Below are positions 1-64,000 of a stretch of DNA of 64,000 nt, in pieces. The stretch comes from an uncultured bacterium (GTDB lineage Bacteria; Bacteroidota; Ignavibacteria; OLB7), in assembly GCA_966128725.1 (NCBI GenBank), contig CBHYLN010000002.1:23711-87710 (forward strand), in the 5' to 3' direction. Position 1 is the first letter of the stretch. Each line of letters starts with the position of its first letter. The position numbers and the translations under genes are program-made. Below the pieces are notes generated by a model, which saw only the letters and a list, made by a program, of their open reading frames with translations, made no database searches and was not told the origin of the DNA.

Positions 1-420
1 AACTTCGCCGCCTGTTGCACTCCTCGATGAAACGCGGTCATGATCCGAAACGCCGATTCGTCGCTGTTGTGGCAGCGTGGCCAGGCGTCGGACAACTTGT
101 CCTCGAATGTGGAAAGCCCAAGGTCCCCAACAACAAGGCCCAGATTGGGATTGATCGATTCCACGTGCGGCACCAGTACATCGCCCACACCACGAATAAT
201 GGGGCGCAGCGCTCCGAAAATTGTGTGCGGATGCTCGCCGACAGGCCACAGTTGTTCGAGCCTGCTCTCGGCAAGGAACATGCTGGTAAGATTGGCCTGA
301 GGATCGAGATCCACTGCAAGTACGTTCTGGCCGCGATCGGCGATCATCGTTGCCAGATGATACACCAGCGTTGTTTGGCCTACGCCGCCCTTGTTGTTGA
401 AGAACGCAATCGTCTTCATG
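1..420 (-). CDS. ParA/MinD-family P-loop ATPase. N-terminal part only; the start codon is at 420 and the gene runs off the window edge.
   Basis: Reverse-strand translation from ATG at 420: MKTIAFFNNKGGVGQTTLVYHLATMIADRGQNVLAVDLDPQANLT... (deviant Walker A KGGVGKT-like motif). A 4-nt ATGA overlap with the upstream gene's stop indicates an operon. Not in the ORF track because it has no in-window stop. Confidence 0.8.
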
Positions 421-1597
421 GATGCCTCCTGATGGTGGCCAGAATGTACCCTGCCTCGAACAGGAATTCCGCGGGGGGGCTGCCATTACGTGCCAAGGCG
501 TCCTGAGCACGAATCACACCACGGCCAAATCGGTTGACATACCCCAGCGCTTTCATTGCCTCGGCTACAACCGGATTGCGATAGCTGGTTTGCCGGGGGA
601 AATTGGATGCGGACGCCTCCGCGTACAGCCCGCCGGGGCTCTGTATTTCGATGCGGTCATCCAGCCACGTGATGCGCAACGGGGCCGTTGAGGAATAATC
701 GCGGTGCATCACGGCGTTCATCAGCAGTTCGCGAACGGCCACGCGTGGAAATGACTCCACCGTTCGTTCGCTGAGCAGACTTTGAGATACCGGAAACTGC
801 GTGATGTTGGCTTCGACCAATGCATCCAGTTCGCGCAGAATTGTCAGAAGATCGCCGTCGAGCTCGCGATCGTTGACGATCGGGTCGGCCAGCGATGTGC
901 CCGCCACACGCAGGAACTGAATGTAGGCGCCCGGCAGCCAGCGGCGAACGTCGAGCCCGAACAATAACACGCCGGCATGGGTGGGGCAGTTGTGCGGCAG
1001 GTCGAAGAATCGTAGCGAGGCAAGCTGATCGGCAACCGAGCGATGATTTTCGGCAATGATTTCCGGAGCAATGGCCTGCTGCCGGTACTCGATGAGGAAC
1101 AGGCTGGTTGCAAGATCCTCCAGTTGGCTCCCAAGGCATGGCAACGCATCGAACGTGCGCGCATGAGCTACCCTGCGCTCAACCAGCATGCGTTCCTCGT
1201 GCTCGGTTGCATAACCGCGCCGCGGACCGATTCGTATACAGACACGGCCCTTGTAGCGTACCGGCGGCAACAAGGCCGGCTGCACCGTAACAACGGCGAC
1301 GTCGCCTTCGGCTGTTGTGATCTTCGTGACGGTGATGGCGGGCAAGGGTTGGATGTTCCCATCGTCGCGCAGGCCACCAAGGTTGCGCAAGTCCTCATCG
1401 CCGATGGTAAGGCCGGCTATGCGCCTGGAATCATCCACGCCAACAATCAAATACCCGGGTTTGCCATGATTAGGTAGATCGTTCGCGAACGCACAAACGG
1501 CTTCGGCGAACTTATCCCTGTCCCGCATCGACGTCGTCAGTTCCACACGATCGGTCTCGTGAGTCGCGATCAGCTCGTGAAGGTCGTGCTCGGTCAT
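416..1597 (-). CDS. ATP-binding protein / putative transcriptional regulator with a divergent-AAA (AlbA_2, Schlafen-like) N-domain and an HATPase_c_4 (RecG C-terminal-like) C-domain
   Basis: 393-aa ORF with high GC3. The domain architecture is recognised from sequence patterns (e.g. LLMNAVMHRDY). Translationally coupled to the downstream ParA-like gene. Confidence 0.55.
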   Translation of the reverse strand: MTEHDLHELIATHETDRVELTTSMRDRDKFAEAVCAFANDLPNHGKPGYLIVGVDDSRRIAGLTIGDEDLRNLGGLRDDGNIQPLPAITVTKITTAEGDVAVVTVQPALLPPVRYKGRVCIRIGPRRGYATEHEERMLVERRVAHARTFDALPCLGSQLEDLATSLFLIEYRQQAIAPEIIAENHRSVADQLASLRFFDLPHNCPTHAGVLLFGLDVRRWLPGAYIQFLRVAGTSLADPIVNDRELDGDLLTILRELDALVEANITQFPVSQSLLSERTVESFPRVAVRELLMNAVMHRDYSSTAPLRITWLDDRIEIQSPGGLYAEASASNFPRQTSYRNPVVAEAMKALGYVNRFGRGVIRAQDALARNGSPPAEFLFEAGYILATIRRHP

Positions 1598-1684
1598 CGT
1601 GGATTGGTCCCGATTCGTTGCGATATCGAAACGCCTGTGTACAAAAAAACCGCGGCGTCGTTGCCGACTCGCGGTTTTATTCTG

Positions 1685-1758
1685 TGGGCGATGTAGGACT
1701 CGAACCTACGACCTCTTCGATGTGAACGAAGCGCGCTAACCAACTGTGCCAATCGCCC
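1685..1758 (-). tRNA. tRNA-Val: tRNA-Val (anticodon CAC)
   Basis: Reverse complement GGGCGATTGGCACAGTTGGTTAGCGCGCTTCGTTCACATCGAAGAGGTCGTAGGTTCGAGTCCTACATCGCCCA folds into a cloverleaf: 7-bp acceptor stem, anticodon stem CTTCG/CGAAG with loop TTCACAT, and a GTTCGAGTC T-loop. CCA is not encoded. Confidence 0.85.
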
Positions 1759-1866
1759 GATTGGGGCCACAAATGTACATCAGGCCCCGCCGCTTGCGCA
1801 AGCGCGATTTTGTATCAGAATCAACATTCCGGCCCCGGCCGATGTGCCGTGCGGGCCGGCCGCCGC

Positions 1867-2442
1867 CTATCGCCGTGTGCGGCGCATCTGCTGCATCTGT
1901 TGCTGGCGCATCCGCAGGTTTGCCGGCGCCTGCTGCATCATCTTCGCCACATCCTTGATCTGCTTCATCAGTTCGTCGCTCGGCTCCAGCTCCTGGGCCT
2001 CCTTCAACAGGCGGCGGGCGGCTTCCTTGTTCTCGGCGTTGAACTCCACCTGCGCCAGCATGAACAACACGCTTGCCTTTTCGTCGGTGGTCTGGAACTT
2101 GCCCACTTCCAGCGCGTTCTTGAACGCGGATCGGGCGCCCTTCATGTTGTTGGAGCGCACTTCCACCTGGCCCAGCAGCATGTAGTGGTATGTCCGGGAG
2201 TAGGGGTTCAGGCGGTCCGGATTCTTCACCTTCTCCAGCTTCGCGCGGGCGCCGGCGATGTCGCCGGCCATCAACATCTTGGAGACGTCGCCCACCTGAT
2301 TGAATCGCCAGGTGAAATACAGGAAGGTGCCGCCCAACGCGGTAAGGATGCCGCCAAGGATCCACCACTGAAACGCAAGCAGCGCAAGGCCGATGGCCGT
2401 GACGCCGATGATGATGCCAAGTATGAGCTTCTGATTCAACAT
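1867..2442 (-). CDS. Membrane-anchored TPR-like repeat protein
   Basis: ATG at 2442 gives MLNQKLILGIIIGVTAIGLALLAFQWWILGG..., two TM helices followed by TPR-like helical repeats. The longer 550-aa ORF in the track is a run-through of antisense frame. Confidence 0.6.
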   Translation of the reverse strand: MLNQKLILGIIIGVTAIGLALLAFQWWILGGILTALGGTFLYFTWRFNQVGDVSKMLMAGDIAGARAKLEKVKNPDRLNPYSRTYHYMLLGQVEVRSNNMKGARSAFKNALEVGKFQTTDEKASVLFMLAQVEFNAENKEAARRLLKEAQELEPSDELMKQIKDVAKMMQQAPANLRMRQQQMQQMRRTRR

Positions 2443-2582
2443 CCGAATATCGGAACAGGTTATGGATGAACGAAGAATGAAGGAATGACGACGGACGACT
2501 CGCGATCGCGGCCGCGGGTCACCGGCAGGGCACGCGCCCGGCCGCCGGCCTTTGGCTGGAACCGTCGCCTGGCGGCGCGCGG

Positions 2583-3125
2583 TTATTTCACCAGCGCCTG
2601 CACGGCCTTGAACTCGGGGATGTCCGCGCGGTCCATGATCTCGAACAGCGCCATCTCCACCGAGGTCTGCGTGATGCCCAGGCCGCGCATATGCTCCAGC
2701 GCGATCTGCTTGTTGCTCTCGGTGCGCGAGCCCACGGCGTCGGCCACGATCTCCACGGTATGGCCCATGTTGCGCAGGTCGCGCGCAGTCTGGTACACGC
2801 ATACGTGCGTTTCGGCGCCGCACACGATGATGTTCTCGCGTGCGGCAATCTCCAGCTCGCCACGGAACGTAAGATCGCCCATCGCCGAGAAGCTCATCTT
2901 CTCGATGGGGCGGTACCACTCGCCCAGCGCCTCGCGCACTTCCGGCAGCGTGGTGCCCAGGCCCTTGGGGTACTGCTCGGAAACCAGCATCGGGATGCCA
3001 AGCAGGGAACAGCCCTTCACAAGACGCACCACGTTCTCCACGATGGCGGCGCCGCCCGCGATGGCGGGCATCATGCGCTCCTGCACATCCACAACAATCA
3101 GCAGGGTATGATGACGATCGAGCAT
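2583..3125 (-). CDS. Isochorismatase-family cysteine hydrolase
   Basis: 180 aa. LLIVVDVQ... and CGAETHVCV motifs are typical of the isochorismatase fold. Confidence 0.85.
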   Translation of the reverse strand: MLDRHHTLLIVVDVQERMMPAIAGGAAIVENVVRLVKGCSLLGIPMLVSEQYPKGLGTTLPEVREALGEWYRPIEKMSFSAMGDLTFRGELEIAARENIIVCGAETHVCVYQTARDLRNMGHTVEIVADAVGSRTESNKQIALEHMRGLGITQTSVEMALFEIMDRADIPEFKAVQALVK

Positions 3126-3308
3126 CGAACAATCCTTTGATATTGAGGCGCCAACTTACGCAATTGCGGCGGATCGCGTTCCCGCGCGGTGCGCGCGCAA
3201 ACCGATGGTGGCGCATCAGGCAAATTCGCCGGGTGCGCCACCATGCACGGCCGTTGTTGTTCGCGCCGGGCCTTGCCCCGTGTGCGGAAGCTACCGCCTG
3301 ACAGGCTG

Positions 3309-4811
3309 CTAGTGCCCGCGCGCCAGAAGCTCGGTAATGGCCGGGGCCACATCGCCGGCGCCGGGCGCATCGGCCGAGACGATCCGGCCATTGGCGTCCA
3401 GAAGGATATGGTGAGGCAGGGCGGATGTCCGGTACCGCTGTGCAAGCGCCGAGCTGAATCCGGCGGCTTCGCGCAGGTGAACGCCGCGCACGCCGTTGAC
3501 CTCGATGAACCTCCGCCATGCCTTCTCCGAGGCATCGAACGACACGTACAGATATGTCACCGAATCACCGAAGCGTGCCTGCAGCTTCGCGGTCTGTGTC
3601 TTCAGCTCCTGCACACACGGGGCACAGTTGGTTGCCCAGATGTCGATATACACCGGGCGCCCCTTCAGTTGCGAAAGCGTGACCGGTTTGCCCTGCAGGT
3701 CGGGCAACGTGAAATCGGGCGCCGGGCGCCCAGGCATGAACGCCAGACGGAATTCGAGCTCGCGATCCAGCATGGCAACGTATTCGCGATTGCTGGCCTC
3801 GGTTCGGAATCGGCGTGTGAGCTCGTTGAAATCGTTGTTGACACGGGCTATCATTTCCGCGTACTTGACCGAGTCGGCCGAGGCCGCCTGCTGCACGTAT
3901 TCAAGCTGGCTTGCAATGCACCACAGATGCGCCATATCAAGCCCGTACCCGCGCAGGTGCTCGGCCGCAAGCCGCAGATTGTCCGTGTTCTCCGCTGCCC
4001 GATCCACGGCGCCCCCCGAGGCCTTCATCGAATCGGCCCAGCGCCGGTAACGATTCCGCATGTACTCCCGAACGAAATACGCGTACCCGGGTATGATGTC
4101 GGCGTTGCGGGTGTTCAGCGCCATTGTGTCGAGAAAGGTATAATACCCGGCCCATGTTGCCGCGTTGCCCGGCTCCTTGTGAGCGCGTGCATATTTCCAC
4201 ACGAACTGCAGCCGATCGTATGCCCAGCGGTAATACACTCGCCCGGTGAGAAAGGCCCGGAAGACATCGGAGGGCGGATGCTTCTTGAACGCATCCTCCA
4301 CAAACCGCAGTTGGTCGCTCAACCTGCGATCGGCAAGCGCGGCGAACTGGGCCGGCTCCATCTTCTGGTATGCGTTCTGGAACTCGTCGTACGCCGCGCC
4401 GTTGAAGAACTTCGTGGCGAATTCAGCCAGCAGATCGTTGTGCGCTTCGTGGTTGCCGCCGATCACCGTCTCGGTGGCCTTCCCCCGCCGGGCATAGTCA
4501 ACGCGGACGGTATCGCCGGGCGCGATGTACTTCTGATACGTGATATAGTCATCGCCGACCTTTACGTGGAACTCCACCGGGTGCTCAAGGTGCAACATGA
4601 TGGAGTACCGGCCGTCCTTGCCGATCCTGACCGAGTCGGTTGTTCCCCGGCTGAAGATATCGTCGAAGGCGGAGGCATAGTAGCCAACCAGAACGTTGGC
4701 GGCGTTCGCGTTGCGTATCACGCCGTGGATGACCGCAGTGGGTTGTGTTGGCTGGGCCTGCAGGGAGATGTGTGCTACGGCGGCGAGAGCAAGAACGGAT
4801 AGTAGGCGCAT
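3309..4811 (-). CDS. TlpA/ResA-like thiol-disulfide oxidoreductase with a large N-terminal domain and signal peptide
   Basis: The C-terminal thioredoxin fold carries a WATNCAPC active site. Signal peptide MRLLSVLALAAVAHISLQAQ. The start is 4811 (second Met) or 4823. Confidence 0.8.
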   Translation of the reverse strand: MRLLSVLALAAVAHISLQAQPTQPTAVIHGVIRNANAANVLVGYYASAFDDIFSRGTTDSVRIGKDGRYSIMLHLEHPVEFHVKVGDDYITYQKYIAPGDTVRVDYARRGKATETVIGGNHEAHNDLLAEFATKFFNGAAYDEFQNAYQKMEPAQFAALADRRLSDQLRFVEDAFKKHPPSDVFRAFLTGRVYYRWAYDRLQFVWKYARAHKEPGNAATWAGYYTFLDTMALNTRNADIIPGYAYFVREYMRNRYRRWADSMKASGGAVDRAAENTDNLRLAAEHLRGYGLDMAHLWCIASQLEYVQQAASADSVKYAEMIARVNNDFNELTRRFRTEASNREYVAMLDRELEFRLAFMPGRPAPDFTLPDLQGKPVTLSQLKGRPVYIDIWATNCAPCVQELKTQTAKLQARFGDSVTYLYVSFDASEKAWRRFIEVNGVRGVHLREAAGFSSALAQRYRTSALPHHILLDANGRIVSADAPGAGDVAPAITELLARGH

Positions 4812-5232
4812 CGAGGTATCCATCTGTTCGTGTGTGAATGAATGCCGTCGGGATGATCCGTCGATAGGGCTGTATCGATACGGAAACCTGCGCCGTGGTT
4901 ATGTGGCCCGATACTGCATCCGGGAGGAAGCGGGCGCAAATTATCAAATCCGTATCAATCAATGTCCCGTTTCGGCAACAGCGTTTGCTGCATTGCGCTA
5001 CGAGCGTCGCGGTGACTACCGCATGCGCCGGGATTGGCGAGCGTTTGTTGCGCCGGCCGCTGCCGGGCCATGCGCCGCGCCTGGCGGATCGGGGCACGTT
5101 CTGTTTCTTGCGCGTTGACGAACGAATCCCCTACCTTGCAGCGCGTATCGCTTCGCAGGCTCCCGGATTCATGGACGCATCCGGGCGTTCGTGTAACTCC
5201 GGTTCCAGCGCATTTTAGACGATTCTCTACTC

Positions 5233-7077
5233 ATGGACCATTCCGAGCTGATTCGCCGCATCAACGATCACGTGCTCCTGTTCGACGGCGCCACCGGCAC
5301 GTCGCTGCAGAACCAGAACCTTACCGCCGATGACTTCGGTGGCCCGGATCTGGAGGGCTGTAACGAGTATCTCTGCGTTTCCAAGCCCGAGGCCGTGCGC
5401 AAGGTGCATGTGGACTTCCTGGAGGCCGGCGCCGATATCATCGAAACCAACTCGTTCGGTTCGGCCTCGATTGTGCTGGCGGAGTACGATCTGGCCGACC
5501 GTGCCTACGAGCTGAGCCGCCTTTCGGCGGAGATCGCCCGTGACTGCGCCGACCAATACAGCACGCCGGAGTGGCCGCGCTTCGTGGCCGGTTCGGTTGG
5601 CCCAACAACGAAGCTGGTGTCGCTGGGGCAGATCGAGTTCGACGATATGCGCGGCTCGTATTACGAACAGATTGCCGGCCTTGTTGATGGCGGCGCCGAT
5701 CTGCTCTGCATCGAGACCTGCCAGGACCCCCTGCAGATCAAGGCGGCGCTGGGCGGCGCGATGGATTTCTTCGAGCGCGGCGGCCCAACCGGCTCACCGG
5801 CTCGCAAGGTGCCGATCATCGCCTCGGTGACGATCGAGCTTACCGGCACGATGCTGATGGGCACGGAGATTGCCGCGGCGCTTACGCTGCTTGAGCCGTA
5901 CGATATCATCACCATGGTGGGCATGAACTGCGCCACCGGCCCGAAGGAGATGGAGGAGAACCTTCGCTATCTCTGCCAGAACTCGCCGAAGCCCATTTTT
6001 GTGATGCCGAACGCCGGCATCCCGGAGAACATCGGCGGCCACGCGCATTACCACCTGACCCCGGAGGAGATGGTGACGTGGATGCGCAAGTACATCGGCG
6101 AGCTGGGCGTTTCGGTGGTGGGCGGCTGCTGCGGCACTACGCCCGACCATATCCGCGCGCTGCGTGGGCTGCTGAACGATGTCACGCGCGCCGAGCGTCA
6201 CTGGGAGTACACGCCCTCGGTGAGCTCCATCTACGGCTCGGTGCCGATGCAGGTGGAGCCCGCCCCGCTTCTGGTGGGCGAGCGCTGCAACGCGAACGGC
6301 TCCAAGAAATTCCGCGACCTGCTGGCCGCCGAGAACTACGACGCCATGGTGAACATGGCCAAGGAGCAGATCCGCGAGGGCGCGCATGTGCTGGATGTGT
6401 GCGTGGCCTTTGTTGGGCGCGACGAGAAGCGCGACATGACCGAGGTGGTGCGCCGGTTCAACACGCAGGTGGCGCTGCCGCTGGTGCTGGACTCCACGGA
6501 GGTGCCCGTGCTGGAGGCCGCGTTGAAGCTGTGCGCCGGGCGGGCGATCATCAACTCGATCAACTTCGAGGACGGCCCGGAAAAAGCGGCCGAGATCCTG
6601 CGCCTTGCCAAGCGTTACGGCGCGGCGGTGATTGCGCTGTCGATCGACGAGGAAGGGCAGGCGTACTCCTTCGAGAAGAAGGTGGCGATTGCCCGACGCA
6701 TCCGTGACTTCGCCGTGAACGAACATGGGCTGCGCGAGGAGGATCTGATTTTCGACGCGCTCACGTTCCCGCTGGGCGCGGGCTCGGAGGACCTGCGCGA
6801 CAGCGGCATCAACACGCTGAACGCGATCCGCGAGATCAAGCGGACGATGCCGCGCGCCAAGACGATTCTGGGCGTCAGCAACTGTTCGTTCGGGCTTTCG
6901 CCGGTAACGCGCCAGGTGGTGAACTCGGTGTTCCTGCACAACGCTGTGGAGGCCGGTCTGGACATGGCGATCGTGCATGCCTCGAAGATTCTGCCGCTGT
7001 ACCGGCTGGACGAACGCGGCGCCGAGATCGCGCGGCAGCTTGTGTTCGACGAACGCCAGTTCGAGGAGGTAGGATAA
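5233..7077 (+). CDS. metH: Methionine synthase N-terminal half: homocysteine S-methyltransferase plus pterin-binding (MeTr) modules, lacking B12-binding and activation domains
   Basis: 614 aa. LLFDGATGT...GADIIETNSF (Hcy module, Cys ligands GMNCATGP / GGCCGTTP), then the pterin-binding barrel. It ends at the position of the E. coli MetH linker before the cap/B12 domain. Confidence 0.85.
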   Translation: MDHSELIRRINDHVLLFDGATGTSLQNQNLTADDFGGPDLEGCNEYLCVSKPEAVRKVHVDFLEAGADIIETNSFGSASIVLAEYDLADRAYELSRLSAEIARDCADQYSTPEWPRFVAGSVGPTTKLVSLGQIEFDDMRGSYYEQIAGLVDGGADLLCIETCQDPLQIKAALGGAMDFFERGGPTGSPARKVPIIASVTIELTGTMLMGTEIAAALTLLEPYDIITMVGMNCATGPKEMEENLRYLCQNSPKPIFVMPNAGIPENIGGHAHYHLTPEEMVTWMRKYIGELGVSVVGGCCGTTPDHIRALRGLLNDVTRAERHWEYTPSVSSIYGSVPMQVEPAPLLVGERCNANGSKKFRDLLAAENYDAMVNMAKEQIREGAHVLDVCVAFVGRDEKRDMTEVVRRFNTQVALPLVLDSTEVPVLEAALKLCAGRAIINSINFEDGPEKAAEILRLAKRYGAAVIALSIDEEGQAYSFEKKVAIARRIRDFAVNEHGLREEDLIFDALTFPLGAGSEDLRDSGINTLNAIREIKRTMPRAKTILGVSNCSFGLSPVTRQVVNSVFLHNAVEAGLDMAIVHASKILPLYRLDERGAEIARQLVFDERQFEEVG

Positions 7078-7365
7078 GCAGGCGTTGATGCGTTTGCGGG
7101 CGGCGTTGCCTGGCAGGCGGGAGATTGAAAACCTCGAAAGCACGCTATCGTCAGGTCCCCAGCGGGGGCACGGGTCGGGCGAAGGTCGGTACGGCGCCAT
7201 GAAGAACGGTCCGCTCCGATGGAGCTTCAATTGGCTTCGGGCACCTCTCTGCTACAGACAGGTGCCTCCTACGGAGGCCTGTCCCTGCGACGTTGATTGC
7301 GCTTGCTGGTCGCCATTGCCGCGACGCATTGACTCATGCGAACACGCCGTTGGGCAACGTCGGGG

Positions 7366-9111
7366 TCAGCGCATCACCGCGAACCGGAAGCGCAGGCAGC
7401 GTGTGCCGTTTGCAAGCGTGCCAACGTACATGCCGCTTGGCAGATCGGCCACCGCGACATCTATCGTTCCATTGGTTGGCGCCACCATGCCGTGCCGTAC
7501 GGTGGCGCCGGTGACGGCCGCAATCGTGATGGTGGCCTGTGCAGGCGGGGTGCCGGCCAACGCGATCACCAGCCGATTGCCGTGTACCAGCGCCGAGCCG
7601 ATCGCCAACGCACCATCACTGCCCGCGCCGCCGACATCGCTTGTTGCGTCCAACATCTCGAACTGAAGCAGGCGGGTGCCTGCGGTGTCGAACGATTCCA
7701 CGATCAGCCGGTGGCGCGGCGCCGTCTCGATACGGATACGTCCAACCGCCGGCGACGTACCGGGCTGCAGCTCGGTCCAGATATTCAGCCCGAACCCCTT
7801 CATCTTCTCGAACACGTCGGAGACGGCGTGGTCCAGCGCGCCGGCCATGAACTCCGGCACAAGCGAGTGTTCGCCGTTGTCGTACACGTTGCTGTGCGCG
7901 TCGCCGCAGATCACCAGCATGTTCCGCGCCGCGCCTTCGGAAATCACCGCTTTCATCGAATCCACATCGGCCGGATACCCGGCCCACTTGTCGGCGAACT
8001 CAAGCGCGTAATCCTTGCGATTGGCAATCAGCATCAACTGAATGGCGGGGCCTGCCGCGGGGTTGAAGAACACCGGGCTTGCCAGGATCTTCCAGCGCGC
8101 CTTCGAGCCGCGTATCGCCTGAAGCAGCCACGTCCGTTGGTCAACACCGCTTACCGGATACCCGGCCAGCATCGAGTGTCCGGGCTTGGGCGCGAACGTG
8201 TTGCCCACGAATGCGCTGTCGGCCGGGTTGCGCTGCGAGCGGTCGTCGATCACGAACACCTCCGCATTGCCGATGGTGAACGAGTGCCAGATGCCAGCGG
8301 CGCCGTTGGCCAGCCCGTAGTGCGGGATGTATCGTTGATAGGCTTCAAGCAGCGCGCGCTTCACGGTGTCCGGCGCCGAACCCGCGCTGGAATTATTGCC
8401 GAGGTAGTCGTGGTCGTCCCAGGCGTAGGCCACGGGCATCACACCCAGCACATCGCGCGCAAACGGGTAGGCCGTGTCCAGCCGCATCTCGTACGAGCGG
8501 CGGATGCTGCCGGCCGCGGCCGGATATCCGGGAACCAGATTGTCCGGGTAGGTCCAGTCGCCCATCTGCACGAACACGTCGCCGCCCAGCGCTGCCGCGG
8601 TTGCAAACAACGGCCCTGTGTCGCCGGCTTGGTCGCGCTGGCAGGAACCGAACAGGATGGAGACGGGGGCATCGGCGCCGGCGGATGGGAATGTGCGGAA
8701 CGATTGCGTGCGCGAGATCGTGTTGCCGCCCGCATCCTCGGCCCGGTAATAGTATCGGGTGCTTGGCAGCAGTCCGCCAAGGACGATCCTGGCCGTGTTG
8801 TCGGTCGATGCGTCGGTCTGTGCCGGCGGGGTTGTCCGTGCGCCGGTGAAGGTGCTGTCGGCGCTGTAGCGCACGCTCACGGCGCCGGGCGCATCAAGCC
8901 ACAGCGCTACCGTGGCCGACGTATCGGTAACGGCGCCGGCCAACGGGAAACAATGCATCCGCTGCGCCCGCGCCGCCGACCCGCAAGCGATCAGCGACAG
9001 AAGGATGATCACGACCGTACGCCGGGCGTGCGGGTTGTGTGCGCAGTGAGTGTGGTTCCGGTGTGGGCTGGCTGATGTAGGCTGTGCCATGGCATGGAGC
9101 AGGAAAGGCAT
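7366..9111 (-). CDS. PhoD-like metallophosphatase (alkaline phosphatase D family) with a T9SS C-terminal sorting domain
   Basis: Calcineurin-like motifs (GDWTYPDN, AWDDHDY, GDAHSN). The C-terminal ~80 aa match the T9SS type-A CTD pattern. The start is uncertain: 9111 lies inside a 16-nt tandem duplication, and Met8 is an alternative. Confidence 0.8.
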   Translation of the reverse strand: MPFLLHAMAQPTSASPHRNHTHCAHNPHARRTVVIILLSLIACGSAARAQRMHCFPLAGAVTDTSATVALWLDAPGAVSVRYSADSTFTGARTTPPAQTDASTDNTARIVLGGLLPSTRYYYRAEDAGGNTISRTQSFRTFPSAGADAPVSILFGSCQRDQAGDTGPLFATAAALGGDVFVQMGDWTYPDNLVPGYPAAAGSIRRSYEMRLDTAYPFARDVLGVMPVAYAWDDHDYLGNNSSAGSAPDTVKRALLEAYQRYIPHYGLANGAAGIWHSFTIGNAEVFVIDDRSQRNPADSAFVGNTFAPKPGHSMLAGYPVSGVDQRTWLLQAIRGSKARWKILASPVFFNPAAGPAIQLMLIANRKDYALEFADKWAGYPADVDSMKAVISEGAARNMLVICGDAHSNVYDNGEHSLVPEFMAGALDHAVSDVFEKMKGFGLNIWTELQPGTSPAVGRIRIETAPRHRLIVESFDTAGTRLLQFEMLDATSDVGGAGSDGALAIGSALVHGNRLVIALAGTPPAQATITIAAVTGATVRHGMVAPTNGTIDVAVADLPSGMYVGTLANGTRCLRFRFAVMR

Positions 9112-9122
9112 GGAGCAGGAAA
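9091..9122. repeat. Perfect 16-nt tandem duplication (GGCATGGAGCAGGAAA x2) spanning the annotated phoD-like start codon
   Basis: Read directly from the sequence. On the coding strand it duplicates CTTTCCTGCTCCATGC, creating the MPFLLH N-terminal extension. Confidence 0.7.
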
Positions 9123-9632
9123 GAGAGAAGCACCTGAATGCTGCGTTTGTTCGCCAAAGCTACGGTGGCCAGACCTCGCGGCCAACGTTGCCCTGGGTAA
9201 CTGTTGTGAGCAACCGGTTGCGGCAACCCCCTCATGGTTCCGCAAGCCCGGTTACGACACCGCGGTTGCCAGGGGTGATGGCAACCGCGCCTGCAACAAT
9301 GGGTGGTGTCTTCTCTCTTTCCCGATCGCCCTCTCGATCGTGCTCCGTCGGACCTCCGCGATTCCCCTCCGCACCGATCTCGACATGCGCGTCATGCTGG
9401 ACACATGATGCGACGTTCACGTCGTTTGTGGGCGCAATCTGCACCGGCAACGTTACCGATGCGTTACCGATGGGTAACCTGAATGTTGTGTTTGCGGGCG
9501 CGTGGGTAATTGCGGATTGTGCCGCGGCATCCATGTGGCGAAGCCGGCCGCGTTCAGCATGCCGGCGGAATTATCTTGCGCGCCCCGGCGTTAGGGCCAG
9601 GGATTGCTGGCACGTTCACATGGGATCCCGTA

Positions 9633-11228
9633 ATGAGCAGCACGGAGTTCGATTGCATCGTTGTAGGGGCCGGGCATAACGGCCTTACCACCGCCTGTTA
9701 CCTGGCGCGGGCGGGCATGAGCGTTGCCGTGTTCGAGCGCCGCGAGATGGTGGGCGGCGCGGTGGCCACCGAGGAGATGTTCGGAGGCTATCAGATGGAT
9801 GTTGGCGGCTCGGCCCACATCATGATCCATACCACGCCGGTGGTGAGCGATCTGGAGCTGGAGCGCTTTGGGTTGGATTATATCGAGATGGACCCCTTCG
9901 CCTGGCATCCCACACCCGATGGCCAGTGGATTGCCTACTACCGCGATGTGGACCGCACGTGCCAATCGATTGCGCGCATCAGTCCGCGTGATGCCGACGC
10001 CTACCGCGACTTCATCAATTTCTGGAGCCCGATCAACGACGGCGTGTTCGAGACATTTCTGCGGCTGCCAACGCCCGGCAACCTGTTCCGCACGATGCTG
10101 AGCGGGAAGTTCGGGCGCAAACGCGATGTGGCTTCAACGTTGCGGAAGATCTTCACCAGCTACGGGCAGCTTATCAACGAGACGTTTACGCACGAGTCGG
10201 TACGGGCGTCGTTGCTGTGGCTGGCGGCGCAGTCCGGGCCGCCGCCGTCGGAGCCGGCAACCGCGGATTTCGTGGGCTGGCACTCGATGATCCACAAGTG
10301 CGGCGCCAAGCGCCCGCGCGGCGGCAGCGGCATGCTTACGCAGGCGATGGCGCGGCGGCTGGAGCACGACGGCGGTGTGATCCATACCTCGGCGCCGATT
10401 GCTCGCATTACCGTGCAGGGCGGCCGCGCAACCGGCGTGGAACTGGAAACCGGCGAGCGCTACACCGCACGCCGGGCAGTGGTGGCCGCGGGCCACGTGA
10501 TGACCACCATGTTGAAGCTGGTTGGGCCGGAGCACCTGCCGCCGGAGATGGTGCATCGCGTGGAAAATCTGCGTGTGGGCAACGGCTTCGGCATGGTGTT
10601 GCGATGCGCCTCGCGCGAATTGCCGAATTACACCGCGATGCCGCACACGCCGGGCGCCACCAGCACCAACACGCCGCTGGATTGCCATACCGGCCTTCAG
10701 TTGCTGGCGCCCTCGGCACGATATCTGGACAACGCGTACGCCGATTACCTGCGCGGCGAGAACTCGCGCGACCCGGCCGTGCTGGCAATGACGTTTTCGG
10801 CGATCGATCCCACGCTTGCGCCCGAAGGGAAGCACACGGTGTTTCTCTGGAGCCAGTATCACCCGTACGAGCTGGCCAACGGCGAGCGCTGGGATGATAT
10901 CCGCGAGCGCGAGGCCGGGAAGATCATCGCATCGGCCGCCCGGTTCGCGCCCAATCTGCCCGGCGCAATCACTGATACGTACATCCAGACGCCCCTTGAT
11001 ATCGAGCGCAAGCACGGAATGCTGCGCGGCAATGTGATGCACCTGGAAATGTCGTTCGATCAGATGTTCATCTTTCGCCCAACCCCGGAACTGAGCGACT
11101 ATACAACGCCGATTGCCGGCCTGTATCTGACCGGGGCAAGCACACATCCGGGCGGCGGGATTTTTGCCGCCAGCGGTTATAACACGGCTCACGTTGTTCT
11201 GAAGAAAACACGGTGGCGGAGACGATAG
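9633..11228 (+). CDS. NAD(P)/FAD-dependent oxidoreductase, phytoene desaturase (CrtI) family
   Basis: ATG at 9633 gives MSSTEFDCIVVGAGHNGLTTACYLARAG (Rossmann GxGxxG). The 532-aa length and conserved C-terminal blocks fit the CrtI-like family. The upstream 41 codons of the track ORF are unlikely to be coding. Confidence 0.75.
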   Translation: MSSTEFDCIVVGAGHNGLTTACYLARAGMSVAVFERREMVGGAVATEEMFGGYQMDVGGSAHIMIHTTPVVSDLELERFGLDYIEMDPFAWHPTPDGQWIAYYRDVDRTCQSIARISPRDADAYRDFINFWSPINDGVFETFLRLPTPGNLFRTMLSGKFGRKRDVASTLRKIFTSYGQLINETFTHESVRASLLWLAAQSGPPPSEPATADFVGWHSMIHKCGAKRPRGGSGMLTQAMARRLEHDGGVIHTSAPIARITVQGGRATGVELETGERYTARRAVVAAGHVMTTMLKLVGPEHLPPEMVHRVENLRVGNGFGMVLRCASRELPNYTAMPHTPGATSTNTPLDCHTGLQLLAPSARYLDNAYADYLRGENSRDPAVLAMTFSAIDPTLAPEGKHTVFLWSQYHPYELANGERWDDIREREAGKIIASAARFAPNLPGAITDTYIQTPLDIERKHGMLRGNVMHLEMSFDQMFIFRPTPELSDYTTPIAGLYLTGASTHPGGGIFAASGYNTAHVVLKKTRWRRR

Positions 11229-11643
11229 ATCGGCATTCGCATGTGATTGGTGGATGGCCAGCCGTACGTCATGGCAAGCACTACGGGCAACATCGCCGGG
11301 AACGTTTGGGGACGATGACGGCGATGGCACCGGCGAATGTTTGCGGCTGGGCGGCCTGCCGGCATCGTCGGTTGCCTGTGGTACCCAATCATGTACTCCC
11401 GCCCTGTAAAGCCGTGGTGTAGATTCGGTGCGGCACTGCCATGTATGGCAGGGTGCCACGCATTCCCTGTCCAGTTGGTTCCGCGGAGCATCGCGCCGTT
11501 TCCGGAGTGTCGTGTATAGAGGTCCTGCCCTCACACATCGCACATACTTGCGCTGCCACCATATGCGCCGTGGATTGGACCATCCCGAACATGTTGATCC
11601 CCCATCCAGTCACCGTTCCGTTTTCCAGATCAAGGAGAAAACC

Positions 11644-13191
11644 ATGCACACGTACTGTCGTTATTATGTACGATCAATGGCCGATGCCGGCAGGCACATT
11701 CTGCATCGGCTTCCACTGGCATCGGCCGCGTGCGCGCTGTTGTTGCTGGCGTTTATGATGCTCGGCGGCCCCGCCCGGCTTCAGGCCCAGTGCGGCGACG
11801 GAGTCCACGATTTCTGCAACGATACATGTTGCCAAACCGACGTTCTTCTGCTCAACTCGGGATTCAATCATCTCAGCGGCCGTTTGTACGAGCGTGGTGC
11901 CTCCGATGGTTACTGGGTTGTTACCGAGGACGATTCACCAGAAACCGATGATCCTCGCGCGGCCGTGGTGCTCGATCCGGTTGTTGAAGGGTTCGCCGAT
12001 GCCTATCCCAATACCGCTTGGATCGGCGCCACCGATCCCGGCCCGATAAGCGTCAGCAATGCCACCTACGAGAAGTGCTTCTGCGTGTGCGATTCGTCCA
12101 CCACGCTGACATTCACGTTGAACGTTACGTCCAACGTGGACATGAGGATCCCGGTGTATCTGGATGGCGTGCTTGTAGGAAGCGGACCGGGGGCGGTGAC
12201 CTTCACCCGCACGCTGGGCGCCGGGCGCCATTGCATCAGCATTCCAATTTCCAACGCCGGCCCGCGAGCGGCACTGAATGTGCAGGGAACGATACAGGGC
12301 CATGGGCTGCTGAAGTACAACTGCTGCGGGCCGCTCCCGCTTGCGGTGTCCACCTGCCGGACCAAGCATCTGCAGTTCAGCACAGATGGCACCTGGACCC
12401 TGGTAAGCGGCCCGGCCAATACGGGTTCCTACCCGCGTTGCGCCGACGTGGTTGCGCCGCAGCTCTGGGTGCCGATTGCCGGCACAACCTGGATTGGCCC
12501 CAGCTCGAACGCCGCGTCCGGGCCGCCGATCTCGCCGGCCGTGTACGTATATCGCAAGCATTTCTGCGTGGACAGCGCGGGCACCTATGTGATTACGGTA
12601 CAGTCGATGACCGATGACATCGGCGATATCTATGTGAACGGCGTGAATCTTGGCCCGGCCGGAACCTTCAGCGGCGCCACCACGCAGACGTTCATCGTTG
12701 GCCTTGGCTTCGGCTGCAATTGCATCGAGTTCGAGGTGACCGATCTGTTCTTCAGCATAACTGGGTTGAACGCGAAGATCGATATCCAGGGGGCGGCGCT
12801 GTTGAATCCCGAGTGCTGCGATTGCGGGAGCTGCGCTGCCGGGCAACGGCCGGGGCAGCAACACAACGACCTGGGCGACGGCGGCAATGCACGGATGAGC
12901 GGCGTTGGGCACAACGCGACCGATCGAGTGGCGGCACGCCCGATGTTGGTGAGCATCCCCAACCCGGCGAACGGCGAATCGGTGGTGCATTACGTGATCG
13001 ACGCCGACGCCCATGCCCAGCTTGAGCTGTACGATGCGGCCGGGCATCGCGTGCTGGTGGTGGACGATGGCGCGCGCACCCGTGGCGCCCATGAGGTGCC
13101 GTTGGTGACCAAGGGGCTGCCGGCGGGCGCATACCATCTGCGCCTTACCTACGGCGAGCAACACCTGACAGTGCCGTTGAACGTGCGGTAG
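11644..13191 (+). CDS. Cysteine-rich secreted protein with a T9SS C-terminal sorting domain (hypothetical cargo)
   Basis: Start MHTYCRYYVRSMADAGRHILHRLPLASAACALLLLAF... (signal peptide). More than 30 Cys in CC/CxC clusters. The last 80 aa (PMLVSIPNPANGESVVHYV...GAYHLRLTYGEQHLTVPLNVR) match the T9SS CTD pattern. Confidence 0.65.
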   Translation: MHTYCRYYVRSMADAGRHILHRLPLASAACALLLLAFMMLGGPARLQAQCGDGVHDFCNDTCCQTDVLLLNSGFNHLSGRLYERGASDGYWVVTEDDSPETDDPRAAVVLDPVVEGFADAYPNTAWIGATDPGPISVSNATYEKCFCVCDSSTTLTFTLNVTSNVDMRIPVYLDGVLVGSGPGAVTFTRTLGAGRHCISIPISNAGPRAALNVQGTIQGHGLLKYNCCGPLPLAVSTCRTKHLQFSTDGTWTLVSGPANTGSYPRCADVVAPQLWVPIAGTTWIGPSSNAASGPPISPAVYVYRKHFCVDSAGTYVITVQSMTDDIGDIYVNGVNLGPAGTFSGATTQTFIVGLGFGCNCIEFEVTDLFFSITGLNAKIDIQGAALLNPECCDCGSCAAGQRPGQQHNDLGDGGNARMSGVGHNATDRVAARPMLVSIPNPANGESVVHYVIDADAHAQLELYDAAGHRVLVVDDGARTRGAHEVPLVTKGLPAGAYHLRLTYGEQHLTVPLNVR

Positions 13192-13309
13192 GTGTTCGAT
13201 GCACGATGCGGAGCCTGGCACGATAACGCAGGGCAGTGAGGCGTATCGTACGCCGTGGCCCTGTGCCGGCAGGCATCCGTTATCCGGCGATCAGTCCGCG
13301 AAGTCGTTG

Positions 13310-13354
13310 AACAACAAACGGGCCGTGCCTATCATGTGAAAGGCACGGCCCGTT
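13310..13354. terminator. Bidirectional intrinsic-terminator-like hairpin between convergent genes
   Basis: Perfect 13-bp stem AACGGGCCGTGCC / GGCACGGCCCGTT with a 12-nt loop. On the minus strand it is followed by UUGUUGUU. Confidence 0.55.
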
Positions 13355-13388
13355 ATACTTCAGTGAGGGCGGCGAACGTTGGTATCGG

Positions 13389-14045
13389 CTACCAGGCGTA
13401 CCCGATCGTCAACTTCGCGCCGGGCGTAAGACCCTTTTCGGCGCTGCCAAGGCCAATCACGTTCTGGGCCGTTGTTGGCACGATGTTCAGATCCGCGCCC
13501 AACGCAAGCTGCGTGGTGCAATCCTCGAACACCGAAAAAGTCCAGCCGGTGTACAGGCCAAGCGAGATGGGTGTTTCCGATCGGCGATCAACTCGCGAGC
13601 CGCCGGCATCGTACACGTAGTCATCGTAGGAGATCGATGTCAACGAAAATGTCGGGCTGATGTAGAAGCCGCGGAAGGAACGCTTGGCCACATAGAACTG
13701 CGCGTCGAGCGTGAACCCGAAGCCGCTGAGCTCATCCGGCGCAAATGTGGTTGGGGCCTGGATGCCGCCGCCAACGGCGATCAACGGCGTAAGCGCATAG
13801 TGGTAGTTGATGTTGTACATCATCCAGAACTTGATCGGGTCCACCGAGATCATGTGCGACCGTGGCGTGATGTCCTCGCGTTTGGAGAGCGAAACCACGC
13901 TGGATGTGGTAACTACCTTGCCGGTTGTGGAATCCACCTGGGTCTGCGACTCGGTTCTGGTTTCTTCAACAGTTTTGGTTTGGGCCGCGGCCCCTGCAAC
14001 TATCAGAAGCCCGGTAAGTACCGTCGTGATGATGATTCGTTTCAT
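13389..14045 (-). CDS. Outer-membrane beta-barrel-type protein (hypothetical)
   Basis: ATG at 14045 gives MKRIIITTVLTGLLIVAGAAAQ (signal peptide). Alternating hydrophobic pattern with an aromatic C-terminus (...LTIGYAW). Confidence 0.55.
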   Translation of the reverse strand: MKRIIITTVLTGLLIVAGAAAQTKTVEETRTESQTQVDSTTGKVVTTSSVVSLSKREDITPRSHMISVDPIKFWMMYNINYHYALTPLIAVGGGIQAPTTFAPDELSGFGFTLDAQFYVAKRSFRGFYISPTFSLTSISYDDYVYDAGGSRVDRRSETPISLGLYTGWTFSVFEDCTTQLALGADLNIVPTTAQNVIGLGSAEKGLTPGAKLTIGYAW

Positions 14046-14404
14046 GCGATCTCTCCGATTTTCCCGCGGCATCGATTGCCGCATGGTTTTCACAAACGTT
14101 CTGGCGCGCCGCTTGCCTGTGTGCGATGACACACGGTCCGGCGCAATGTAACACTGCTGGCGCATGCAGCCGTGTTGGTGCCGGTCGGACATGGCATGCG
14201 CTGCAAGGTTCAACCGGGTTGGGGTGTCAGGGTCGTACAGGCTGAATTGTCACGAAACCGAACCCAAGGGCCAAGGTTGATATGCCATGGCTGGTTGTCG
14301 CGGCGGACAATGTAGCGTGTCGGCATGCCCCGATATGCTATCTTCGCGCAATTTCTCACGAAACAGTGGGCACCTGCTCACATGTTAAACGATAGGTCTG
14401 ACGT

Positions 14405-15109
14405 ATGAAACGCATTCTTTTGTCGATCGTGGCTGTTGCCGCGGTCGCATCCTTGATGCTTGTTGGCAACCCTGGTGTTGCCACGGCGCAGTTTGGATTT
14501 GGAGCGGGTCTTGTGGCTGCCGGCGACAACGTGTCGCAGGCGCAGGGTGAGCTTGCCGATCTTTTTGCCAAGGAAAACATTTCCGCGGGCGATATCTCGG
14601 GTGATATCGGGCTGTATCTCTCCGGACGCTTCCGCCTTGGCATGGGGCCTGTTCGCCTGTTGGGCGATGCCTCGTACCTGTTCTTCAAGGCCAAGGAGGT
14701 GACGCTTACCGAGGCCTCGGCAAATCCGGGCGATACCTCGGCATCCGGCACATTCGACGTTGGCACATCGATGTATCCCATCGCGGCCGGTGTGGCCTTC
14801 GCGCTGCCGATTCCGGTGGTGAAGCCATATGTGGGCGCGCAGCTCAGCTATACCCTTATCAACCGCACATTCACGCGTGTAAGCGGCGGGGCCGATTGGC
14901 AGACGCTGGGCGTGGAAAACAAGAGCGCCGGCGACCCGGAGCTTGGCATGACGGTGAATGCCGGCGCCGAGTTCAATCTGGCCTTCGCAACGCTTGATGT
15001 GGGTGCGCGTTATAACCTGACCAATCTGTTCTCTCAGGAAAACGGTGAGGCCCAGATGCGCTACCTGCAGGTAGGGGCGTCGCTGTTCTTTGGCTCTTCC
15101 GGAAACTGA
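14405..15109 (+). CDS. Outer-membrane beta-barrel protein (OmpW/porin-like, hypothetical)
   Basis: Signal peptide MKRILLSIVAVAAVASLMLVGNPGVATAQ, amphipathic beta-strands and a C-terminal ...LFFGSSGN. Confidence 0.6.
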   Translation: MKRILLSIVAVAAVASLMLVGNPGVATAQFGFGAGLVAAGDNVSQAQGELADLFAKENISAGDISGDIGLYLSGRFRLGMGPVRLLGDASYLFFKAKEVTLTEASANPGDTSASGTFDVGTSMYPIAAGVAFALPIPVVKPYVGAQLSYTLINRTFTRVSGGADWQTLGVENKSAGDPELGMTVNAGAEFNLAFATLDVGARYNLTNLFSQENGEAQMRYLQVGASLFFGSSGN

Positions 15110-15125
15110 GCGCTACGCGAGCCAT

Positions 15126-16058
15126 ATGACGATAATCGACCTTACCTGGCGCCTTCCAGGTCCATTGGCAACATATTTCCTGGCGCGCCAGGGGATGACG
15201 GTGATCAAATACGAGGATGCCTCGCACCGCGATCCATTTCTGAAGTGGGCCTGGGACCCCGCCTTTGCCGAGGTGTACCATGCCTTCCAGAGCGTGAAGC
15301 AGTTGCGGCTGATCGATTTCGGCTCGGCCGCCGATGTGGCGGCCCTGCACGAGCAGATACGCAACGCCGATGCGGTGGTGATGAGTTTCCCGCCGCGCGT
15401 GGAGGAAAAGCTGGGGCTTACCGAACAGGCGATCGCCTCGGGGTTCGCCGGCGTTTCCTTCACGCGCCTTGGCTTCCGTCCCGGCGACGATCACTCGGCG
15501 CACGATCTCAACTCGATGGCGCAAAGCCATCTGTTGAAGATGCATATCCTGGACCGCACCGACGATATCATCGCGCCGCCGTTTCTGCCGGTGACCGGTA
15601 TGTTCTTCTCGTATCACATCGGCATCACCGTGCTGGCCACGGTATTGCAGCAGCAGGCGCGTGCCGCACACGGCGTTACCGAGCCTATTCAGAACTGGTG
15701 TTATCTGCAGGACGCGGTGGACCAGGCGCAGCAGGCGTATTATCCGGCGTCGATCCAGGAGCGCACGCCCGCCACGTTTCTGCACAACGGGCGTTTCCCA
15801 TGCTACAACATCTACCGTACGGCCGACGGCGGGTATCTGGCGGTGGCCGCGGTGGAGCCCAAGTTCTGGGCGCGGTTCCGCGAGTTGGCCGGCCTGGCGC
15901 AGCTCTCCGATGATGACGGCCTTGTTGACGGCGAACGAGCGGTGCAGGTGAAGGCGGCCATCCTTGCCGCAGTGCGCTCGCGGACTACCGACGAGTGGCG
16001 TGCCATCTTCGCCGGGCACGATGCGTGCGTGGATCTGGTGGGGCCGTTTGTCGGGTAG
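15126..16058 (+). CDS. CoA-transferase family III (CaiB/BaiF-like), unusually short
   Basis: N-terminal IIDLTWRLPGPLATYFLARQGMTVIKYE matches the family signature. 310 aa versus ~400 typical; the C-terminal small domain appears to be missing. Confidence 0.6.
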   Translation: MTIIDLTWRLPGPLATYFLARQGMTVIKYEDASHRDPFLKWAWDPAFAEVYHAFQSVKQLRLIDFGSAADVAALHEQIRNADAVVMSFPPRVEEKLGLTEQAIASGFAGVSFTRLGFRPGDDHSAHDLNSMAQSHLLKMHILDRTDDIIAPPFLPVTGMFFSYHIGITVLATVLQQQARAAHGVTEPIQNWCYLQDAVDQAQQAYYPASIQERTPATFLHNGRFPCYNIYRTADGGYLAVAAVEPKFWARFRELAGLAQLSDDDGLVDGERAVQVKAAILAAVRSRTTDEWRAIFAGHDACVDLVGPFVG

Positions 16059-16159
16059 GGCAGAGAGGGGTGTGAGGGGCGTTGCGCCGGTGTTGAATCC
16101 GTTGAAGTACTGTACAGCCCGGCATTGGCCATGTTGCCGATGCCGATCCTCGAAAATCA

Positions 16160-16195
16160 AACGGCCCGTTCATGCATATGCACGAACGGGCCGTT
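16160..16195. terminator. Bidirectional intrinsic-terminator-like hairpin
   Basis: Perfect 12-bp stem AACGGCCCGTTC / GAACGGGCCGTT with a 12-nt loop. The minus-strand side is followed by UUGAUUUUCG. It lies between convergent genes. Confidence 0.55.
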
Positions 16196-16223
16196 GCTGC
16201 TTTGCGGGCAAGTGCCCGATCGG

Positions 16224-16982
16224 TTAGCGCTTTACCAGACCGTCGAGCGAAACGATGTATTCCTTGGCCGCGTCGTCATACCGTACGGTGTACTTCGTGG
16301 CGTAGTAGACCCCTGTCTTCGGGTACATGGCAGGCACCTTCATGTCCACGGTGGAGTTCGGGCGGGTAAGCATGTACTCGCGTGTGATCATCGGCTCGGT
16401 GAAGATCATCTTGCCGTCATAGTAGCCGTAGATCATCGTCCGCGTGAACGAGCCATTCGGCTGGAACTCGGAGGATGTCGGGTCGGCCCAATGCACGCCC
16501 ATGCGCGGCACCACGTTGACGGTGGAGATATATCCGGCCGGCACATGGTTCGTATCGGGCGCATTCATTGCCTTCACCGTATCGGCCGGGGTAATGCCAT
16601 CGCGCTCGGCGCTGGTGATCTGATAGAAGTGGAAGTCGAAGTGCGGGAACGTGTAGATATGATCCGGCTCGTGCCCGTGCGAATTCCAGTCCAGGCCCAT
16701 GTGATCGTATCCGGTGGCCGCGATCTGTGCCGGGAAGGTCAACGTGTACTCCGCGTCGCTGGCCGGGAGGCTGCCCATGGCCGCTTCGTTGATCGCAACG
16801 CCAACCGAGGTCGGGTTGCCGTCCTTGTCGAGCGTTACCATAGTGCGGGCCGAACCGGAACCCACGGTCACAGGAGTGCCGTAGAATGTGCCGCTCTTGT
16901 CGGTGGATACGGGATCGGTTGTGCAACCGGCTGCCAATACCAATGCCGACATCGATGCCAGAATGATTGCTGTGCGTTTCAT
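16224..16982 (-). CDS. Lipoprotein, hypothetical
   Basis: ATG at 16982 gives MKRTAIILASMSALVLAAGCTT (lipobox LAAGC). The track ORF extends further upstream, but the signal peptide supports the internal start. Confidence 0.6.
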   Translation of the reverse strand: MKRTAIILASMSALVLAAGCTTDPVSTDKSGTFYGTPVTVGSGSARTMVTLDKDGNPTSVGVAINEAAMGSLPASDAEYTLTFPAQIAATGYDHMGLDWNSHGHEPDHIYTFPHFDFHFYQITSAERDGITPADTVKAMNAPDTNHVPAGYISTVNVVPRMGVHWADPTSSEFQPNGSFTRTMIYGYYDGKMIFTEPMITREYMLTRPNSTVDMKVPAMYPKTGVYYATKYTVRYDDAAKEYIVSLDGLVKR

Positions 16983-17505
16983 TACCACAAATGCGTTTGT
17001 TATGTGAAAGGGTTGGACATGACTCACAAACCTTCTAATCGACCATGATGGCAATGGTGCCACACGATCGAGTGCGCGCGCATCGGCGGAACAGCCTGAT
17101 GTGTTAGGGTTTTGCATTGCTTTGCGTGGATGCCATGGGCGGGGCATCGCATCGCGAAGTTCGGAGGGTGCCTACGCCAACGATGCGCGCGGGTTGCACG
17201 TTCGGTCCGCCAAAAGGCGTAACAGACCGTTTGCAGGGATTGCCGTAGTGCAATGGACGGGTGAGGATGTTGGGCCGCGAATATACAGGTCAACAGCACC
17301 TCACGCAAATTCCTCACGTGGTTTGATGACCAGCACGCGATTGTGCCCCAACGCGTGTTCCGATCCTTCGGCGTTTGAATCGCAATACGAGTAATCGCGA
17401 TGGATGGATTTCGCCCGCTCCACTCCCTTGCCTGCCGGTTGAGGTTGTTTCCAGTGTTGATGTGTGTTCGCCTGCCCAGGCGACATGGTACCCTTCAGGG
17501 GCAGC

Positions 17506-17534
17506 TTGACAGCCCCAATCTCATCGGGTATATT
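17506..17534 (+). promoter_or_regulatory. Near-consensus sigma70-type promoter (TTGACA-17 nt-TATATT), ~390 nt upstream of the mutase ATG
   Basis: TTGACA at 17506-17511, 17-nt spacer, TATATT at 17529-17534, reading rightwards. Applicability to this organism's housekeeping sigma is inference. Confidence 0.45.
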
Positions 17535-17925
17535 CCGGCCAGTTCTCACTTCCTCTCAGCATGGTTGCTTCCAACATGTTTGTACTGAAACGCGGCGGTT
17601 GAGTTTGATCAGGGCATGGTGTGCCTGTCCCTGGATCAGCAGGAGAAACGTTGTGCCGATAACGGTGATGGGGCTTGCCCGTGTTGCATGCGGCAAGCGT
17701 CGGTGGTTGGCCAAGTAAGCGTATCGAACCCGGACTCAGCGAAACCGCTCGCCCTCCAGACGAGCGGTTTCGCCCGTTATGGGCGTGGTCCGTCGGTTCC
17801 AGGATCGGCGCCGATGCCGATGTTTTGGTGTGTTCCGTTTACATGCCTTGATTTCTCCATCGGATTGCCTTGCGTATCTTCACCATCAGTGATACAACCG
17901 AACAGCAACCAGTAGAACGGACCAC

Positions 17926-19647
<1,722 letters not shown>

Positions 19648-19887
19648 GTTCCGCGCCGGGCTTTGTTGTACGGTGTTCCTTCGATCGTGTTGAATGCGCC
19701 GGGCCGCACGGGCCTCGGTGATTCAGGTTGCACGACGATGCTGCGCGCATGGCGCAACGTTTGTTGATATGATTGCTTCGTGGTGCCGGGGCTTGGCTCC
19801 GGCACTCACGCACCCGCAGCATGTTCCCCTTCCCGCGTGGCGACCGCCGCGAACGTTTCCGCGTATTACTCAGGATCAACCAGCGCA

Positions 19888-20757
19888 ATGACTGAACAAC
19901 CAGGACAGGAACATCTCCATACGGCATCGGCCGGGGGGTATACGCCCGAGGGGGCGCATACGGATTTCACAACCGAGATGAGCTACGGCTCGTATCTCGC
20001 GTTGGAGCAACTGCTGAGCGCGCAGCATCCGGTATCCAGCGAGCACAACGAGATGTTGTTCATCGTGCAGCATCAGACCACCGAGTTATGGATGAAGCTT
20101 GTGCTGCACGAGCTGCGTGCCGCCAACCAGCATGTATGCAACGATGACTTGCAGCCTGCGTTCAAGATGCTGGCGCGGGTTAGCCGCATCATGCTGCAGT
20201 TGATTCAGGCCTGGGATGTGCTTGCCACGCTTACACCAAGCGAGTACCTGCTGTTCCGCGACAAACTGGGCCACTCCTCCGGATTTCAATCGTATCAGTA
20301 TCGCGCCATCGAGTTCATGCTGGGCAACAAGAATCGGGGGATGATGGCCCCGCATCGCCACATGGCCGAGACGCACGCCGAGCTGCAGAACGTGCTGGAG
20401 AGCCCCAGCCTGTACGACGAGGCGTTGCGCCTGCTTGCGCGTCGCGGCATCGAGGTGGACCCCGCCGTGTTGGAACGCGATTGGAGCCAGCCCTACGTGG
20501 CCAACGAATCGGTGGAGCGTGCCTGGGCAACGGTGTATCGCGACACCGCCCACCATTGGGATCTGTACGAGCTTGCCGAGAAGCTGGTGGACCTTGAGGA
20601 TTACTTCCGTCAGTGGCGATTCCGCCACGTGACCACCGTTGAACGCGTGATCGGGTTCCGGCGCGGCACGGGCGGAACGGCCGGTGTGGAGTACCTGCGG
20701 AAGATGCTGGCCGTGCGACTGTTCCCCGAGCTCTGGGATCTGCGCACCGCGCTGTAA
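19888..20757 (+). CDS. kynA: Tryptophan 2,3-dioxygenase
   Basis: ATG at 19888 gives MTEQPGQE... [18 protein letters not shown]...[14 protein letters not shown]...FRHV, matching the TDO family. Confidence 0.85.
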
Positions 20758-20902
20758 TACGATACGGAGTACGGGGGCCCTGCCGCCGCCATGCATCATA
20801 TATCAGTGTGCCGGGTATCCGCCGCCTGAAGGCGCGAGCAACGGTCATTGATTCTGTTTACCCACTCATTCATCGACTCATATGTAGCACGGAGGTGCCG
20901 CG

Positions 20903-21628
20903 ATGTTCATATCTCGCCAGACGGTTTTGGTTGCCGCGATTTGCGCGTGTTTCGCCTATCCAACACTGCATGCACAGGATCGCCGCACGATTTCGGTGAC
21001 CGGGGAAGCCGAGGTGCGCGTTGTGCCCGACGAAGCCATATTCAACTTCGGTATCGAGACGGATAACAAGGACATCGAGGTCGCCCGCCAGGAGAATGAC
21101 CGCCGGGTACGTGACCTGCTGGCAACGGCAACGAAGCTGGGGATACCCGAGAAGAACGTGCAGACCGATTACCTGAACATCGAGCCACGCTACGAGTACA
21201 ACAACACGCGGCAGGAGCGGGTGTTCTTTGGGTATTTCACCACGCGGAACGTGTCGATCCGGCTTACCAACCTGAGCCTGTTCGATGATCTGCTTTCGCG
21301 CGCGCTGAAGCTTGGTGTGAACTACGTGGGCGGCGCGCAGCTACGCACGTCGGAACTGCGGAAGCATCGCGATCAGGCACGCCTGATGGCAATCCGTGCC
21401 GCGCGCGAGAAGGCGGTGGCGCTTACGGCCGAGCTGGGTGTGAAGGTCGGCAAGCCGGTGACGATCTCCGAGGAGTCGCAGGGCGGATCGCCGTGGCGCA
21501 GCACGCGCATGATGATGCAGAATGCGATCGCCGATTCGCCCGATGGTGGCGGCGAAGGCTCGGGCACGTTGTCGCCGGGCCAGATCACGGTTACCGCACG
21601 TGTTACCGTGGTGTTCGAACTGGAGTAG
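20903..21628 (+). CDS. SIMPL-domain (DUF541) periplasmic protein
   Basis: Signal peptide followed by the characteristic ISVTGEAEVRVVPDEA... start and ...GQITVTARVTVVFEL end. Confidence 0.75.
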   Translation: MFISRQTVLVAAICACFAYPTLHAQDRRTISVTGEAEVRVVPDEAIFNFGIETDNKDIEVARQENDRRVRDLLATATKLGIPEKNVQTDYLNIEPRYEYNNTRQERVFFGYFTTRNVSIRLTNLSLFDDLLSRALKLGVNYVGGAQLRTSELRKHRDQARLMAIRAAREKAVALTAELGVKVGKPVTISEESQGGSPWRSTRMMMQNAIADSPDGGGEGSGTLSPGQITVTARVTVVFELE

Positions 21629-21738
21629 CAATCGTGCCGCGCCGCTCGCAGCGCGCGGCCGAACGATGCAGCGCACGGCCCCATGCCTGTAGGCCGACTG
21701 CCGACTGCCGACTGCCGGCGAACAATACATCGATCAGA

Positions 21739-22659
21739 ATGCCAGAGAACGCTTCAGTTGCTTCCGAACGCACGGCCTTGGGCAAGGTGTCGGCCGTGCG
21801 CGACCACGTTCGGCTGATGCGCCCATCGCACTGGCTGAAGAACACGTTTGTGTTCACGCCCCTGGTGTTCGGCAAGGCGCTGAGCGATTCCAACCGCGTT
21901 CTGAGCGCTGTGCTTGCGTTCACAGCGTTCTGCCTGGTAAGCTCGGCCGTGTACGTGGTGAACGACATCGCCGACCGCGCCGCCGATGCCGAACATCCGC
22001 ACAAGCGGAACCGACCGATTGCATCGGGCCGTGTGGGCCTGAATGCGGCGTGGGCGCATGCGTTGCTGCTGCTGCTTGCGGCCGTTGGCGTGGTGGTGCA
22101 ACTGCGCTGGCAGGCAATGCTGCTGGTTGGTGTGTATGCCGTTCTTAACGCGGCGTATTCGTTTGGCCTGAAGCATGTGGTGTTGGTGGATATCTTCATC
22201 ATCGCCGGCGGCTTCATGCTCCGTGTGCTTGCCGGGGCTCAGGCCATCGATGTTGAGGCGTCGCAGTGGTTGGTGATCTGCACGATGTTCCTTTCGCTGT
22301 TTCTCGCCATCGCCAAGCGGCGCAGTGAGATCAACCACATGGGGCGCGGCGACACGCGCAAGGTGCTGGATGATTACACCCCGGAGCTTGTTCGGTTGAT
22401 CATGAACGTGTCGGTTGCCGGAACCGTGATGAGCTACACGCTGTACACCGTAAGCGACCACACCCGCGAGTTCTTCGGCACCGGCAACTTCATCTATACC
22501 GTGCCGATTGTTGTGTACGGCATCTTCCGGTATCTGTATCTGGACGAAAAAAAGCGAACCGCGGAAAACCCCGTTGCCGTTGTGCTCAGCGATCCCGGAT
22601 TGATTCTGTGTTTGCTTGCATGGGTGGGCGCTTCGATCCTGATCATATATTTGCGCTGA
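21739..22659 (+). CDS. UbiA-family prenyltransferase, decaprenyl-phosphate phosphoribosyltransferase-like
   Basis: ATG at 21739. MRPSHWLKNTFVF and VVNDIADRAADAEHPHKRNRPIASG (NDxxDxxxD) motifs, ~8 TM helices. The upstream part of the track ORF is noncoding. Confidence 0.75.
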   Translation: MPENASVASERTALGKVSAVRDHVRLMRPSHWLKNTFVFTPLVFGKALSDSNRVLSAVLAFTAFCLVSSAVYVVNDIADRAADAEHPHKRNRPIASGRVGLNAAWAHALLLLLAAVGVVVQLRWQAMLLVGVYAVLNAAYSFGLKHVVLVDIFIIAGGFMLRVLAGAQAIDVEASQWLVICTMFLSLFLAIAKRRSEINHMGRGDTRKVLDDYTPELVRLIMNVSVAGTVMSYTLYTVSDHTREFFGTGNFIYTVPIVVYGIFRYLYLDEKKRTAENPVAVVLSDPGLILCLLAWVGASILIIYLR

Positions 22660-22807
22660 ACCGTTTGATGCGTTCCGCACCGCGATGTCCGTTGGCCGTA
22701 TTGCCGACGGTTGCGTGCGGGCAAGGAAATGTGGTGTGGCCGCGCGTTATCGCCGCGGCGTGCGTCGATCTCAACACTCAATCCCCGCCTCATACACTGT
22801 GTCATCG

Positions 22808-23722
22808 TTGATTGTTCATCCGGACGTAGCCCGTTCGCGCGCGCAGATCGATGCGTTGCGCGCGCAACTGCACGCCCTGTTCGAGGAACGCATCAGAATC
22901 CGGTTCGACACCTTTCCCTCGTTGCGCGATCGCTATGCCGAACTGTTCGGTGCTCAGGAGCGGGAACTGCAGGAACTGACTCTTGCGTTAAGCGAGCGGC
23001 GGCGCATGGTGGAGCTGTTTTCGTTGAAGCTCGACCGCGGCCAGAAGCTGGACGCACGTACGGTTGAACTGGTGATGAAAGCCGTGCGCACCGAGTTCGC
23101 CCGCGTGCGTGCCCGGATGCAGGCGGCGTTCAGCGCGGATCGGCGCAAGGAGTTCGATGACTCGTGGCGTCCGTCGGCCGTGGTGGAGCATGCCACCGCC
23201 CCGGAATCCGCCACACCTTCGACAACCAAGCGTCGCGCCGAAGAACTGCGTGATCTGTACCGCGTGCTCGCCAAACGTCTGCATCCCGATGCTCGCCAGG
23301 TGGGCGATGGGGAACCTCGCCGTGCCTATTGGGACCTGGTGCAACGCGGCTATCAGCGTGGCGATATCCCACTGCTGCGAACGCTGGTGCATCTGGTGGA
23401 GATGTTGGGGACGCTGGATGGCCAGGCCGAACCGGATGTCGAGATCGAGCGGCTGCGCATGGCCGTGCGATCCGAGCGTGCCCAGCTCGACGTTCTGAAG
23501 CGCGATGAGTTATATCAGCTTGGTGACCTTATGAACGATCCCGACTGGGTTGCCGACCGTCGCGCACGGTTTCAGGCGGACATCGCGCAGATCGAGCAGG
23601 ATGCCGCCAAGTGTGATCGGTTCCTTGCGCCGATTCTTTCGGGCCAGAACTACGCTCCGCCGGAAGTTGTCAGGACCATCTGGTCCAGCTTTGTTGAGGA
23701 CACCTACATCAACAATCGTTGA
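22808..23722 (+). CDS. J-domain-like (DnaJ HPD motif) protein, hypothetical
   Basis: The central region AEELRDLYRVLAKRLHPDARQ...RRAYWDLVQRGYQ resembles J-domain helices II-III with HPD. The start is uncertain (TTG at 22808 assumed; no in-frame ATG near the N-terminus). Confidence 0.45.
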   Translation: MIVHPDVARSRAQIDALRAQLHALFEERIRIRFDTFPSLRDRYAELFGAQERELQELTLALSERRRMVELFSLKLDRGQKLDARTVELVMKAVRTEFARVRARMQAAFSADRRKEFDDSWRPSAVVEHATAPESATPSTTKRRAEELRDLYRVLAKRLHPDARQVGDGEPRRAYWDLVQRGYQRGDIPLLRTLVHLVEMLGTLDGQAEPDVEIERLRMAVRSERAQLDVLKRDELYQLGDLMNDPDWVADRRARFQADIAQIEQDAAKCDRFLAPILSGQNYAPPEVVRTIWSSFVEDTYINNR

Positions 23723-24183
23723 GCCCCCCCCGAGAGAGGGGGTGCACGATCATGTACCTGCATCGAATCGGTCGGTTTACGATATTCACGCCGCTCTCCG
23801 GTAACCACGTTCGTCAGCTATTCACATCATTTTCGGGAATGCCCGGCTTTGTCGCCGGGGCATGAGTGCCGTGTTGTGCCGCTTCATCCATGATTGAAGC
23901 GCGTGCTGCCTGGCCGGCCAGGGACTGTGCCGGCCTTGCCACCAACTGTCCGAAAATCCTAAAACGAACTTGCCAGCAATGGCCGCACACGTGGGGACGG
24001 AGACCGGGTGGTGGTTGCGTTGCGAGGGTCACGGCATTGATGCCGGCAGCGCACGTGGTGGTGTGCCCACCGACGTTCGCGGCGAAACCGCGCATCCGTT
24101 TGAGGGACAGCCCGGCGGCTTCGGTCGTCGGGCTGTCATTGTATCGGCGATTCCGGTGTTGTCCGCGATGAGCCGGCACCGGC

Positions 24184-25056
24184 TTAATCGGGCATGTGCA
24201 GGTAGCCCTCGCGATTGGCCAGCCAATACGGCGCCAGCCGCTGCTCCATTGCTTCGGTATCCTGCTCGTAGGCCAATGCCAGCTCGCGTGTGCCGGGGTG
24301 GGTGTGCAGCTCGGGTACGGGATGTTCGATGCCGGTGATAATGGCGCTGGCGGTTTGCTCGGCTGTAAGCAGCGGGATTTCAGGTGGCGGCTGGGTGCCG
24401 CGCTCCTGCGCAATTGCATGGCCGCGTTCGCGTTCGTAGGCGAACAGATCCAGCATCGGGCGCCCTTCGGCAACCATCGCCCACTCGGTAATCGTACCAC
24501 CCGGTACCACCACCATCGCCTCGATTCCGCTGCCAACCAACTCGGTGCGCAATGCGCGGTTGAACCCAACGGTAGCGTGTTTCGCTGCCACATAGGCGGC
24601 GTTGCCAGGGTAGCCGATTTTGCCGGCAATCGACGCGATGGATACAATCATGCCGCGCCCCCGGGGCCGCATTGTCCGCAGTGCCGCTGCCGACGCATAC
24701 CATAGCGGGAAGACGTTGACACGGAACATCTCCTCGATGTGTTCCGGAGGCGTATCGTCCACATAACCGCAGTGGCCGCGCCCGGCGTTGTTGATCAGCA
24801 GATCGATGTGCCCGAACTCGCGCACGGCCTCGGCGATGAGGTGTTCAACCTGCGCGCGGTCGGTAACATCGCACGCCACGGCCAACGCACGGCCACCCGC
24901 ATCCCGCACACGACCGGCCACGGCCTGCAGGCGATCCTGCCGGCGGGCTCCCAGCACCACGGCCGCGCCGCGCCCGGCAAGGGCACAGGCCAGCGCCTCA
25001 CCGATCCCCGAACTGGCACCCGTGATAACCGCCACCGTGTCCTTCGATAGATCCAT
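24184..25056 (-). CDS. SDR-family short-chain dehydrogenase/reductase
   Basis: TGASSGIGEA NAD(P)-binding motif and YVAAK catalytic motif. 290 aa. Confidence 0.85.
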   Translation of the reverse strand: MDLSKDTVAVITGASSGIGEALACALAGRGAAVVLGARRQDRLQAVAGRVRDAGGRALAVACDVTDRAQVEHLIAEAVREFGHIDLLINNAGRGHCGYVDDTPPEHIEEMFRVNVFPLWYASAAALRTMRPRGRGMIVSIASIAGKIGYPGNAAYVAAKHATVGFNRALRTELVGSGIEAMVVVPGGTITEWAMVAEGRPMLDLFAYERERGHAIAQERGTQPPPEIPLLTAEQTASAIITGIEHPVPELHTHPGTRELALAYEQDTEAMEQRLAPYWLANREGYLHMPD

Positions 25057-25180
25057 TGTATTCTCCGTGTCGATTGTAGATTACTCGCCAGTCCGTCGCC
25101 GGGTGGCCGGCAACGGGGCAACGGGCAGTGGCGAACATGGCCCAACCCTGTAACCCGAAACGTTGAACCCTGCATTATTC

Positions 25181-25909
25181 ATGAGACGTGTTCTTCCGAT
25201 TCTTCTGGCAGCGGCGCTGGCCGCGTGTGGCGGCGGCGACCAAAAGCCCGCCGATAAATCCCCCACGGTTCCGGACTCGGCATCACAGGCCGGGAAACCC
25301 GCCGGCGGTGATGCAGGCAAGGGCACAGCGGCGACCACCGGCGCCGGGCCTACGGCATCCGCGCGTCGGTTTGATCATCCGGCCGGCATCATCGAGATGA
25401 AAAGCCTTTCAGGGCCGAAGATCGAAGCGGTACTGTACTTCGAGGATTACGGCGCGCGCATGTCCACGCAGACCGATATCGTCGACAGCATGAACGGCAA
25501 GCCGCTTACCATCACCAATGTGAGCATCCTGAGCGATGGCGTAAGCGTGCTGTTCGATCCGGTAAAGAAGGTAGGCCGCCGAAGCACGCAGCCGGAGGGC
25601 ACGGTCAACTACTTCCCGAGATTCGAAACCCTGAGCGACAGTGCGCGCGCCGCGTTGAAGTGCCAGACGCTTGGCAAGAAGACTATTGCCGGCAAGGAAT
25701 GCACCGGGTACTCCATCGAGCGCAATGGCATCATCCTGAAGGTGTGGACGTGGGACGGGATTCCGCTGCGATCGGAGTCGATCTACGCGCCAAACCAGTC
25801 GCTTTTGCTGGAGGCTACCAACGTGAAGGTTGACGTTGCCGTGCCGCCGGACAAGTTCACGATCCCGGACGACATCCAGATAACCGACGTGCCGGCAAGC
25901 ATGCCGTAG
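25181..25909 (+). CDS. Lipoprotein, hypothetical
   Basis: ATG at 25181 gives MRRVLPILLAAALAACGG (lipobox). The track ORF starts at an upstream TTG. Confidence 0.55.
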   Translation: MRRVLPILLAAALAACGGGDQKPADKSPTVPDSASQAGKPAGGDAGKGTAATTGAGPTASARRFDHPAGIIEMKSLSGPKIEAVLYFEDYGARMSTQTDIVDSMNGKPLTITNVSILSDGVSVLFDPVKKVGRRSTQPEGTVNYFPRFETLSDSARAALKCQTLGKKTIAGKECTGYSIERNGIILKVWTWDGIPLRSESIYAPNQSLLLEATNVKVDVAVPPDKFTIPDDIQITDVPASMP

Positions 25910-25957
25910 CTCCGATGCGCGACGGATACGTGTAGATGGACTGGCGCAAGAATGAAT

Positions 25958-25991
25958 CCGGCCGGTTGGCATGTCGTTGCCAACCGGCCGG
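25958..25991. terminator. Bidirectional hairpin (14-bp perfect palindrome stem) between convergent genes
   Basis: CCGGCCGGTTGGCA-TGTCGT-TGCCAACCGGCCGG. Confidence 0.5.
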
Positions 25992-26012
25992 CGCGTATCG
26001 ATGCCAGTGATG

Positions 26013-26348
26013 CTAGTGGCCGCCGGGGCGGCAGCAGGGGCTGAGATGCTTCTGCGCGTCGGGGTCGGCCTTGGTGCTGTTTGCATCGTAGCCGGCGGCG
26101 GCGATTGCGTTCTCGATGGTCGACAGCGTAAGCTTGCCGCTGTCGAACTTTACCACGGCGCTTTTGGCATCCACATCGATCTTTACTTTCCGCACGCCCT
26201 TCAGGCGCTTCAGTGCCGAGCCAATCGTGGCCTTGCACGATCCGCACTGGATTGTCGGGAGCGAAATGGTCGCTTCCTGGATGCCGCCGGCAAGTACCGG
26301 CATGGCAAGCATCAGCATCAACAACAACGGTGTAATGACACGCTTCAT
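26013..26348 (-). CDS. Periplasmic heavy-metal-associated (HMA, MerP/CopZ-like) domain protein
   Basis: ATG at 26348 gives MKRVITPLLLMLMLAMPVLAGG (signal peptide). A single HMA fold with LPTIQCGSCKATI (CxxC). Extra C-terminal ...SPCCRPGGH. Confidence 0.75.
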   Translation of the reverse strand: MKRVITPLLLMLMLAMPVLAGGIQEATISLPTIQCGSCKATIGSALKRLKGVRKVKIDVDAKSAVVKFDSGKLTLSTIENAIAAAGYDANSTKADPDAQKHLSPCCRPGGH

Positions 26349-26479
26349 CACATGACTCCTGGATATGTGTTCGGTTGGTTGATTCGCGATTTCGTCGATT
26401 GATCCCGTCACGCAGGCGGGATGCCGCGTGAACGGTACGATAGATCCAACAACGTACGGCAATGCCCTGCCGGGTTCCG

Positions 26480-28708
26480 TTACTCCGTCTCCTCACCGCC
26501 CAGTCGCAGCCTGATGCCCACGAACACCTCCCGTCCCTCAACAGGCCCCCACACCTGGCTTCCGTCCACATGGCCCTGGGCCACCTGGAATGCCAGCGGC
26601 ATTGTATCGCTCTGGCGGATGTCCAGCAAATTTGTGGCGCCCGCATACAATGCCACAATACCCAGCCATTGCTCGGCGCGGAAGTTCACAAGCAGATATG
26701 GGTCGGACTTCGTGACCGCCGCGGGGTTGGCACGAAGTGTCTGCGAGCCAACCCAACTTGCCCACGTCTCCGCCGTGAAGCCCGCAGCACGGTTGGCATA
26801 CATGGCCGTGGCGTCAACGTTCACGGTTGGGGCAAGCGGTACCGGCTGATAATCACCGCCGGATTGTTCGGTTGCGTAGTCGATTACCTGGCAGGCCAGC
26901 GAGCCGCTCCAGTGTTCGCCGAACGTGGGGCGCAACTGAATCTCGAACCCTCGCAGCCGTGTGCCAAGCGGATTGTTCTCGTACATAAGCGTGCCGGCGG
27001 CCAGGGAGTCGGGGTTGGGCATTGCCTTACCGATGATGCGTGTTGTATACGCATTTACGTTGAGATCGGCTCCGCCAGCGTCGCCTATCAGGAATCGATA
27101 GCTGGCGTCGGCATTCAACGTGATGGCACGTTCGTATCCGAACGACGGGTTCGAGCGCCATCGATAGATACCGTGAAGCACGCGATGATCCTCATCGAAC
27201 AATGCCTCGGCCTTGAAGCCCTGCCCTGCCATAAGGCGCATCGTGAACTGCCCCTCGGGCCGGAAGCGGATTGCGGCCCTGGGCGAGATCAGCAGTCCCG
27301 CCGAGGAGTGATGATCGGCGCGCAGCGCCGTCAGCAGGCTCCATGGGCCACCTAAGGCAAGTTCGCTCTGCACGTAGGCTGCCCACAACGTGTTCGAGTA
27401 TCCAATCCCCAGCGCGCTGTGTTCGGTCACTTGATCGTGGTGTGCCTGGATGCCTGCCACAAACGACGCTGCATCAAACGTGGTGGTGTAGGAAAGCTCG
27501 GCGTGTGCCGTACGTTGGTCGGCGTCCAGAAGGGTGGAACCGTAGTTGGCGGTGACGCCAACCAGTGATGCCGCGGCACGCAGTGCGATGTCGGACGATT
27601 CGTCCAGCGTCCGACCGATGGACACCAGCAGGTCGTAACGCGAAATATCGGAGCGTTCGTTATAGGTCTCGCCGCTCGTTCCTTCGCCGTGTGTTCCGGT
27701 CCGTTTGTCGTTGCCGACAAGGCCGGTGGCAATCAGCTCGGTGACATCGTCGAGCAACACGTTGGCCTTCAGCAGGCCGGAGAACCGTCGCCAGCCAGCC
27801 GAGGTCGGGGCGTCGGATGCGGAGTGATCGGAATACGATCCGAACGCCGCTATGCCGGCCGGACCGGCTACCCCGGTATACGAGGCGTTGATGTCGGCGG
27901 CGTCAGGCGCCCATGGCTCGCGGCCGGCCATTGTGGCGCTGAAGCCGAACTCCGGTATCTCGGTGGGCGGGCGTGTCTCCAGGTTTACAACGCCGGAAAC
28001 AGCCCGGTTGCCGTGCAGGGCGCTCGAGGCTCCCTCCACGATGCGGATTGTTTGAAGCGCCGTGGCCGGTATCATCGGCAGGCCGTACATGGTCGACAGG
28101 CCGGAGAACAGCGGCGCGCCATCGAGCGTCACGCTTACGTACGTTGGCTCCAGCCCGCGCAGCCGGGTGAAGCCGGCATTGTCCACCGCGCAAATCACAC
28201 GTGCGGCGGTACACGAACTGTAGCGCGCCAACGCATCGGCTGCCGTTGGAGCAAATGGCGCGTGCTGTTGCACCTCGTCGCGAATGGATTCCACGCGGCA
28301 GCAGGCGTCCTCTACCGAACGCGTGCGGCGCACCGCGCGCACTTCCACCTGTGGCGCCGTGGGCGCGGCTTCCTGCAATTCGATCAGCAGGTAATCGGAT
28401 GTGGGCTCCACCACCGTGCGTTGTGGCTCAAATCCCACGTGGCTGACCGCGATGCCAACGGCCGTGTTGAATGGCAGCGTGATCGAGAACGTGCCCGCCT
28501 GGTCGGTGATGGCTCCGTGTGGCAGGGCACTTGAATCGACAGCCGAGAATGCGCGGACCGTTGCGCCCGCCAGCGGATTCTGGTCGGCATCAAGAACCAG
28601 ACCGTTTATCGTTCTGGTTTGCGCGCGTATTGCGCCCGTGGCAATGCACAGGAACATTGCGGCAACGGCCGTTCGCACACCCGGGGTGGTAATTCTGAAG
28701 GATGACAT
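26480..28708 (-). CDS. TonB-dependent outer-membrane receptor with an N-terminal carboxypeptidase-regulatory-like domain (SusC/OprC-like)
   Basis: 742 aa. Signal peptide, INGLVLDADQNPLAGATVRA (CarbopepD_reg-like), plug domain, and a C-terminal beta-barrel ending in an aromatic residue. Confidence 0.85.
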   Translation of the reverse strand: MSSFRITTPGVRTAVAAMFLCIATGAIRAQTRTINGLVLDADQNPLAGATVRAFSAVDSSALPHGAITDQAGTFSITLPFNTAVGIAVSHVGFEPQRTVVEPTSDYLLIELQEAAPTAPQVEVRAVRRTRSVEDACCRVESIRDEVQQHAPFAPTAADALARYSSCTAARVICAVDNAGFTRLRGLEPTYVSVTLDGAPLFSGLSTMYGLPMIPATALQTIRIVEGASSALHGNRAVSGVVNLETRPPTEIPEFGFSATMAGREPWAPDAADINASYTGVAGPAGIAAFGSYSDHSASDAPTSAGWRRFSGLLKANVLLDDVTELIATGLVGNDKRTGTHGEGTSGETYNERSDISRYDLLVSIGRTLDESSDIALRAAASLVGVTANYGSTLLDADQRTAHAELSYTTTFDAASFVAGIQAHHDQVTEHSALGIGYSNTLWAAYVQSELALGGPWSLLTALRADHHSSAGLLISPRAAIRFRPEGQFTMRLMAGQGFKAEALFDEDHRVLHGIYRWRSNPSFGYERAITLNADASYRFLIGDAGGADLNVNAYTTRIIGKAMPNPDSLAAGTLMYENNPLGTRLRGFEIQLRPTFGEHWSGSLACQVIDYATEQSGGDYQPVPLAPTVNVDATAMYANRAAGFTAETWASWVGSQTLRANPAAVTKSDPYLLVNFRAEQWLGIVALYAGATNLLDIRQSDTMPLAFQVAQGHVDGSQVWGPVEGREVFVGIRLRLGGEETE

Positions 28709-28789
28709 GATGAACCTGCATTTGGAACATGGATAATGCTCCGCATGCGCATCGCTGCGCCTGCGGAAGGTGTGATGATCATGTTCCGA

Positions 28790-29248
28790 TCAACAGGGAG
28801 GGTGGTCCGGGATGGTTTGTGCGCCCGTTTGAAGCCGGGATGCCAGAGGCGCGGGATAGCTGTCGTGTGTGCCCTGCATGGTGCCGGTGGATGCGCCGCA
28901 CGGAGCGGCCAGTGCCACAAAGCAGCAGGCGCATACCCCGGTGCATCCGTCGGCGGCGGCATTGCCGTTGTGATGCGCCGGCCGCGAATCTCCGGGCCGT
29001 TGCGCCTTGCCCGCGACCGGCCCGCGATCCGCCTGATGCTGCCCGCATTCCGGCGTTTCGACGCCGCAATCGCAGTGATCATCACAGTCATCGGCCGGGC
29101 CGGAATGGCAGGGTGTTTCGGCAATGCAGCAGCCGGCGGCGCCCGCAGTTGTTGCCAGCGCCGACCCTCCGGTGGCCAATGCGACCAGCACCGCCAGAAG
29201 CAGAGCCAGGATGCGGCCGAGGCGCGAATATGTTGCCCGGGTATTCAT
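28790..29248 (-). CDS. Secreted Cys/His-rich small protein (hypothetical metal-binding), immediately upstream of the TonB receptor
   Basis: ATG at 29248 gives MNTRATYSRLGRILALLLAVLVALATGGSALA... then GCCIAETPCHSGPADDCDDHCDCGVETPECGQHQ...GCTGVCACCFVALAAPCG. GC3 ~75% supports coding. No recognisable family. Confidence 0.5.
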   Translation of the reverse strand: MNTRATYSRLGRILALLLAVLVALATGGSALATTAGAAGCCIAETPCHSGPADDCDDHCDCGVETPECGQHQADRGPVAGKAQRPGDSRPAHHNGNAAADGCTGVCACCFVALAAPCGASTGTMQGTHDSYPAPLASRLQTGAQTIPDHPPC

Positions 29249-29424
29249 AAAGCGCAAAAAGATACAACGGATCGGCAAATCCCGGCGTGTGCATTCTCCG
29301 GTGTGGCGCGTGCCCGCCTGTCGCGATGGCTGCGGTGCCGCCGTGCGCGCCGCGCGGTATCTCCGGGGCAATCCCGAACACATCCTGTTGTTTTCTATGG
29401 GCGCGCAATCGTACTTTAGGGCCC

Positions 29425-29886
29425 GTGACTATCAGGGCACTCATAACGCTTGGCACAATTTTCGGCCTGCTTGCGTTCGCGGTTGTACCGCTTCCGCTTG
29501 CCTGCTGCGAAGTTGCCGTTGCTGCACAATCCGCTGTGGTTGCGGCTTCGCCGGGGTGTTGTGGTGCGCCCAAGGCCGACTGCCATTGCGCGAAGTCGGT
29601 TCAACGGGCAGCCACGCCAATCCTTGGCAACGGCATATGTTGCATAGGCTCCGGCCCGCTTTCCTGCGACTGTCCCAGTGTTGCCTCTGCTTCGGTCGAC
29701 GCGCTTCCGCCACTCAACCTTGCCATCCAGCTTCCGGTTGTTGCCTTCAATGCCAACCGCATGCCATTGCCGGCTTTAACGATGGTTCACGGTTGGGGCC
29801 GCGTCTGCCGTGTTGGATCCTCGCCGCCACATCTTGCGGCCACCATGCACCGTACCTATCTCCGCATCGAGTCCTTGTTGATTTAG
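29425..29886 (+). CDS. Cys-rich small membrane-anchored protein (hypothetical), divergent from 28790-29248
   Basis: GTG at 29425 gives VTIRALITLGTIFGLLAFAVVPLPLACCEV...SPGCCGAPKADCHCAKS...GICCIGSGPLSCDCPS. It shares GCC...DCHC/HCDC/SCDC-type motifs with the divergent neighbour. Codon bias is weaker, so it is less certain. Confidence 0.3.
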   Translation: MTIRALITLGTIFGLLAFAVVPLPLACCEVAVAAQSAVVAASPGCCGAPKADCHCAKSVQRAATPILGNGICCIGSGPLSCDCPSVASASVDALPPLNLAIQLPVVAFNANRMPLPALTMVHGWGRVCRVGSSPPHLAATMHRTYLRIESLLI

Positions 29887-30160
29887 CACACCGCCACCTG
29901 GCGATGGCTGTTGATTCACCGAGCCCGACCATACGCATTGCGTTCGATGGCGCTCGGGAAGCCGTTGCCGTATCCCCAATAATTCCTGCTTCACATCGCG
30001 CGCGCTGAAGGCGTGTTGCTGGCCCGGCGTGAACCGCTTGCAACGTGTAGTGCCACGGCCGGATGCACGGCGCGCATGTGTCAACCGATGCCGTTCATCA
30101 ACGTGCCGGTACCGCTTCGGTGCGGTTGCCGGTTAGCCCATCATTTTTTGTTGGCGGAGC

Positions 30161-31537
30161 ATGTTGGCATACAAACGCTCATCATGGCGCTTCCGATTGT
30201 GCGCAGCGCTGGCATTGTGTCTCGCGCTGCTGGCCGTGCCGGCGTTGCGGGCGCAACCGCGGGCCGATACGCTTTGGCTTGGCCGGGACGATCTGCTGAA
30301 GATGCTGCGCGAGCGCGACCCGTTGTTTGCGCGCGGGCATGCTCTGCGCACACAGGCCGACGCCGAGCGAGCCCGATACGGAAGCTGGTTTCCGGGATAT
30401 CCGCAACTGGATTTCGAGCGCGTAACCGACGCCCCGTTTCATAACAACGGCGACGGGGGCTGGAGCCTTGGCCTGAATCAGGAGTTCGACATCTCGGGAC
30501 GCTTTGGCGCCCGTATGGCGGCCGCGCACGCAGCCGGGGGCGAACTGAGTGCCGACGCCGATCTTGCCGACGCGGATGCAGCCACGCGGGGGCAGGCACT
30601 GTTCGCGCGTTTGATTGTGGCCAACGAACGCATGCGTCTTACCGGGCTGTTGGCCGCAGCTGCCATGCGCCTGGATTCGCTTGCGGCGCGGTTGCTGGCT
30701 GCCGGTGAAATCTCCGAACTGGATCGCAATCTGGTGCGCATCCAGCGCGTTCAGGCCACGATCGAGGCCGAGCAGGCCACGGGGCGCATGGCGGCCGAAC
30801 AGGCCGATCTGCGACTGGCGTTCGGTATCGGCCGCGACACGGTGGTTGCGCCGAAACCGGGCTACGAGGATGTCGCGACCGCGTTGCTTGATTCGGCGGC
30901 CGCGTTCGAGGCAGGTGTTGCGCGCGGTGATGCTGATGTGCTTGCGCGCCGGCCCGAGTGGCGTGCGCTGCAGGCTCGTGCCCAGCGTTTGCGTGCCGAG
31001 CGCGATATCGCGGCTCGAAGCTGGGTGCCGAATGTCCGGCTTGGCCTGGCGCTGCACTCCGAAAGTATGGTGCTGCGTGGTGAGGATATCACCGGCAGCG
31101 AAGTTGTGCGCTCGGGATTTACGCGGCTGGCCTCAACCGACATGTTGCTCGGTGTGAACGTTGGCCTGGCGGTACCGCTGCCGATTAACGGGCTGTATCC
31201 TTCGGCTGGTCAGGAAGTGGCCGTTGCCGAGGGCGAACTGGCGCTGGTGGATGCCGACCGTGCCGTGTTGGTTGGGGGCATCCGGCGCGAGCTTGCACAT
31301 GCAACCGAACGCTTGCGCGCGGCCGCGCGTGGCCTGCGAGCGTATCAACAGGAGATAGTGCCGATTGTGGCGCGTAATCTGGAGCTGGCCGAGCGCGGGT
31401 ACGCGGCGGGTGAACTGAGCGCCTCGCAAGTGGTGCAACTGCAGGATCAATTGATGCGCACCGGCACGATGGCCATCGAACTGCGAATGGAACTGGAGCA
31501 GGCGGTCGCCGATGTGAATCGTGTAATGGGCAGATAG
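30161..31537 (+). CDS. czcC: TolC-family outer-membrane efflux protein (CzcC-like) of a heavy-metal RND system
   Basis: 458 aa. Signal peptide, two-repeat OEP architecture, followed by MFP and RND genes. Confidence 0.8.
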   Translation: MLAYKRSSWRFRLCAALALCLALLAVPALRAQPRADTLWLGRDDLLKMLRERDPLFARGHALRTQADAERARYGSWFPGYPQLDFERVTDAPFHNNGDGGWSLGLNQEFDISGRFGARMAAAHAAGGELSADADLADADAATRGQALFARLIVANERMRLTGLLAAAAMRLDSLAARLLAAGEISELDRNLVRIQRVQATIEAEQATGRMAAEQADLRLAFGIGRDTVVAPKPGYEDVATALLDSAAAFEAGVARGDADVLARRPEWRALQARAQRLRAERDIAARSWVPNVRLGLALHSESMVLRGEDITGSEVVRSGFTRLASTDMLLGVNVGLAVPLPINGLYPSAGQEVAVAEGELALVDADRAVLVGGIRRELAHATERLRAAARGLRAYQQEIVPIVARNLELAERGYAAGELSASQVVQLQDQLMRTGTMAIELRMELEQAVADVNRVMGR

Positions 31538-31555
31538 CGCAGAACTATACCGACT

Positions 31556-32254
31556 ATGGAACGAGAGATGATAGATCAACGGATCGATCCCAACCGGTCG
31601 CGGGGGCAGGCGCCTGTTATGGTGCCGTGGCTGTGCGCGCTGGTGTTGGTGGGGCTTGTGGCGAGCGTTCGTGATGTGTGGGCGCATGGCGGCGAGGATC
31701 ACGATCATCCCGCCGTTGCGGCTCCGTCGGCGGTTTCGGCGGGCACGCTCACCACGTTTGGCGTTTCGCCACGATACGAGCTGTTGATGAAGTACGAGGC
31801 GACCGAGGCCGATCACCCGGTAACGGTGCGACTGTTCCTCTGCGACTTCGCAACAAACCGTCCGGTGGAAGGCGCGTTATTCGTGTTTGCATCCAAGCCG
31901 GCGGGCGCGCGTTCGATCGAGGCCCCGCGCATGACGTCGCCGGGCGTATATCAGGCCACGATGACGTTTCCCAACGACACTGTCTACAGCCTGACCGCCA
32001 CGTTCTCGGTGGGCGATCAAAGCGAGACGATCGCGTTGCCGGCTGTGTACGCCGGCGAGGCGGCCGAGCACATTCTTGGCCAGCATACGGAATCCTCAGC
32101 CAACGGAGCCGGGCTGGGCGGCCTGTGGTGGCCAATCGCAATCGGCGCGGGTGCGCTTGTAGCCGTGGCGGTCTGGCTGGCGCGCCGCGCGCGAAAGCCG
32201 AGCGGCGGCAACAACGGACCAACGTTCAACAATCAACAGGGGAGCGGAGTATGA
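31556..32254 (+). CDS. Hypothetical membrane protein with an AHGGEDHDH His-rich motif, inserted between czcC and czcB
   Basis: N-terminal TM (WLCALVLVGLVASV) followed by AHGGEDHDHP, and a C-terminal TM (WWPIAIGAGALVAVAVWLARRARK). Its stop overlaps the czcB start (ATGA). Confidence 0.5.
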   Translation: MEREMIDQRIDPNRSRGQAPVMVPWLCALVLVGLVASVRDVWAHGGEDHDHPAVAAPSAVSAGTLTTFGVSPRYELLMKYEATEADHPVTVRLFLCDFATNRPVEGALFVFASKPAGARSIEAPRMTSPGVYQATMTFPNDTVYSLTATFSVGDQSETIALPAVYAGEAAEHILGQHTESSANGAGLGGLWWPIAIGAGALVAVAVWLARRARKPSGGNNGPTFNNQQGSGV

Positions 32255-33411
32255 ACATGCGTACATCACGATCGCGTCGTCCGCGTTGGGGGCGTACGCT
32301 GCTTGCCGGTGCGGTTGCCCTGTGCGTTGTGCTGGGCCGTTTGCTGGCGCATGGCGGCGAGGACCATGGAGACGCCGAACATGGTGCCGCCACGGCCAAC
32401 GGGCCGATGGCTACCACGATAAGCGTGGTCAAGGAGCAGCAGTTCGCGATTGGATTGCTCACCGAGCCGGCTGCCCGGCACCCGATGGGCGTTGGCATTA
32501 CCGCAACAGGGCGTGTTGTGCCGCGCACCGATGCGGTAGCCGATGTGATTCCCCCGATTGCCGGGCGTGTGGTGGGCGGTCGCCTGCCGCGCCTGGGGGA
32601 GCGTGTGCGGCGCGGAGAGGTTCTGTTCCGTGTACAGCAGGTGCTTGCACCAACCGAGCGCACGGCGCTGCGCCTGGAGCAGGTGAAAGCCAAGGCGGAA
32701 GTTGATGCGGCCCAGCGCGAGGTGGATCGATTGGTGCGTCTGGAGGGCGTTGTCGCGGCCAAGCAGTTGCTGGATGCCCGTGCCCGGCTGGCCTCGGCAC
32801 GCGAAGCAGCAACCGCCATCGCCGCCCAACTTCAGGGCGCGGGCACGGCGGTTGCCGTTGTTGCGCCAATCAGCGGAACCATCACCGCCGCCGACATCGC
32901 CGACGGTGAAATCCTTGATGCTTCGCGCCGGGCGTACAGCATCGCCAATCTCGACCACGTGTGGGTTGAAGCCGATGTGTTTGAAGCCGACCTTCCGAAA
33001 GTGCAGGGCGTGCGGGCCGTTGAGGTAACAACCCCCGCATATCCGGGCCGGACGTTCGCTGGCACGCTGTATCGCCTGGGCAGCGTTGTGGACCCCTCCA
33101 GCCGGGCGATCACCGTGCTGCTGGATGTCCGAAATCCCGACGAGCTGTTGAAGCTGAACATGAGCACGAGCGTTGTGCTGGCCGCTGGTGCGGCGCAGGA
33201 GGAGATCGCCATCCCGCAGAGCGCTCTGGTTCGGAGCGGCGCGCGTACCGTGGTGTTTGTGCATACGGCGCCCGAGGAGTTCCAGGTGCGCGACGTGCGA
33301 ACCACCGGCGCGGCTGCGGGCGGATACGTTGCGGCAAGCGGCATCGGCCTGGGCGAACGTGTTGTTGTCAGCGGCGCCCATCAGTTGAAGGCCGTCGCGG
33401 GCCTGCAATAG
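32251..33411 (+). CDS. czcB: Efflux RND periplasmic adaptor (membrane fusion protein, CzcB/CusB-like)
   Basis: ATG at 32251 (RBS GGAG). HlyD-like barrel-sandwich/beta-barrel blocks. The N-terminus (TM plus AHGGEDHGDAEHG) echoes the preceding ORF. Confidence 0.85.
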   Translation: MNMRTSRSRRPRWGRTLLAGAVALCVVLGRLLAHGGEDHGDAEHGAATANGPMATTISVVKEQQFAIGLLTEPAARHPMGVGITATGRVVPRTDAVADVIPPIAGRVVGGRLPRLGERVRRGEVLFRVQQVLAPTERTALRLEQVKAKAEVDAAQREVDRLVRLEGVVAAKQLLDARARLASAREAATAIAAQLQGAGTAVAVVAPISGTITAADIADGEILDASRRAYSIANLDHVWVEADVFEADLPKVQGVRAVEVTTPAYPGRTFAGTLYRLGSVVDPSSRAITVLLDVRNPDELLKLNMSTSVVLAAGAAQEEIAIPQSALVRSGARTVVFVHTAPEEFQVRDVRTTGAAAGGYVAASGIGLGERVVVSGAHQLKAVAGLQ

Positions 33412-33463
33412 GCGTTATCCATCCGATTTGATGATTGCTCCGATATAATGATCCGAGGAACTC

Positions 33464-36400
33464 GTGCTTAACTCGCTGATACTGTTCTCGCTTCGGAACC
33501 GTCCGCTTGTGCTGGCCGCGGCCGCGCTGTTGCTTGCCTACGGGGTGGTGGTGCTTACACGGCTTCCTGTGGATGTGCTGCCCGATCTGAACCGGCCAAC
33601 GGTTACCGTGATGACCGAAGCCCACGGCATGGCGCCCGAGGATGTGGAACTGTTGGTGTCGCGGCCCATCGAGTCCTCGATGAACGGAGCGTCGGGCGTG
33701 GAGCGGGTGCGGTCGGTATCGTCGATGGGGCTGTCCATCGTGTTTGTGGAGTTCGATTGGGGAAGTGATCTGTACCGCGATCGCCAGCTTGTGGCCGAGC
33801 GTCTGAGCGCTGTCCGCTCCAGCCTTCCCGCCGAGATCGTTCCGCAGCTTGGCCCGATTACTTCCGTGATGGGGCAGATCATGCTGGTGGGCCTCTCCGC
33901 CGACACCACCAGCCCGATGGCATTGCGGACGTTGGCCGATTTCACGGTGCGGCGCCGGCTGCTTACGATTCCGGGCGTGGCCCAGGTGACAACGATCGGC
34001 GGCGAGGTGAAGCAATTCCAAGTGGTTGCCAAGCCGTCGCAGTTGAAGGCGTTTGGTGTTTCGCTGGACGAACTGGAACAGGCCACGGCCCGTGCAAGCG
34101 CTGCCACCACCGGCGGTTACGTGGAGATCGGCGCGCAGGAGTATCCGATACGGAACCTGGCCCGCGCGGCTAACGCGGCCGACGTGGCGGCAACAGCGAT
34201 CCGCGTTTCCAACGGCGTTCCGGTAACCATCGGTCAGGTTGCCGATGTGCGCGAGGCTGCCGCACCCAAGCGCGGCGATGCCTCGGTAAACGCGCGCCCG
34301 GCTGTCATCCTAGCGGTGGAGAAGCAGCCCGACGCAAGCACGCTGGAGTTGTCGAAGCTGGTGGATTCGGCCTTGGCGGAGCTGAAGCCCAGTCTGCCGC
34401 GCGACGCACGAATCGACGCGCACGTGTTCCGGCAGGCGGATTTTATCGACAACGCAATCGGCAACGTGGAGGAAGCCCTTCGCGATGGTGCGATACTGGT
34501 TACGATTGTTCTGTTGCTGTTCCTGCTGAATGTGCGTACAACGGCGATCACGCTGACGGCAATACCACTTTCGATGGTGATCACCGCGCTGGTGTTCTGG
34601 CTGTTCGGCATCTCGATCAACACGATGACCCTTGGTGGGCTTGCTGTTGCCATCGGCGAGGTTGTGGACGATGCGATCGTTGATGTGGAGAATGTGTTCC
34701 GGCGACTTCGCGAGAACCGCGAAGCCGAACGCCCGCTGCCGGCGTTGACGGTTGTGTACCTGGCGTCGAGCGAGGTGCGGAATTCCATTGTGATCGCCAC
34801 GGTTCTGGTGGTGCTTGTGTTTGTACCGTTGTTCGCGTTGCAGGGGATGGAGGGGCGGATCTTCGCTCCGCTGGGCATTTCCTATGTGACGTCGATCGTG
34901 GCGTCGCTGCTGGTTTCGCTGACGGTTACGCCGGCGCTGGCGTCGTACCTGCTGCCGCGCTCGCGCGCGCTTGGCCGTGCCGAACGCGACAGTCCGCTTG
35001 TGCGCTGGTTGAAACAAATCGATCGCCAATTGCTGGAGCGCGTTCTTGCACGCCCCGTGCTGGTGATGGCTTCGGCGGCGCTCCTGTTCGCCGGAGCGGT
35101 TGCGATAATCCCGATGCTTGGCACCGAATTCCTCCCGCCCTTCAACGAGGGGTCGCTTACAATCAGCGTGGTGCAGCCGGCGGGCACATCGCTAAGCGAA
35201 TCCAACCGTATCGGCACGATGGTGGAGCGTCTGCTTGCCTCGGTGCCCGAGGTTGTTTCCGTTGCGCGCCGAACCGGCCGCGCCGAGTTGGATGAACATG
35301 CCGAGGGTGTGAACTCCAGCGACGTGGAGGTGCGCCTGCGGCCGGGCGATCGCGAGCAGGCGGCCGTGCTGGCCGATGTGCGCGCGCGTCTGGCGCTGGT
35401 GCCCGGCGTGGTGATCAACATCGGCCAACCGATCTCGCACCGGCTGGATCATCTCCTCTCCGGCGTGCGCGCGCAGATCGCCGTGAAGATTTTTGGCGAC
35501 GATCTTGGTGTGCTGCGGGCAAAGGCGGAGGACGTTCGCCGCGCGATGGCGCTGGTGCCCGGCGTGGTGGATCTTTCGGTGGAGCCGCAGGTGCTTCTGC
35601 CGCAAATCCCCATCGCCATCGATCGTGTTGCAGCCGCGCGATATGGAATGGCGCCCGGGGAGGTTGCCGAGCAACTGGAAACGGCACTCAGCGGCAGGCA
35701 GGTTGGTGCTGTTCTGGATGGGCAGCGAAGTTTTGCGCTGGTTGTTCGGTCGGATTCGGCGGCACGGCTTTCGCTGGACCAGATAAGCGCGTTGACCGTG
35801 GCAACCCCAACCGGGGCTCATGTGCCGGTACGTGAGCTGGCCCTGGTGGAATGGGGCAGCGGCCCAAACCAGATCCTGCACGAAAACGGGCAGCGCCGCA
35901 TCGTGGTGCAAGCCAATGTGGCCGGCCAGTCGTTGGGTGAAGTCATCTCGGGCATCAAGAGCTCCGTTGCCTCGCGTGTTGCGTTGCCCGAGGGGTACTT
36001 CATTACCTACGGTGGGCAGTTCGAGTCACAACAATCGGCGACACGCCTGTTGATGCTGCTGGCGGTGATGGCGGTGGTTGGGATGTTCGCCGTGTTGTAC
36101 GCGCATTTCCGGAGTGCGCGAATCGTGCTGCAGATTCTGCTGAACATACCTCTGGCGTTGGTTGGGGCGGTGGTGGCGATCACGCTTACCGATGCAACGA
36201 TATCGGTGGCAACCATTGTGGGCTTCATTACGCTTACGGGCATCGCGTCGCGCAATGGGATCATGATGATCTCGCACTATCTGCACCTGATGCGCGAGGA
36301 AGGCGAGGGGTTCACTCGCGAGATGATCGTCCGCGGTTCGCTGGAACGGCTGGTACCGGTGCTGATGACCGCACTGACCGCCGGGCTTGCCCTGATTCCG

Positions 36401-36646
36401 CTGGGATTGGCGCACGGTGCTCCGGGCAAGGAGATTCTGCATCCGGTTGCGATTGTGATCCTCGGTGGGCTGGTTTCCTCAACCCTGCTGGATATTTTCC
36501 TTACACCGGCCGTCTTCTGGCGCTTCGGGCGCACGGCCGCGCAGCAGTACTTCGAGCGCCGTGCCGCCAGCACGGTTACCGCTGTTGCCCCAACTGCAAA
36601 CGACGAACATCCCAATACCAATACATCTATCAGGAGTGAATCATGA
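33464..36646 (+). CDS. czcA: Heavy-metal efflux RND transporter, CzcA/CusA family
   Basis: 1060 aa, 12-TM RND architecture, N-terminus MLNSLILFSLRNRPLVLAAAALLLAYG typical of the HME-RND family. Confidence 0.95.
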   Translation: MLNSLILFSLRNRPLVLAAAALLLAYGVVVLTRLPVDVLPDLNRPTVTVMTEAHGMAPEDVELLVSRPIESSMNGASGVERVRSVSSMGLSIVFVEFDWGSDLYRDRQLVAERLSAVRSSLPAEIVPQLGPITSVMGQIMLVGLSADTTSPMALRTLADFTVRRRLLTIPGVAQVTTIGGEVKQFQVVAKPSQLKAFGVSLDELEQATARASAATTGGYVEIGAQEYPIRNLARAANAADVAATAIRVSNGVPVTIGQVADVREAAAPKRGDASVNARPAVILAVEKQPDASTLELSKLVDSALAELKPSLPRDARIDAHVFRQADFIDNAIGNVEEALRDGAILVTIVLLLFLLNVRTTAITLTAIPLSMVITALVFWLFGISINTMTLGGLAVAIGEVVDDAIVDVENVFRRLRENREAERPLPALTVVYLASSEVRNSIVIATVLVVLVFVPLFALQGMEGRIFAPLGISYVTSIVASLLVSLTVTPALASYLLPRSRALGRAERDSPLVRWLKQIDRQLLERVLARPVLVMASAALLFAGAVAIIPMLGTEFLPPFNEGSLTISVVQPAGTSLSESNRIGTMVERLLASVPEVVSVARRTGRAELDEHAEGVNSSDVEVRLRPGDREQAAVLADVRARLALVPGVVINIGQPISHRLDHLLSGVRAQIAVKIFGDDLGVLRAKAEDVRRAMALVPGVVDLSVEPQVLLPQIPIAIDRVAAARYGMAPGEVAEQLETALSGRQVGAVLDGQRSFALVVRSDSAARLSLDQISALTVATPTGAHVPVRELALVEWGSGPNQILHENGQRRIVVQANVAGQSLGEVISGIKSSVASRVALPEGYFITYGGQFESQQSATRLLMLLAVMAVVGMFAVLYAHFRSARIVLQILLNIPLALVGAVVAITLTDATISVATIVGFITLTGIASRNGIMMISHYLHLMREEGEGFTREMIVRGSLERLVPVLMTALTAGLALIPLGLAHGAPGKEILHPVAIVILGGLVSSTLLDIFLTPAVFWRFGRTAAQQYFERRAASTVTAVAPTANDEHPNTNTSIRSES

Positions 36647-36849
36647 ATCACGAAACAATTGTGATTGAGGGCATGAGCTGTGGTGGCTGTGTCAACAGTG
36701 TACGCAAGGCGCTGGAGCGCCTTGAGGTTAACGTGGTGGAGGTTACCATCGGAACGGCGACGGTTGAATACGATCCCGCCGCAACTTCACGCGAAACCCT
36801 GGTGGAAGCCATTGTAGATGCGGGCTTCGATGTGCCCGCGGTTGAATGA
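36643..36849 (+). CDS. copZ: Copper chaperone, CopZ-like (single HMA domain)
   Basis: 68 aa with IEGMSCGGCVNSV (MxCxxC). Overlaps the czcA stop (ATGA coupling). Confidence 0.85.
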   Translation: MNHETIVIEGMSCGGCVNSVRKALERLEVNVVEVTIGTATVEYDPAATSRETLVEAIVDAGFDVPAVE

Positions 36850-38021
36850 TGTGTACCAAAATGAACGAACAACAGAAGCGGGAGACAGGAATGATGATTG
36901 CATCCAGAAAGTGGTTCGGGTATGACGGGCGTACCTGCTGGCGCTGGTGCTGCACGGCCATGTGCCTGGCGATGACGGTCTTTACGGTAGTTGGTTGCGG
37001 CGGTGGTGATGCTCCGAAGTCGGGATCGGCCGACTCGGCGACCGCCACGCCCGCCGCCGATGGTGACCACCATCATGCCAACGCAGCGGAGGAAGCCGCC
37101 GTGCATACACATTCCACGGATATGACGGTGACCTCCGAGCCAGCCACAATCGCGCCGGGCGTGCCGACCACGATGACAATCAATATCGTGGAGAAGAATG
37201 GCGGTGCTCCCGTACAGGCGTTTGATACGGTGCACGAGAAGTTGCTGCATATGATTGTGGTGTCGGCGGACATGACATGGTTCAACCATGTGCATCCGGT
37301 GTATGCCGGCAATGGCCGATTCAGCATCCAGATTGCGCTGCCGAAGGCTGGCGAGTACTACATGTACGCGGATTACACACCGGCTGGCAAGGAGCACGAA
37401 ATCGCACAGCACAACTTTACGGTTACCGGAAGCGCTGGCTCCGCACCCAAGGAGGCCGTGGTGGATTCGCTTGGCGGACAGCCGTGGATAGTGAAGAGTG
37501 TTGGCTCGGCCCCGGAAGGGCACCCCGAACAGGCCACCGCCGCAACGTATCAGGTTGCGTTGATGCCCATGCCCGGCCACCTCGTGGCAGGCCAGGATGC
37601 CATGCTGCATTTTCAGGTGCGTGATGCGGCGGGCAAGCCGCTTGGTGATCTTGAACCGTACCTTGGCGCAATGGGCCATGCGGTGATTCTCTCGACCGAC
37701 GGCAAGGTGTATCTGCATACACATCCGATGGAGGACGGGATGGATCACGGTACCATGAAACATGGCGGTGGCGAACACGGGGCAATGAGCAAGGCTCCTC
37801 CCGTTGGCGGCGCCAATGCGGGGACAATGGGCCGGGGCTTCGCGGCCGGGGCCGAGCAGGACAATGCCCCAGCGGCAAAGAAACCTGCCGCCAAAGGCGC
37901 GGATGTTGTCTTCCACACGAATTTCCCACTGCCAGGGCGTTATCGTGTGTGGGGCCAGTTCCAACACCGCGGCAAGATTATTACCGTGACGTATCTGTTG
38001 GAAGTTGCGCCGGCGGCATAA
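36846..38021 (+). CDS. His/Met-rich periplasmic lipoprotein (putative Cu/Ag-binding), hypothetical
   Basis: Lipobox VVGCGG. Motifs HTHPMEDGMDHGTMKHGGGEHGAMS, WFNHVHPVY and GDHHHANAAEEAAVHTH. Translationally coupled to copZ (ATGA). The start is 36846 or Met16 (36891). Confidence 0.65.
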   Translation: MMCTKMNEQQKRETGMMIASRKWFGYDGRTCWRWCCTAMCLAMTVFTVVGCGGGDAPKSGSADSATATPAADGDHHHANAAEEAAVHTHSTDMTVTSEPATIAPGVPTTMTINIVEKNGGAPVQAFDTVHEKLLHMIVVSADMTWFNHVHPVYAGNGRFSIQIALPKAGEYYMYADYTPAGKEHEIAQHNFTVTGSAGSAPKEAVVDSLGGQPWIVKSVGSAPEGHPEQATAATYQVALMPMPGHLVAGQDAMLHFQVRDAAGKPLGDLEPYLGAMGHAVILSTDGKVYLHTHPMEDGMDHGTMKHGGGEHGAMSKAPPVGGANAGTMGRGFAAGAEQDNAPAAKKPAAKGADVVFHTNFPLPGRYRVWGQFQHRGKIITVTYLLEVAPAA

Positions 38022-38064
38022 CAGGCCACGGGCAGCTTCGGGTTTACGGGCGACAGTACAATGC

Positions 38065-38112
38065 GGGCATGGTGGTAAGCCTTCGGGTTTGCCGCCGTGC
38101 CCGTTTTTTGTT
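38065..38112 (+). terminator. Rho-independent terminator closing the czc-copZ-lipoprotein operon
   Basis: GGGCAUGGUGGUAAG-CCUUCGG-GUUUGCCGCCGUGCCC stem (G·U wobbles) followed by GUUUUUUGUUG. Confidence 0.7.
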
Positions 38113-38320
38113 GTGGGGTAAGGCCTGTCTGGGCATTGGGCGAGTGGCGAATAGTATATCGAGATGCGATTCCGGGCCAAAATCGTTGGTGGGCCGGGCG
38201 TGAAAACGTCGCGAATAGTTGTATATTTAAGTACAAATTATGAGTTCAATTGTATAAGATCGGGTCGTTGCCACTGCGGCTTCGCAACCACCCAGTCAGC
38301 GCCCAGACCCCGGTGCTCGA

Positions 38321-38590
38321 TTGAATCTCCACAAGTCAACCGGATTCATTCAATTCATTTCCGATACCGGTATGAAGGTGGTCATTGCTATCTACGACCG
38401 ATTGGGTCGCCGTGTGAAAACGCTCGCCGAAGGCGAACGCAAACCCGGCAAACACCACATGGAGTGGGACGGCACCGCCGACGACGGCCGCCGAGTTCTG
38501 CCAGGAAGTTATTTCTTTCGAGTCGACATCCTTGGTGTTGGCCCCATCGCACATTTCAAGATCGAACTCGAGCCCGAACATGCACCCTAA
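38321..38590 (+). pseudogene. Orphan T9SS C-terminal sorting domain (CTD-only ORF), probably the remnant of a larger secreted protein
   Basis: 89 aa (TTG start in the track; internal ATG gives MKVVIAIYDRLGRRVKTLAEGERKPGKHHMEWDGTADDGRRVLPGSYFFRV...). It matches only the CTD consensus. The in-frame upstream sequence hits a stop within 63 nt inside an AT-rich block. Confidence 0.5.
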
Positions 38591-38698
38591 CCATGATCAT
38601 ACACGCCCGCCGCCGCGCAACCGGCGGCGGGCGCCGTTACCAGTCTGTTGGATTACATTCGCGTCAGCAGGCTGTTGCTCAACAGCCCGATACAGGCT

Positions 38699-39346
38699 TC
38701 ACCGTACCTGCGCCCTGATATACCAGTAAGCTTCGATCACGCTCGCGAACTGCGCGCCGGGGTATTCCACGCGACCATAGTTGCCGACGTTCTCCGGCGA
38801 GGGCCATGGGTCGCGTACCACAACCGAGGCAATTACCGGCCCGGACCGTGTTTGCAGGAAGCTTGCGGCGGTAATCACCACTGCGTGACCACTGCCCGGC
38901 CCGGAGCGATATCCTGCAAGAACAGGATGCCCCTGGCTGAGCTCACGCAACAATACTGATGGCGTTGGCGCACCCCAGTTCATCGAGGATGCCACAACGT
39001 ACGGGTTGCCGGCATTGTCCACATTCCAGTTGTTCAGATTGGCGGTGATCGCCGGGAAGCTCCCGGCCCAGTTCGGCAGGCGGCCATATGGATCCGAGCC
39101 ATAGGTGCGCGCCACGATCTGCTCCTGAGATATGTCGACGCCATAGTAGTTCAGCACCATCTGGATGGATGCCGCCCAGCACCAGTTGGAGTTGCGCTGC
39201 GAGGCGGCGTAGAAGTTCATTTTCGACGACTGGATACCAACGTACTGTGCCTGGGGCTGGTACGAGTAGTACTGTGCCTGCGCCGCCGGCGAAGCAATGC
39301 CGGCCAGTGCAAGGAGAATCCAGATCAGATATCGCTTCGGGCTCAT
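38699..39346 (-). CDS. Secreted papain-like cysteine peptidase, C39-like domain
   Basis: ATG at 39346 gives MSPKRYLIWILLALAGIASPAAQAQ (signal peptide). NWCWAASIQMVLNYYG (catalytic Cys) and GHAVVI (His). Confidence 0.6.
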   Translation of the reverse strand: MSPKRYLIWILLALAGIASPAAQAQYYSYQPQAQYVGIQSSKMNFYAASQRNSNWCWAASIQMVLNYYGVDISQEQIVARTYGSDPYGRLPNWAGSFPAITANLNNWNVDNAGNPYVVASSMNWGAPTPSVLLRELSQGHPVLAGYRSGPGSGHAVVITAASFLQTRSGPVIASVVVRDPWPSPENVGNYGRVEYPGAQFASVIEAYWYIRAQVR

Positions 39347-39589
39347 CACGTTCGTTCGGGAATTATGTGCGGGCGCATCCAAGGCCGATGCATGCGGTCG
39401 TGGCGTCGGGCTGCCACGGGGCCTGCCGGAATGACGCAACGCCATTGTCTGCGTGACAATTACGACGGTGCCGTTACCCTACCCCCCGGGCATCGCAGGC
39501 AACTTTGGTAATTGGCGCCATCAAACGCAAGGCATCGTATGGTATGACGTGATATCGATTGCCCGGTTCCCGAACGACGGTGGTTGGCC

Positions 39590-40477
39590 TCAGATGTTGG
39601 GATGCTGGTCGCCGATGAAGGCGGTGATGGCGGAAAAATCTTGGTCACCCAATCCCGCGCGCTTTGCCATCGAGTACAGCTCTTTGACGGCCCCACCAAT
39701 CGGGAGCGCGGCGCCGTACTCGAACGCGGCTTCGGACGCCATGTGGAGATCCTTGTGCATCCATCGCAGGGGGAAATCCGTTGCATAGTCACCTGTTGTG
39801 ATCTTCGCAACCTTCGCGCCAATAAACGGCGCCACAAGCGGACCGTTGATCAGCGTTTGCAGGAGTTGTTCGGTGGAAAGGCCCATCGATTCACCGAAGG
39901 CAAGGGCTTCGGCGAACGCCGCCATCGAAGCGGCAAGCAGCAGGTTCAGCACCAGCTTCATGGCATTTCCCCTGCCGTGCTCGCCGGCATGTGTAATCCG
40001 AGTTCCCATGCACTCCAGCAGCGGGCGGCAGGCTTCGACGTCGGCCTCGGCGCCCCCAACAAGAAATGTCAGTTCCCCTCGCATTGCCGGTTGGCGTGTG
40101 CCGGCGACAGGAGCTTCCAGATATCGAACGCCGTGTGCGGCCGCCTGCCGGGCCATCTGGATGGCAAATGTCGGGTTGCATGTGCTGCAATCAACCCATA
40201 ACGCTCCCGGCTGCATGGCGGGCAGGAAGCCGTTCGGGCCAAGCGCCATCTGGTGCACGGCGCCTGGATCGGCCAACATCGTGAACACGATATCCACGCC
40301 CGTTGCCGCATCCGCGGGCGATTGGGCGACTCCTGATGCGCTGATTGCGCCGTCGCGCACCAACGCCTCGGCCTTTGCACGATCGCGATTGAATACCGAA
40401 AGCGTGTGTCCCTTCCGTGCCAGATTGGCGGCCATGTTGCCGCCCATGATCCCCAGTCCGATAAAGCCCAGTTTCAT
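39590..40477 (-). CDS. NAD(P)-dependent 3-hydroxyisobutyrate dehydrogenase-family oxidoreductase
   Basis: MKLGFIGLGIMGGNMAANL Rossmann start and the HIBADH/6PGDH-like C-terminal domain. Confidence 0.85.
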   Translation of the reverse strand: MKLGFIGLGIMGGNMAANLARKGHTLSVFNRDRAKAEALVRDGAISASGVAQSPADAATGVDIVFTMLADPGAVHQMALGPNGFLPAMQPGALWVDCSTCNPTFAIQMARQAAAHGVRYLEAPVAGTRQPAMRGELTFLVGGAEADVEACRPLLECMGTRITHAGEHGRGNAMKLVLNLLLAASMAAFAEALAFGESMGLSTEQLLQTLINGPLVAPFIGAKVAKITTGDYATDFPLRWMHKDLHMASEAAFEYGAALPIGGAVKELYSMAKRAGLGDQDFSAITAFIGDQHPNI

Positions 40478-40611
40478 GCTGTTCGATTGTTCGGTGTACG
40501 AAGCATCGCCGGCGTGGCGATATAAGCGGGGAAGTTAGGCGGTGTGGCGGCTGGCTGCCTTATCAAATGCTAGGAAGTGAAATGCGGCGATGCGCATGCG
40601 CACAGCCGCAT

Positions 40612-41238
40612 TCATGCAGCGTCCGGTGGATTGATCGGTGTGGCGGCTGTGGCAATCCCACGGCGGACGCGCGACAGCGAGACATCGGTGATGCCCAGGT
40701 ACGACGCAATATGGTACAGCGGAATCCGTGCATGCAGATCCGGGAAGTTGGCCACGAAATCGTTATACCGCTCGGTTGCGTCCTGATGCAGCAGGCTGCG
40801 CGTGCGAAGCTCCTTGCCGAGCAACAACCACTCGGCCAACAGGCGCCCCAGGCGGTCGAACGCTGGATGGCGATCGAACAACGCCACGAATTCACCGTAG
40901 GGCGCCTTCAGTATCAAGGTCGGTTCCAGCGCCTGCACGCCGTACATCAGCGGGCGGTTAAGCCGATAAGCGGCCAGCGAGCCGGCAAACGTGTGTTCGG
41001 CCACGAATGCCTTGTTCCACTCGGCCCCGTTGGCGCCTACATAGTAGAAGCGCAGCAGGCCGTGGCACACGAAGTAGATATAGTGGGTGGTTGCGCCCGG
41101 CAGTACGACATGTTCGCGGGCAGCATATCGGTGCTCGGTGAAGATCGCGGCAAGGTGCGGCCATTGCTCGCCGGGCATTTGGGTCCATTGCTCAACGGCG
41201 TTCCGGAGGAGGTGATATGGGGCCATTGCGTTGTGCAT
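40612..41238 (-). CDS. Crp/Fnr-family transcriptional regulator
   Basis: cNMP-binding beta-roll followed by a C-terminal HTH (IPLYHIASYLGITDVSLSRVRR). Confidence 0.8.
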   Translation of the reverse strand: MHNAMAPYHLLRNAVEQWTQMPGEQWPHLAAIFTEHRYAAREHVVLPGATTHYIYFVCHGLLRFYYVGANGAEWNKAFVAEHTFAGSLAAYRLNRPLMYGVQALEPTLILKAPYGEFVALFDRHPAFDRLGRLLAEWLLLGKELRTRSLLHQDATERYNDFVANFPDLHARIPLYHIASYLGITDVSLSRVRRGIATAATPINPPDAA

Positions 41239-41340
41239 GCCACTGCATTTCAGGCAGTTGAGCCGGGAATAGTACCCCGGGGACAGAGCATCCGAGATGA
41301 TGTGCTGTGCCCGGGGCGTCTGAGAGGGCTGGTCTGTTGC

Positions 41341-41910
41341 TCAGTCCGCCAGCAGCGTTCGAACGCGCATCAGGGCAAACCCGAGCAGATTCTCACCCAG
41401 CCATTGCCGTGGTTCGGTTGCGGCCGGGTCGTCCTGAGCCAATCCTATTCCCCAGATCCGATCCACGGGACTGGCCTCAACCAGAATTGCCGTGCCGGTG
41501 GAACAGAGAAATCGTCGCAGAGGCTCATTCTGGTCAAATTTCGCCGCATTACCGCGTACAACCAGGGAGAATCGTTCGGCACCCCATTGCTCCTCGCGGA
41601 ATCCGCGAACCTGCCGTCCCAGGCTTTTGGCTTCGCCTGGCGTGGCCGCCTGCATGATCTTCTCGCGCGTGTCGCGATCGTTGAACATACGCGCCTTCTC
41701 GGCCATCATGAAGTGTTCCGCCGAACGATATCGAGTGCCATCCACCGTAAACTCGGCTGGCCACCACTGCGAAAGGCAGCCTTTGCCGATACTGCCGTCC
41801 GGTTGTGGGGCGTGGCCCCAAAAAAGACAGTAGTTTGGCCGTAGTCCGCTCTCTATTGCGCTAACAAGTGCCGGTACATCCTGTATCGCATCATACTCAC
41901 TCAACGTCAT
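41341..41910 (-). CDS. NADAR-family protein (YbiA-like, DUF1768)
   Basis: 189 aa with conserved ...FWGH... and SAEHFMMAEKARMF... blocks. Confidence 0.8.
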   Translation of the reverse strand: MTLSEYDAIQDVPALVSAIESGLRPNYCLFWGHAPQPDGSIGKGCLSQWWPAEFTVDGTRYRSAEHFMMAEKARMFNDRDTREKIMQAATPGEAKSLGRQVRGFREEQWGAERFSLVVRGNAAKFDQNEPLRRFLCSTGTAILVEASPVDRIWGIGLAQDDPAATEPRQWLGENLLGFALMRVRTLLAD

Positions 41911-42345
41911 ATCTCCGTTTTTCGCGCAAAAAGCGTGTTAGCCGATTCGCTGAACGATTCATGCATCGTAAGCGATGGAGGGTAAACATACGATGCCGCC
42001 GTGGTTGCGCACAGTCCGTTTCGCAGTCTGCCTGCCCAAATGCGTCGGTGCAGGTGCCTTTCCGGGCCAAATTTCGGTATTGAAGGAGTCTAATTGTTCG
42101 GGGCGGTGGGTCGTGCTGCGACATTTCGCGCGAACGTTGGTCTTATCTCTCGGTGTGCAAATCGTACTCGCCGCACACACCCCATGCGGCGATACGGGTT
42201 CCATACTGAGAGGAAACCTGATATCTTCTGTTGCCGAGTTGGTACGGCATCAGTAGCTCTACAGGAAGGGGGGAGTTTCGTGCAGACATTTCCTTATGGT
42301 CGGTAAGCGGCGGCAGCCGCATTCTGTGGCCATTTTCGTTCACAC

Positions 42346-43029
42346 GTGTCAGCGATGCGAAAAGCGGAACACTATACTCCAGATGCTGCCTCGGCTGCGC
42401 GGGATTCGCGTGATGAGGCTTTGTTCGCACGGTTTGTAGCCGGCGACGAGCGAGCATTCAAGGAGTTATACTCTCATTACGAGCGTCCGCTGATCCTTTA
42501 CTGCCGTCACATGCTCTCCACGGAACAGGAGAGCCAGGATGTATTCCAGGAAGTTTGGCTTCGTGTGATACGCATCCGGACACGCGGCGAACGAGTGGAG
42601 AGATTCCGCGCGATGCTCTTTACAATCGCTCGCAATGCGGCGATCAATCATCTTCGAAATCGTCAACACGCTCAGTACCCTGTCTCACTAAGCCAGGTGA
42701 ACATCGAGAGCAACCCCGCTCTCGCGACGAGCGAAAACTTCGACGAGATGGAAGATCTGGTTAATCGGGCGTTGAAGCGGCTTCCCGACTCTCAGCGTGA
42801 AGCGTTTGTGCTCCATTCGATGCTGGGATATACGTTCCAGGAGATTGCCGATATGCAGGGCGTGACGATGACCGGGGCGAAAACCCGCGCATTCCGAGCT
42901 CGCTGCTACCTGCGCACCCTATTGTCGAACTGGCTCGGGTTGGCCGAGGATGCCGATGACAATGTCACCGCGTCCAAGCCATCCGAACAATCACCCCAAT
43001 TTGAGTCAGAAGATCATGAAAACGGCTGA
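42346..43029 (+). CDS. RNA polymerase ECF-type sigma factor (sigma-70 regions 2 and 4)
   Basis: LYCRHMLSTEQESQDVFQEVWLRV (region 2) and EIADMQGVTMTGAKTRAFRARCYLR (region 4 HTH). The start is GTG 42346 or ATG 42355. Confidence 0.85.
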   Translation: MSAMRKAEHYTPDAASAARDSRDEALFARFVAGDERAFKELYSHYERPLILYCRHMLSTEQESQDVFQEVWLRVIRIRTRGERVERFRAMLFTIARNAAINHLRNRQHAQYPVSLSQVNIESNPALATSENFDEMEDLVNRALKRLPDSQREAFVLHSMLGYTFQEIADMQGVTMTGAKTRAFRARCYLRTLLSNWLGLAEDADDNVTASKPSEQSPQFESEDHENG

Positions 43030-43783
43030 CCTCATATCGTCCTTTCTGAACAATGAGATGACTCTGGAACAGGAGCGCCAGTTCCTGCTCTCGGTGGCCG
43101 CAAGCGATTCGCTTCGGTTATCGTTGAAATCTCAGTTCATGCTCGATCGGATTGTCTCCGATCAGGTGCTTCACGCACATGTGCCGGAGCCGCTCCGCGC
43201 ATCAATCTTTGCGCAGGCGGCTGCTGTGTCGGTGCCTGCGCATTCCATCTCCAGCAGTATTCCGTCGGAACCCGCGGCCGAATCGCGCATTGCGCGGTTG
43301 TTTGGTCGTGCCGCGATGATGGCGGTTCTTGTTGTTGGTGGGTACGCCGCGGGATATTTCTCGCAAGCCTCGCCCGAAGCCAGCGGTATGCCGGCGGCAA
43401 ATGCACCGGCAGTGACCACCCCCGCGCAATCGTTGCCGGCGGTGGCCCCACAGGTCGATCCGGCAACGTCGGCAGCGCCTGATGCCGAGCCTGTGCAAGC
43501 CAAGGCGGCACAGGCGGTCGAACCGGGTCATCGCGTCGCCAATCGCACCGCGACGGTGTCGCGGCCGGAGCATCGTGTGGATGCCGCGCCTGCGGCCGGT
43601 GTGCAGGCCAATACCGAGCCTGCAACCAATGCAACGGGCACCACGGTTAACGCCGACGGCAGTAATGGCGCCGAGCACAGCCCGCAGGGGAGTGCCCGGT
43701 TCCAGCAAACAATTACGAAGCCTTCCAAGTCGCCTGATCAGGGCTCCGTTACACAACAGCCAAGGAGCCCCCAGACTCCATGA
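43017..43783 (+). CDS. Putative anti-sigma factor (single TM, Pro/Ala-rich periplasmic tail)
   Basis: ATG at 43017 gives MKTADLISSFLNNEMTLEQERQFLL...; TM AAMMAVLVVGGYAAGYF. Overlaps the sigma factor gene by 13 nt and the next gene by 4 nt. Confidence 0.55.
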
Positions 43784-45948
43784 GCGATGGCCCCACGTTT
43801 TGGGGGTGGCGTTGGGAATCCGTGCTGAGTCGTCTCATTCTGCTTTGCGCGCTTGTAGTCTCACCCCTGGCTCAGTCGCTGGCGCAGCCTTTGTCTCCGG
43901 CACCCGACATCGATCGGGTGCCGGATAGTTCGTTGATAGGCCCTGCTGTTCGCCTCGGTATCGTGCCTATGCTGGGAATGGTGCAACAGCTTGCCTCGTT
44001 CGACCGCTGTACCGTTGGCGCATCGTGTGGCGCATACCAAGCCACTTCCCGCGGCGAGCTAGGCATCGCCGTTCGTCTGGAAATGCCGTTTCGTATCCAC
44101 CCCAACATTCTTGCAACTGCCTCGCTTGCCTACGCGCGTAATGCGCTGGAATTGCTTACCCCGATCGATTCAGCGCTGGAAGGGCGGCGCCCGGATAACA
44201 CGGCAACCTGGATTACCAAGCAAACCAGCCTGCGGGCTTCGATGCCGTCGTTTTCAGTAGGGGTTGGCCTGGCTTTTGAACCCGTCCGTGGGTTGCGGTT
44301 TGGGCTTAAGCAGAACGTGAGCATTGTCAACACGGCGCGCCCAACCGTGGAGCAAATGCTTCTAGGTCCGGAGGAGGCTGTGTTCGCGGCCACGGGAACC
44401 GATCGAGCGCCGTTGGAGAATGCGAACGAGCCGGTGTTCAGGGCAGTGGTGCCGCGTGGTGCGCTGTGGGCTGGTTGGCAATTGCCGATCGGTTCGCGCT
44501 TCTCGCTGCAGCCCTCCGCCGGCATGGAGTTTACCGAATCGTCGATTGCCTCGAATGTTTCATGGTATGAAGTCGGGTTCGGCGCAGGTCTTGGGCTGGT
44601 CATCGATCTTGGCCCAAAGCCTGTGGACGCGGTGCCAGTGCCGGTTATAGCCGAGATTGGGCGCCAGGCTTCGGACACCGTCCGTCCGATCCAGCCGGCC
44701 AGGGATACCGTGGTGCCGGTTGTACCACCGAAGTACATCCTGCGTGCCAGCGTTGTTGTCAAGGGTATCGACGCGAAAGGGAACGAATACGATGATCCGG
44801 TGATCGAAATTGAGGAATCGCCCTGGAGCGAATCGGTGCCGGTGTTGCCGTTCATCTTTTTCGACAGCGCCGACGCGACAATTCCATCGCGGTACGTCCA
44901 ACTCGACGAGTTCTCGCCCCCGGAGCGCTTTCATGTGGATTCGCTGGCGGCAATCTCGCCTTTGAACATTCATTGGCAGATGTTGAACGTTGTTGGCGAG
45001 CAGTTGCGGGCCAACCCACGGCAACGACTGACGATTGCCGGCACAACCGCGGGCGATGAGCAGGGGGGCGATGCAACCCTTGGTGCCAGGCGGGCGCAGG
45101 CGGTGCAGCGTTACCTGATCGACCGGTGGCGGATCGATCCAAAACGTATAACCGTGACTGTGCTTGCACATCCTTCGTCTCCATCAAATGAATTGACCCG
45201 CGAAGGCCGCGCCGAAAACCGACGTGTGGAGCTGCGATTTGATGTTGGTGAACTGAGCCGCCCAATCCTGATTCGCCGGTTGGCCACCGTTGCGTCGCCG
45301 CCAGCGGTACAGTTCTATCAGAACATCGAGGCGGACACGGACATCGTTTCATCGTATGTGGTGGTTGAGCAGGGAGGCAAGGAACTGCTGCGCTTCGTTG
45401 GCAGCAACGACACCGGGCCGAAACCGCAGCAGAAGTTCTGGTCACTTGGCGACATGCGCGTCAACCGCGACCTGACGCCCATTCGTTATCGCTCGGTTAT
45501 TCGCGATGCGGTTGGGCAGGAGGTGGTGACCGAGGGTTCGTTTCGTGTGCTGGAACGCGCAACCCGTCGCCCAGAAGAACGCAAGGCGGAGCTGATCGAG
45601 TTCAACATTGTTGGCTTCGAGTTCAATTCCGCGGAACTGCGTCCGCAGCATTTTGTGCAACTGGAGGAGGTCGCCAAGGTTCTGACCTCGGGTGCGGATG
45701 TGTCGATTACCGGCTTTACCGATCGTACGGGTGATCCGGGTGGCAATGTGCAGTTGTCGCAGGCGCGCGCGCGCGCGGTGCTCGGGGCCTTGCGAACGAT
45801 GCGCGAACGCGCTGGTGAATCGATGCCGACCAAGCTCTCGGTGGTGGGATTGGGAAGCGATCAGCAGGCATATGATAACGATTTGCCGGAGGGGCGCCTG
45901 CTATCGCGCATGGTTCGTGTAACCGTGGCCCGTCAGTCGCGACGATAG
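43780..45948 (+). CDS. OmpA-family protein with two C-terminal OmpA-like peptidoglycan-binding domains and a large N-terminal (beta-barrel-like) region
   Basis: Two OmpA-like blocks (TIAGTTAGDEQGGDATLGARRAQAVQRYLI, and ITGFTDRTGDPGGNVQLSQARARAV ...R). Co-transcribed with the sigma/anti-sigma genes. Confidence 0.7.
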   Translation: MSDGPTFWGWRWESVLSRLILLCALVVSPLAQSLAQPLSPAPDIDRVPDSSLIGPAVRLGIVPMLGMVQQLASFDRCTVGASCGAYQATSRGELGIAVRLEMPFRIHPNILATASLAYARNALELLTPIDSALEGRRPDNTATWITKQTSLRASMPSFSVGVGLAFEPVRGLRFGLKQNVSIVNTARPTVEQMLLGPEEAVFAATGTDRAPLENANEPVFRAVVPRGALWAGWQLPIGSRFSLQPSAGMEFTESSIASNVSWYEVGFGAGLGLVIDLGPKPVDAVPVPVIAEIGRQASDTVRPIQPARDTVVPVVPPKYILRASVVVKGIDAKGNEYDDPVIEIEESPWSESVPVLPFIFFDSADATIPSRYVQLDEFSPPERFHVDSLAAISPLNIHWQMLNVVGEQLRANPRQRLTIAGTTAGDEQGGDATLGARRAQAVQRYLIDRWRIDPKRITVTVLAHPSSPSNELTREGRAENRRVELRFDVGELSRPILIRRLATVASPPAVQFYQNIEADTDIVSSYVVVEQGGKELLRFVGSNDTGPKPQQKFWSLGDMRVNRDLTPIRYRSVIRDAVGQEVVTEGSFRVLERATRRPEERKAELIEFNIVGFEFNSAELRPQHFVQLEEVAKVLTSGADVSITGFTDRTGDPGGNVQLSQARARAVLGALRTMRERAGESMPTKLSVVGLGSDQQAYDNDLPEGRLLSRMVRVTVARQSRR

Positions 45949-46161
45949 ACACGTGTGCGAACACGGAATAGCGGTTTTTGAGCAAAAAATGACGATTCGT
46001 TGCCGCCGCGGCATTCGAATTCGTGGCGGATCAACCTTGTTTCGCGCAGATGATTTAGCGATCTTAACGGAGATTGCGTTGGTGTATGGTTCCCCCCCGT
46101 ATCCCTGCGTGTCGTTCCGGCGTATCGAATCGACAAACAATGCTGTACACACGCTTGCAAA

Positions 46162-49100
46162 GTGCGTTACGCCAATACCGATACTGCTGAAAACCGTGAT
46201 ATCTCTGGTCTGATACGACGCCTCTCGCGCCGTGTTCTCCTGAGTGTTGTGGCCTTGCTATTGCTGGTCGCCGCGAACGCCGGTGCGCAGAATGGCCGGT
46301 GGGATTGGTCGGCGGTAACGTATCGTGGCCCATCGAAGCATGGAACGCGTCTGTTCGTGGATCGTTGGGGCCATACGCATGTTGTGTGGGTAGCGCAGTC
46401 GATTTGGTCCTCCTTGAGCGACTGGAATTCGCAGGACCCGAATAATTCTCGTGCCGGCTATCAGCTGTTCTACAGTTCGGATGCATCGGGGGTTTTCAGT
46501 GCTCCCATCCAGGCAACAGAAGCGGTCACTTCCGGCAGCCTGTTTCTTCGGACCAATCAGCCGGCGCCGGTAGTGTTTCAGATTGACCAGCAAGGTGCCG
46601 TGCATCTTGCATACCTGGCGAACTCCGATGGCCATCCCAGCCTGTTTTATACCTCGAATGCGTTGGGGGCTGGTACGATGGGGCAGAACGTGCGCCGCCA
46701 GTTCATCACCGATAAGCCACCGATTACCGATCTCGCGCTCAGCACGGATACCCTTGGGTTCGACATGGCCGTCGACACGCTCGGCTCGGCGCACTTCACG
46801 TGGGTGGAGTGGGTTGGCTCGGTGGCCAAGGTGTATTACACTTCCCCGCGTGAATTCTGGCAGCCGCTGCAGGTTGCGGAGTTCGAGTGTTCGGGGATGA
46901 CGGGAGCATGCCGTGTAGGCAAGCCGGATATCGAAGTTGACCGGCGAGGCCGGGCAGTGATCGTGGTTCGGAACGTGGTCAAGGGAGCGGGTGGGATTCG
47001 GCTGATTCGCCAAAACAAGCCGGGCGTGTTCGATACTCCGCGGTGGCTTCAGGCCTTCCCCTATGGTGATGTACTTGATGGGGCCGCGGCGTCCGATCTT
47101 CGTGTGCGGATGGCGATCGATTCCTCCAACCGCATTCATCTCGTGCTTCCATACGTTGACCGCTCGACCCCGGGCCGTAATCGGTTGCTGTATGTGATGG
47201 CCGATACCACTTCGCGCGATTCGGCGCTGGCCAATGATCCGGCAAACGTTATCGGCGATGCACGTCCGCTGACCGATGCTCCTCTGGATGCCGCACCACT
47301 CGATTTTGATATCTCCTACAACGCTGGCGACAGAATCGTGGTTGGCTGGACAACGCGAACCACCGGCGCGCCGGTTCGTATTGGATTCGCCGAATTGGCA
47401 CCGGCGGGCCAGCTCCCGGTGCCAGCATGGCAAACAACGGCCTTCAGCATGGATGCGCTTGGGCGCTTCGGCTCCAATGCGCCGTTATGGAAAGATGAGA
47501 TTCGTGTCGGCATGTCGGGCGATCGTATTGTGCTGGGCGGTCTCCACGAGCCGCGCAACGCTGCTCCTTCGGAAAAGGGTGTTTCGCATGTGGCAATCGT
47601 GCGCCGCACCTCGATCGCGCCCCGCATCCGCTACATTCATCCCGATGCCGCTGCGCCGGGGATGAACGTTGGCGTTGAGGTATTCGCTCATACCGATGAG
47701 CGTGGAAGTTTCGGTCGCGATACGCTGGGTGGCGCTGCGGTGGAGCTTGCCAATCCCGGGGATGCGGCCCGTGTTATTGTTGGCCCAACGGTTGTCAGCT
47801 GGGACGGGCGTCTCGCTTCGGCGATGATCTTCGTGAAGCCTGGGGCTGCTGCTGGTCCGGTTCCGCTTCGCGTCCGGGTTGGATCGTCAATCAGCAATGT
47901 TGATACGTTCTACGTTGTTAACCCAAGCCATGTTGGCAACCTCTCCGGCGGCGGTTTCATTGCTGCCCCGCGCTCGCGCCGTGGGGTAATGGTTGTTGAT
48001 TCGCTTATCCTGTCGGCAGGGGTCTTCAAAATCGATACCGCCGATACCGATCCGTTGACGCCCGGCAATCAGGGATTTCTGCCGGTGACGATTCTCGCCA
48101 GCGGGCCGGTTCGGATCGAGACGAACGCAACGCTCAGCGTTTCCGCCTTTGTGGATCCCATCCGCAAAGTCACCTATGCCGGCCCTGGCGGTGGCGGTGG
48201 TGGCACGGGCGGTCTGTTGACCGGCGGCTCCGGCTATACTGGCGGTGGCGGTGTTGTGTTCCAAAATGGCAGATGGCTGATGGGCAACAGCACCGGCGCT
48301 GGCAGCGAACACTCCGGTTTCTGGAATGGCGGCGGCGGGCTTAACGGAGTGCCGGGTGGAATCTCATTTTTTGAGGCACCGTCAGGTGGCGGAACTGGGC
48401 ACCCGTTTGGCGCTTCGGGTCTTTTCGGCCAGATACTTCCAACCATGCCGGTTGAGCGTGACACCGGCGGCTATGCCGGCGGAACTGCCGGGGGCAATGT
48501 TTATCTGGTTTCCATCAACAGTAATGTTGCAGCCGGCGGTGGTGGTGGCGGTAATGCCTCCAATGGCGTCAAGGGCAGCGACAACAGCGGCTTGAACCAC
48601 GACAATGCCGGTCGTGCGGTCGGTAGCCGGCAACTGGTGCCGTTCGCCGGCGGATCCGGTGGCGGCGGCGGCGCATCCTCGGCGTTGCAATCAAACGGTG
48701 GTTCCGGCGGTGGTGCCATTTCGATCGTATCGTTCGGTGGTATCAGCGTGTTCGGCGCCATCACCGCCGATGGGTGTGATGGTATCGGCGGTTCCAATCG
48801 CGACGCGGGTGGTGGCGGTGGCTCGGGTGGATCGATCATGCTTGCCGCGGTCGATTCGGTGTTTATCGGCCCGCTGGCGCAACTCTCGGTCAATGGTGGC
48901 AACGGTGGGCGCTCGGAGCTTCCTGGTGCGCATGGTGGCGCCGGCGGTATTGGGCGGATCCGTGTGGACGGGCGTGTTGCCGGTGGCGGGGCGATTGACC
49001 TTAGGAACTACAACACATTCAACGGACCGGGCGGCCCAAGCGGTTCCTCGATGCAGGCCCGGCAGTACTCGGTGATTACCGGCTATGCCACGCCCGACAG

Positions 49101-51960
49101 TATGATCGCGGTATGGAAATACGCCGAAGGCAGCACTTGGACCTCTTCGGCATGGCGCAAGGCGGATGCCCAAGGGGTCTGGCGCGACACCCTTACCGCG
49201 GCCGATGCAGCGCGCGGGCGCCTGTACGTTGTTGCGATGCAGCGTGTTAACGGCGCCTCGAATGCAAACTTCGCGTACCAGCCTTCCTGGGTGATGTCGC
49301 CCAGCAGCGCGGTGATGATCGGCCTTCCAAAGTTGACCGTTGCCAATGACACGGTGGACTTCGGCTGCATCCACTATACGCTGTGCAAGGATACGGATGT
49401 TGTGATCGCCAACCCCGGCGACCTTGGCGATCTTGTGCTTTCCAACATTCGCATCGAGGGGCCTGATTCGGCTCGATTCGTGTTGAGCAATGCACGTGTC
49501 AACCGAGTTGTGCGGGCCGGCACGTCCGATCCCATCACCATATCCTTCTGCCCTGGCGGTAAGGGAGTCTATCAGGCCGAGCTGGTGATGGAGACAAATT
49601 TGTCGTGGCAGCCGCAGCGTCGCATTCGTTTGGAAGGATGTGGCACCAGTGGTTTGTGGTCGCCAACGGTGGCTGCGTTGGATCTTGGGCGGGTATGCCC
49701 GGGCCAGTGCTCCGAGCAACGATTGACGGTGACCAACAGCGGCAATGCTCCGCTTGTTGTTGGCGCGCTGGGCTTCGATCCGGGTGTGGTGAGCGCTTCG
49801 ATAATATCTGGCGCCACGCCTGCTATTGCTCCCGGAACCTCGCGCGCCATCGTTCTGCGCCTGTGCCCGAAGCGCTTTGTGCCGGATTCGATGGTGATTT
49901 CGCTGGCTGGCAACTCGGTTGATGGTCCGCTTACGGTTATCGCACGCGCCGCCAATGCACGTCCGCAGCTCGACATCCCGTTCGATGTGGACTTCGGTAA
50001 GGTGTTCCTGGGCGGTGCCGAGCGCTGCAGCACGGCGACCATTGTTATCCGCAACCTGAGCACGGTTGTTCCGATGCGGATCAGCAACCTTGAAACCTCG
50101 TCGCCGCAGTTCACGATTCTGTCGCCGGCTCCTGGCTCCTACGATGTTGCTCCGGGAGGCTTCCTGCCGGTTAACGTCACCTTCTGTCCTGGCATTGCCG
50201 GGGTATACGGTGATGTGCTGCGCATGCAGATAGTGTCCGATGACTGCCGCACCGATACGGTTGTGCAACTGCGCGGCATTGGCGCCGAGCGCCAGGCCCG
50301 TTACGTTATCGAGGAACCCGGCCCATCGATCGGCACGTTGCAGTTCGCGCCCACGCTGGTTGGCGAAACCTCGCCACGGCGCGAGATCGTTATTCGCAAT
50401 GTTGGCGACGCCGAGGGCGATCCCATCAGTGCCACCGTAAGTGATGGTGCCTCGGAGTTCTCCGTGGAGACGAACACGATCCGTGGTATTCCTGCCGGTG
50501 ACGTCGCCCGCCTTGGCGTTGTGATGCATCCAACAGCCGCAGGCATCCGCAGTGGGCGCGTGGAGCTTTCCTCGGTGCAGCCCATCTGGGGCGATGCAGT
50601 ATTGCTGAATGGCCTGGCCACGCAGCCCGGGCTGCAGATCGATGCAAGCGTGATCGACCTGGGTGAGATATGTGTGGGCGAACAATCGTCGCCCGCAACG
50701 CTGGAGATCTCCAACAACGGGACTTCACCGGCAACAATTACCGGCATGGCTCATGGTGGACGCTTCCTGGTTTCAGGATTGCCGGTGGCATTCCCGTATG
50801 CGCTTGTCCCGGGTCAGAAGCTGCACATTGAGTTCCGAGCCCTTGCCGTTGACGAAGGGCCGATAGCCGATGAATTGGTTATTGAACAGGGCGGCGGCAT
50901 GCCGTTCCGAGTTACGTTGACCGCGCAGGGTATTCGTGGGCATCTGCTTACCAGCCAGTCGGCATTTGATATGGGCTGCATCCCAACGGGTGATGTAAGC
51001 CGGAGCATGTTTGTGCTGACCAATACGGGCAAGTGCCCGCTAACGGTTTCCGGGTTCACGGGGCTTGACAATGGATTCTTCGAGATAAGCCCGTCGGGCG
51101 CTCCGATCGTACTGCAACCGGGCCAGCAGCAGTCCTATACCGTACAATATCAGGCCGGAACAGCCGATGCGTTTACCACGGTGTCGGTGGTAAGCAATGC
51201 GCCCGAGGCAATCACGTTGTCGCTTACGGGCAGGGTGTGTAATTCGGCCGAACGGCGATTTGCGATAGCGTTGCCGTCCGATGCGACCGCGGCGGTTGGC
51301 GATACGTTCAGCCTGCCCGTCGTCGCAACGCTTACGCCTGCGGCTTCGTTCGACCTGTCATACGCGATAACGCTTTCCTATGCCTACGATCTGTTGGTAC
51401 CACGGATTGGTGCGCGTTACGATGCAGTGCCGATTGCAAGCCTGGCAAGCGGAACGATAAGCGATGCGGTTGCCATGGAGGAGATTACGCCCGGCCGACT
51501 TCTGCTTACCGGTACCATTCGGGCCGGTGCCACATCGGGTGTGCTGGCCCGCATCCCAATGAAAGTTCTGTTGGGATCAACGTATGCGACGCCTATCGCA
51601 GTAGCCGGCCTGCAGACCCAGCCGGCAATGCTGTACGGGGGCCAGAATGGCTTCTTCCGGGCAACTGGATGCGACACGGCCGGCGTGGTTGTAACCGGCA
51701 ATTATCTGCTTCGGCAGAATGTCCCCAACCCATTCCATCCAAGCACGGTGATTAGTTATACGATTGCCCGGCAGGAGCGAGTGGTGCTGAATCTGTACGA
51801 TGCCAGTGGCGCACTCATCAGGACATTGTTCGACGCGGTGCAGCCTGCTGGCAGCCACGAATTCCATTTTGATGCGTCGGGTATTCCAAGCGGTGTCTAC
51901 ACGTATGAGATTGTCAGTGGTCGGTATCGTGCCGCGCGCAGAATGGTGTTGACGGACTGA
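46162..51960 (+). CDS. Giant (1932 aa) T9SS-secreted surface protein: N-terminal domain, Gly-rich beta-helix-like repeat region, six tandem Ig-like choice-of-anchor-D/ASH-type domains, and a T9SS C-terminal sorting domain
   Basis: GTG start with an RRLSRRVLLSVVALLLLVAANAGAQ signal. Gly-rich block at ~aa 675-935. Six ~105-aa repeats with the pattern DFG.V..G......I.N.G...L.IS...SP.F......P..L.PG....V.F.P...G.Y. The C-terminus LLRQNVPNPFHPSTVISYTI...LYDASGALIRTL...GSHEFHFDASGIPSGVYTYEIVSG is a textbook T9SS CTD. Confidence 0.8.
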   Translation: MRYANTDTAENRDISGLIRRLSRRVLLSVVALLLLVAANAGAQNGRWDWSAVTYRGPSKHGTRLFVDRWGHTHVVWVAQSIWSSLSDWNSQDPNNSRAGYQLFYSSDASGVFSAPIQATEAVTSGSLFLRTNQPAPVVFQIDQQGAVHLAYLANSDGHPSLFYTSNALGAGTMGQNVRRQFITDKPPITDLALSTDTLGFDMAVDTLGSAHFTWVEWVGSVAKVYYTSPREFWQPLQVAEFECSGMTGACRVGKPDIEVDRRGRAVIVVRNVVKGAGGIRLIRQNKPGVFDTPRWLQAFPYGDVLDGAAASDLRVRMAIDSSNRIHLVLPYVDRSTPGRNRLLYVMADTTSRDSALANDPANVIGDARPLTDAPLDAAPLDFDISYNAGDRIVVGWTTRTTGAPVRIGFAELAPAGQLPVPAWQTTAFSMDALGRFGSNAPLWKDEIRVGMSGDRIVLGGLHEPRNAAPSEKGVSHVAIVRRTSIAPRIRYIHPDAAAPGMNVGVEVFAHTDERGSFGRDTLGGAAVELANPGDAARVIVGPTVVSWDGRLASAMIFVKPGAAAGPVPLRVRVGSSISNVDTFYVVNPSHVGNLSGGGFIAAPRSRRGVMVVDSLILSAGVFKIDTADTDPLTPGNQGFLPVTILASGPVRIETNATLSVSAFVDPIRKVTYAGPGGGGGGTGGLLTGGSGYTGGGGVVFQNGRWLMGNSTGAGSEHSGFWNGGGGLNGVPGGISFFEAPSGGGTGHPFGASGLFGQILPTMPVERDTGGYAGGTAGGNVYLVSINSNVAAGGGGGGNASNGVKGSDNSGLNHDNAGRAVGSRQLVPFAGGSGGGGGASSALQSNGGSGGGAISIVSFGGISVFGAITADGCDGIGGSNRDAGGGGGSGGSIMLAAVDSVFIGPLAQLSVNGGNGGRSELPGAHGGAGGIGRIRVDGRVAGGGAIDLRNYNTFNGPGGPSGSSMQARQYSVITGYATPDSMIAVWKYAEGSTWTSSAWRKADAQGVWRDTLTAADAARGRLYVVAMQRVNGASNANFAYQPSWVMSPSSAVMIGLPKLTVANDTVDFGCIHYTLCKDTDVVIANPGDLGDLVLSNIRIEGPDSARFVLSNARVNRVVRAGTSDPITISFCPGGKGVYQAELVMETNLSWQPQRRIRLEGCGTSGLWSPTVAALDLGRVCPGQCSEQRLTVTNSGNAPLVVGALGFDPGVVSASIISGATPAIAPGTSRAIVLRLCPKRFVPDSMVISLAGNSVDGPLTVIARAANARPQLDIPFDVDFGKVFLGGAERCSTATIVIRNLSTVVPMRISNLETSSPQFTILSPAPGSYDVAPGGFLPVNVTFCPGIAGVYGDVLRMQIVSDDCRTDTVVQLRGIGAERQARYVIEEPGPSIGTLQFAPTLVGETSPRREIVIRNVGDAEGDPISATVSDGASEFSVETNTIRGIPAGDVARLGVVMHPTAAGIRSGRVELSSVQPIWGDAVLLNGLATQPGLQIDASVIDLGEICVGEQSSPATLEISNNGTSPATITGMAHGGRFLVSGLPVAFPYALVPGQKLHIEFRALAVDEGPIADELVIEQGGGMPFRVTLTAQGIRGHLLTSQSAFDMGCIPTGDVSRSMFVLTNTGKCPLTVSGFTGLDNGFFEISPSGAPIVLQPGQQQSYTVQYQAGTADAFTTVSVVSNAPEAITLSLTGRVCNSAERRFAIALPSDATAAVGDTFSLPVVATLTPAASFDLSYAITLSYAYDLLVPRIGARYDAVPIASLASGTISDAVAMEEITPGRLLLTGTIRAGATSGVLARIPMKVLLGSTYATPIAVAGLQTQPAMLYGGQNGFFRATGCDTAGVVVTGNYLLRQNVPNPFHPSTVISYTIARQERVVLNLYDASGALIRTLFDAVQPAGSHEFHFDASGIPSGVYTYEIVSGRYRAARRMVLTD

Positions 51961-52018
51961 TCTGGTGGCTGTAATGCCCGAGCGTACCGATCACGCACAT
52001 CGCGTGTCAAGTTTCAAT

Positions 52019-52047
52019 GGGGTGGCAGTAGATGCCGCCCCTTTTTA
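52019..52047 (+). terminator. Rho-independent terminator of the giant gene, overlapping the stop codon of the convergent GT9 gene
   Basis: GGGGUGGC-AGUAGAU-GCCGCCCC followed by UUUUU. Confidence 0.6.
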
Positions 52048-53118
52048 GTTCGTGCCCAGCAGTTCCATCACGGCATCGGTGATCTCCTGCGGTGACAACG
52101 TTGATGTATCCGATGATGGGGCCGTGATCGAGCGGTGCGCAACCCCAAGCGGGCCCCAGCCGGCCTGGTTTACCGCCGGTGTGTACAATGCCACGGTTGG
52201 GGTGCTGGTCGCCGACGCAATATGTACGATCGATGTATCGGGTGTGACGATTACGCGGGCCATTGCGATTGCCGCCACCGCAACACCAAGACTGGGTGTT
52301 GCCAGTGCCGTGGCGCCGCTGCTTGTGGCAATTGCCGCTACACGCTCGCCAGCTTCCGGCGCGCCCATAACCACAACGGTATAACCCAGTTGTCCGATAC
52401 GCCGGGCCAGCTCGGCATTCAGCTCGTCGGGCAGTTCGCGGTCGGCCGTGCCCGACGAGATGTTCAGCATCACAAACGTATGCTCGGCAATCCCGAGCGC
52501 TGACAGGGCCGTATGCGCTGCGATGCGGTCGGCATTCGATATCGGGATACTGTACCCTGGCCGTTCAATCGGGTGGTCGAAGGCAAATCCGTTTGCGAAC
52601 ACCAGGTAGGTGCGGTCGGCGAAATGGGGCGCGGCGGTGTCCACCGCATGGTCGAACAAGCGCTCGTGCCCCACTACGTGTTGCCCGATGGTTCTTCCCT
52701 TGGGCGTAAGGATTGCGCTCAGCAGGGCGGGCAGGGTTGTTTGTCCCAACACGAGCTGCAGCGTTGCATCAAACGATCGGCGACGGCATGCCCGAACAAT
52801 GCCCAGCCTGTTCAGGAATGAGCCACCCCACACCCACACATGCGAGATACGAGGATCGTGCCTGAAGAACGCGGCGTTTGCCGGCGATGCCAATACGTCG
52901 ATCTCGACCCCTGGAGCAACCGTGTGCAGGGCCTCGATAATCGGAGTGCTTATTACGGCATCGCCAAGGCGATCGTGCCGGATAAGCAGCACGCGGCGCA
53001 GCGATGCGGCGGCTAGGAGCGGTTGGCCCGTTGCGCGCCCTGCCAGCGCGGCCAGCAGCCGAAGGATAACCGCGCGGGCACCGTGGGGAGTATGTCTGGT
53101 TTGCGTCACCGGGCGCAA
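52045..53118 (-). CDS. Glycosyltransferase family 9 (LPS heptosyltransferase-like)
   Basis: RVLLIRHDRLGDAVISTPIIEAL N-terminal signature and the GT-B fold pattern. Confidence 0.65.
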   Translation of the reverse strand: MRPVTQTRHTPHGARAVILRLLAALAGRATGQPLLAAASLRRVLLIRHDRLGDAVISTPIIEALHTVAPGVEIDVLASPANAAFFRHDPRISHVWVWGGSFLNRLGIVRACRRRSFDATLQLVLGQTTLPALLSAILTPKGRTIGQHVVGHERLFDHAVDTAAPHFADRTYLVFANGFAFDHPIERPGYSIPISNADRIAAHTALSALGIAEHTFVMLNISSGTADRELPDELNAELARRIGQLGYTVVVMGAPEAGERVAAIATSSGATALATPSLGVAVAAIAMARVIVTPDTSIVHIASATSTPTVALYTPAVNQAGWGPLGVAHRSITAPSSDTSTLSPQEITDAVMELLGTN

Positions 53119-53402
53119 AGATCACCATCGGTGCACGACTTCGCAACCGTTGCCGCCCGTTGAGGCCAACATCGTGGTGTTGCCATACCATGCCATTGTT
53201 GCCTGCATTGGTCTGTGCCCGGCTCGATATCCGTTTCGTGTTCATCAATGTTGCTCATTGATGTTGGCTGCAAGGTACCTTTTGCACCTCGTGCTCGATT
53301 GGGTATCTTAGGCCCCCTTACCATTCCGGCCGCGATGATATCGTCGGTCGGGGTCCGCTCCGAGTTCGGAGCGCAACTCCACGCAAATTCTAGAAGCAGA
53401 CG

Positions 53403-54092
53403 ATGCCGTCGGCAATTGTACTTACGTTTATCGGGCATTCGGCGTGGCTTATCGAGCACGGCGAGCATCGCATTCTGATCGATCCGTTCATTACCGGCAA
53501 TCCCGTTGCCACGGTGAGCGCGAACGACATGCAGCCAACACATATCGTGCTGTCGCATGCCCACGGGGATCATCTTGGCGATACGATTCCGATTGCGATT
53601 CGCACCGGCGCTCAGGTGATTGCGACGTTCGAGCTGGCCAATTACCTTGCCGCGCAGGGCGTGCAGCAAACCGTTGGTATGGGCATCGGCGGCGCGCGGG
53701 ATTTCTCGTTCGGTCGGTTGAGGTTCACGCCGGCGATTCACAGCTCAACAACGCCCGACGGAACACCCTGTGGCAATCCTGCGGGGCTGGTGTTTACCAT
53801 CGATGGGCGCACCGTGTACCATGCCGGCGACACGGCGCTGTTCTCGGATATGAAGCTCATTGGTCAGCGCGATGCGATCGACGTAGCGCTGTTGCCGATT
53901 GGTGATTTCTTTACGATGGGGATCGACGATGCTGTTATCGCGGCGGAGTTCCTTGCGCCGAAGCTTGTGATCCCCATGCATTACAACACCTTCCCTCCGA
54001 TTGCTGTTGACTCCGCGCGTTTCATAGCCGCGTTGGAATCACGTGGCATTCCAGGCCAACTGCTTGCACCGGGTGCTTCCCACACGATGTAA
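53403..54092 (+). CDS. MBL-fold metal-dependent hydrolase (UPF0173-like)
   Basis: LTFIGHSAWLIE...ILIDPF...HIVLSHAHGDHLGD metallo-beta-lactamase motifs. 229 aa. Confidence 0.75.
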   Translation: MPSAIVLTFIGHSAWLIEHGEHRILIDPFITGNPVATVSANDMQPTHIVLSHAHGDHLGDTIPIAIRTGAQVIATFELANYLAAQGVQQTVGMGIGGARDFSFGRLRFTPAIHSSTTPDGTPCGNPAGLVFTIDGRTVYHAGDTALFSDMKLIGQRDAIDVALLPIGDFFTMGIDDAVIAAEFLAPKLVIPMHYNTFPPIAVDSARFIAALESRGIPGQLLAPGASHTM

Positions 54093-54119
54093 GCGGACGG
54101 CATCGCGTTATGGTGCGCG

Positions 54120-54770
54120 GTGCCTGCGATGAAACACGATGCCGTTGTGCGCCTGCTTATGACACCCGTTACCAACAATCCCGATATCGTACTTCCGTGG
54201 GAGACGCTGGCGCGCGAAACCTTCGCCGATTGTCGCATCTTCTCAATCGAGAAGGTCCGGCGGCGCAGCAGCGCCAGCGGTCGCGAGGGCGATTTCTTCA
54301 CGATCGTCAGCAACGACTGGGTAAACGTTGTGGCGATTACGCCGGGGAACGAGTTGGTGCTGATCCGTCAGTATCGCCAGGGCTCCAACGAGATCACCCT
54401 TGAGATCCCTGGCGGGATCGTCGACGAGGGAGAGGATCCGATTGATGCCGCGCGACGCGAGCTGTTGGAGGAAACCGGGTACTCGTGCGCCAGCGCCATG
54501 CTGATTGGGCGCGTGCGACCGAACCCGGCGATCATGAACAATTGGGCATACACGGTACTGGCCACCGGGCTCTCCGAGCCGAGTGGTCAGGAGCTCGACG
54601 AACACGAGGAGATCGATGTATGCACGCTTCCGGTGGAACACGTTGAATCCATGCTGCGCGAGGGAGTGATAACGCACTCCCTCGTTGTGAACGCACTTCT
54701 CTGGTATAAACTGAACGGAATCTCGAGTGGCCAGGCCTTGGGAGCCACGACAGGAACGATTGATGGGTAA
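54120..54770 (+). CDS. NUDIX hydrolase
   Basis: Nudix box [23 protein letters not shown]. Confidence 0.8.
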
Positions 54771-55740
54771 AGTAATAGCGATAGCGAATCAGAAGGGAGG
54801 CGTTGGCAAGACCACAACGGCCGTGAACCTTGCGGCCTCGCTGGCTGCGGCCGAGCAGCCCACGTTGTTGATCGATATCGACGCCCAGGCAAACGCTTCC
54901 AGTGGGCTGGGAATCGATTCGCAGAAGCTGAACAAGACGATCTACGAAGTGATTGTCGATGGGATTTCCCCTGCGGATGCTGCGCTTAAAACGGAGCTGC
55001 CGTGTCTGGATGTTATCCCGGCCCATATCAATCTTGTTGGCGCCGAAATCGAGATGATCGACGTTCCGAATCGCGAGCGTGTGCTGGCGCGCGCGTTGGA
55101 ACCGATGCGCCGCGTGTACACGTACATCATCATCGATTGCCCGCCTTCGCTCAGCCTTCTTACGCTGAATGCGCTGACCGCGGCGGACTCGATCCTTATC
55201 CCCGTGCAGTGTGAATATTATGCGCTGGAGGGGTTGGGGCAGCTCCTCAATACGGTCTCGATCGTCAAGAAGCATCTTAACCCGGCACTGGATATCGAAG
55301 GCGTCCTGTTGACCATGTTCGACAGCCGGCTTCGTCTGTCCAATCAGGTTGCCGGCGAGGTGCGCCGCTATTTCGGCGACAAGGTGTTCCAGACCATGAT
55401 CACGCGGAACGTGCGCCTGAGCGAGGCCCCAAGCCACGGCAAGCCGGTACTGCTGTACGATGCGCTGTCGATCGGCACCAAGAACTACATTGATCTCGCC
55501 ACGGAGATTCTTCGGCGTGATGGCTTGCTCCCGAATGCGGAAGCAAGCGAGCCCGGATCGCCTGCTGTTTCCACCGCGCGGGCTTCGCGTCCGCAGGCCG
55601 GGCGCGTGCGCCCGTCGGCCGAGATGCCGGCGGGATCGGATGATGTTTCCGATGAGCCTGCCGCAACGGACGATGTGGCCGATACTCCCGACGCGATCCG
55701 CGACGACCAATCGTCGACCGACCATTCATCGTTACGTTGA
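54763..55740 (+). CDS. parA: Chromosome partitioning ATPase ParA/Soj
   Basis: ATG at 54763 gives [28 protein letters not shown]. Followed directly by parB. Confidence 0.9.
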
Positions 55741-55750
55741 TACTGGCACG

Positions 55751-56707
55751 ATGAGCAAGAGCAAGACAGCATTAGGACGAGGCCTGCAGGCGCTGTTGTC
55801 CACGAGCGTGCCGGAGATCACACCCGAGGTTCGTGATGAGTTGCCACGCGACGACGGTCAGTCGGTTGGCACGATCTGCTTTGTGGATATCCAGAAGGTG
55901 CGGCGCAATCCCTTCCAGCCGCGCATCGATTTCAACGTTGACGCGCTGCGGGAGCTGACGCAATCGATTCAGGAGAACGGCGTGATCCAGCCGATCACCG
56001 TTCGCCGGGTTGATGGCGGCTTTGAACTGGTATCCGGCGAGCGCCGTGTTCGTGCCTCGATTGATGCCGGGCTGACGCAGATCCCGGCATACATTCTCAA
56101 CGTGGAATCCGATCGCGCCATGATGGAGTTGGCGCTGATCGAGAACGTTCAACGCGAGAATCTTAACCCGATCGAAGTTGCACTGGGGTACCAGCGGCTA
56201 CTGAAGGAGTGCGATCTTACACAGGAAGATGTGGCCCAGAAGGTGGGCAAGGACCGCTCCACGGTTACCAACTTCATCCGATTGCTGAAACTGCCGGAGC
56301 CGATTCAGAGCTCGTTGCGCAACAACGAGATATCGATGGGACACGCTCGTGCGTTGTTGACGATTCCGGAAGACGGCGAGCGGCTGGCGGTATGGCGTAA
56401 GGTTCGCGACGAAGGGCTTTCGGTGCGCCGAACCGAACAGGTGGCCAAGGTTGCCGCCGAATCCGGTACGCGTGGCCCTAAAGCCAAAGCAGCCGCGCGC
56501 GCCTCGGCTGCCGATGATGCTCCGAACGAGCCCGGCCTGTCGCTTACGTACTCCGAGTTCTCAACGCGATTGCAGCAGGTTCTGGGGACGCAGGTGCGCA
56601 TTCGTGCGGCTGCCACTGGTGAGGGCACAATTGCGATCGACTTCTATTCCAACGAGGATTTTGAACGCCTGATGGAACTGCTCGAGATCATCGAGCGTCA
56701 CGCGTAG
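55751..56707 (+). CDS. parB: Chromosome partitioning protein ParB/Spo0J
   Basis: ATG at 55751 gives MSKSKTALGRGLQALL...; ParB box GERRVRAS and an HTH. Confidence 0.9.
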   Translation: MSKSKTALGRGLQALLSTSVPEITPEVRDELPRDDGQSVGTICFVDIQKVRRNPFQPRIDFNVDALRELTQSIQENGVIQPITVRRVDGGFELVSGERRVRASIDAGLTQIPAYILNVESDRAMMELALIENVQRENLNPIEVALGYQRLLKECDLTQEDVAQKVGKDRSTVTNFIRLLKLPEPIQSSLRNNEISMGHARALLTIPEDGERLAVWRKVRDEGLSVRRTEQVAKVAAESGTRGPKAKAAARASAADDAPNEPGLSLTYSEFSTRLQQVLGTQVRIRAAATGEGTIAIDFYSNEDFERLMELLEIIERHA

Positions 56708-56723
56708 TGTTGCCGAACTGCAA

Positions 56724-57299
56724 ATGGAAATGACCGACTACCTCGCGATTCTCGGCATGATTGCCGGTGGAGCCTATCTGGTGATGGCGGTGCTCGCCTT
56801 CAACCGGTCGCGGCAGCGTCATGCCGAAGCCGCCCAATCGGGTTCCGCGCAGGTTATTCTCAGCATCGAGGATGCAGGGCTGCAGGAGGGGGAGTCAACT
56901 TCCGATCGCATGCACAAGCTGGCAGGATTCTGTGCCTCGATCGGACGTCGTGTGTTCGCCGAGGATTTCGACTTTACGGTTGAAAGCCTTGCACGGGTGG
57001 ATCGTGTTATCGTTGCCGGCTGGGGGAACGTCGAGCCCGACGAAATTAACCCCATGGTGATACAGTCCTTTGGCGCATACGTGGGTGAGGTTCTTTCGCG
57101 GCGTACGCGCGGGCGGTGGGTGAGCGGCATGACCGACTCCGACCCCGCAACCATCTTGTTCCTGGCGCCCAACGACGAAACCGTAAGTGTCTCTCCGTTC
57201 CTGCTGGTACGCGAGAAATTTGAACGGATGTATCAGTTCGATCTCTCCATTGCGTTTACCGCGCTCGAGCAGAAGCTGAAGGAGTTGAAGGTGGCATGA
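56724..57299 (+). CDS. Hypothetical membrane protein downstream of parB
   Basis: N-terminal TM YLAILGMIAGGAYLVMAVLAF. No recognisable family. High GC3. Confidence 0.45.
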   Translation: MEMTDYLAILGMIAGGAYLVMAVLAFNRSRQRHAEAAQSGSAQVILSIEDAGLQEGESTSDRMHKLAGFCASIGRRVFAEDFDFTVESLARVDRVIVAGWGNVEPDEINPMVIQSFGAYVGEVLSRRTRGRWVSGMTDSDPATILFLAPNDETVSVSPFLLVREKFERMYQFDLSIAFTALEQKLKELKVA

Positions 57300-57718
57300 T
57301 TCACCATCAGACGCGGATACGGGTTCGGTATCCCGACACCGACAAGATGGGAGTTGTGTACCACGGGGTGTACGTGGAGTACCTTGAAACGGGCCGTACC
57401 GAAATGATGCGCGAGCTGGGCCTTGCCAACTCGGCGTTGGAATCCAGCGGTGTGATGCTGCCTGTGCTGGATGTCGTGCTTTCGATTCGTCGGCCGGCGC
57501 GCTACGACGAGATCCTTACCGTGCATACGTTTGTGCGCCGCCAGATTGGTGCTCGCATGGTGCTGGAGTACGAGATTCGCCGCGACGACGAGCTGCTGGT
57601 TACCGGCAGTACCTCGCATGCGTTTACCACTGTCGACACGATGAAGCCTGTCCGCCCGCCACGCGAGTTTCTCGCGATGATCGCAGCTGGCGATGATGGG
57701 ACAGGTCTGGCAGGCTGA
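57296..57718 (+). CDS. Acyl-CoA thioesterase, YbgC/FadM-like (hotdog fold)
   Basis: RVRYPDTDKMGVVYHGVYVEYLE is characteristic of the 4HBT family. Confidence 0.8.
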   Translation: MIHHQTRIRVRYPDTDKMGVVYHGVYVEYLETGRTEMMRELGLANSALESSGVMLPVLDVVLSIRRPARYDEILTVHTFVRRQIGARMVLEYEIRRDDELLVTGSTSHAFTTVDTMKPVRPPREFLAMIAAGDDGTGLAG

Positions 57719-57756
57719 GTAATTGATATCCCACCAATTCCGATACCCTCTTGCAG

Positions 57757-59499
57757 TCAGCGTTTGGATGTGCGGAGCTGCGCTGTACCGTTACTGCTGT
57801 TGCGTTCGTATACGGCAAGCCGCAGGCTGGTGTTGTGGGGCAGAAAGCGCACGGGCAATTCCGTGCGCCGGTATGAGTGCGTCAACATCGTGTCGACCCC
57901 GGGCAATGCAGTAAGGGCGTTCTCCGAAGTCAGCGTTGAGCCTGTGATTCCCGAAAGGCTGTCGCCGAGGTCGGCGACAATGAACGCCGGCCGTGTTGAT
58001 AGAAGGTGAGTCTGTACCAGCCGGCGCCATTCGACAGGTGCAAACGGTGCAATTATGAATGCCGAGTGGTAGATCGGAATCACGGGCACGTTCCGGTTAT
58101 ACAGGTACAGCATACCCGCCTGGCTGGAAAGCACGAACAGGTCGGAATCGTTCCTTGCTTTCCATAGTCGGTTGAATCCGCCGAACATTCCGGTTGGGTA
58201 TACCACTCGCTTATTGTCCTCAACGTCGATGTGGTCCGGGTCCTGAAGGATGTCCAGACGTTCGTAAACCATCATCAGCGTATGCCAGGTGTAGCCAGGC
58301 AACGGACCAAACAACAGGGCGCATGCCAGCAGCAGTGGCGCCAGCAGGCGCGTGTAACCGTGCCACACATGGTGCCGTGCCAGCCATGCGAGGGTGTGGG
58401 TAATGCCAGCCGCCGCCAGTATCGCGCCAAACGGCATGATGCGGATGAAGTGATACGACGGATACTTGCCTTCGATTACAACCGTGGCAATCATGGCCAG
58501 GAATGCCATGGTACAGAAACGCATCAGCTCGTTCAGTGGAGAGGTTTGTGTACGTACGTCCGTTGGGGGCTCGATAGGCCCTGTATGTGGTGCTGATGGC
58601 CACCAGCCAAGCGCTGCGATAATTGCCGTGCATGTTGGCAGCAGAAGAACAAGGGTGTAGTCCTGTGCCAGATGCTGCGGCAGAAGAGTTGCCAGATTGC
58701 GCGCCCATGTGGTGGGCGAGGCAAGTTCGATTGCACCGTAGGCCCGTGTGAACTCCATCACCTGCGCGAACTGATGCCATGCGTTCCCAAGCGTGATATA
58801 GGCTGCAAGCAACGCCACCGCAATCGAGAATCCACCAACCAGGCCAAGCAGGCTGGCAAGTCGGCGTGATCGGGTAACGTCATGACGAAGCGCGATAACA
58901 AGTGCCGCAACCGGCAGGAGCCCGGCAAGCGTGAACTTCATCAACATCAGCGCGCCAATCGCCAGCCCGGCGATGATGGCGGCGCGCGGTGATCGCTGTT
59001 TCAGGATACACCAGGCGGTGATAGTGCCAAACAAACCGGTGAAGGCCTCCGACTGCGCCAGGTCGCCGAAACCCTGCGAGTAGTACAGGGCAGTGTAGAG
59101 GAATGCGGCCAACGCCGCTGTAAAATCACCGGCGCCCAGATGGCGAAGAAGCCGAACGATCAGCAGGCACGTCATGGCCTGAACTATCAAATCAAGAAGC
59201 CGGATATCGGCGCCATTCCACTGAAGGAGTCCGGCCAGTGCATACAGATGATAGATAAGCGGCGGTTTGATGTCGATGATGTCGCGGTACATGACCGCAC
59301 CGTTCAGGATGCGCTGTCCGCTTACGTAGAACAGTGATTGATCGTGCCCCAGCGGCAGCATTAACGACGGCAGTGCCACAAGCAACAACGCCCCTCCGAC
59401 CAACCACCATGCGCGTCTCGACAGCCGGTGTTCTTCCGGCCGTGTATCGAACAGGCGAAGAAGGCGCGGTTGTTTGTTGTGCGGCCGTTGGTTGTTCAT
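57757..59499 (-). CDS. Integral-membrane glycosyltransferase, family 39 (ArnT/PMT-like)
   Basis: ATG at 59499 (MNNQRPHNKQ...). Multiple TM helices with a periplasmic loop motif typical of GT-C enzymes. Confidence 0.6.
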   Translation of the reverse strand: MNNQRPHNKQPRLLRLFDTRPEEHRLSRRAWWLVGGALLLVALPSLMLPLGHDQSLFYVSGQRILNGAVMYRDIIDIKPPLIYHLYALAGLLQWNGADIRLLDLIVQAMTCLLIVRLLRHLGAGDFTAALAAFLYTALYYSQGFGDLAQSEAFTGLFGTITAWCILKQRSPRAAIIAGLAIGALMLMKFTLAGLLPVAALVIALRHDVTRSRRLASLLGLVGGFSIAVALLAAYITLGNAWHQFAQVMEFTRAYGAIELASPTTWARNLATLLPQHLAQDYTLVLLLPTCTAIIAALGWWPSAPHTGPIEPPTDVRTQTSPLNELMRFCTMAFLAMIATVVIEGKYPSYHFIRIMPFGAILAAAGITHTLAWLARHHVWHGYTRLLAPLLLACALLFGPLPGYTWHTLMMVYERLDILQDPDHIDVEDNKRVVYPTGMFGGFNRLWKARNDSDLFVLSSQAGMLYLYNRNVPVIPIYHSAFIIAPFAPVEWRRLVQTHLLSTRPAFIVADLGDSLSGITGSTLTSENALTALPGVDTMLTHSYRRTELPVRFLPHNTSLRLAVYERNSSNGTAQLRTSKR

Positions 59500-59692
59500 G
59501 TAGGCAGAGTGTCGATGAAAGCCCGTGCGGCGTGTCCGATGCGATGCGCGAGGAATATACTTCGGCGATGATGCCAATGCGAGTGCCGCGTTTGCGCAGC
59601 CATGATATGCGAAGCGCCCTAACTGATCTCCAGCCAGGGCGCTCCGTATCAATACCAGAACATGAATGTGACAACGGCATGGGCCGCCTGGA

Positions 59693-60814
59693 TCAGCGAG
59701 CCTCGATCGGCGAGTACTTCTGATCCACCTTGCCTGTATAGTCCGCTGCCGGACGGATCAGGCGGTTATCAAGCTGCTGCTCGATGATGTGCGCTGTCCA
59801 GCCGCTCATACGGCTCATGGCGAAGATCGGCGTGAACAGGTCGATCGGAATCCCCATCACATAGTATGCCGATGCGGAATAGAAGTCCACGTTCGGATAC
59901 AGTCCCTTCTGCTCCAGCACGGTTTGCTCGATGGTGCGCGACATGTCGTACCACTGGCGCTGGCCTGCCTCGGTGCACAATTGCTCGGAGAACCGACGCA
60001 GATGTGTGGCGCGCGGGTCTTCGGTCTTGTACACACGATGGCCGAAGCCCATGATCTTACGCTTGCTGGCAAGTGCGTCGGTGATCCACTGCTGCACCTG
60101 TGCCGGGTCGCCGATCTCCAGGAGCATCTTCATCACCTGCTCGTTGGCACCACCGTGCAACGGACCCTTCAACGCGCCGATGGCGCCTACAACCGCCGAG
60201 TACATGTCCGACAATGTTGCGGCGATCACGCGGGCCGTGAACGTGGAAGCATTGAACTCGTGATCGGCATGCAGGATCAGCGCGGTGTCGAACATCTTCA
60301 CATGCTCGGCGGATGCCTCAGTACCCAGCAACATCCAGAGGAAGTTTGCCGCGATCGAAAGCTCCGGCTTGGGCATGTGGATATCGGCACCGGTGCGGAT
60401 GCGGTGCAACAGCGCCACAACAATCGGCGTCTTGGCAAGAAGCCGGATCGCCTTGCGATAGTTTGCCTCGCGGCTGTTGTCGTTACGATCAGGATCGAAG
60501 AACGACAACGAACTCGTGATTCCACGAAGGGCCTCCATGCCGCTCACGTCCGACGGAAGCGACATCATCTGCCCGACGATCTGGCGTGGGAGATGTGCTT
60601 CGGCACGAAGCTGCGCGACGAATTCGTCCAACTGCGACTGCGTCGGCAGGTCGCCGTTCAGCAGCAGATAGGCAACTTCCTCGAAGCTTCCCTGTACCAG
60701 TTCGTGGATATCGTAACCGCGGTAGATCAGCCTACCTTCCCGGCCGTCGATGAAGCAGATCGCCGACTCACCGGCGATGACATCTTCAAGGCCCTTCTTT
60801 TGTACCTCAGCCAT
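59693..60814 (-). CDS. gltA: Citrate synthase (373 aa type)
   Basis: ATG at 60814 gives MAEVQKKGLEDVIAG...; GFGHRVYKTEDPRA signature. Confidence 0.9.
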   Translation of the reverse strand: MAEVQKKGLEDVIAGESAICFIDGREGRLIYRGYDIHELVQGSFEEVAYLLLNGDLPTQSQLDEFVAQLRAEAHLPRQIVGQMMSLPSDVSGMEALRGITSSLSFFDPDRNDNSREANYRKAIRLLAKTPIVVALLHRIRTGADIHMPKPELSIAANFLWMLLGTEASAEHVKMFDTALILHADHEFNASTFTARVIAATLSDMYSAVVGAIGALKGPLHGGANEQVMKMLLEIGDPAQVQQWITDALASKRKIMGFGHRVYKTEDPRATHLRRFSEQLCTEAGQRQWYDMSRTIEQTVLEQKGLYPNVDFYSASAYYVMGIPIDLFTPIFAMSRMSGWTAHIIEQQLDNRLIRPAADYTGKVDQKYSPIEAR

Positions 60815-61088
60815 AGCGACTTGTTGTTGGCGTTTTATGAGTGAACGAATGCAAAAATCATGCGAAGATAGGAAAACTCTGCGAGTTGCTGCGCCGTTGA
60901 AATGCCGGTTGTCGACCCGAAAAACAACGAGGGGCGTTCGATCCCTTCGATGTATGCGGTAACCACGGCCTGATGCCGAGCGGTGCCGTCCTGTGGCCAA
61001 TTTGTGAACATCTGCATCAGGGCTGGCGGGCATGCCGAATTGCGCCCGGCGCCGTGTTCATCCCTGGCGTTTGCGTATACTTCGTGCA

Positions 61089-62324
61089 ATGCGCTTCCGA
61101 CAGTATACTCTCCTGATCGCACGCCGCTACCTTGCGCCCAGTCGCCGCAACCGGTTCGTGAACTTCATCACGGCGATCGCGGTGCTTGGGGTAATGTTCG
61201 GCGTTTCGGCACTGCTGATTTCGATGGCCATCCTCGACGGCTTCGATCAAACGCTGCGTGCCAACATGGTTTCCTTCCTTGGGCACATCGAGGTAACATC
61301 ATTCGGGGGGCGCCCGCTTACCGGGTATCAACGGATGATCGAAACCCTGCCGCGCAAGGTAACGTCGGTGGCGGCGGTAAGCCCGTACGCCTCGCGTGAG
61401 GCGATTATCCGCTCGCGGGCTACACTGGAGGGGGTGCTGCTGAAGGGGGTGCTGCCGGCGAACGACGTTTCGGCGATACGTTCGAAGATCATTGCCGGCG
61501 CCTACAATCTTCCCGAGCCCTCGGATTCCGGTTTGCCGACCATCATCATCGGCGAACGCCTTGCCCAGAAGCTCCGGGTGGCGCTTGGCGACAGCGTTGT
61601 GGTGTTTGCGCCGAACGGTCCGCCCACGCCCGAGAATCCGCCGGCGATCGAGCAGTTCGTGATCGGCGGCATCTACCGGACCGGGATGGCCCAGTTCGAC
61701 GACATCTACACCTATACGTCGCTTGGGGTTGCCCGGCGGTTGTTCGAGCTGCCCGGCGACCAGGTGACAGGGTATGATATCGTGGTGCGCGATGTGGCCA
61801 ATGTGGAGGAAACCGCCCGCCAGCTCGACACGGCCATGGGATTCCCGCACTATCCGCGCACCGTGTACGACATCTATCAATCAATCTTTGCCTGGCTCGA
61901 TCTCCAGCGCGCGCCGATTCCGATAGTGCTTGGCCTTATCACAATCGTGGCCGTGTTTAACGTGGCTTCCACGCTGTTGATGGTGGTGCTCGAGAAAACC
62001 GAGTCGATCGGCGTGCTGGCCACGCTGGGCTCGCGGCCCGGCGGTGTGATGGGGGTGTTCGTGGGCCAGGGGTTGCTGATCGGCATTACAGGCACTGCCC
62101 TTGGGGTGGTGCTTTCGCTGGGGTTCACGCTGGCACAGACGGAGTTCAAGTTTCTCCGACTGGATCCGTTGATCTACTTCATCGACGCCGTGCCCGTGGT
62201 GTTTGTCGGGTGGCATTACGCCCTGGTGGTTTCGGTGTCGCTTGTTCTGTGCATCGTTTCCACAGTGCTGCCTGCGTGGATCGCCTCCACGGTGAGCCCC
62301 GTAACGGCGCTTCGTTTTCGTTGA
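61089..62324 (+). CDS. FtsX-family ABC transporter permease, LolC/LolE-like
   Basis: ATG at 61089 gives MRFRQYTLLIARRYL...; MacB-like periplasmic domain plus four TM helices. Confidence 0.8.
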   Translation: MRFRQYTLLIARRYLAPSRRNRFVNFITAIAVLGVMFGVSALLISMAILDGFDQTLRANMVSFLGHIEVTSFGGRPLTGYQRMIETLPRKVTSVAAVSPYASREAIIRSRATLEGVLLKGVLPANDVSAIRSKIIAGAYNLPEPSDSGLPTIIIGERLAQKLRVALGDSVVVFAPNGPPTPENPPAIEQFVIGGIYRTGMAQFDDIYTYTSLGVARRLFELPGDQVTGYDIVVRDVANVEETARQLDTAMGFPHYPRTVYDIYQSIFAWLDLQRAPIPIVLGLITIVAVFNVASTLLMVVLEKTESIGVLATLGSRPGGVMGVFVGQGLLIGITGTALGVVLSLGFTLAQTEFKFLRLDPLIYFIDAVPVVFVGWHYALVVSVSLVLCIVSTVLPAWIASTVSPVTALRFR

Positions 62325-62419
62325 CCCACCCGTATGCCATGCACAGCCGGCACCAGCCGTGTGCCGGGCTCATCGTCCATAAATCCTCTACGGCCCTTTG
62401 GCCGTGATCGCAGCGAACG

Positions 62420-64000
62420 TTGGCCGGAATTCCCGAAGAGATCGTTGAACGCGTAAAGAACGAGGCGAACATCGTTGATGTTGTCTCGGACTACGTGCGG
62501 TTGCGCCGTGCCGGCAAAAACTGGCTGGGCCTGTGCCCGTTCCACGACGATACGAAGCCGTCGTTCCACGTGGAGCCGGTGCGCGGGATCTTCAAGTGTT
62601 TTGCGTGTGGCAAGGGCGGCAACGTGTTCACGTTCCTGATGGAGCTGAACGGCTGGACCTTCCCGGAAACGGTGCGCAACCTTGCCGGCACCCTGGGCAT
62701 CGAGATTCCGGAGGAGGAGCGCGATCGCCAGGGGTTCAGCGAAAACGAACGCCTGGCCTCGGCCGTGCGGGATGCCTCGGAGTTCTTTCAACGCACACTG
62801 AAATCCGATGCTGGGGCCGCCGCGGTAACCTACTTCCGCAAGCGCGGCCTGACCGACGAAACCATCGCCAAGTTCCACCTTGGGTATGCTCCCGATGCGT
62901 GGGACGAGTTGTTGAAGCATCTGAGCCGTTCAGGGTACTCCTCCGACGAACTTGAACGTTCCGGCCTGGTGATTCGTCGTGAAGGTCGTTCGGGCCATTA
63001 CGACAGGTTCCGCGATCGCACCACGTATCCCATCTTCGCCGCCACCGGGCGTATCCTGGGCTTCGGCGCCCGGCGTATGAACGAGGACCCCGATCAGCCG
63101 AAGTACATCAATTCGCCCGACTCGCCCATCTATCACAAGAGCCGTGTGTTGTACGGCCTGTTCCAGGCCCGCGACGCCATTCGGCGAGCCGGCACCGCGC
63201 TGATGGTGGAAGGGTATCTGGATGTGATCTCGCTGCACCAGGCCGGTGTGGAAACGGCGATCGCCACGTGCGGAACCGCGATCGCGCCCGAGCATGCCGA
63301 GCTGGTTGCCCGTTACTGTTCGCGTGTTGTGCTCGTGTTCGACAGCGACCGCGCCGGGCAGAATGCCACCGAGCGCGGCATCGACGTGCTTCTGCGCAAG
63401 GGGCTGGATGTATCGGTGCTGCGTCTTCCCGATGGCGAGGACCCCGATACGTTCGTTCAACGCTTTGGCGCCAAGGAGTTCGAGGGGCGCGTGGAGCGCA
63501 GCGTTTCGTTTCTGGAGTTCCGGGCTCGCATGTTGAAGAACTCCGGCGACTTCGATGCGCCTGAGCGTGCTGCCGAGGCGGTCCGTTCGATTGTGTCCAC
63601 GATCGCGCTGGTTCCGGACGCGCTGAAGCGCGAGCTGTACGTGCAGAAGATCGCCGGCGACTATCATCTGTCCGAAACGCTGCTTGCCAATGAACTGGCC
63701 CGCGCGTTGGGGGCCAAGACGAGCGGGCGACGTCGCGAGCTGTTACCACGCGATCGTCCGCAACAGCCGGAAGGCTCCGTACCGCTTCCGCCCGAGCCCT
63801 ATGCTGCGCCGCCCGAGATTGACGGATCGGCCGTGCAGCTTGTGCGCCGGCGTCCGCTGGTACGTGCCGAGCTGCCCGCCGACGAGATGCAGTTGTTGGC
63901 CGTGCTGCTCGAGGGCGATCCGCAGATGCTGGAGCACGTGTTCGCTCGCATCGATCCGCAGGACTTTTCCCATCCCTTGATTCGTGAGCTGGTGGAGCTT
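62420..64000 (+). CDS. dnaG: DNA primase DnaG (5' part; runs off the window end)
   Basis: TTG at 62420 is the first start after an in-frame stop: (M)AGIPEEIVERVKNEANIVDVVSDYVRLRRAGKNWLGLCPFHDDTKPSFHVEPVRGIFKCFACGKGGNVFTF (CHC2 zinc finger), then a TOPRIM region (EGYLDVISLHQAG). Not in the ORF track because it has no stop. Confidence 0.85.
   Translation, partial: MAGIPEEIVERVKNEANIVDVVSDYVRLRRAGKNWLGLCPFHDDTKPSFHVEPVRGIFKCFACGKGGNVFTFLMELNGWTFPETVRNLAGTLGIEIPEEERDRQGFSENERLASAVRDASEFFQRTLKSDAGAAAVTYFRKRGLTDETIAKFHLGYAPDAWDELLKHLSRSGYSSDELERSGLVIRREGRSGHYDRFRDRTTYPIFAATGRILGFGARRMNEDPDQPKYINSPDSPIYHKSRVLYGLFQARDAIRRAGTALMVEGYLDVISLHQAGVETAIATCGTAIAPEHAELVARYCSRVVLVFDSDRAGQNATERGIDVLLRKGLDVSVLRLPDGEDPDTFVQRFGAKEFEGRVERSVSFLEFRARMLKNSGDFDAPERAAEAVRSIVSTIALVPDALKRELYVQKIAGDYHLSETLLANELARALGAKTSGRRRELLPRDRPQQPEGSVPLPPEPYAAPPEIDGSAVQLVRRRPLVRAELPADEMQLLAVLLEGDPQMLEHVFARIDPQDFSHPLIRELVEL

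Follow-up and report, generated by a model that had tools for sequence, protein, structure and literature searches.

In the standard route for T9SS cargos with a type A C-terminal sorting domain (CTD), PorV shuttles the protein, PorU, PorZ and PorQ attach it to anionic LPS, and the CTD is normally cleaved off. The PorV shuttle is reported to be general and to involve no cargo-specific neighbour gene; dedicated carriers are described for type B CTDs only (PMC12618676, PMC12635249). For type B cargos, even secretion depends on the cognate carrier (PMC12618676). In that system, a PorP/SprF-like barrel and a PorE-like wall binder give static wall-tethered complexes (PMC9143113, PMC12618676). Since PorV alone is believed to suffice for type A CTDs, a dedicated partner would have no obvious job beside a type A cargo.

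Our window is a 64,000-nt stretch of DNA from an uncultured bacterium (Ignavibacteria; OLB7; GCA_966128725.1, contig CBHYLN010000002.1, positions 23,711-87,710, forward strand). Its plus strand holds the four ORFs considered here, for a sigma factor, an anti-sigma candidate, an OmpA protein and a giant protein (Table 1). A sequence-only reading had placed these genes almost exactly where we find them. Its anti-sigma gene, 43017-43783, is real, but a span of 767 nt cannot be in frame, and the start is the ATG 1 nt upstream. This gene shares 14 nt with the sigma gene and 4 nt (ATGA) with the OmpA gene, and the gap from the OmpA gene to the giant is exactly 213 nt, as that reading had it. The same genes occur in the same order in three further non-redundant loci (L001, L002 and L010). 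The arrangement is thus not due to chance, since L010 keeps the cluster yet has different downstream flanking genes. The order is restricted to one small clade, which does not support a widely conserved four-gene synteny; it is missing from over 50 cargo-barrel pairs elsewhere.

Table 1. Features of the four-gene locus, in window coordinates.
Feature	Coordinates	Strand	Basis or remark
ECF-type promoter-like motif TGCGACATTT-N11-TGGTCTTATC	42117..42147	+	Conserved at the same register ahead of the sigma gene, 4/4 syntenic loci
Small conserved hairpin in sigma leader, 8-bp stem, loop CACACCCCA	42168..42192	+	RNAalifold
ECF (group 4) sigma-70 family factor	42346..43029	+	Pfam Sigma70_r2, Sigma70_r4_2; TIGR02937
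Probable single-pass anti-sigma factor, 255 aa	43016..43783	+	Position, topology, weak similarity
Outer-membrane barrel / double OmpA_C protein, 722 aa	43780..45948	+	Pfam OmpA, AF2, Foldseek
Conserved block in the 213-nt OmpA-giant spacer	46033..46069	+	Common to window and L001 only
Giant secreted surface protein, 1932 aa	46162..51960	+	NCBIfam, Pfam, position
Cohesin-like domain (aa 1682-1838), ending in Cys1837	51205..51675	+	Local HMM, profile versus solved cohesins
T9SS type-A-like C-terminal sorting domain (aa 1855-1929)	51724..51948	+	TIGR04183
Intrinsic-terminator-like hairpin and T tract	52019..52051	+	9-bp stem, 7 G-C pairs, then TTTTT

The OmpA protein had been described as carrying two peptidoglycan-binding domains, and Pfam OmpA indeed matches it in two stretches (81 bits). 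Behind the signal peptide come a barrel (aa 58-276), an Ig-like domain (321-360), the first OmpA_C domain (360-487), a beta-sandwich (496-592) and the second OmpA_C domain (603-719). The N-terminal beta-barrel, which appears in the AF2 model, was absent from the sequence-only reading. The AF2 pLDDT is 76 over the full length; on its own, the barrel reaches 86.5 (pTM 0.74), with ~10-12 predicted strands. In Foldseek searches, the barrel resembles small outer-membrane barrels (OmpA, OmpT, Pla, Ail) and the C-terminal domains resemble A. baumannii OmpA, OprF and Pal (target-normalised TM-score ~0.8). OMP_b-brl_2 matches 5 of 9 barrel family members. We rejected a PorP/SprF-like barrel: PF11751 has no match at E<=1, such barrels have 14 strands rather than ~10-12, and query-normalised TM-scores to FadL-type barrels are 0.2-0.3. 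A barrel-only profile retrieves 1851 representatives (50% identity) at E<=1e-10, named only "OmpA family protein"; because most of the top 150 matches are 640-750 aa long, the family appears to share one architecture.

Like OmpA and OprF, the 722-aa protein joins a small N-terminal outer-membrane barrel to periplasmic OmpA_C. However, its barrel is larger than the eight strands of OmpA, it has two OmpA_C domains with extra beta-sandwich domains between them, and there are several paralogs per genome, each beside a large CTD cargo gene. The closer parallel is PorP/SprF with PorE, where a T9SS cargo gene also adjoins its own outer-membrane barrel gene with an OmpA_C-type module attached. The proposed outcome, a static wall-tethered surface complex, is also the same (PMC9143113, PMC12618676). 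The components differ. The barrel is unrelated, smaller and without a PorP_SprF match, and barrel and wall binder form one polypeptide with two OmpA_C domains. Unlike PorE, this polypeptide has no TPR, WD40, CRD or lipoprotein signal, and NF052230 scores it at 25.6 bits against a cut-off of 600. The cargo signal is type-A-like (TIGR04183) rather than type B, and cargos of this kind bear a cohesin-like domain before the CTD.

The giant itself consists of a signal peptide, an N-terminal repeat region (propeller-like by eye, matching no model), a Gly-rich region, six choice-of-anchor D / HYDIN-type Ig domains, the cohesin-like domain and the CTD. NCBIfam choice_anch_D scores 160 bits over 6 stretches and Pfam HYDIN_VesB_CFA65-like_Ig 94 bits, and AgmC_N matches weakly at aa 790-938. 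Its orthologs in the three syntenic loci hold the same position and are 1883-1927 aa long. TIGR04183 scores 23.7 bits on the full protein and 29.3 bits on the last 140 aa, only just above its cut-off of 23, and Pfam Por_Secre_tail (PF18962) reaches 18.9 on the C-terminus, under its cut-off of 27. The type B model TIGR04131 does not match the giant. As in the PorV route, a Sec-exported protein ends in a CTD of the type A family, and we infer that T9SS exports it. The difference from that route is a private barrel gene, tightly coupled to one cargo subclass.

What distinguishes this subclass is the domain before the CTD. A local HMM for it, trained on barrel-adjacent cargos, matches 56 of 57 CTD proteins beside family barrels versus 9 of 57 others. 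The profile of 50 such domains aligns over nearly full length to solved cohesins of the kind found in cellulosomal scaffoldins (2vn5_A, E 4.5e-8; 1g1k_A, 1.3e-7), and the Cys at the domain end is kept in 50 of 51. In contrast to scaffoldin cohesins, single sequences stay under the Pfam threshold (Cohesin is a sub-threshold match in 11/50), no dockerin partner was identified, and the lineage is an unrelated one in which a single copy of the domain immediately precedes a T9SS signal.

We compiled 89 loci, collected via the barrel. A directly adjacent CTD gene on the same strand accompanies 53 of the 77 non-redundant barrel family genes shorter than 850 aa. The two genes are mostly separated by -4 to ~100 nt, with 4-nt overlaps in many loci. 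Among the partner CTDs, 45/49 match TIGR04183 and 0 match type B. The coupling follows the cohesin-like domain: 55 of 59 CTD proteins that have it are adjacent to a barrel gene (4 are not), versus 0 of 42 that lack it (Fisher p = 3e-24). When 80 metagenome loci were chosen by a generic CTD motif alone, a family barrel lay nearby in 0 of 113 CTD proteins. The pair also survives changes of order, running cargo-barrel in most loci, barrel-cargo in the window and as a sandwich elsewhere, and one MAG has at least 4 cargo-barrel pairs. No CTD gene adjoins the remaining 24 of the 77, of which some stand beside ABC/HlyD/OEP genes.

The OmpA-type partner beside a type-A-like CTD cargo, which the sequence-only reading singled out as not a described pairing, is therefore a conserved genetic association. 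A full-text literature search found no description of it, and the T9SS papers assign dedicated carriers to type B only. We conclude that barrel and giant represent a gene pair, conserved in Kapaibacteria and Ignavibacteria and so far undescribed, which probably serves to fasten one class of secreted surface proteins to the wall.

The explanation we favor, with moderate confidence, is a single ECF-autoregulated unit whose barrel protein is a dedicated anchor or carrier tying the giant to the wall. Barrel protein and giant would act as a pair. The barrel would sit in the outer membrane while the two OmpA_C domains grip peptidoglycan, making the protein a dedicated partner of the neighbouring cargo: an anchor and possibly a carrier. 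The barrel would most likely recognise the cohesin-like domain and CTD that mark this cargo class, and such binding would keep a very large adhesin-like protein fastened to the wall. The architecture fits the suggestion, made from the sequence alone, that the locus anchors the giant. If so, one polypeptide does for a type-A-like cargo what PorP/SprF and PorE do for type B.

The same coupling of barrel and cargo would be seen if the protein were mainly a secretion carrier, collecting cohesin-plus-CTD cargo at the translocon as SprF does for SprB and then giving it up to release or type A attachment. Type B cargos depend on a cognate carrier for secretion (PMC12618676), and the giant's CTD is of the type that is normally cleaved. 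Even so, we consider a mere shuttle unlikely. Two peptidoglycan-binding domains would immobilise the protein, so a fixed anchor fits better than a recycling shuttle, and the PorE-like wall binders of type B go with static complexes.

The regulatory half of the favored explanation rests on the two upstream genes. The sigma factor scores 48 bits with Sigma70_r2, 44 bits with Sigma70_r4_2 and 78.9 bits with TIGR02937 (cut-off 42.9), and no NCBIfam equivalog model reaches its cut-off. It is 227 aa long from the GTG at 42346 or 224 aa from the ATG at 42355, and the L001 ortholog suggests that the ATG is more likely the true start. Its orthologs in the syntenic loci match with E 8e-133 to 3e-74. The following protein has a ~90-aa N-terminal cytoplasmic domain, one predicted transmembrane segment (~residues 95-117) and a Pro/Ala/Thr-rich periplasmic tail of ~140 aa. 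Neither Pfam nor NCBIfam matches it, although zf-HC2 is a sub-threshold match in two orthologs (E 0.03-0.17). The tail is low-complexity and poorly conserved; the L002 ortholog aligns over only ~the first 130 residues. In L041, L012 and L004, the protein after the sigma gene shows, by eye, similar N-terminal motifs and one transmembrane segment, and phmmer at E<=10 does not link these proteins to the window candidate. Its position, topology and weak similarity make it a probable anti-sigma factor.

As in pairs of the RpoE-RseA and SigW-RsiW type, which have autoregulated promoters, a group 4 sigma gene overlaps the next gene, here encoding a single-pass membrane protein, and a motif of the 'AC-rich -35, GTC -10' type lies upstream of the sigma gene. 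Unlike them, the anti-sigma candidate matches no anti-sigma domain model, lacks a zinc-binding motif and has a low-complexity tail as its periplasmic part, and the operon runs on into the barrel and giant cargo genes. In the favored explanation, the membrane protein would hold sigma at the inner membrane until an envelope cue frees it, and the freed sigma would raise expression of its own operon.

The sequence-only reading suggested a cell-surface signalling circuit. In such a circuit, the barrel protein would sense the giant or a bound ligand and act through the anti-sigma tail to release sigma, as in FecA-FecR-FecI. The 4-nt overlap of anti-sigma and barrel genes suggests matched synthesis, the anti-sigma candidate has a periplasmic tail of ~140 aa, and L010 retains the cluster in a different neighbourhood. 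Nevertheless, signalling in the FecIRA sense finds no counterpart here: the locus has no TonB-dependent transducer, N-terminal signalling domain or FecR domain, the tail is poorly conserved, and most barrel-cargo pairs have no adjacent sigma/anti-sigma pair. We therefore regard this circuit as quite improbable.

Control of the giant by the sigma factor, which had also been proposed, is plausible. Alignment and regex place a motif with core TG[CT][GA]ACA-N16-GTCT ~210 nt ahead of the codon where the sigma gene starts. A PWM scan of 2.9 million positions ranks the four sigma-upstream sites as the top four, a ranking that is circular because the PWM was trained on those sites. The sigma factor would use this site, and transcription would run from it to the terminator after the giant. 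No terminator-like site was detected in the OmpA-giant spacer of the window, L001 or L002, whereas the terminator-like hairpin begins 59 nt past the giant stop codon and L001 has an equivalent 9-bp hairpin after its giant. The cluster is thus probably one transcription unit of sigma, anti-sigma, barrel and giant. The sequence-only reading had pointed to 45949-46161 for an ECF-dependent promoter, but regex and PWM scans found no match to the sigma gene's own promoter there or in the orthologous spacers. The conserved spacer block looks by eye like the sigma promoter's -35 and -10 with spacing 5 nt longer; it fails regex and PWM, and could be an independent promoter. The L010 spacer is at most 67 nt. 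Against the favored explanation, sigma-factor genes lie within 10 kb in only 11 of 89 loci, by a rough estimate no more than Bacteroidota ECF gene density would give by chance.

The block shared with L001, the spacer's want of a sigma-type promoter and the barrel family members without a cargo neighbour would suit mere co-regulation, with sigma, anti-sigma and OmpA protein as an envelope-integrity unit and the giant independently transcribed and physically unconnected, but we think this the least probable explanation, since it leaves unexplained the adjacency to one CTD subclass (55/59 vs 0/42), the 4-nt cargo-barrel overlaps and the survival of the pair through gene-order changes.

A sigma link is also seen in L041, where a related sigma/anti-sigma pair is encoded divergently from a cargo-barrel pair and the region between them holds a 21-nt inverted repeat. 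By eye, each repeat copy has a -35-like element with a -10-like element ~14 nt further on, so the same promoter-like element points towards both operons. The window's sigma leader has z = -1.9 as a whole and matches no Rfam family. For its small hairpin, RNAalifold on just three sequences (window, L001 and L010) gives 8 pairs, and L010 carries compensatory changes at 3 of these.

The four genes of the cluster, which encode an ECF sigma factor, a probable anti-sigma factor, a 722-aa barrel/OmpA protein and a 1932-aa giant protein, are consecutive plus-strand ORFs, in the places that the sequence-only reading of this DNA had given them, and the 213-nt gap it gave in front of the giant gene is exact. 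The four-gene order that it put forward is found at three loci besides the window (L001, L002 and L010, each with a homologue of the 722-aa protein; L003 is identical to L002), and only there among the loci examined. The genes downstream of the cluster differ in L010; the four genes have therefore been kept together through at least one rearrangement.

Features in the window, listed by position
Feature	Position	Strand	Evidence or content
CTD protein, 587 aa	11428-13191		local CTD HMM match, no Pfam match
TonB-dependent receptor	26480-28708	-	carboxypeptidase-regulatory-like N-terminal domain
OEP gene of RND efflux operon	30161-31537
HlyD-like adaptor of RND efflux operon	31678-33411
AcrB-type pump of RND efflux operon	33464-36646
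ORF, 391 aa	36846-38021		no Pfam match
ORF, 425 aa	40567-41844		no Pfam match
ECF-type promoter-like motif TG[CT][GA]ACA-N16-GTCT	42117-42143	+	in register in all four syntenic loci
Hairpin in sigma leader	42168-42192		stem UCGCCGCA/UGCGGCGA, loop CACACCCCA
ECF sigma factor	42346-43029	+	Pfam Sigma70_r2, Sigma70_r4_2; TIGR02937
Probable anti-sigma gene	from ATG 43016	+	14-nt overlap with sigma gene; topology
Barrel/OmpA protein, 722 aa	43780-45948	+	4-nt overlap with anti-sigma gene; two OmpA domains
Block in barrel-giant spacer	46033-46069		conserved with L001, not with L002 or L010
Giant, 1932 aa	46162-51960	+	six choice-of-anchor D / HYDIN-type Ig repeats; C-terminal CTD
Terminator-like site	52019-52041		hairpin/T-tract, right after the giant gene
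ORF, 631 aa	57757-59652		no Pfam match

The 722-aa protein had been credited with two peptidoglycan-binding-type domains, and both hold up as OmpA domains: Pfam OmpA (PF00691), with a cut-off of 27.2, matches two stretches of it and scores 81 bits. An AlphaFold2 model built on a nine-sequence alignment (pLDDT 76) places, in order, a signal-peptide helix, a β-barrel (58-276), a small Ig-like domain, a first OmpA_C domain, a β-sandwich and a second OmpA_C domain. Modeled alone, the barrel reaches a pLDDT of 86.5 and a pTM of 0.74, with approximately 11-12 strand elements over about 220 residues. Its Foldseek neighbors are small outer-membrane barrels of 8-10 strands (OmpA, OmpT/Pla, Ail and OpcA; TM-score normalized by query at most 0.46), and OMP_b-brl_2 matches five of nine family members. 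The C-terminal domains retrieve the peptidoglycan-binding domains of Acinetobacter baumannii OmpA, OprF and Pal, with TM-scores normalized by target of 0.79-0.85 to 3td3, 5u1h and 4g4w, and the protein combines an above-threshold OmpA match with the OmpA_C fold. OmpA_C domains bind peptidoglycan through an Asp/Arg pair that contacts diaminopimelate. Read from the sequence, the second domain has the TD...N..LS..RA..V motif (GFTDRTGDPGGNVQLSQARARAV) and the first a degenerate form of it.

We considered whether the barrel is PorP/SprF-like and rejected this, since PF11751 (PorP_SprF) matches none of nine family members at E≤1, the strands are too few, and 14-stranded FadL-type barrels (FadL, TodX) superpose poorly (TM-score normalized by query 0.15-0.29 in Foldseek). 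Unlike PorP/SprF, the modeled barrel does not have the 14-stranded FadL-like form. The PorE model NF052230, whose cut-off is 600, gives 25.6 bits, and these come from the OmpA_C part only. PorE (PG1058) is a lipoprotein with TPR, β-propeller, CRD and OmpA_C domains, whereas the 722-aa protein has no TPR, WD40 or CRD match, and its signal peptide has no lipobox Cys on reading the sequence. From the fold, family-model and superposition results, we conclude that the 722-aa protein, as modeled, is an outer-membrane barrel with a predicted double wall-binding tail, neither PorP/SprF nor PorE. By eye, signal peptidase is predicted to cleave at SLA|QPLSP in the barrel protein (43780-43900) and at AGA|QNGRW in the giant (46162-46300). 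Cleavage there would leave an N-terminal glutamine on both, as in the "Q-rule" of Bacteroidetes Sec substrates (PMC5837995).

Close relatives of the 722-aa protein are few by sequence search, and a profile search (A1) added nothing to the eight already retrieved except generic OmpA proteins. A pattern scan limited to one genome per species gave 600 first pattern matches, of which 335 were confirmed, and the best 80 of the 335 were kept. These 80 come mostly from MAGs labeled Kapaibacteria, Ignavibacteria or Chlorobiota; the remainder are Desulfobacterales proteins of about 950 aa that have only the double-OmpA half in common with the family. Such Desulfobacterales proteins (at loci L053, L054, L059-L061, L063, L066 and others) match query residues ~342-716, have a different N-terminus, and have a CTD neighbor in one of 16 cases. 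A profile of the barrel alone finds 1851 representatives at 50% identity (E≤1e-10), and the best 150 of its matches are mostly 640-750 aa long. In public records, barrel-family proteins go no further than the labels "OmpA family protein" and "outer membrane beta-barrel protein".

Across 89 loci, we called ORFs and built local HMMs. A gene for a CTD protein lies directly adjacent, on the same strand, to 53 of the 77 non-redundant family genes. PorP/SprF genes likewise adjoin genes for T9SS cargo, a functional parallel and not a family membership. The adjacent CTD proteins, or cargos, are mostly 650-2070 aa long, and the gaps to the barrel gene mostly run from -4 to about 100 nt. The commonest order is cargo, then barrel; we also saw a cargo between two barrels, a barrel between two cargos, and a barrel after a row of three cargos, and one MAG has at least four cargo-barrel pairs.

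Several arrangements recur. In L005, L013, L025, L044 and L077 (~3000-13000), two barrel/OmpA genes enclose a gene for a 1440-1480-aa cargo, which in L005 contains VWA and WD40 repeats. Among the five records is one labeled Melioribacter roseus, a cultured species. A gene for a ~370-aa protein follows this sandwich in L005 (where it encodes a GT4 glycosyltransferase), L013, L025 and L077, and L044 stops at the contig edge. A triple of a ~1035-aa cargo, a barrel/OmpA protein and a ~1235-aa cargo is conserved in L026, L056, L069, L075, L078 and L079 (~6200-15200), with gaps of a few nt in most loci and 355 nt downstream in L079; here, a single barrel may serve both cargos. The remotest family members (L007, L008, L009 and L083; ~25% identity) adjoin genes for an ABC transporter, an HlyD-like adaptor and an OEP, with no CTD cargo. 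These neighbors suggest a different or ancestral role of the barrel/OmpA architecture.

The 1932-aa giant was recovered as the sequence-only reading described it, and its T9SS type A CTD was too, but narrowly. TIGR04183, with its cut-off at 23, scores 23.7 bits on the full protein and 29.3 bits on the C-terminal 140 aa, and we regard the type A match as borderline because of these scores; the Pfam version, PF18962, missed the C-terminus (18.9, under a cut-off of 27). Among the partner cargos, TIGR04183 matches 45 of 49 C-termini at E≤0.01. The type B model, TIGR04131, matches neither the giant nor any of these 49. No T9SS core gene was found among the window ORFs scanned.

Cargos that adjoin family barrels have in common a domain of about 150 aa immediately before the CTD, with a Cys at its end kept in 50 of 51. 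An HMM of this domain, with the CTD left out, matches 56 of 57 adjacent CTD proteins and 9 of 57 others, five of the nine being in the same operon or missed through over-extended ORF starts. With duplicates removed and start calls corrected, the CTD proteins that have the domain number 55 beside a family barrel and four elsewhere, and those that do not have it number zero and 42, respectively (Fisher p = 3e-24, for loci found through the barrel and an HMM trained on the adjacent cargos). A profile of 50 pre-CTD domains matches solved cohesins (2vn5_A, E 4.5e-8, positions 16-146, or 131 of its 150). Pfam Cohesin (PF00963) stays below its cut-off of 24.1 on the window domain (14.9 bits, E 0.031) and gives sub-threshold matches in 11 of the 50 domains taken singly.

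As a control, we used 80 metagenome loci for which a generic CTD motif was the sole selection criterion; they contain 113 CTD proteins. No family barrel lies near any of the 113, and the cohesin-like HMM gives two weak matches only. A search with the cohesin-like profile A6 at E≤1e-8 returned nothing. At the loci found through the barrel, the CTD proteins beside family barrels form a distinct cargo class that is strictly coupled to the barrel family. The 587-aa CTD protein in the window, with neither the cohesin-like domain nor a barrel/OmpA neighbor, fits this two-class pattern.

Cys83 of the barrel protein (44026-44028) is invariant in all nine aligned members, including ones without a cargo neighbor, and the model and topology suggest that it lies in extracellular loop 1. 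We largely discard an intermolecular disulfide between Cys83 and the conserved Cys1837 of the cargo, since a likely intramolecular partner lies either 132-167 or 14-43 aa upstream in 46 of the 50 cargos that carry this Cys; four have none, so that the bond keeps a small probability.

All type A CTDs are described as passing via PorV, with dedicated carriers for type B cargos only (PMC12618676, PMC12635249). The closest precedent for a barrel-cargo pair is the PorE-PorP-PG1035 complex, together with Flavobacterium johnsoniae clusters in which a PorE-like gene stands with those of a type B cargo and its PorP/SprF-like carrier, and such complexes are proposed to be static and wall-anchored (PMC9143113, PMC12618676). 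By analogy, the barrel-cargo system would work in the same way. Our full-text literature search turned up no account of type-A-like cargos with a barrel/OmpA partner, a pairing that the sequence-only reading had also called undescribed, nor of a cohesin-like domain before a CTD.

Comparative genomics and structure prediction, in uncultured lineages, point to the following scheme. The giant would exit via the T9SS, the barrel would recognize its cohesin-plus-CTD end and hold it at the surface, and the two OmpA_C domains would fasten the complex to peptidoglycan; in the window's clade, the sigma/anti-sigma pair would govern how strongly the entire unit is expressed. We tentatively see here, with slightly less than even confidence, a third route for fixing T9SS cargo, in which cohesin-marked type-A-like cargos are held by private, peptidoglycan-bolted barrels and not by lipopolysaccharide, in one clade under an ECF pair. 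This route may extend over Kapaibacteria, Ignavibacteria and relatives, with the cohesin-like domain as an adaptor clamped by the conserved Cys and the two OmpA_C domains as anchors. The barrel may, on the other hand, be required for secretion of its cargo rather than for retention. The pairing of barrel and giant may also reflect shared regulation only, but this leaves the subclass specificity of the barrel adjacency unexplained.

In current T9SS models, derived from a small number of cultured Bacteroidia and Flavobacteriia, all type A signals take the same general shuttle to lipopolysaccharide or the medium, and each type B signal has a private carrier that keeps its cargo on the cell. A large unannotated barrel family of ~1850 representatives at 50% identity, in which two wall-binding domains usually come after the barrel, is coupled to one type-A-like cargo subclass; it runs counter to these models and suggests that deep-branching Bacteroidota held very large adhesins on the surface by another solution. 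If the third route is real, the rule that type A means a general shuttle and only type B a dedicated carrier fails across the phylum. The coupling also gives a rule by which to annotate the several thousand proteins that so far carry just the label "OmpA family protein".

The first gene of the cluster encodes an ECF sigma factor, as had been read from its sequence: the Pfam scan gives 48 bits for Sigma70_r2, 44 bits for Sigma70_r4_2 and 26.7 bits for Sigma70_ECF, and the general ECF model TIGR02937 passes its cut-off of 42.9 with 78.9 bits. The protein has 224-227 aa and consists of regions 2 and 4, without region 1.1 or region 3, as in group 4. None of the named ECF equivalogs or subgroups is reached; the best is PRK12513 (112 bits, cut-off 206), and Sig70_bacteroi1 scores 91 against 126. 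ATG 42355 is the more likely start because the L001 ortholog begins at the corresponding ATG.

The candidate anti-sigma gene assigned to 43017-43783 stands by its overlap and topology, but not by its start, since the frame opens at ATG 43016. Its product has about 90 N-terminal residues, a single hydrophobic segment (~95-117) and a Pro/Ala/Thr-rich tail, and it follows the class I layout of a gene coupled directly 3' of the sigma gene and a single-pass protein with a predicted cytoplasmic N-terminus. Pfam and NCBIfam give no match to it even at E≤5, and it has no Cys/His motif corresponding to the HxxxCxxC zinc motif of class I anti-sigma factors; zf-HC2 is sub-threshold on two orthologs (E 0.03-0.17). 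Because of its position and topology, we name this 255-aa single-pass protein a probable anti-sigma factor. The same layout of sigma and single-pass genes recurs in L001, L002, L010, L041, L012 and L004; the two genes overlap by 4 nt in L041 and L012 and are 33 nt apart in L004. By eye, the N-terminal motif of the L041, L012 and L004 proteins resembles that of the window candidate; phmmer at E≤10 gives no link between them. In L041 and L012, the sigma/anti-sigma pair runs divergently from a cargo-barrel pair, and in L004 the distance between the two is about 3 kb.

The promoter-like motif lies ~210 nt 5' of the sigma start codon and broadly resembles an ECF promoter. The sequence-only reading suggested mapping transcripts for an ECF-dependent promoter in the barrel-giant spacer (45949-46161); a regex and a PWM from the four sigma-upstream sites find no sigma-type motif in the spacer of any of the four syntenic loci, and the elements of a look-alike block stand 5 nt too far apart. 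The barrel-giant spacer of L010 is at most 67 nt, those of the window, L001 and L002 contain no terminator in our scan, and terminator-like sites stand right after the giant gene in the window and L001. These sequences are most simply read as one operon that is transcribed from the sigma promoter. A sigma-70 consensus scan found no promoter-like site in the region, and that consensus may not be the one these organisms use. The conserved spacer block resembles the sigma promoter by eye, with -35-like and -10-like elements, and may act as an internal promoter or attenuator, or as a binding or regulatory site. The hairpin in the ~200-nt sigma leader keeps its loop in L001 and L010, and three of its stem pairs are compensatory in L010 (three sequences); Rfam gives nothing credible in 41500-52500 and no family for the hairpin.

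The best hint of direct control of cargo genes by this sigma family comes from L041, where a 21-nt inverted repeat (81% complementary) lies at 6500-6598 between the divergent sigma/anti-sigma and cargo-barrel operons. By eye, each copy resembles a -35 element with a -10-like element ~14 nt downstream, and one faces each operon. Sigma genes are not convincingly enriched around the barrel-cargo pairs as a whole: they occur at 11 of 89 loci, about background for ECF genes by a rough estimate. A link between the sigma/anti-sigma pair and the giant would exemplify an ECF pair devoted to one giant surface protein. The barrel may, as in the cell-surface signaling circuit of the sequence-only reading, signal to the anti-sigma factor, but every defining part of known circuits is absent, with no match to the FecIRA-type parts TonB_dep_Rec, Plug, STN or FecR in any of the four proteins, and signaling has no bearing on the many pairs without a sigma gene.

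The genes flanking the cluster are ordinary chromosomal ones, with a GT9 glycosyltransferase, a metallo-β-lactamase-fold protein, a NUDIX protein and, downstream, ParA/ParB. Farther off, the TonB-dependent receptor gene is followed by the RND efflux operon. The 425-aa ORF lies immediately 5' of the sigma leader, a position that is not kept in L001, L002 or L010.
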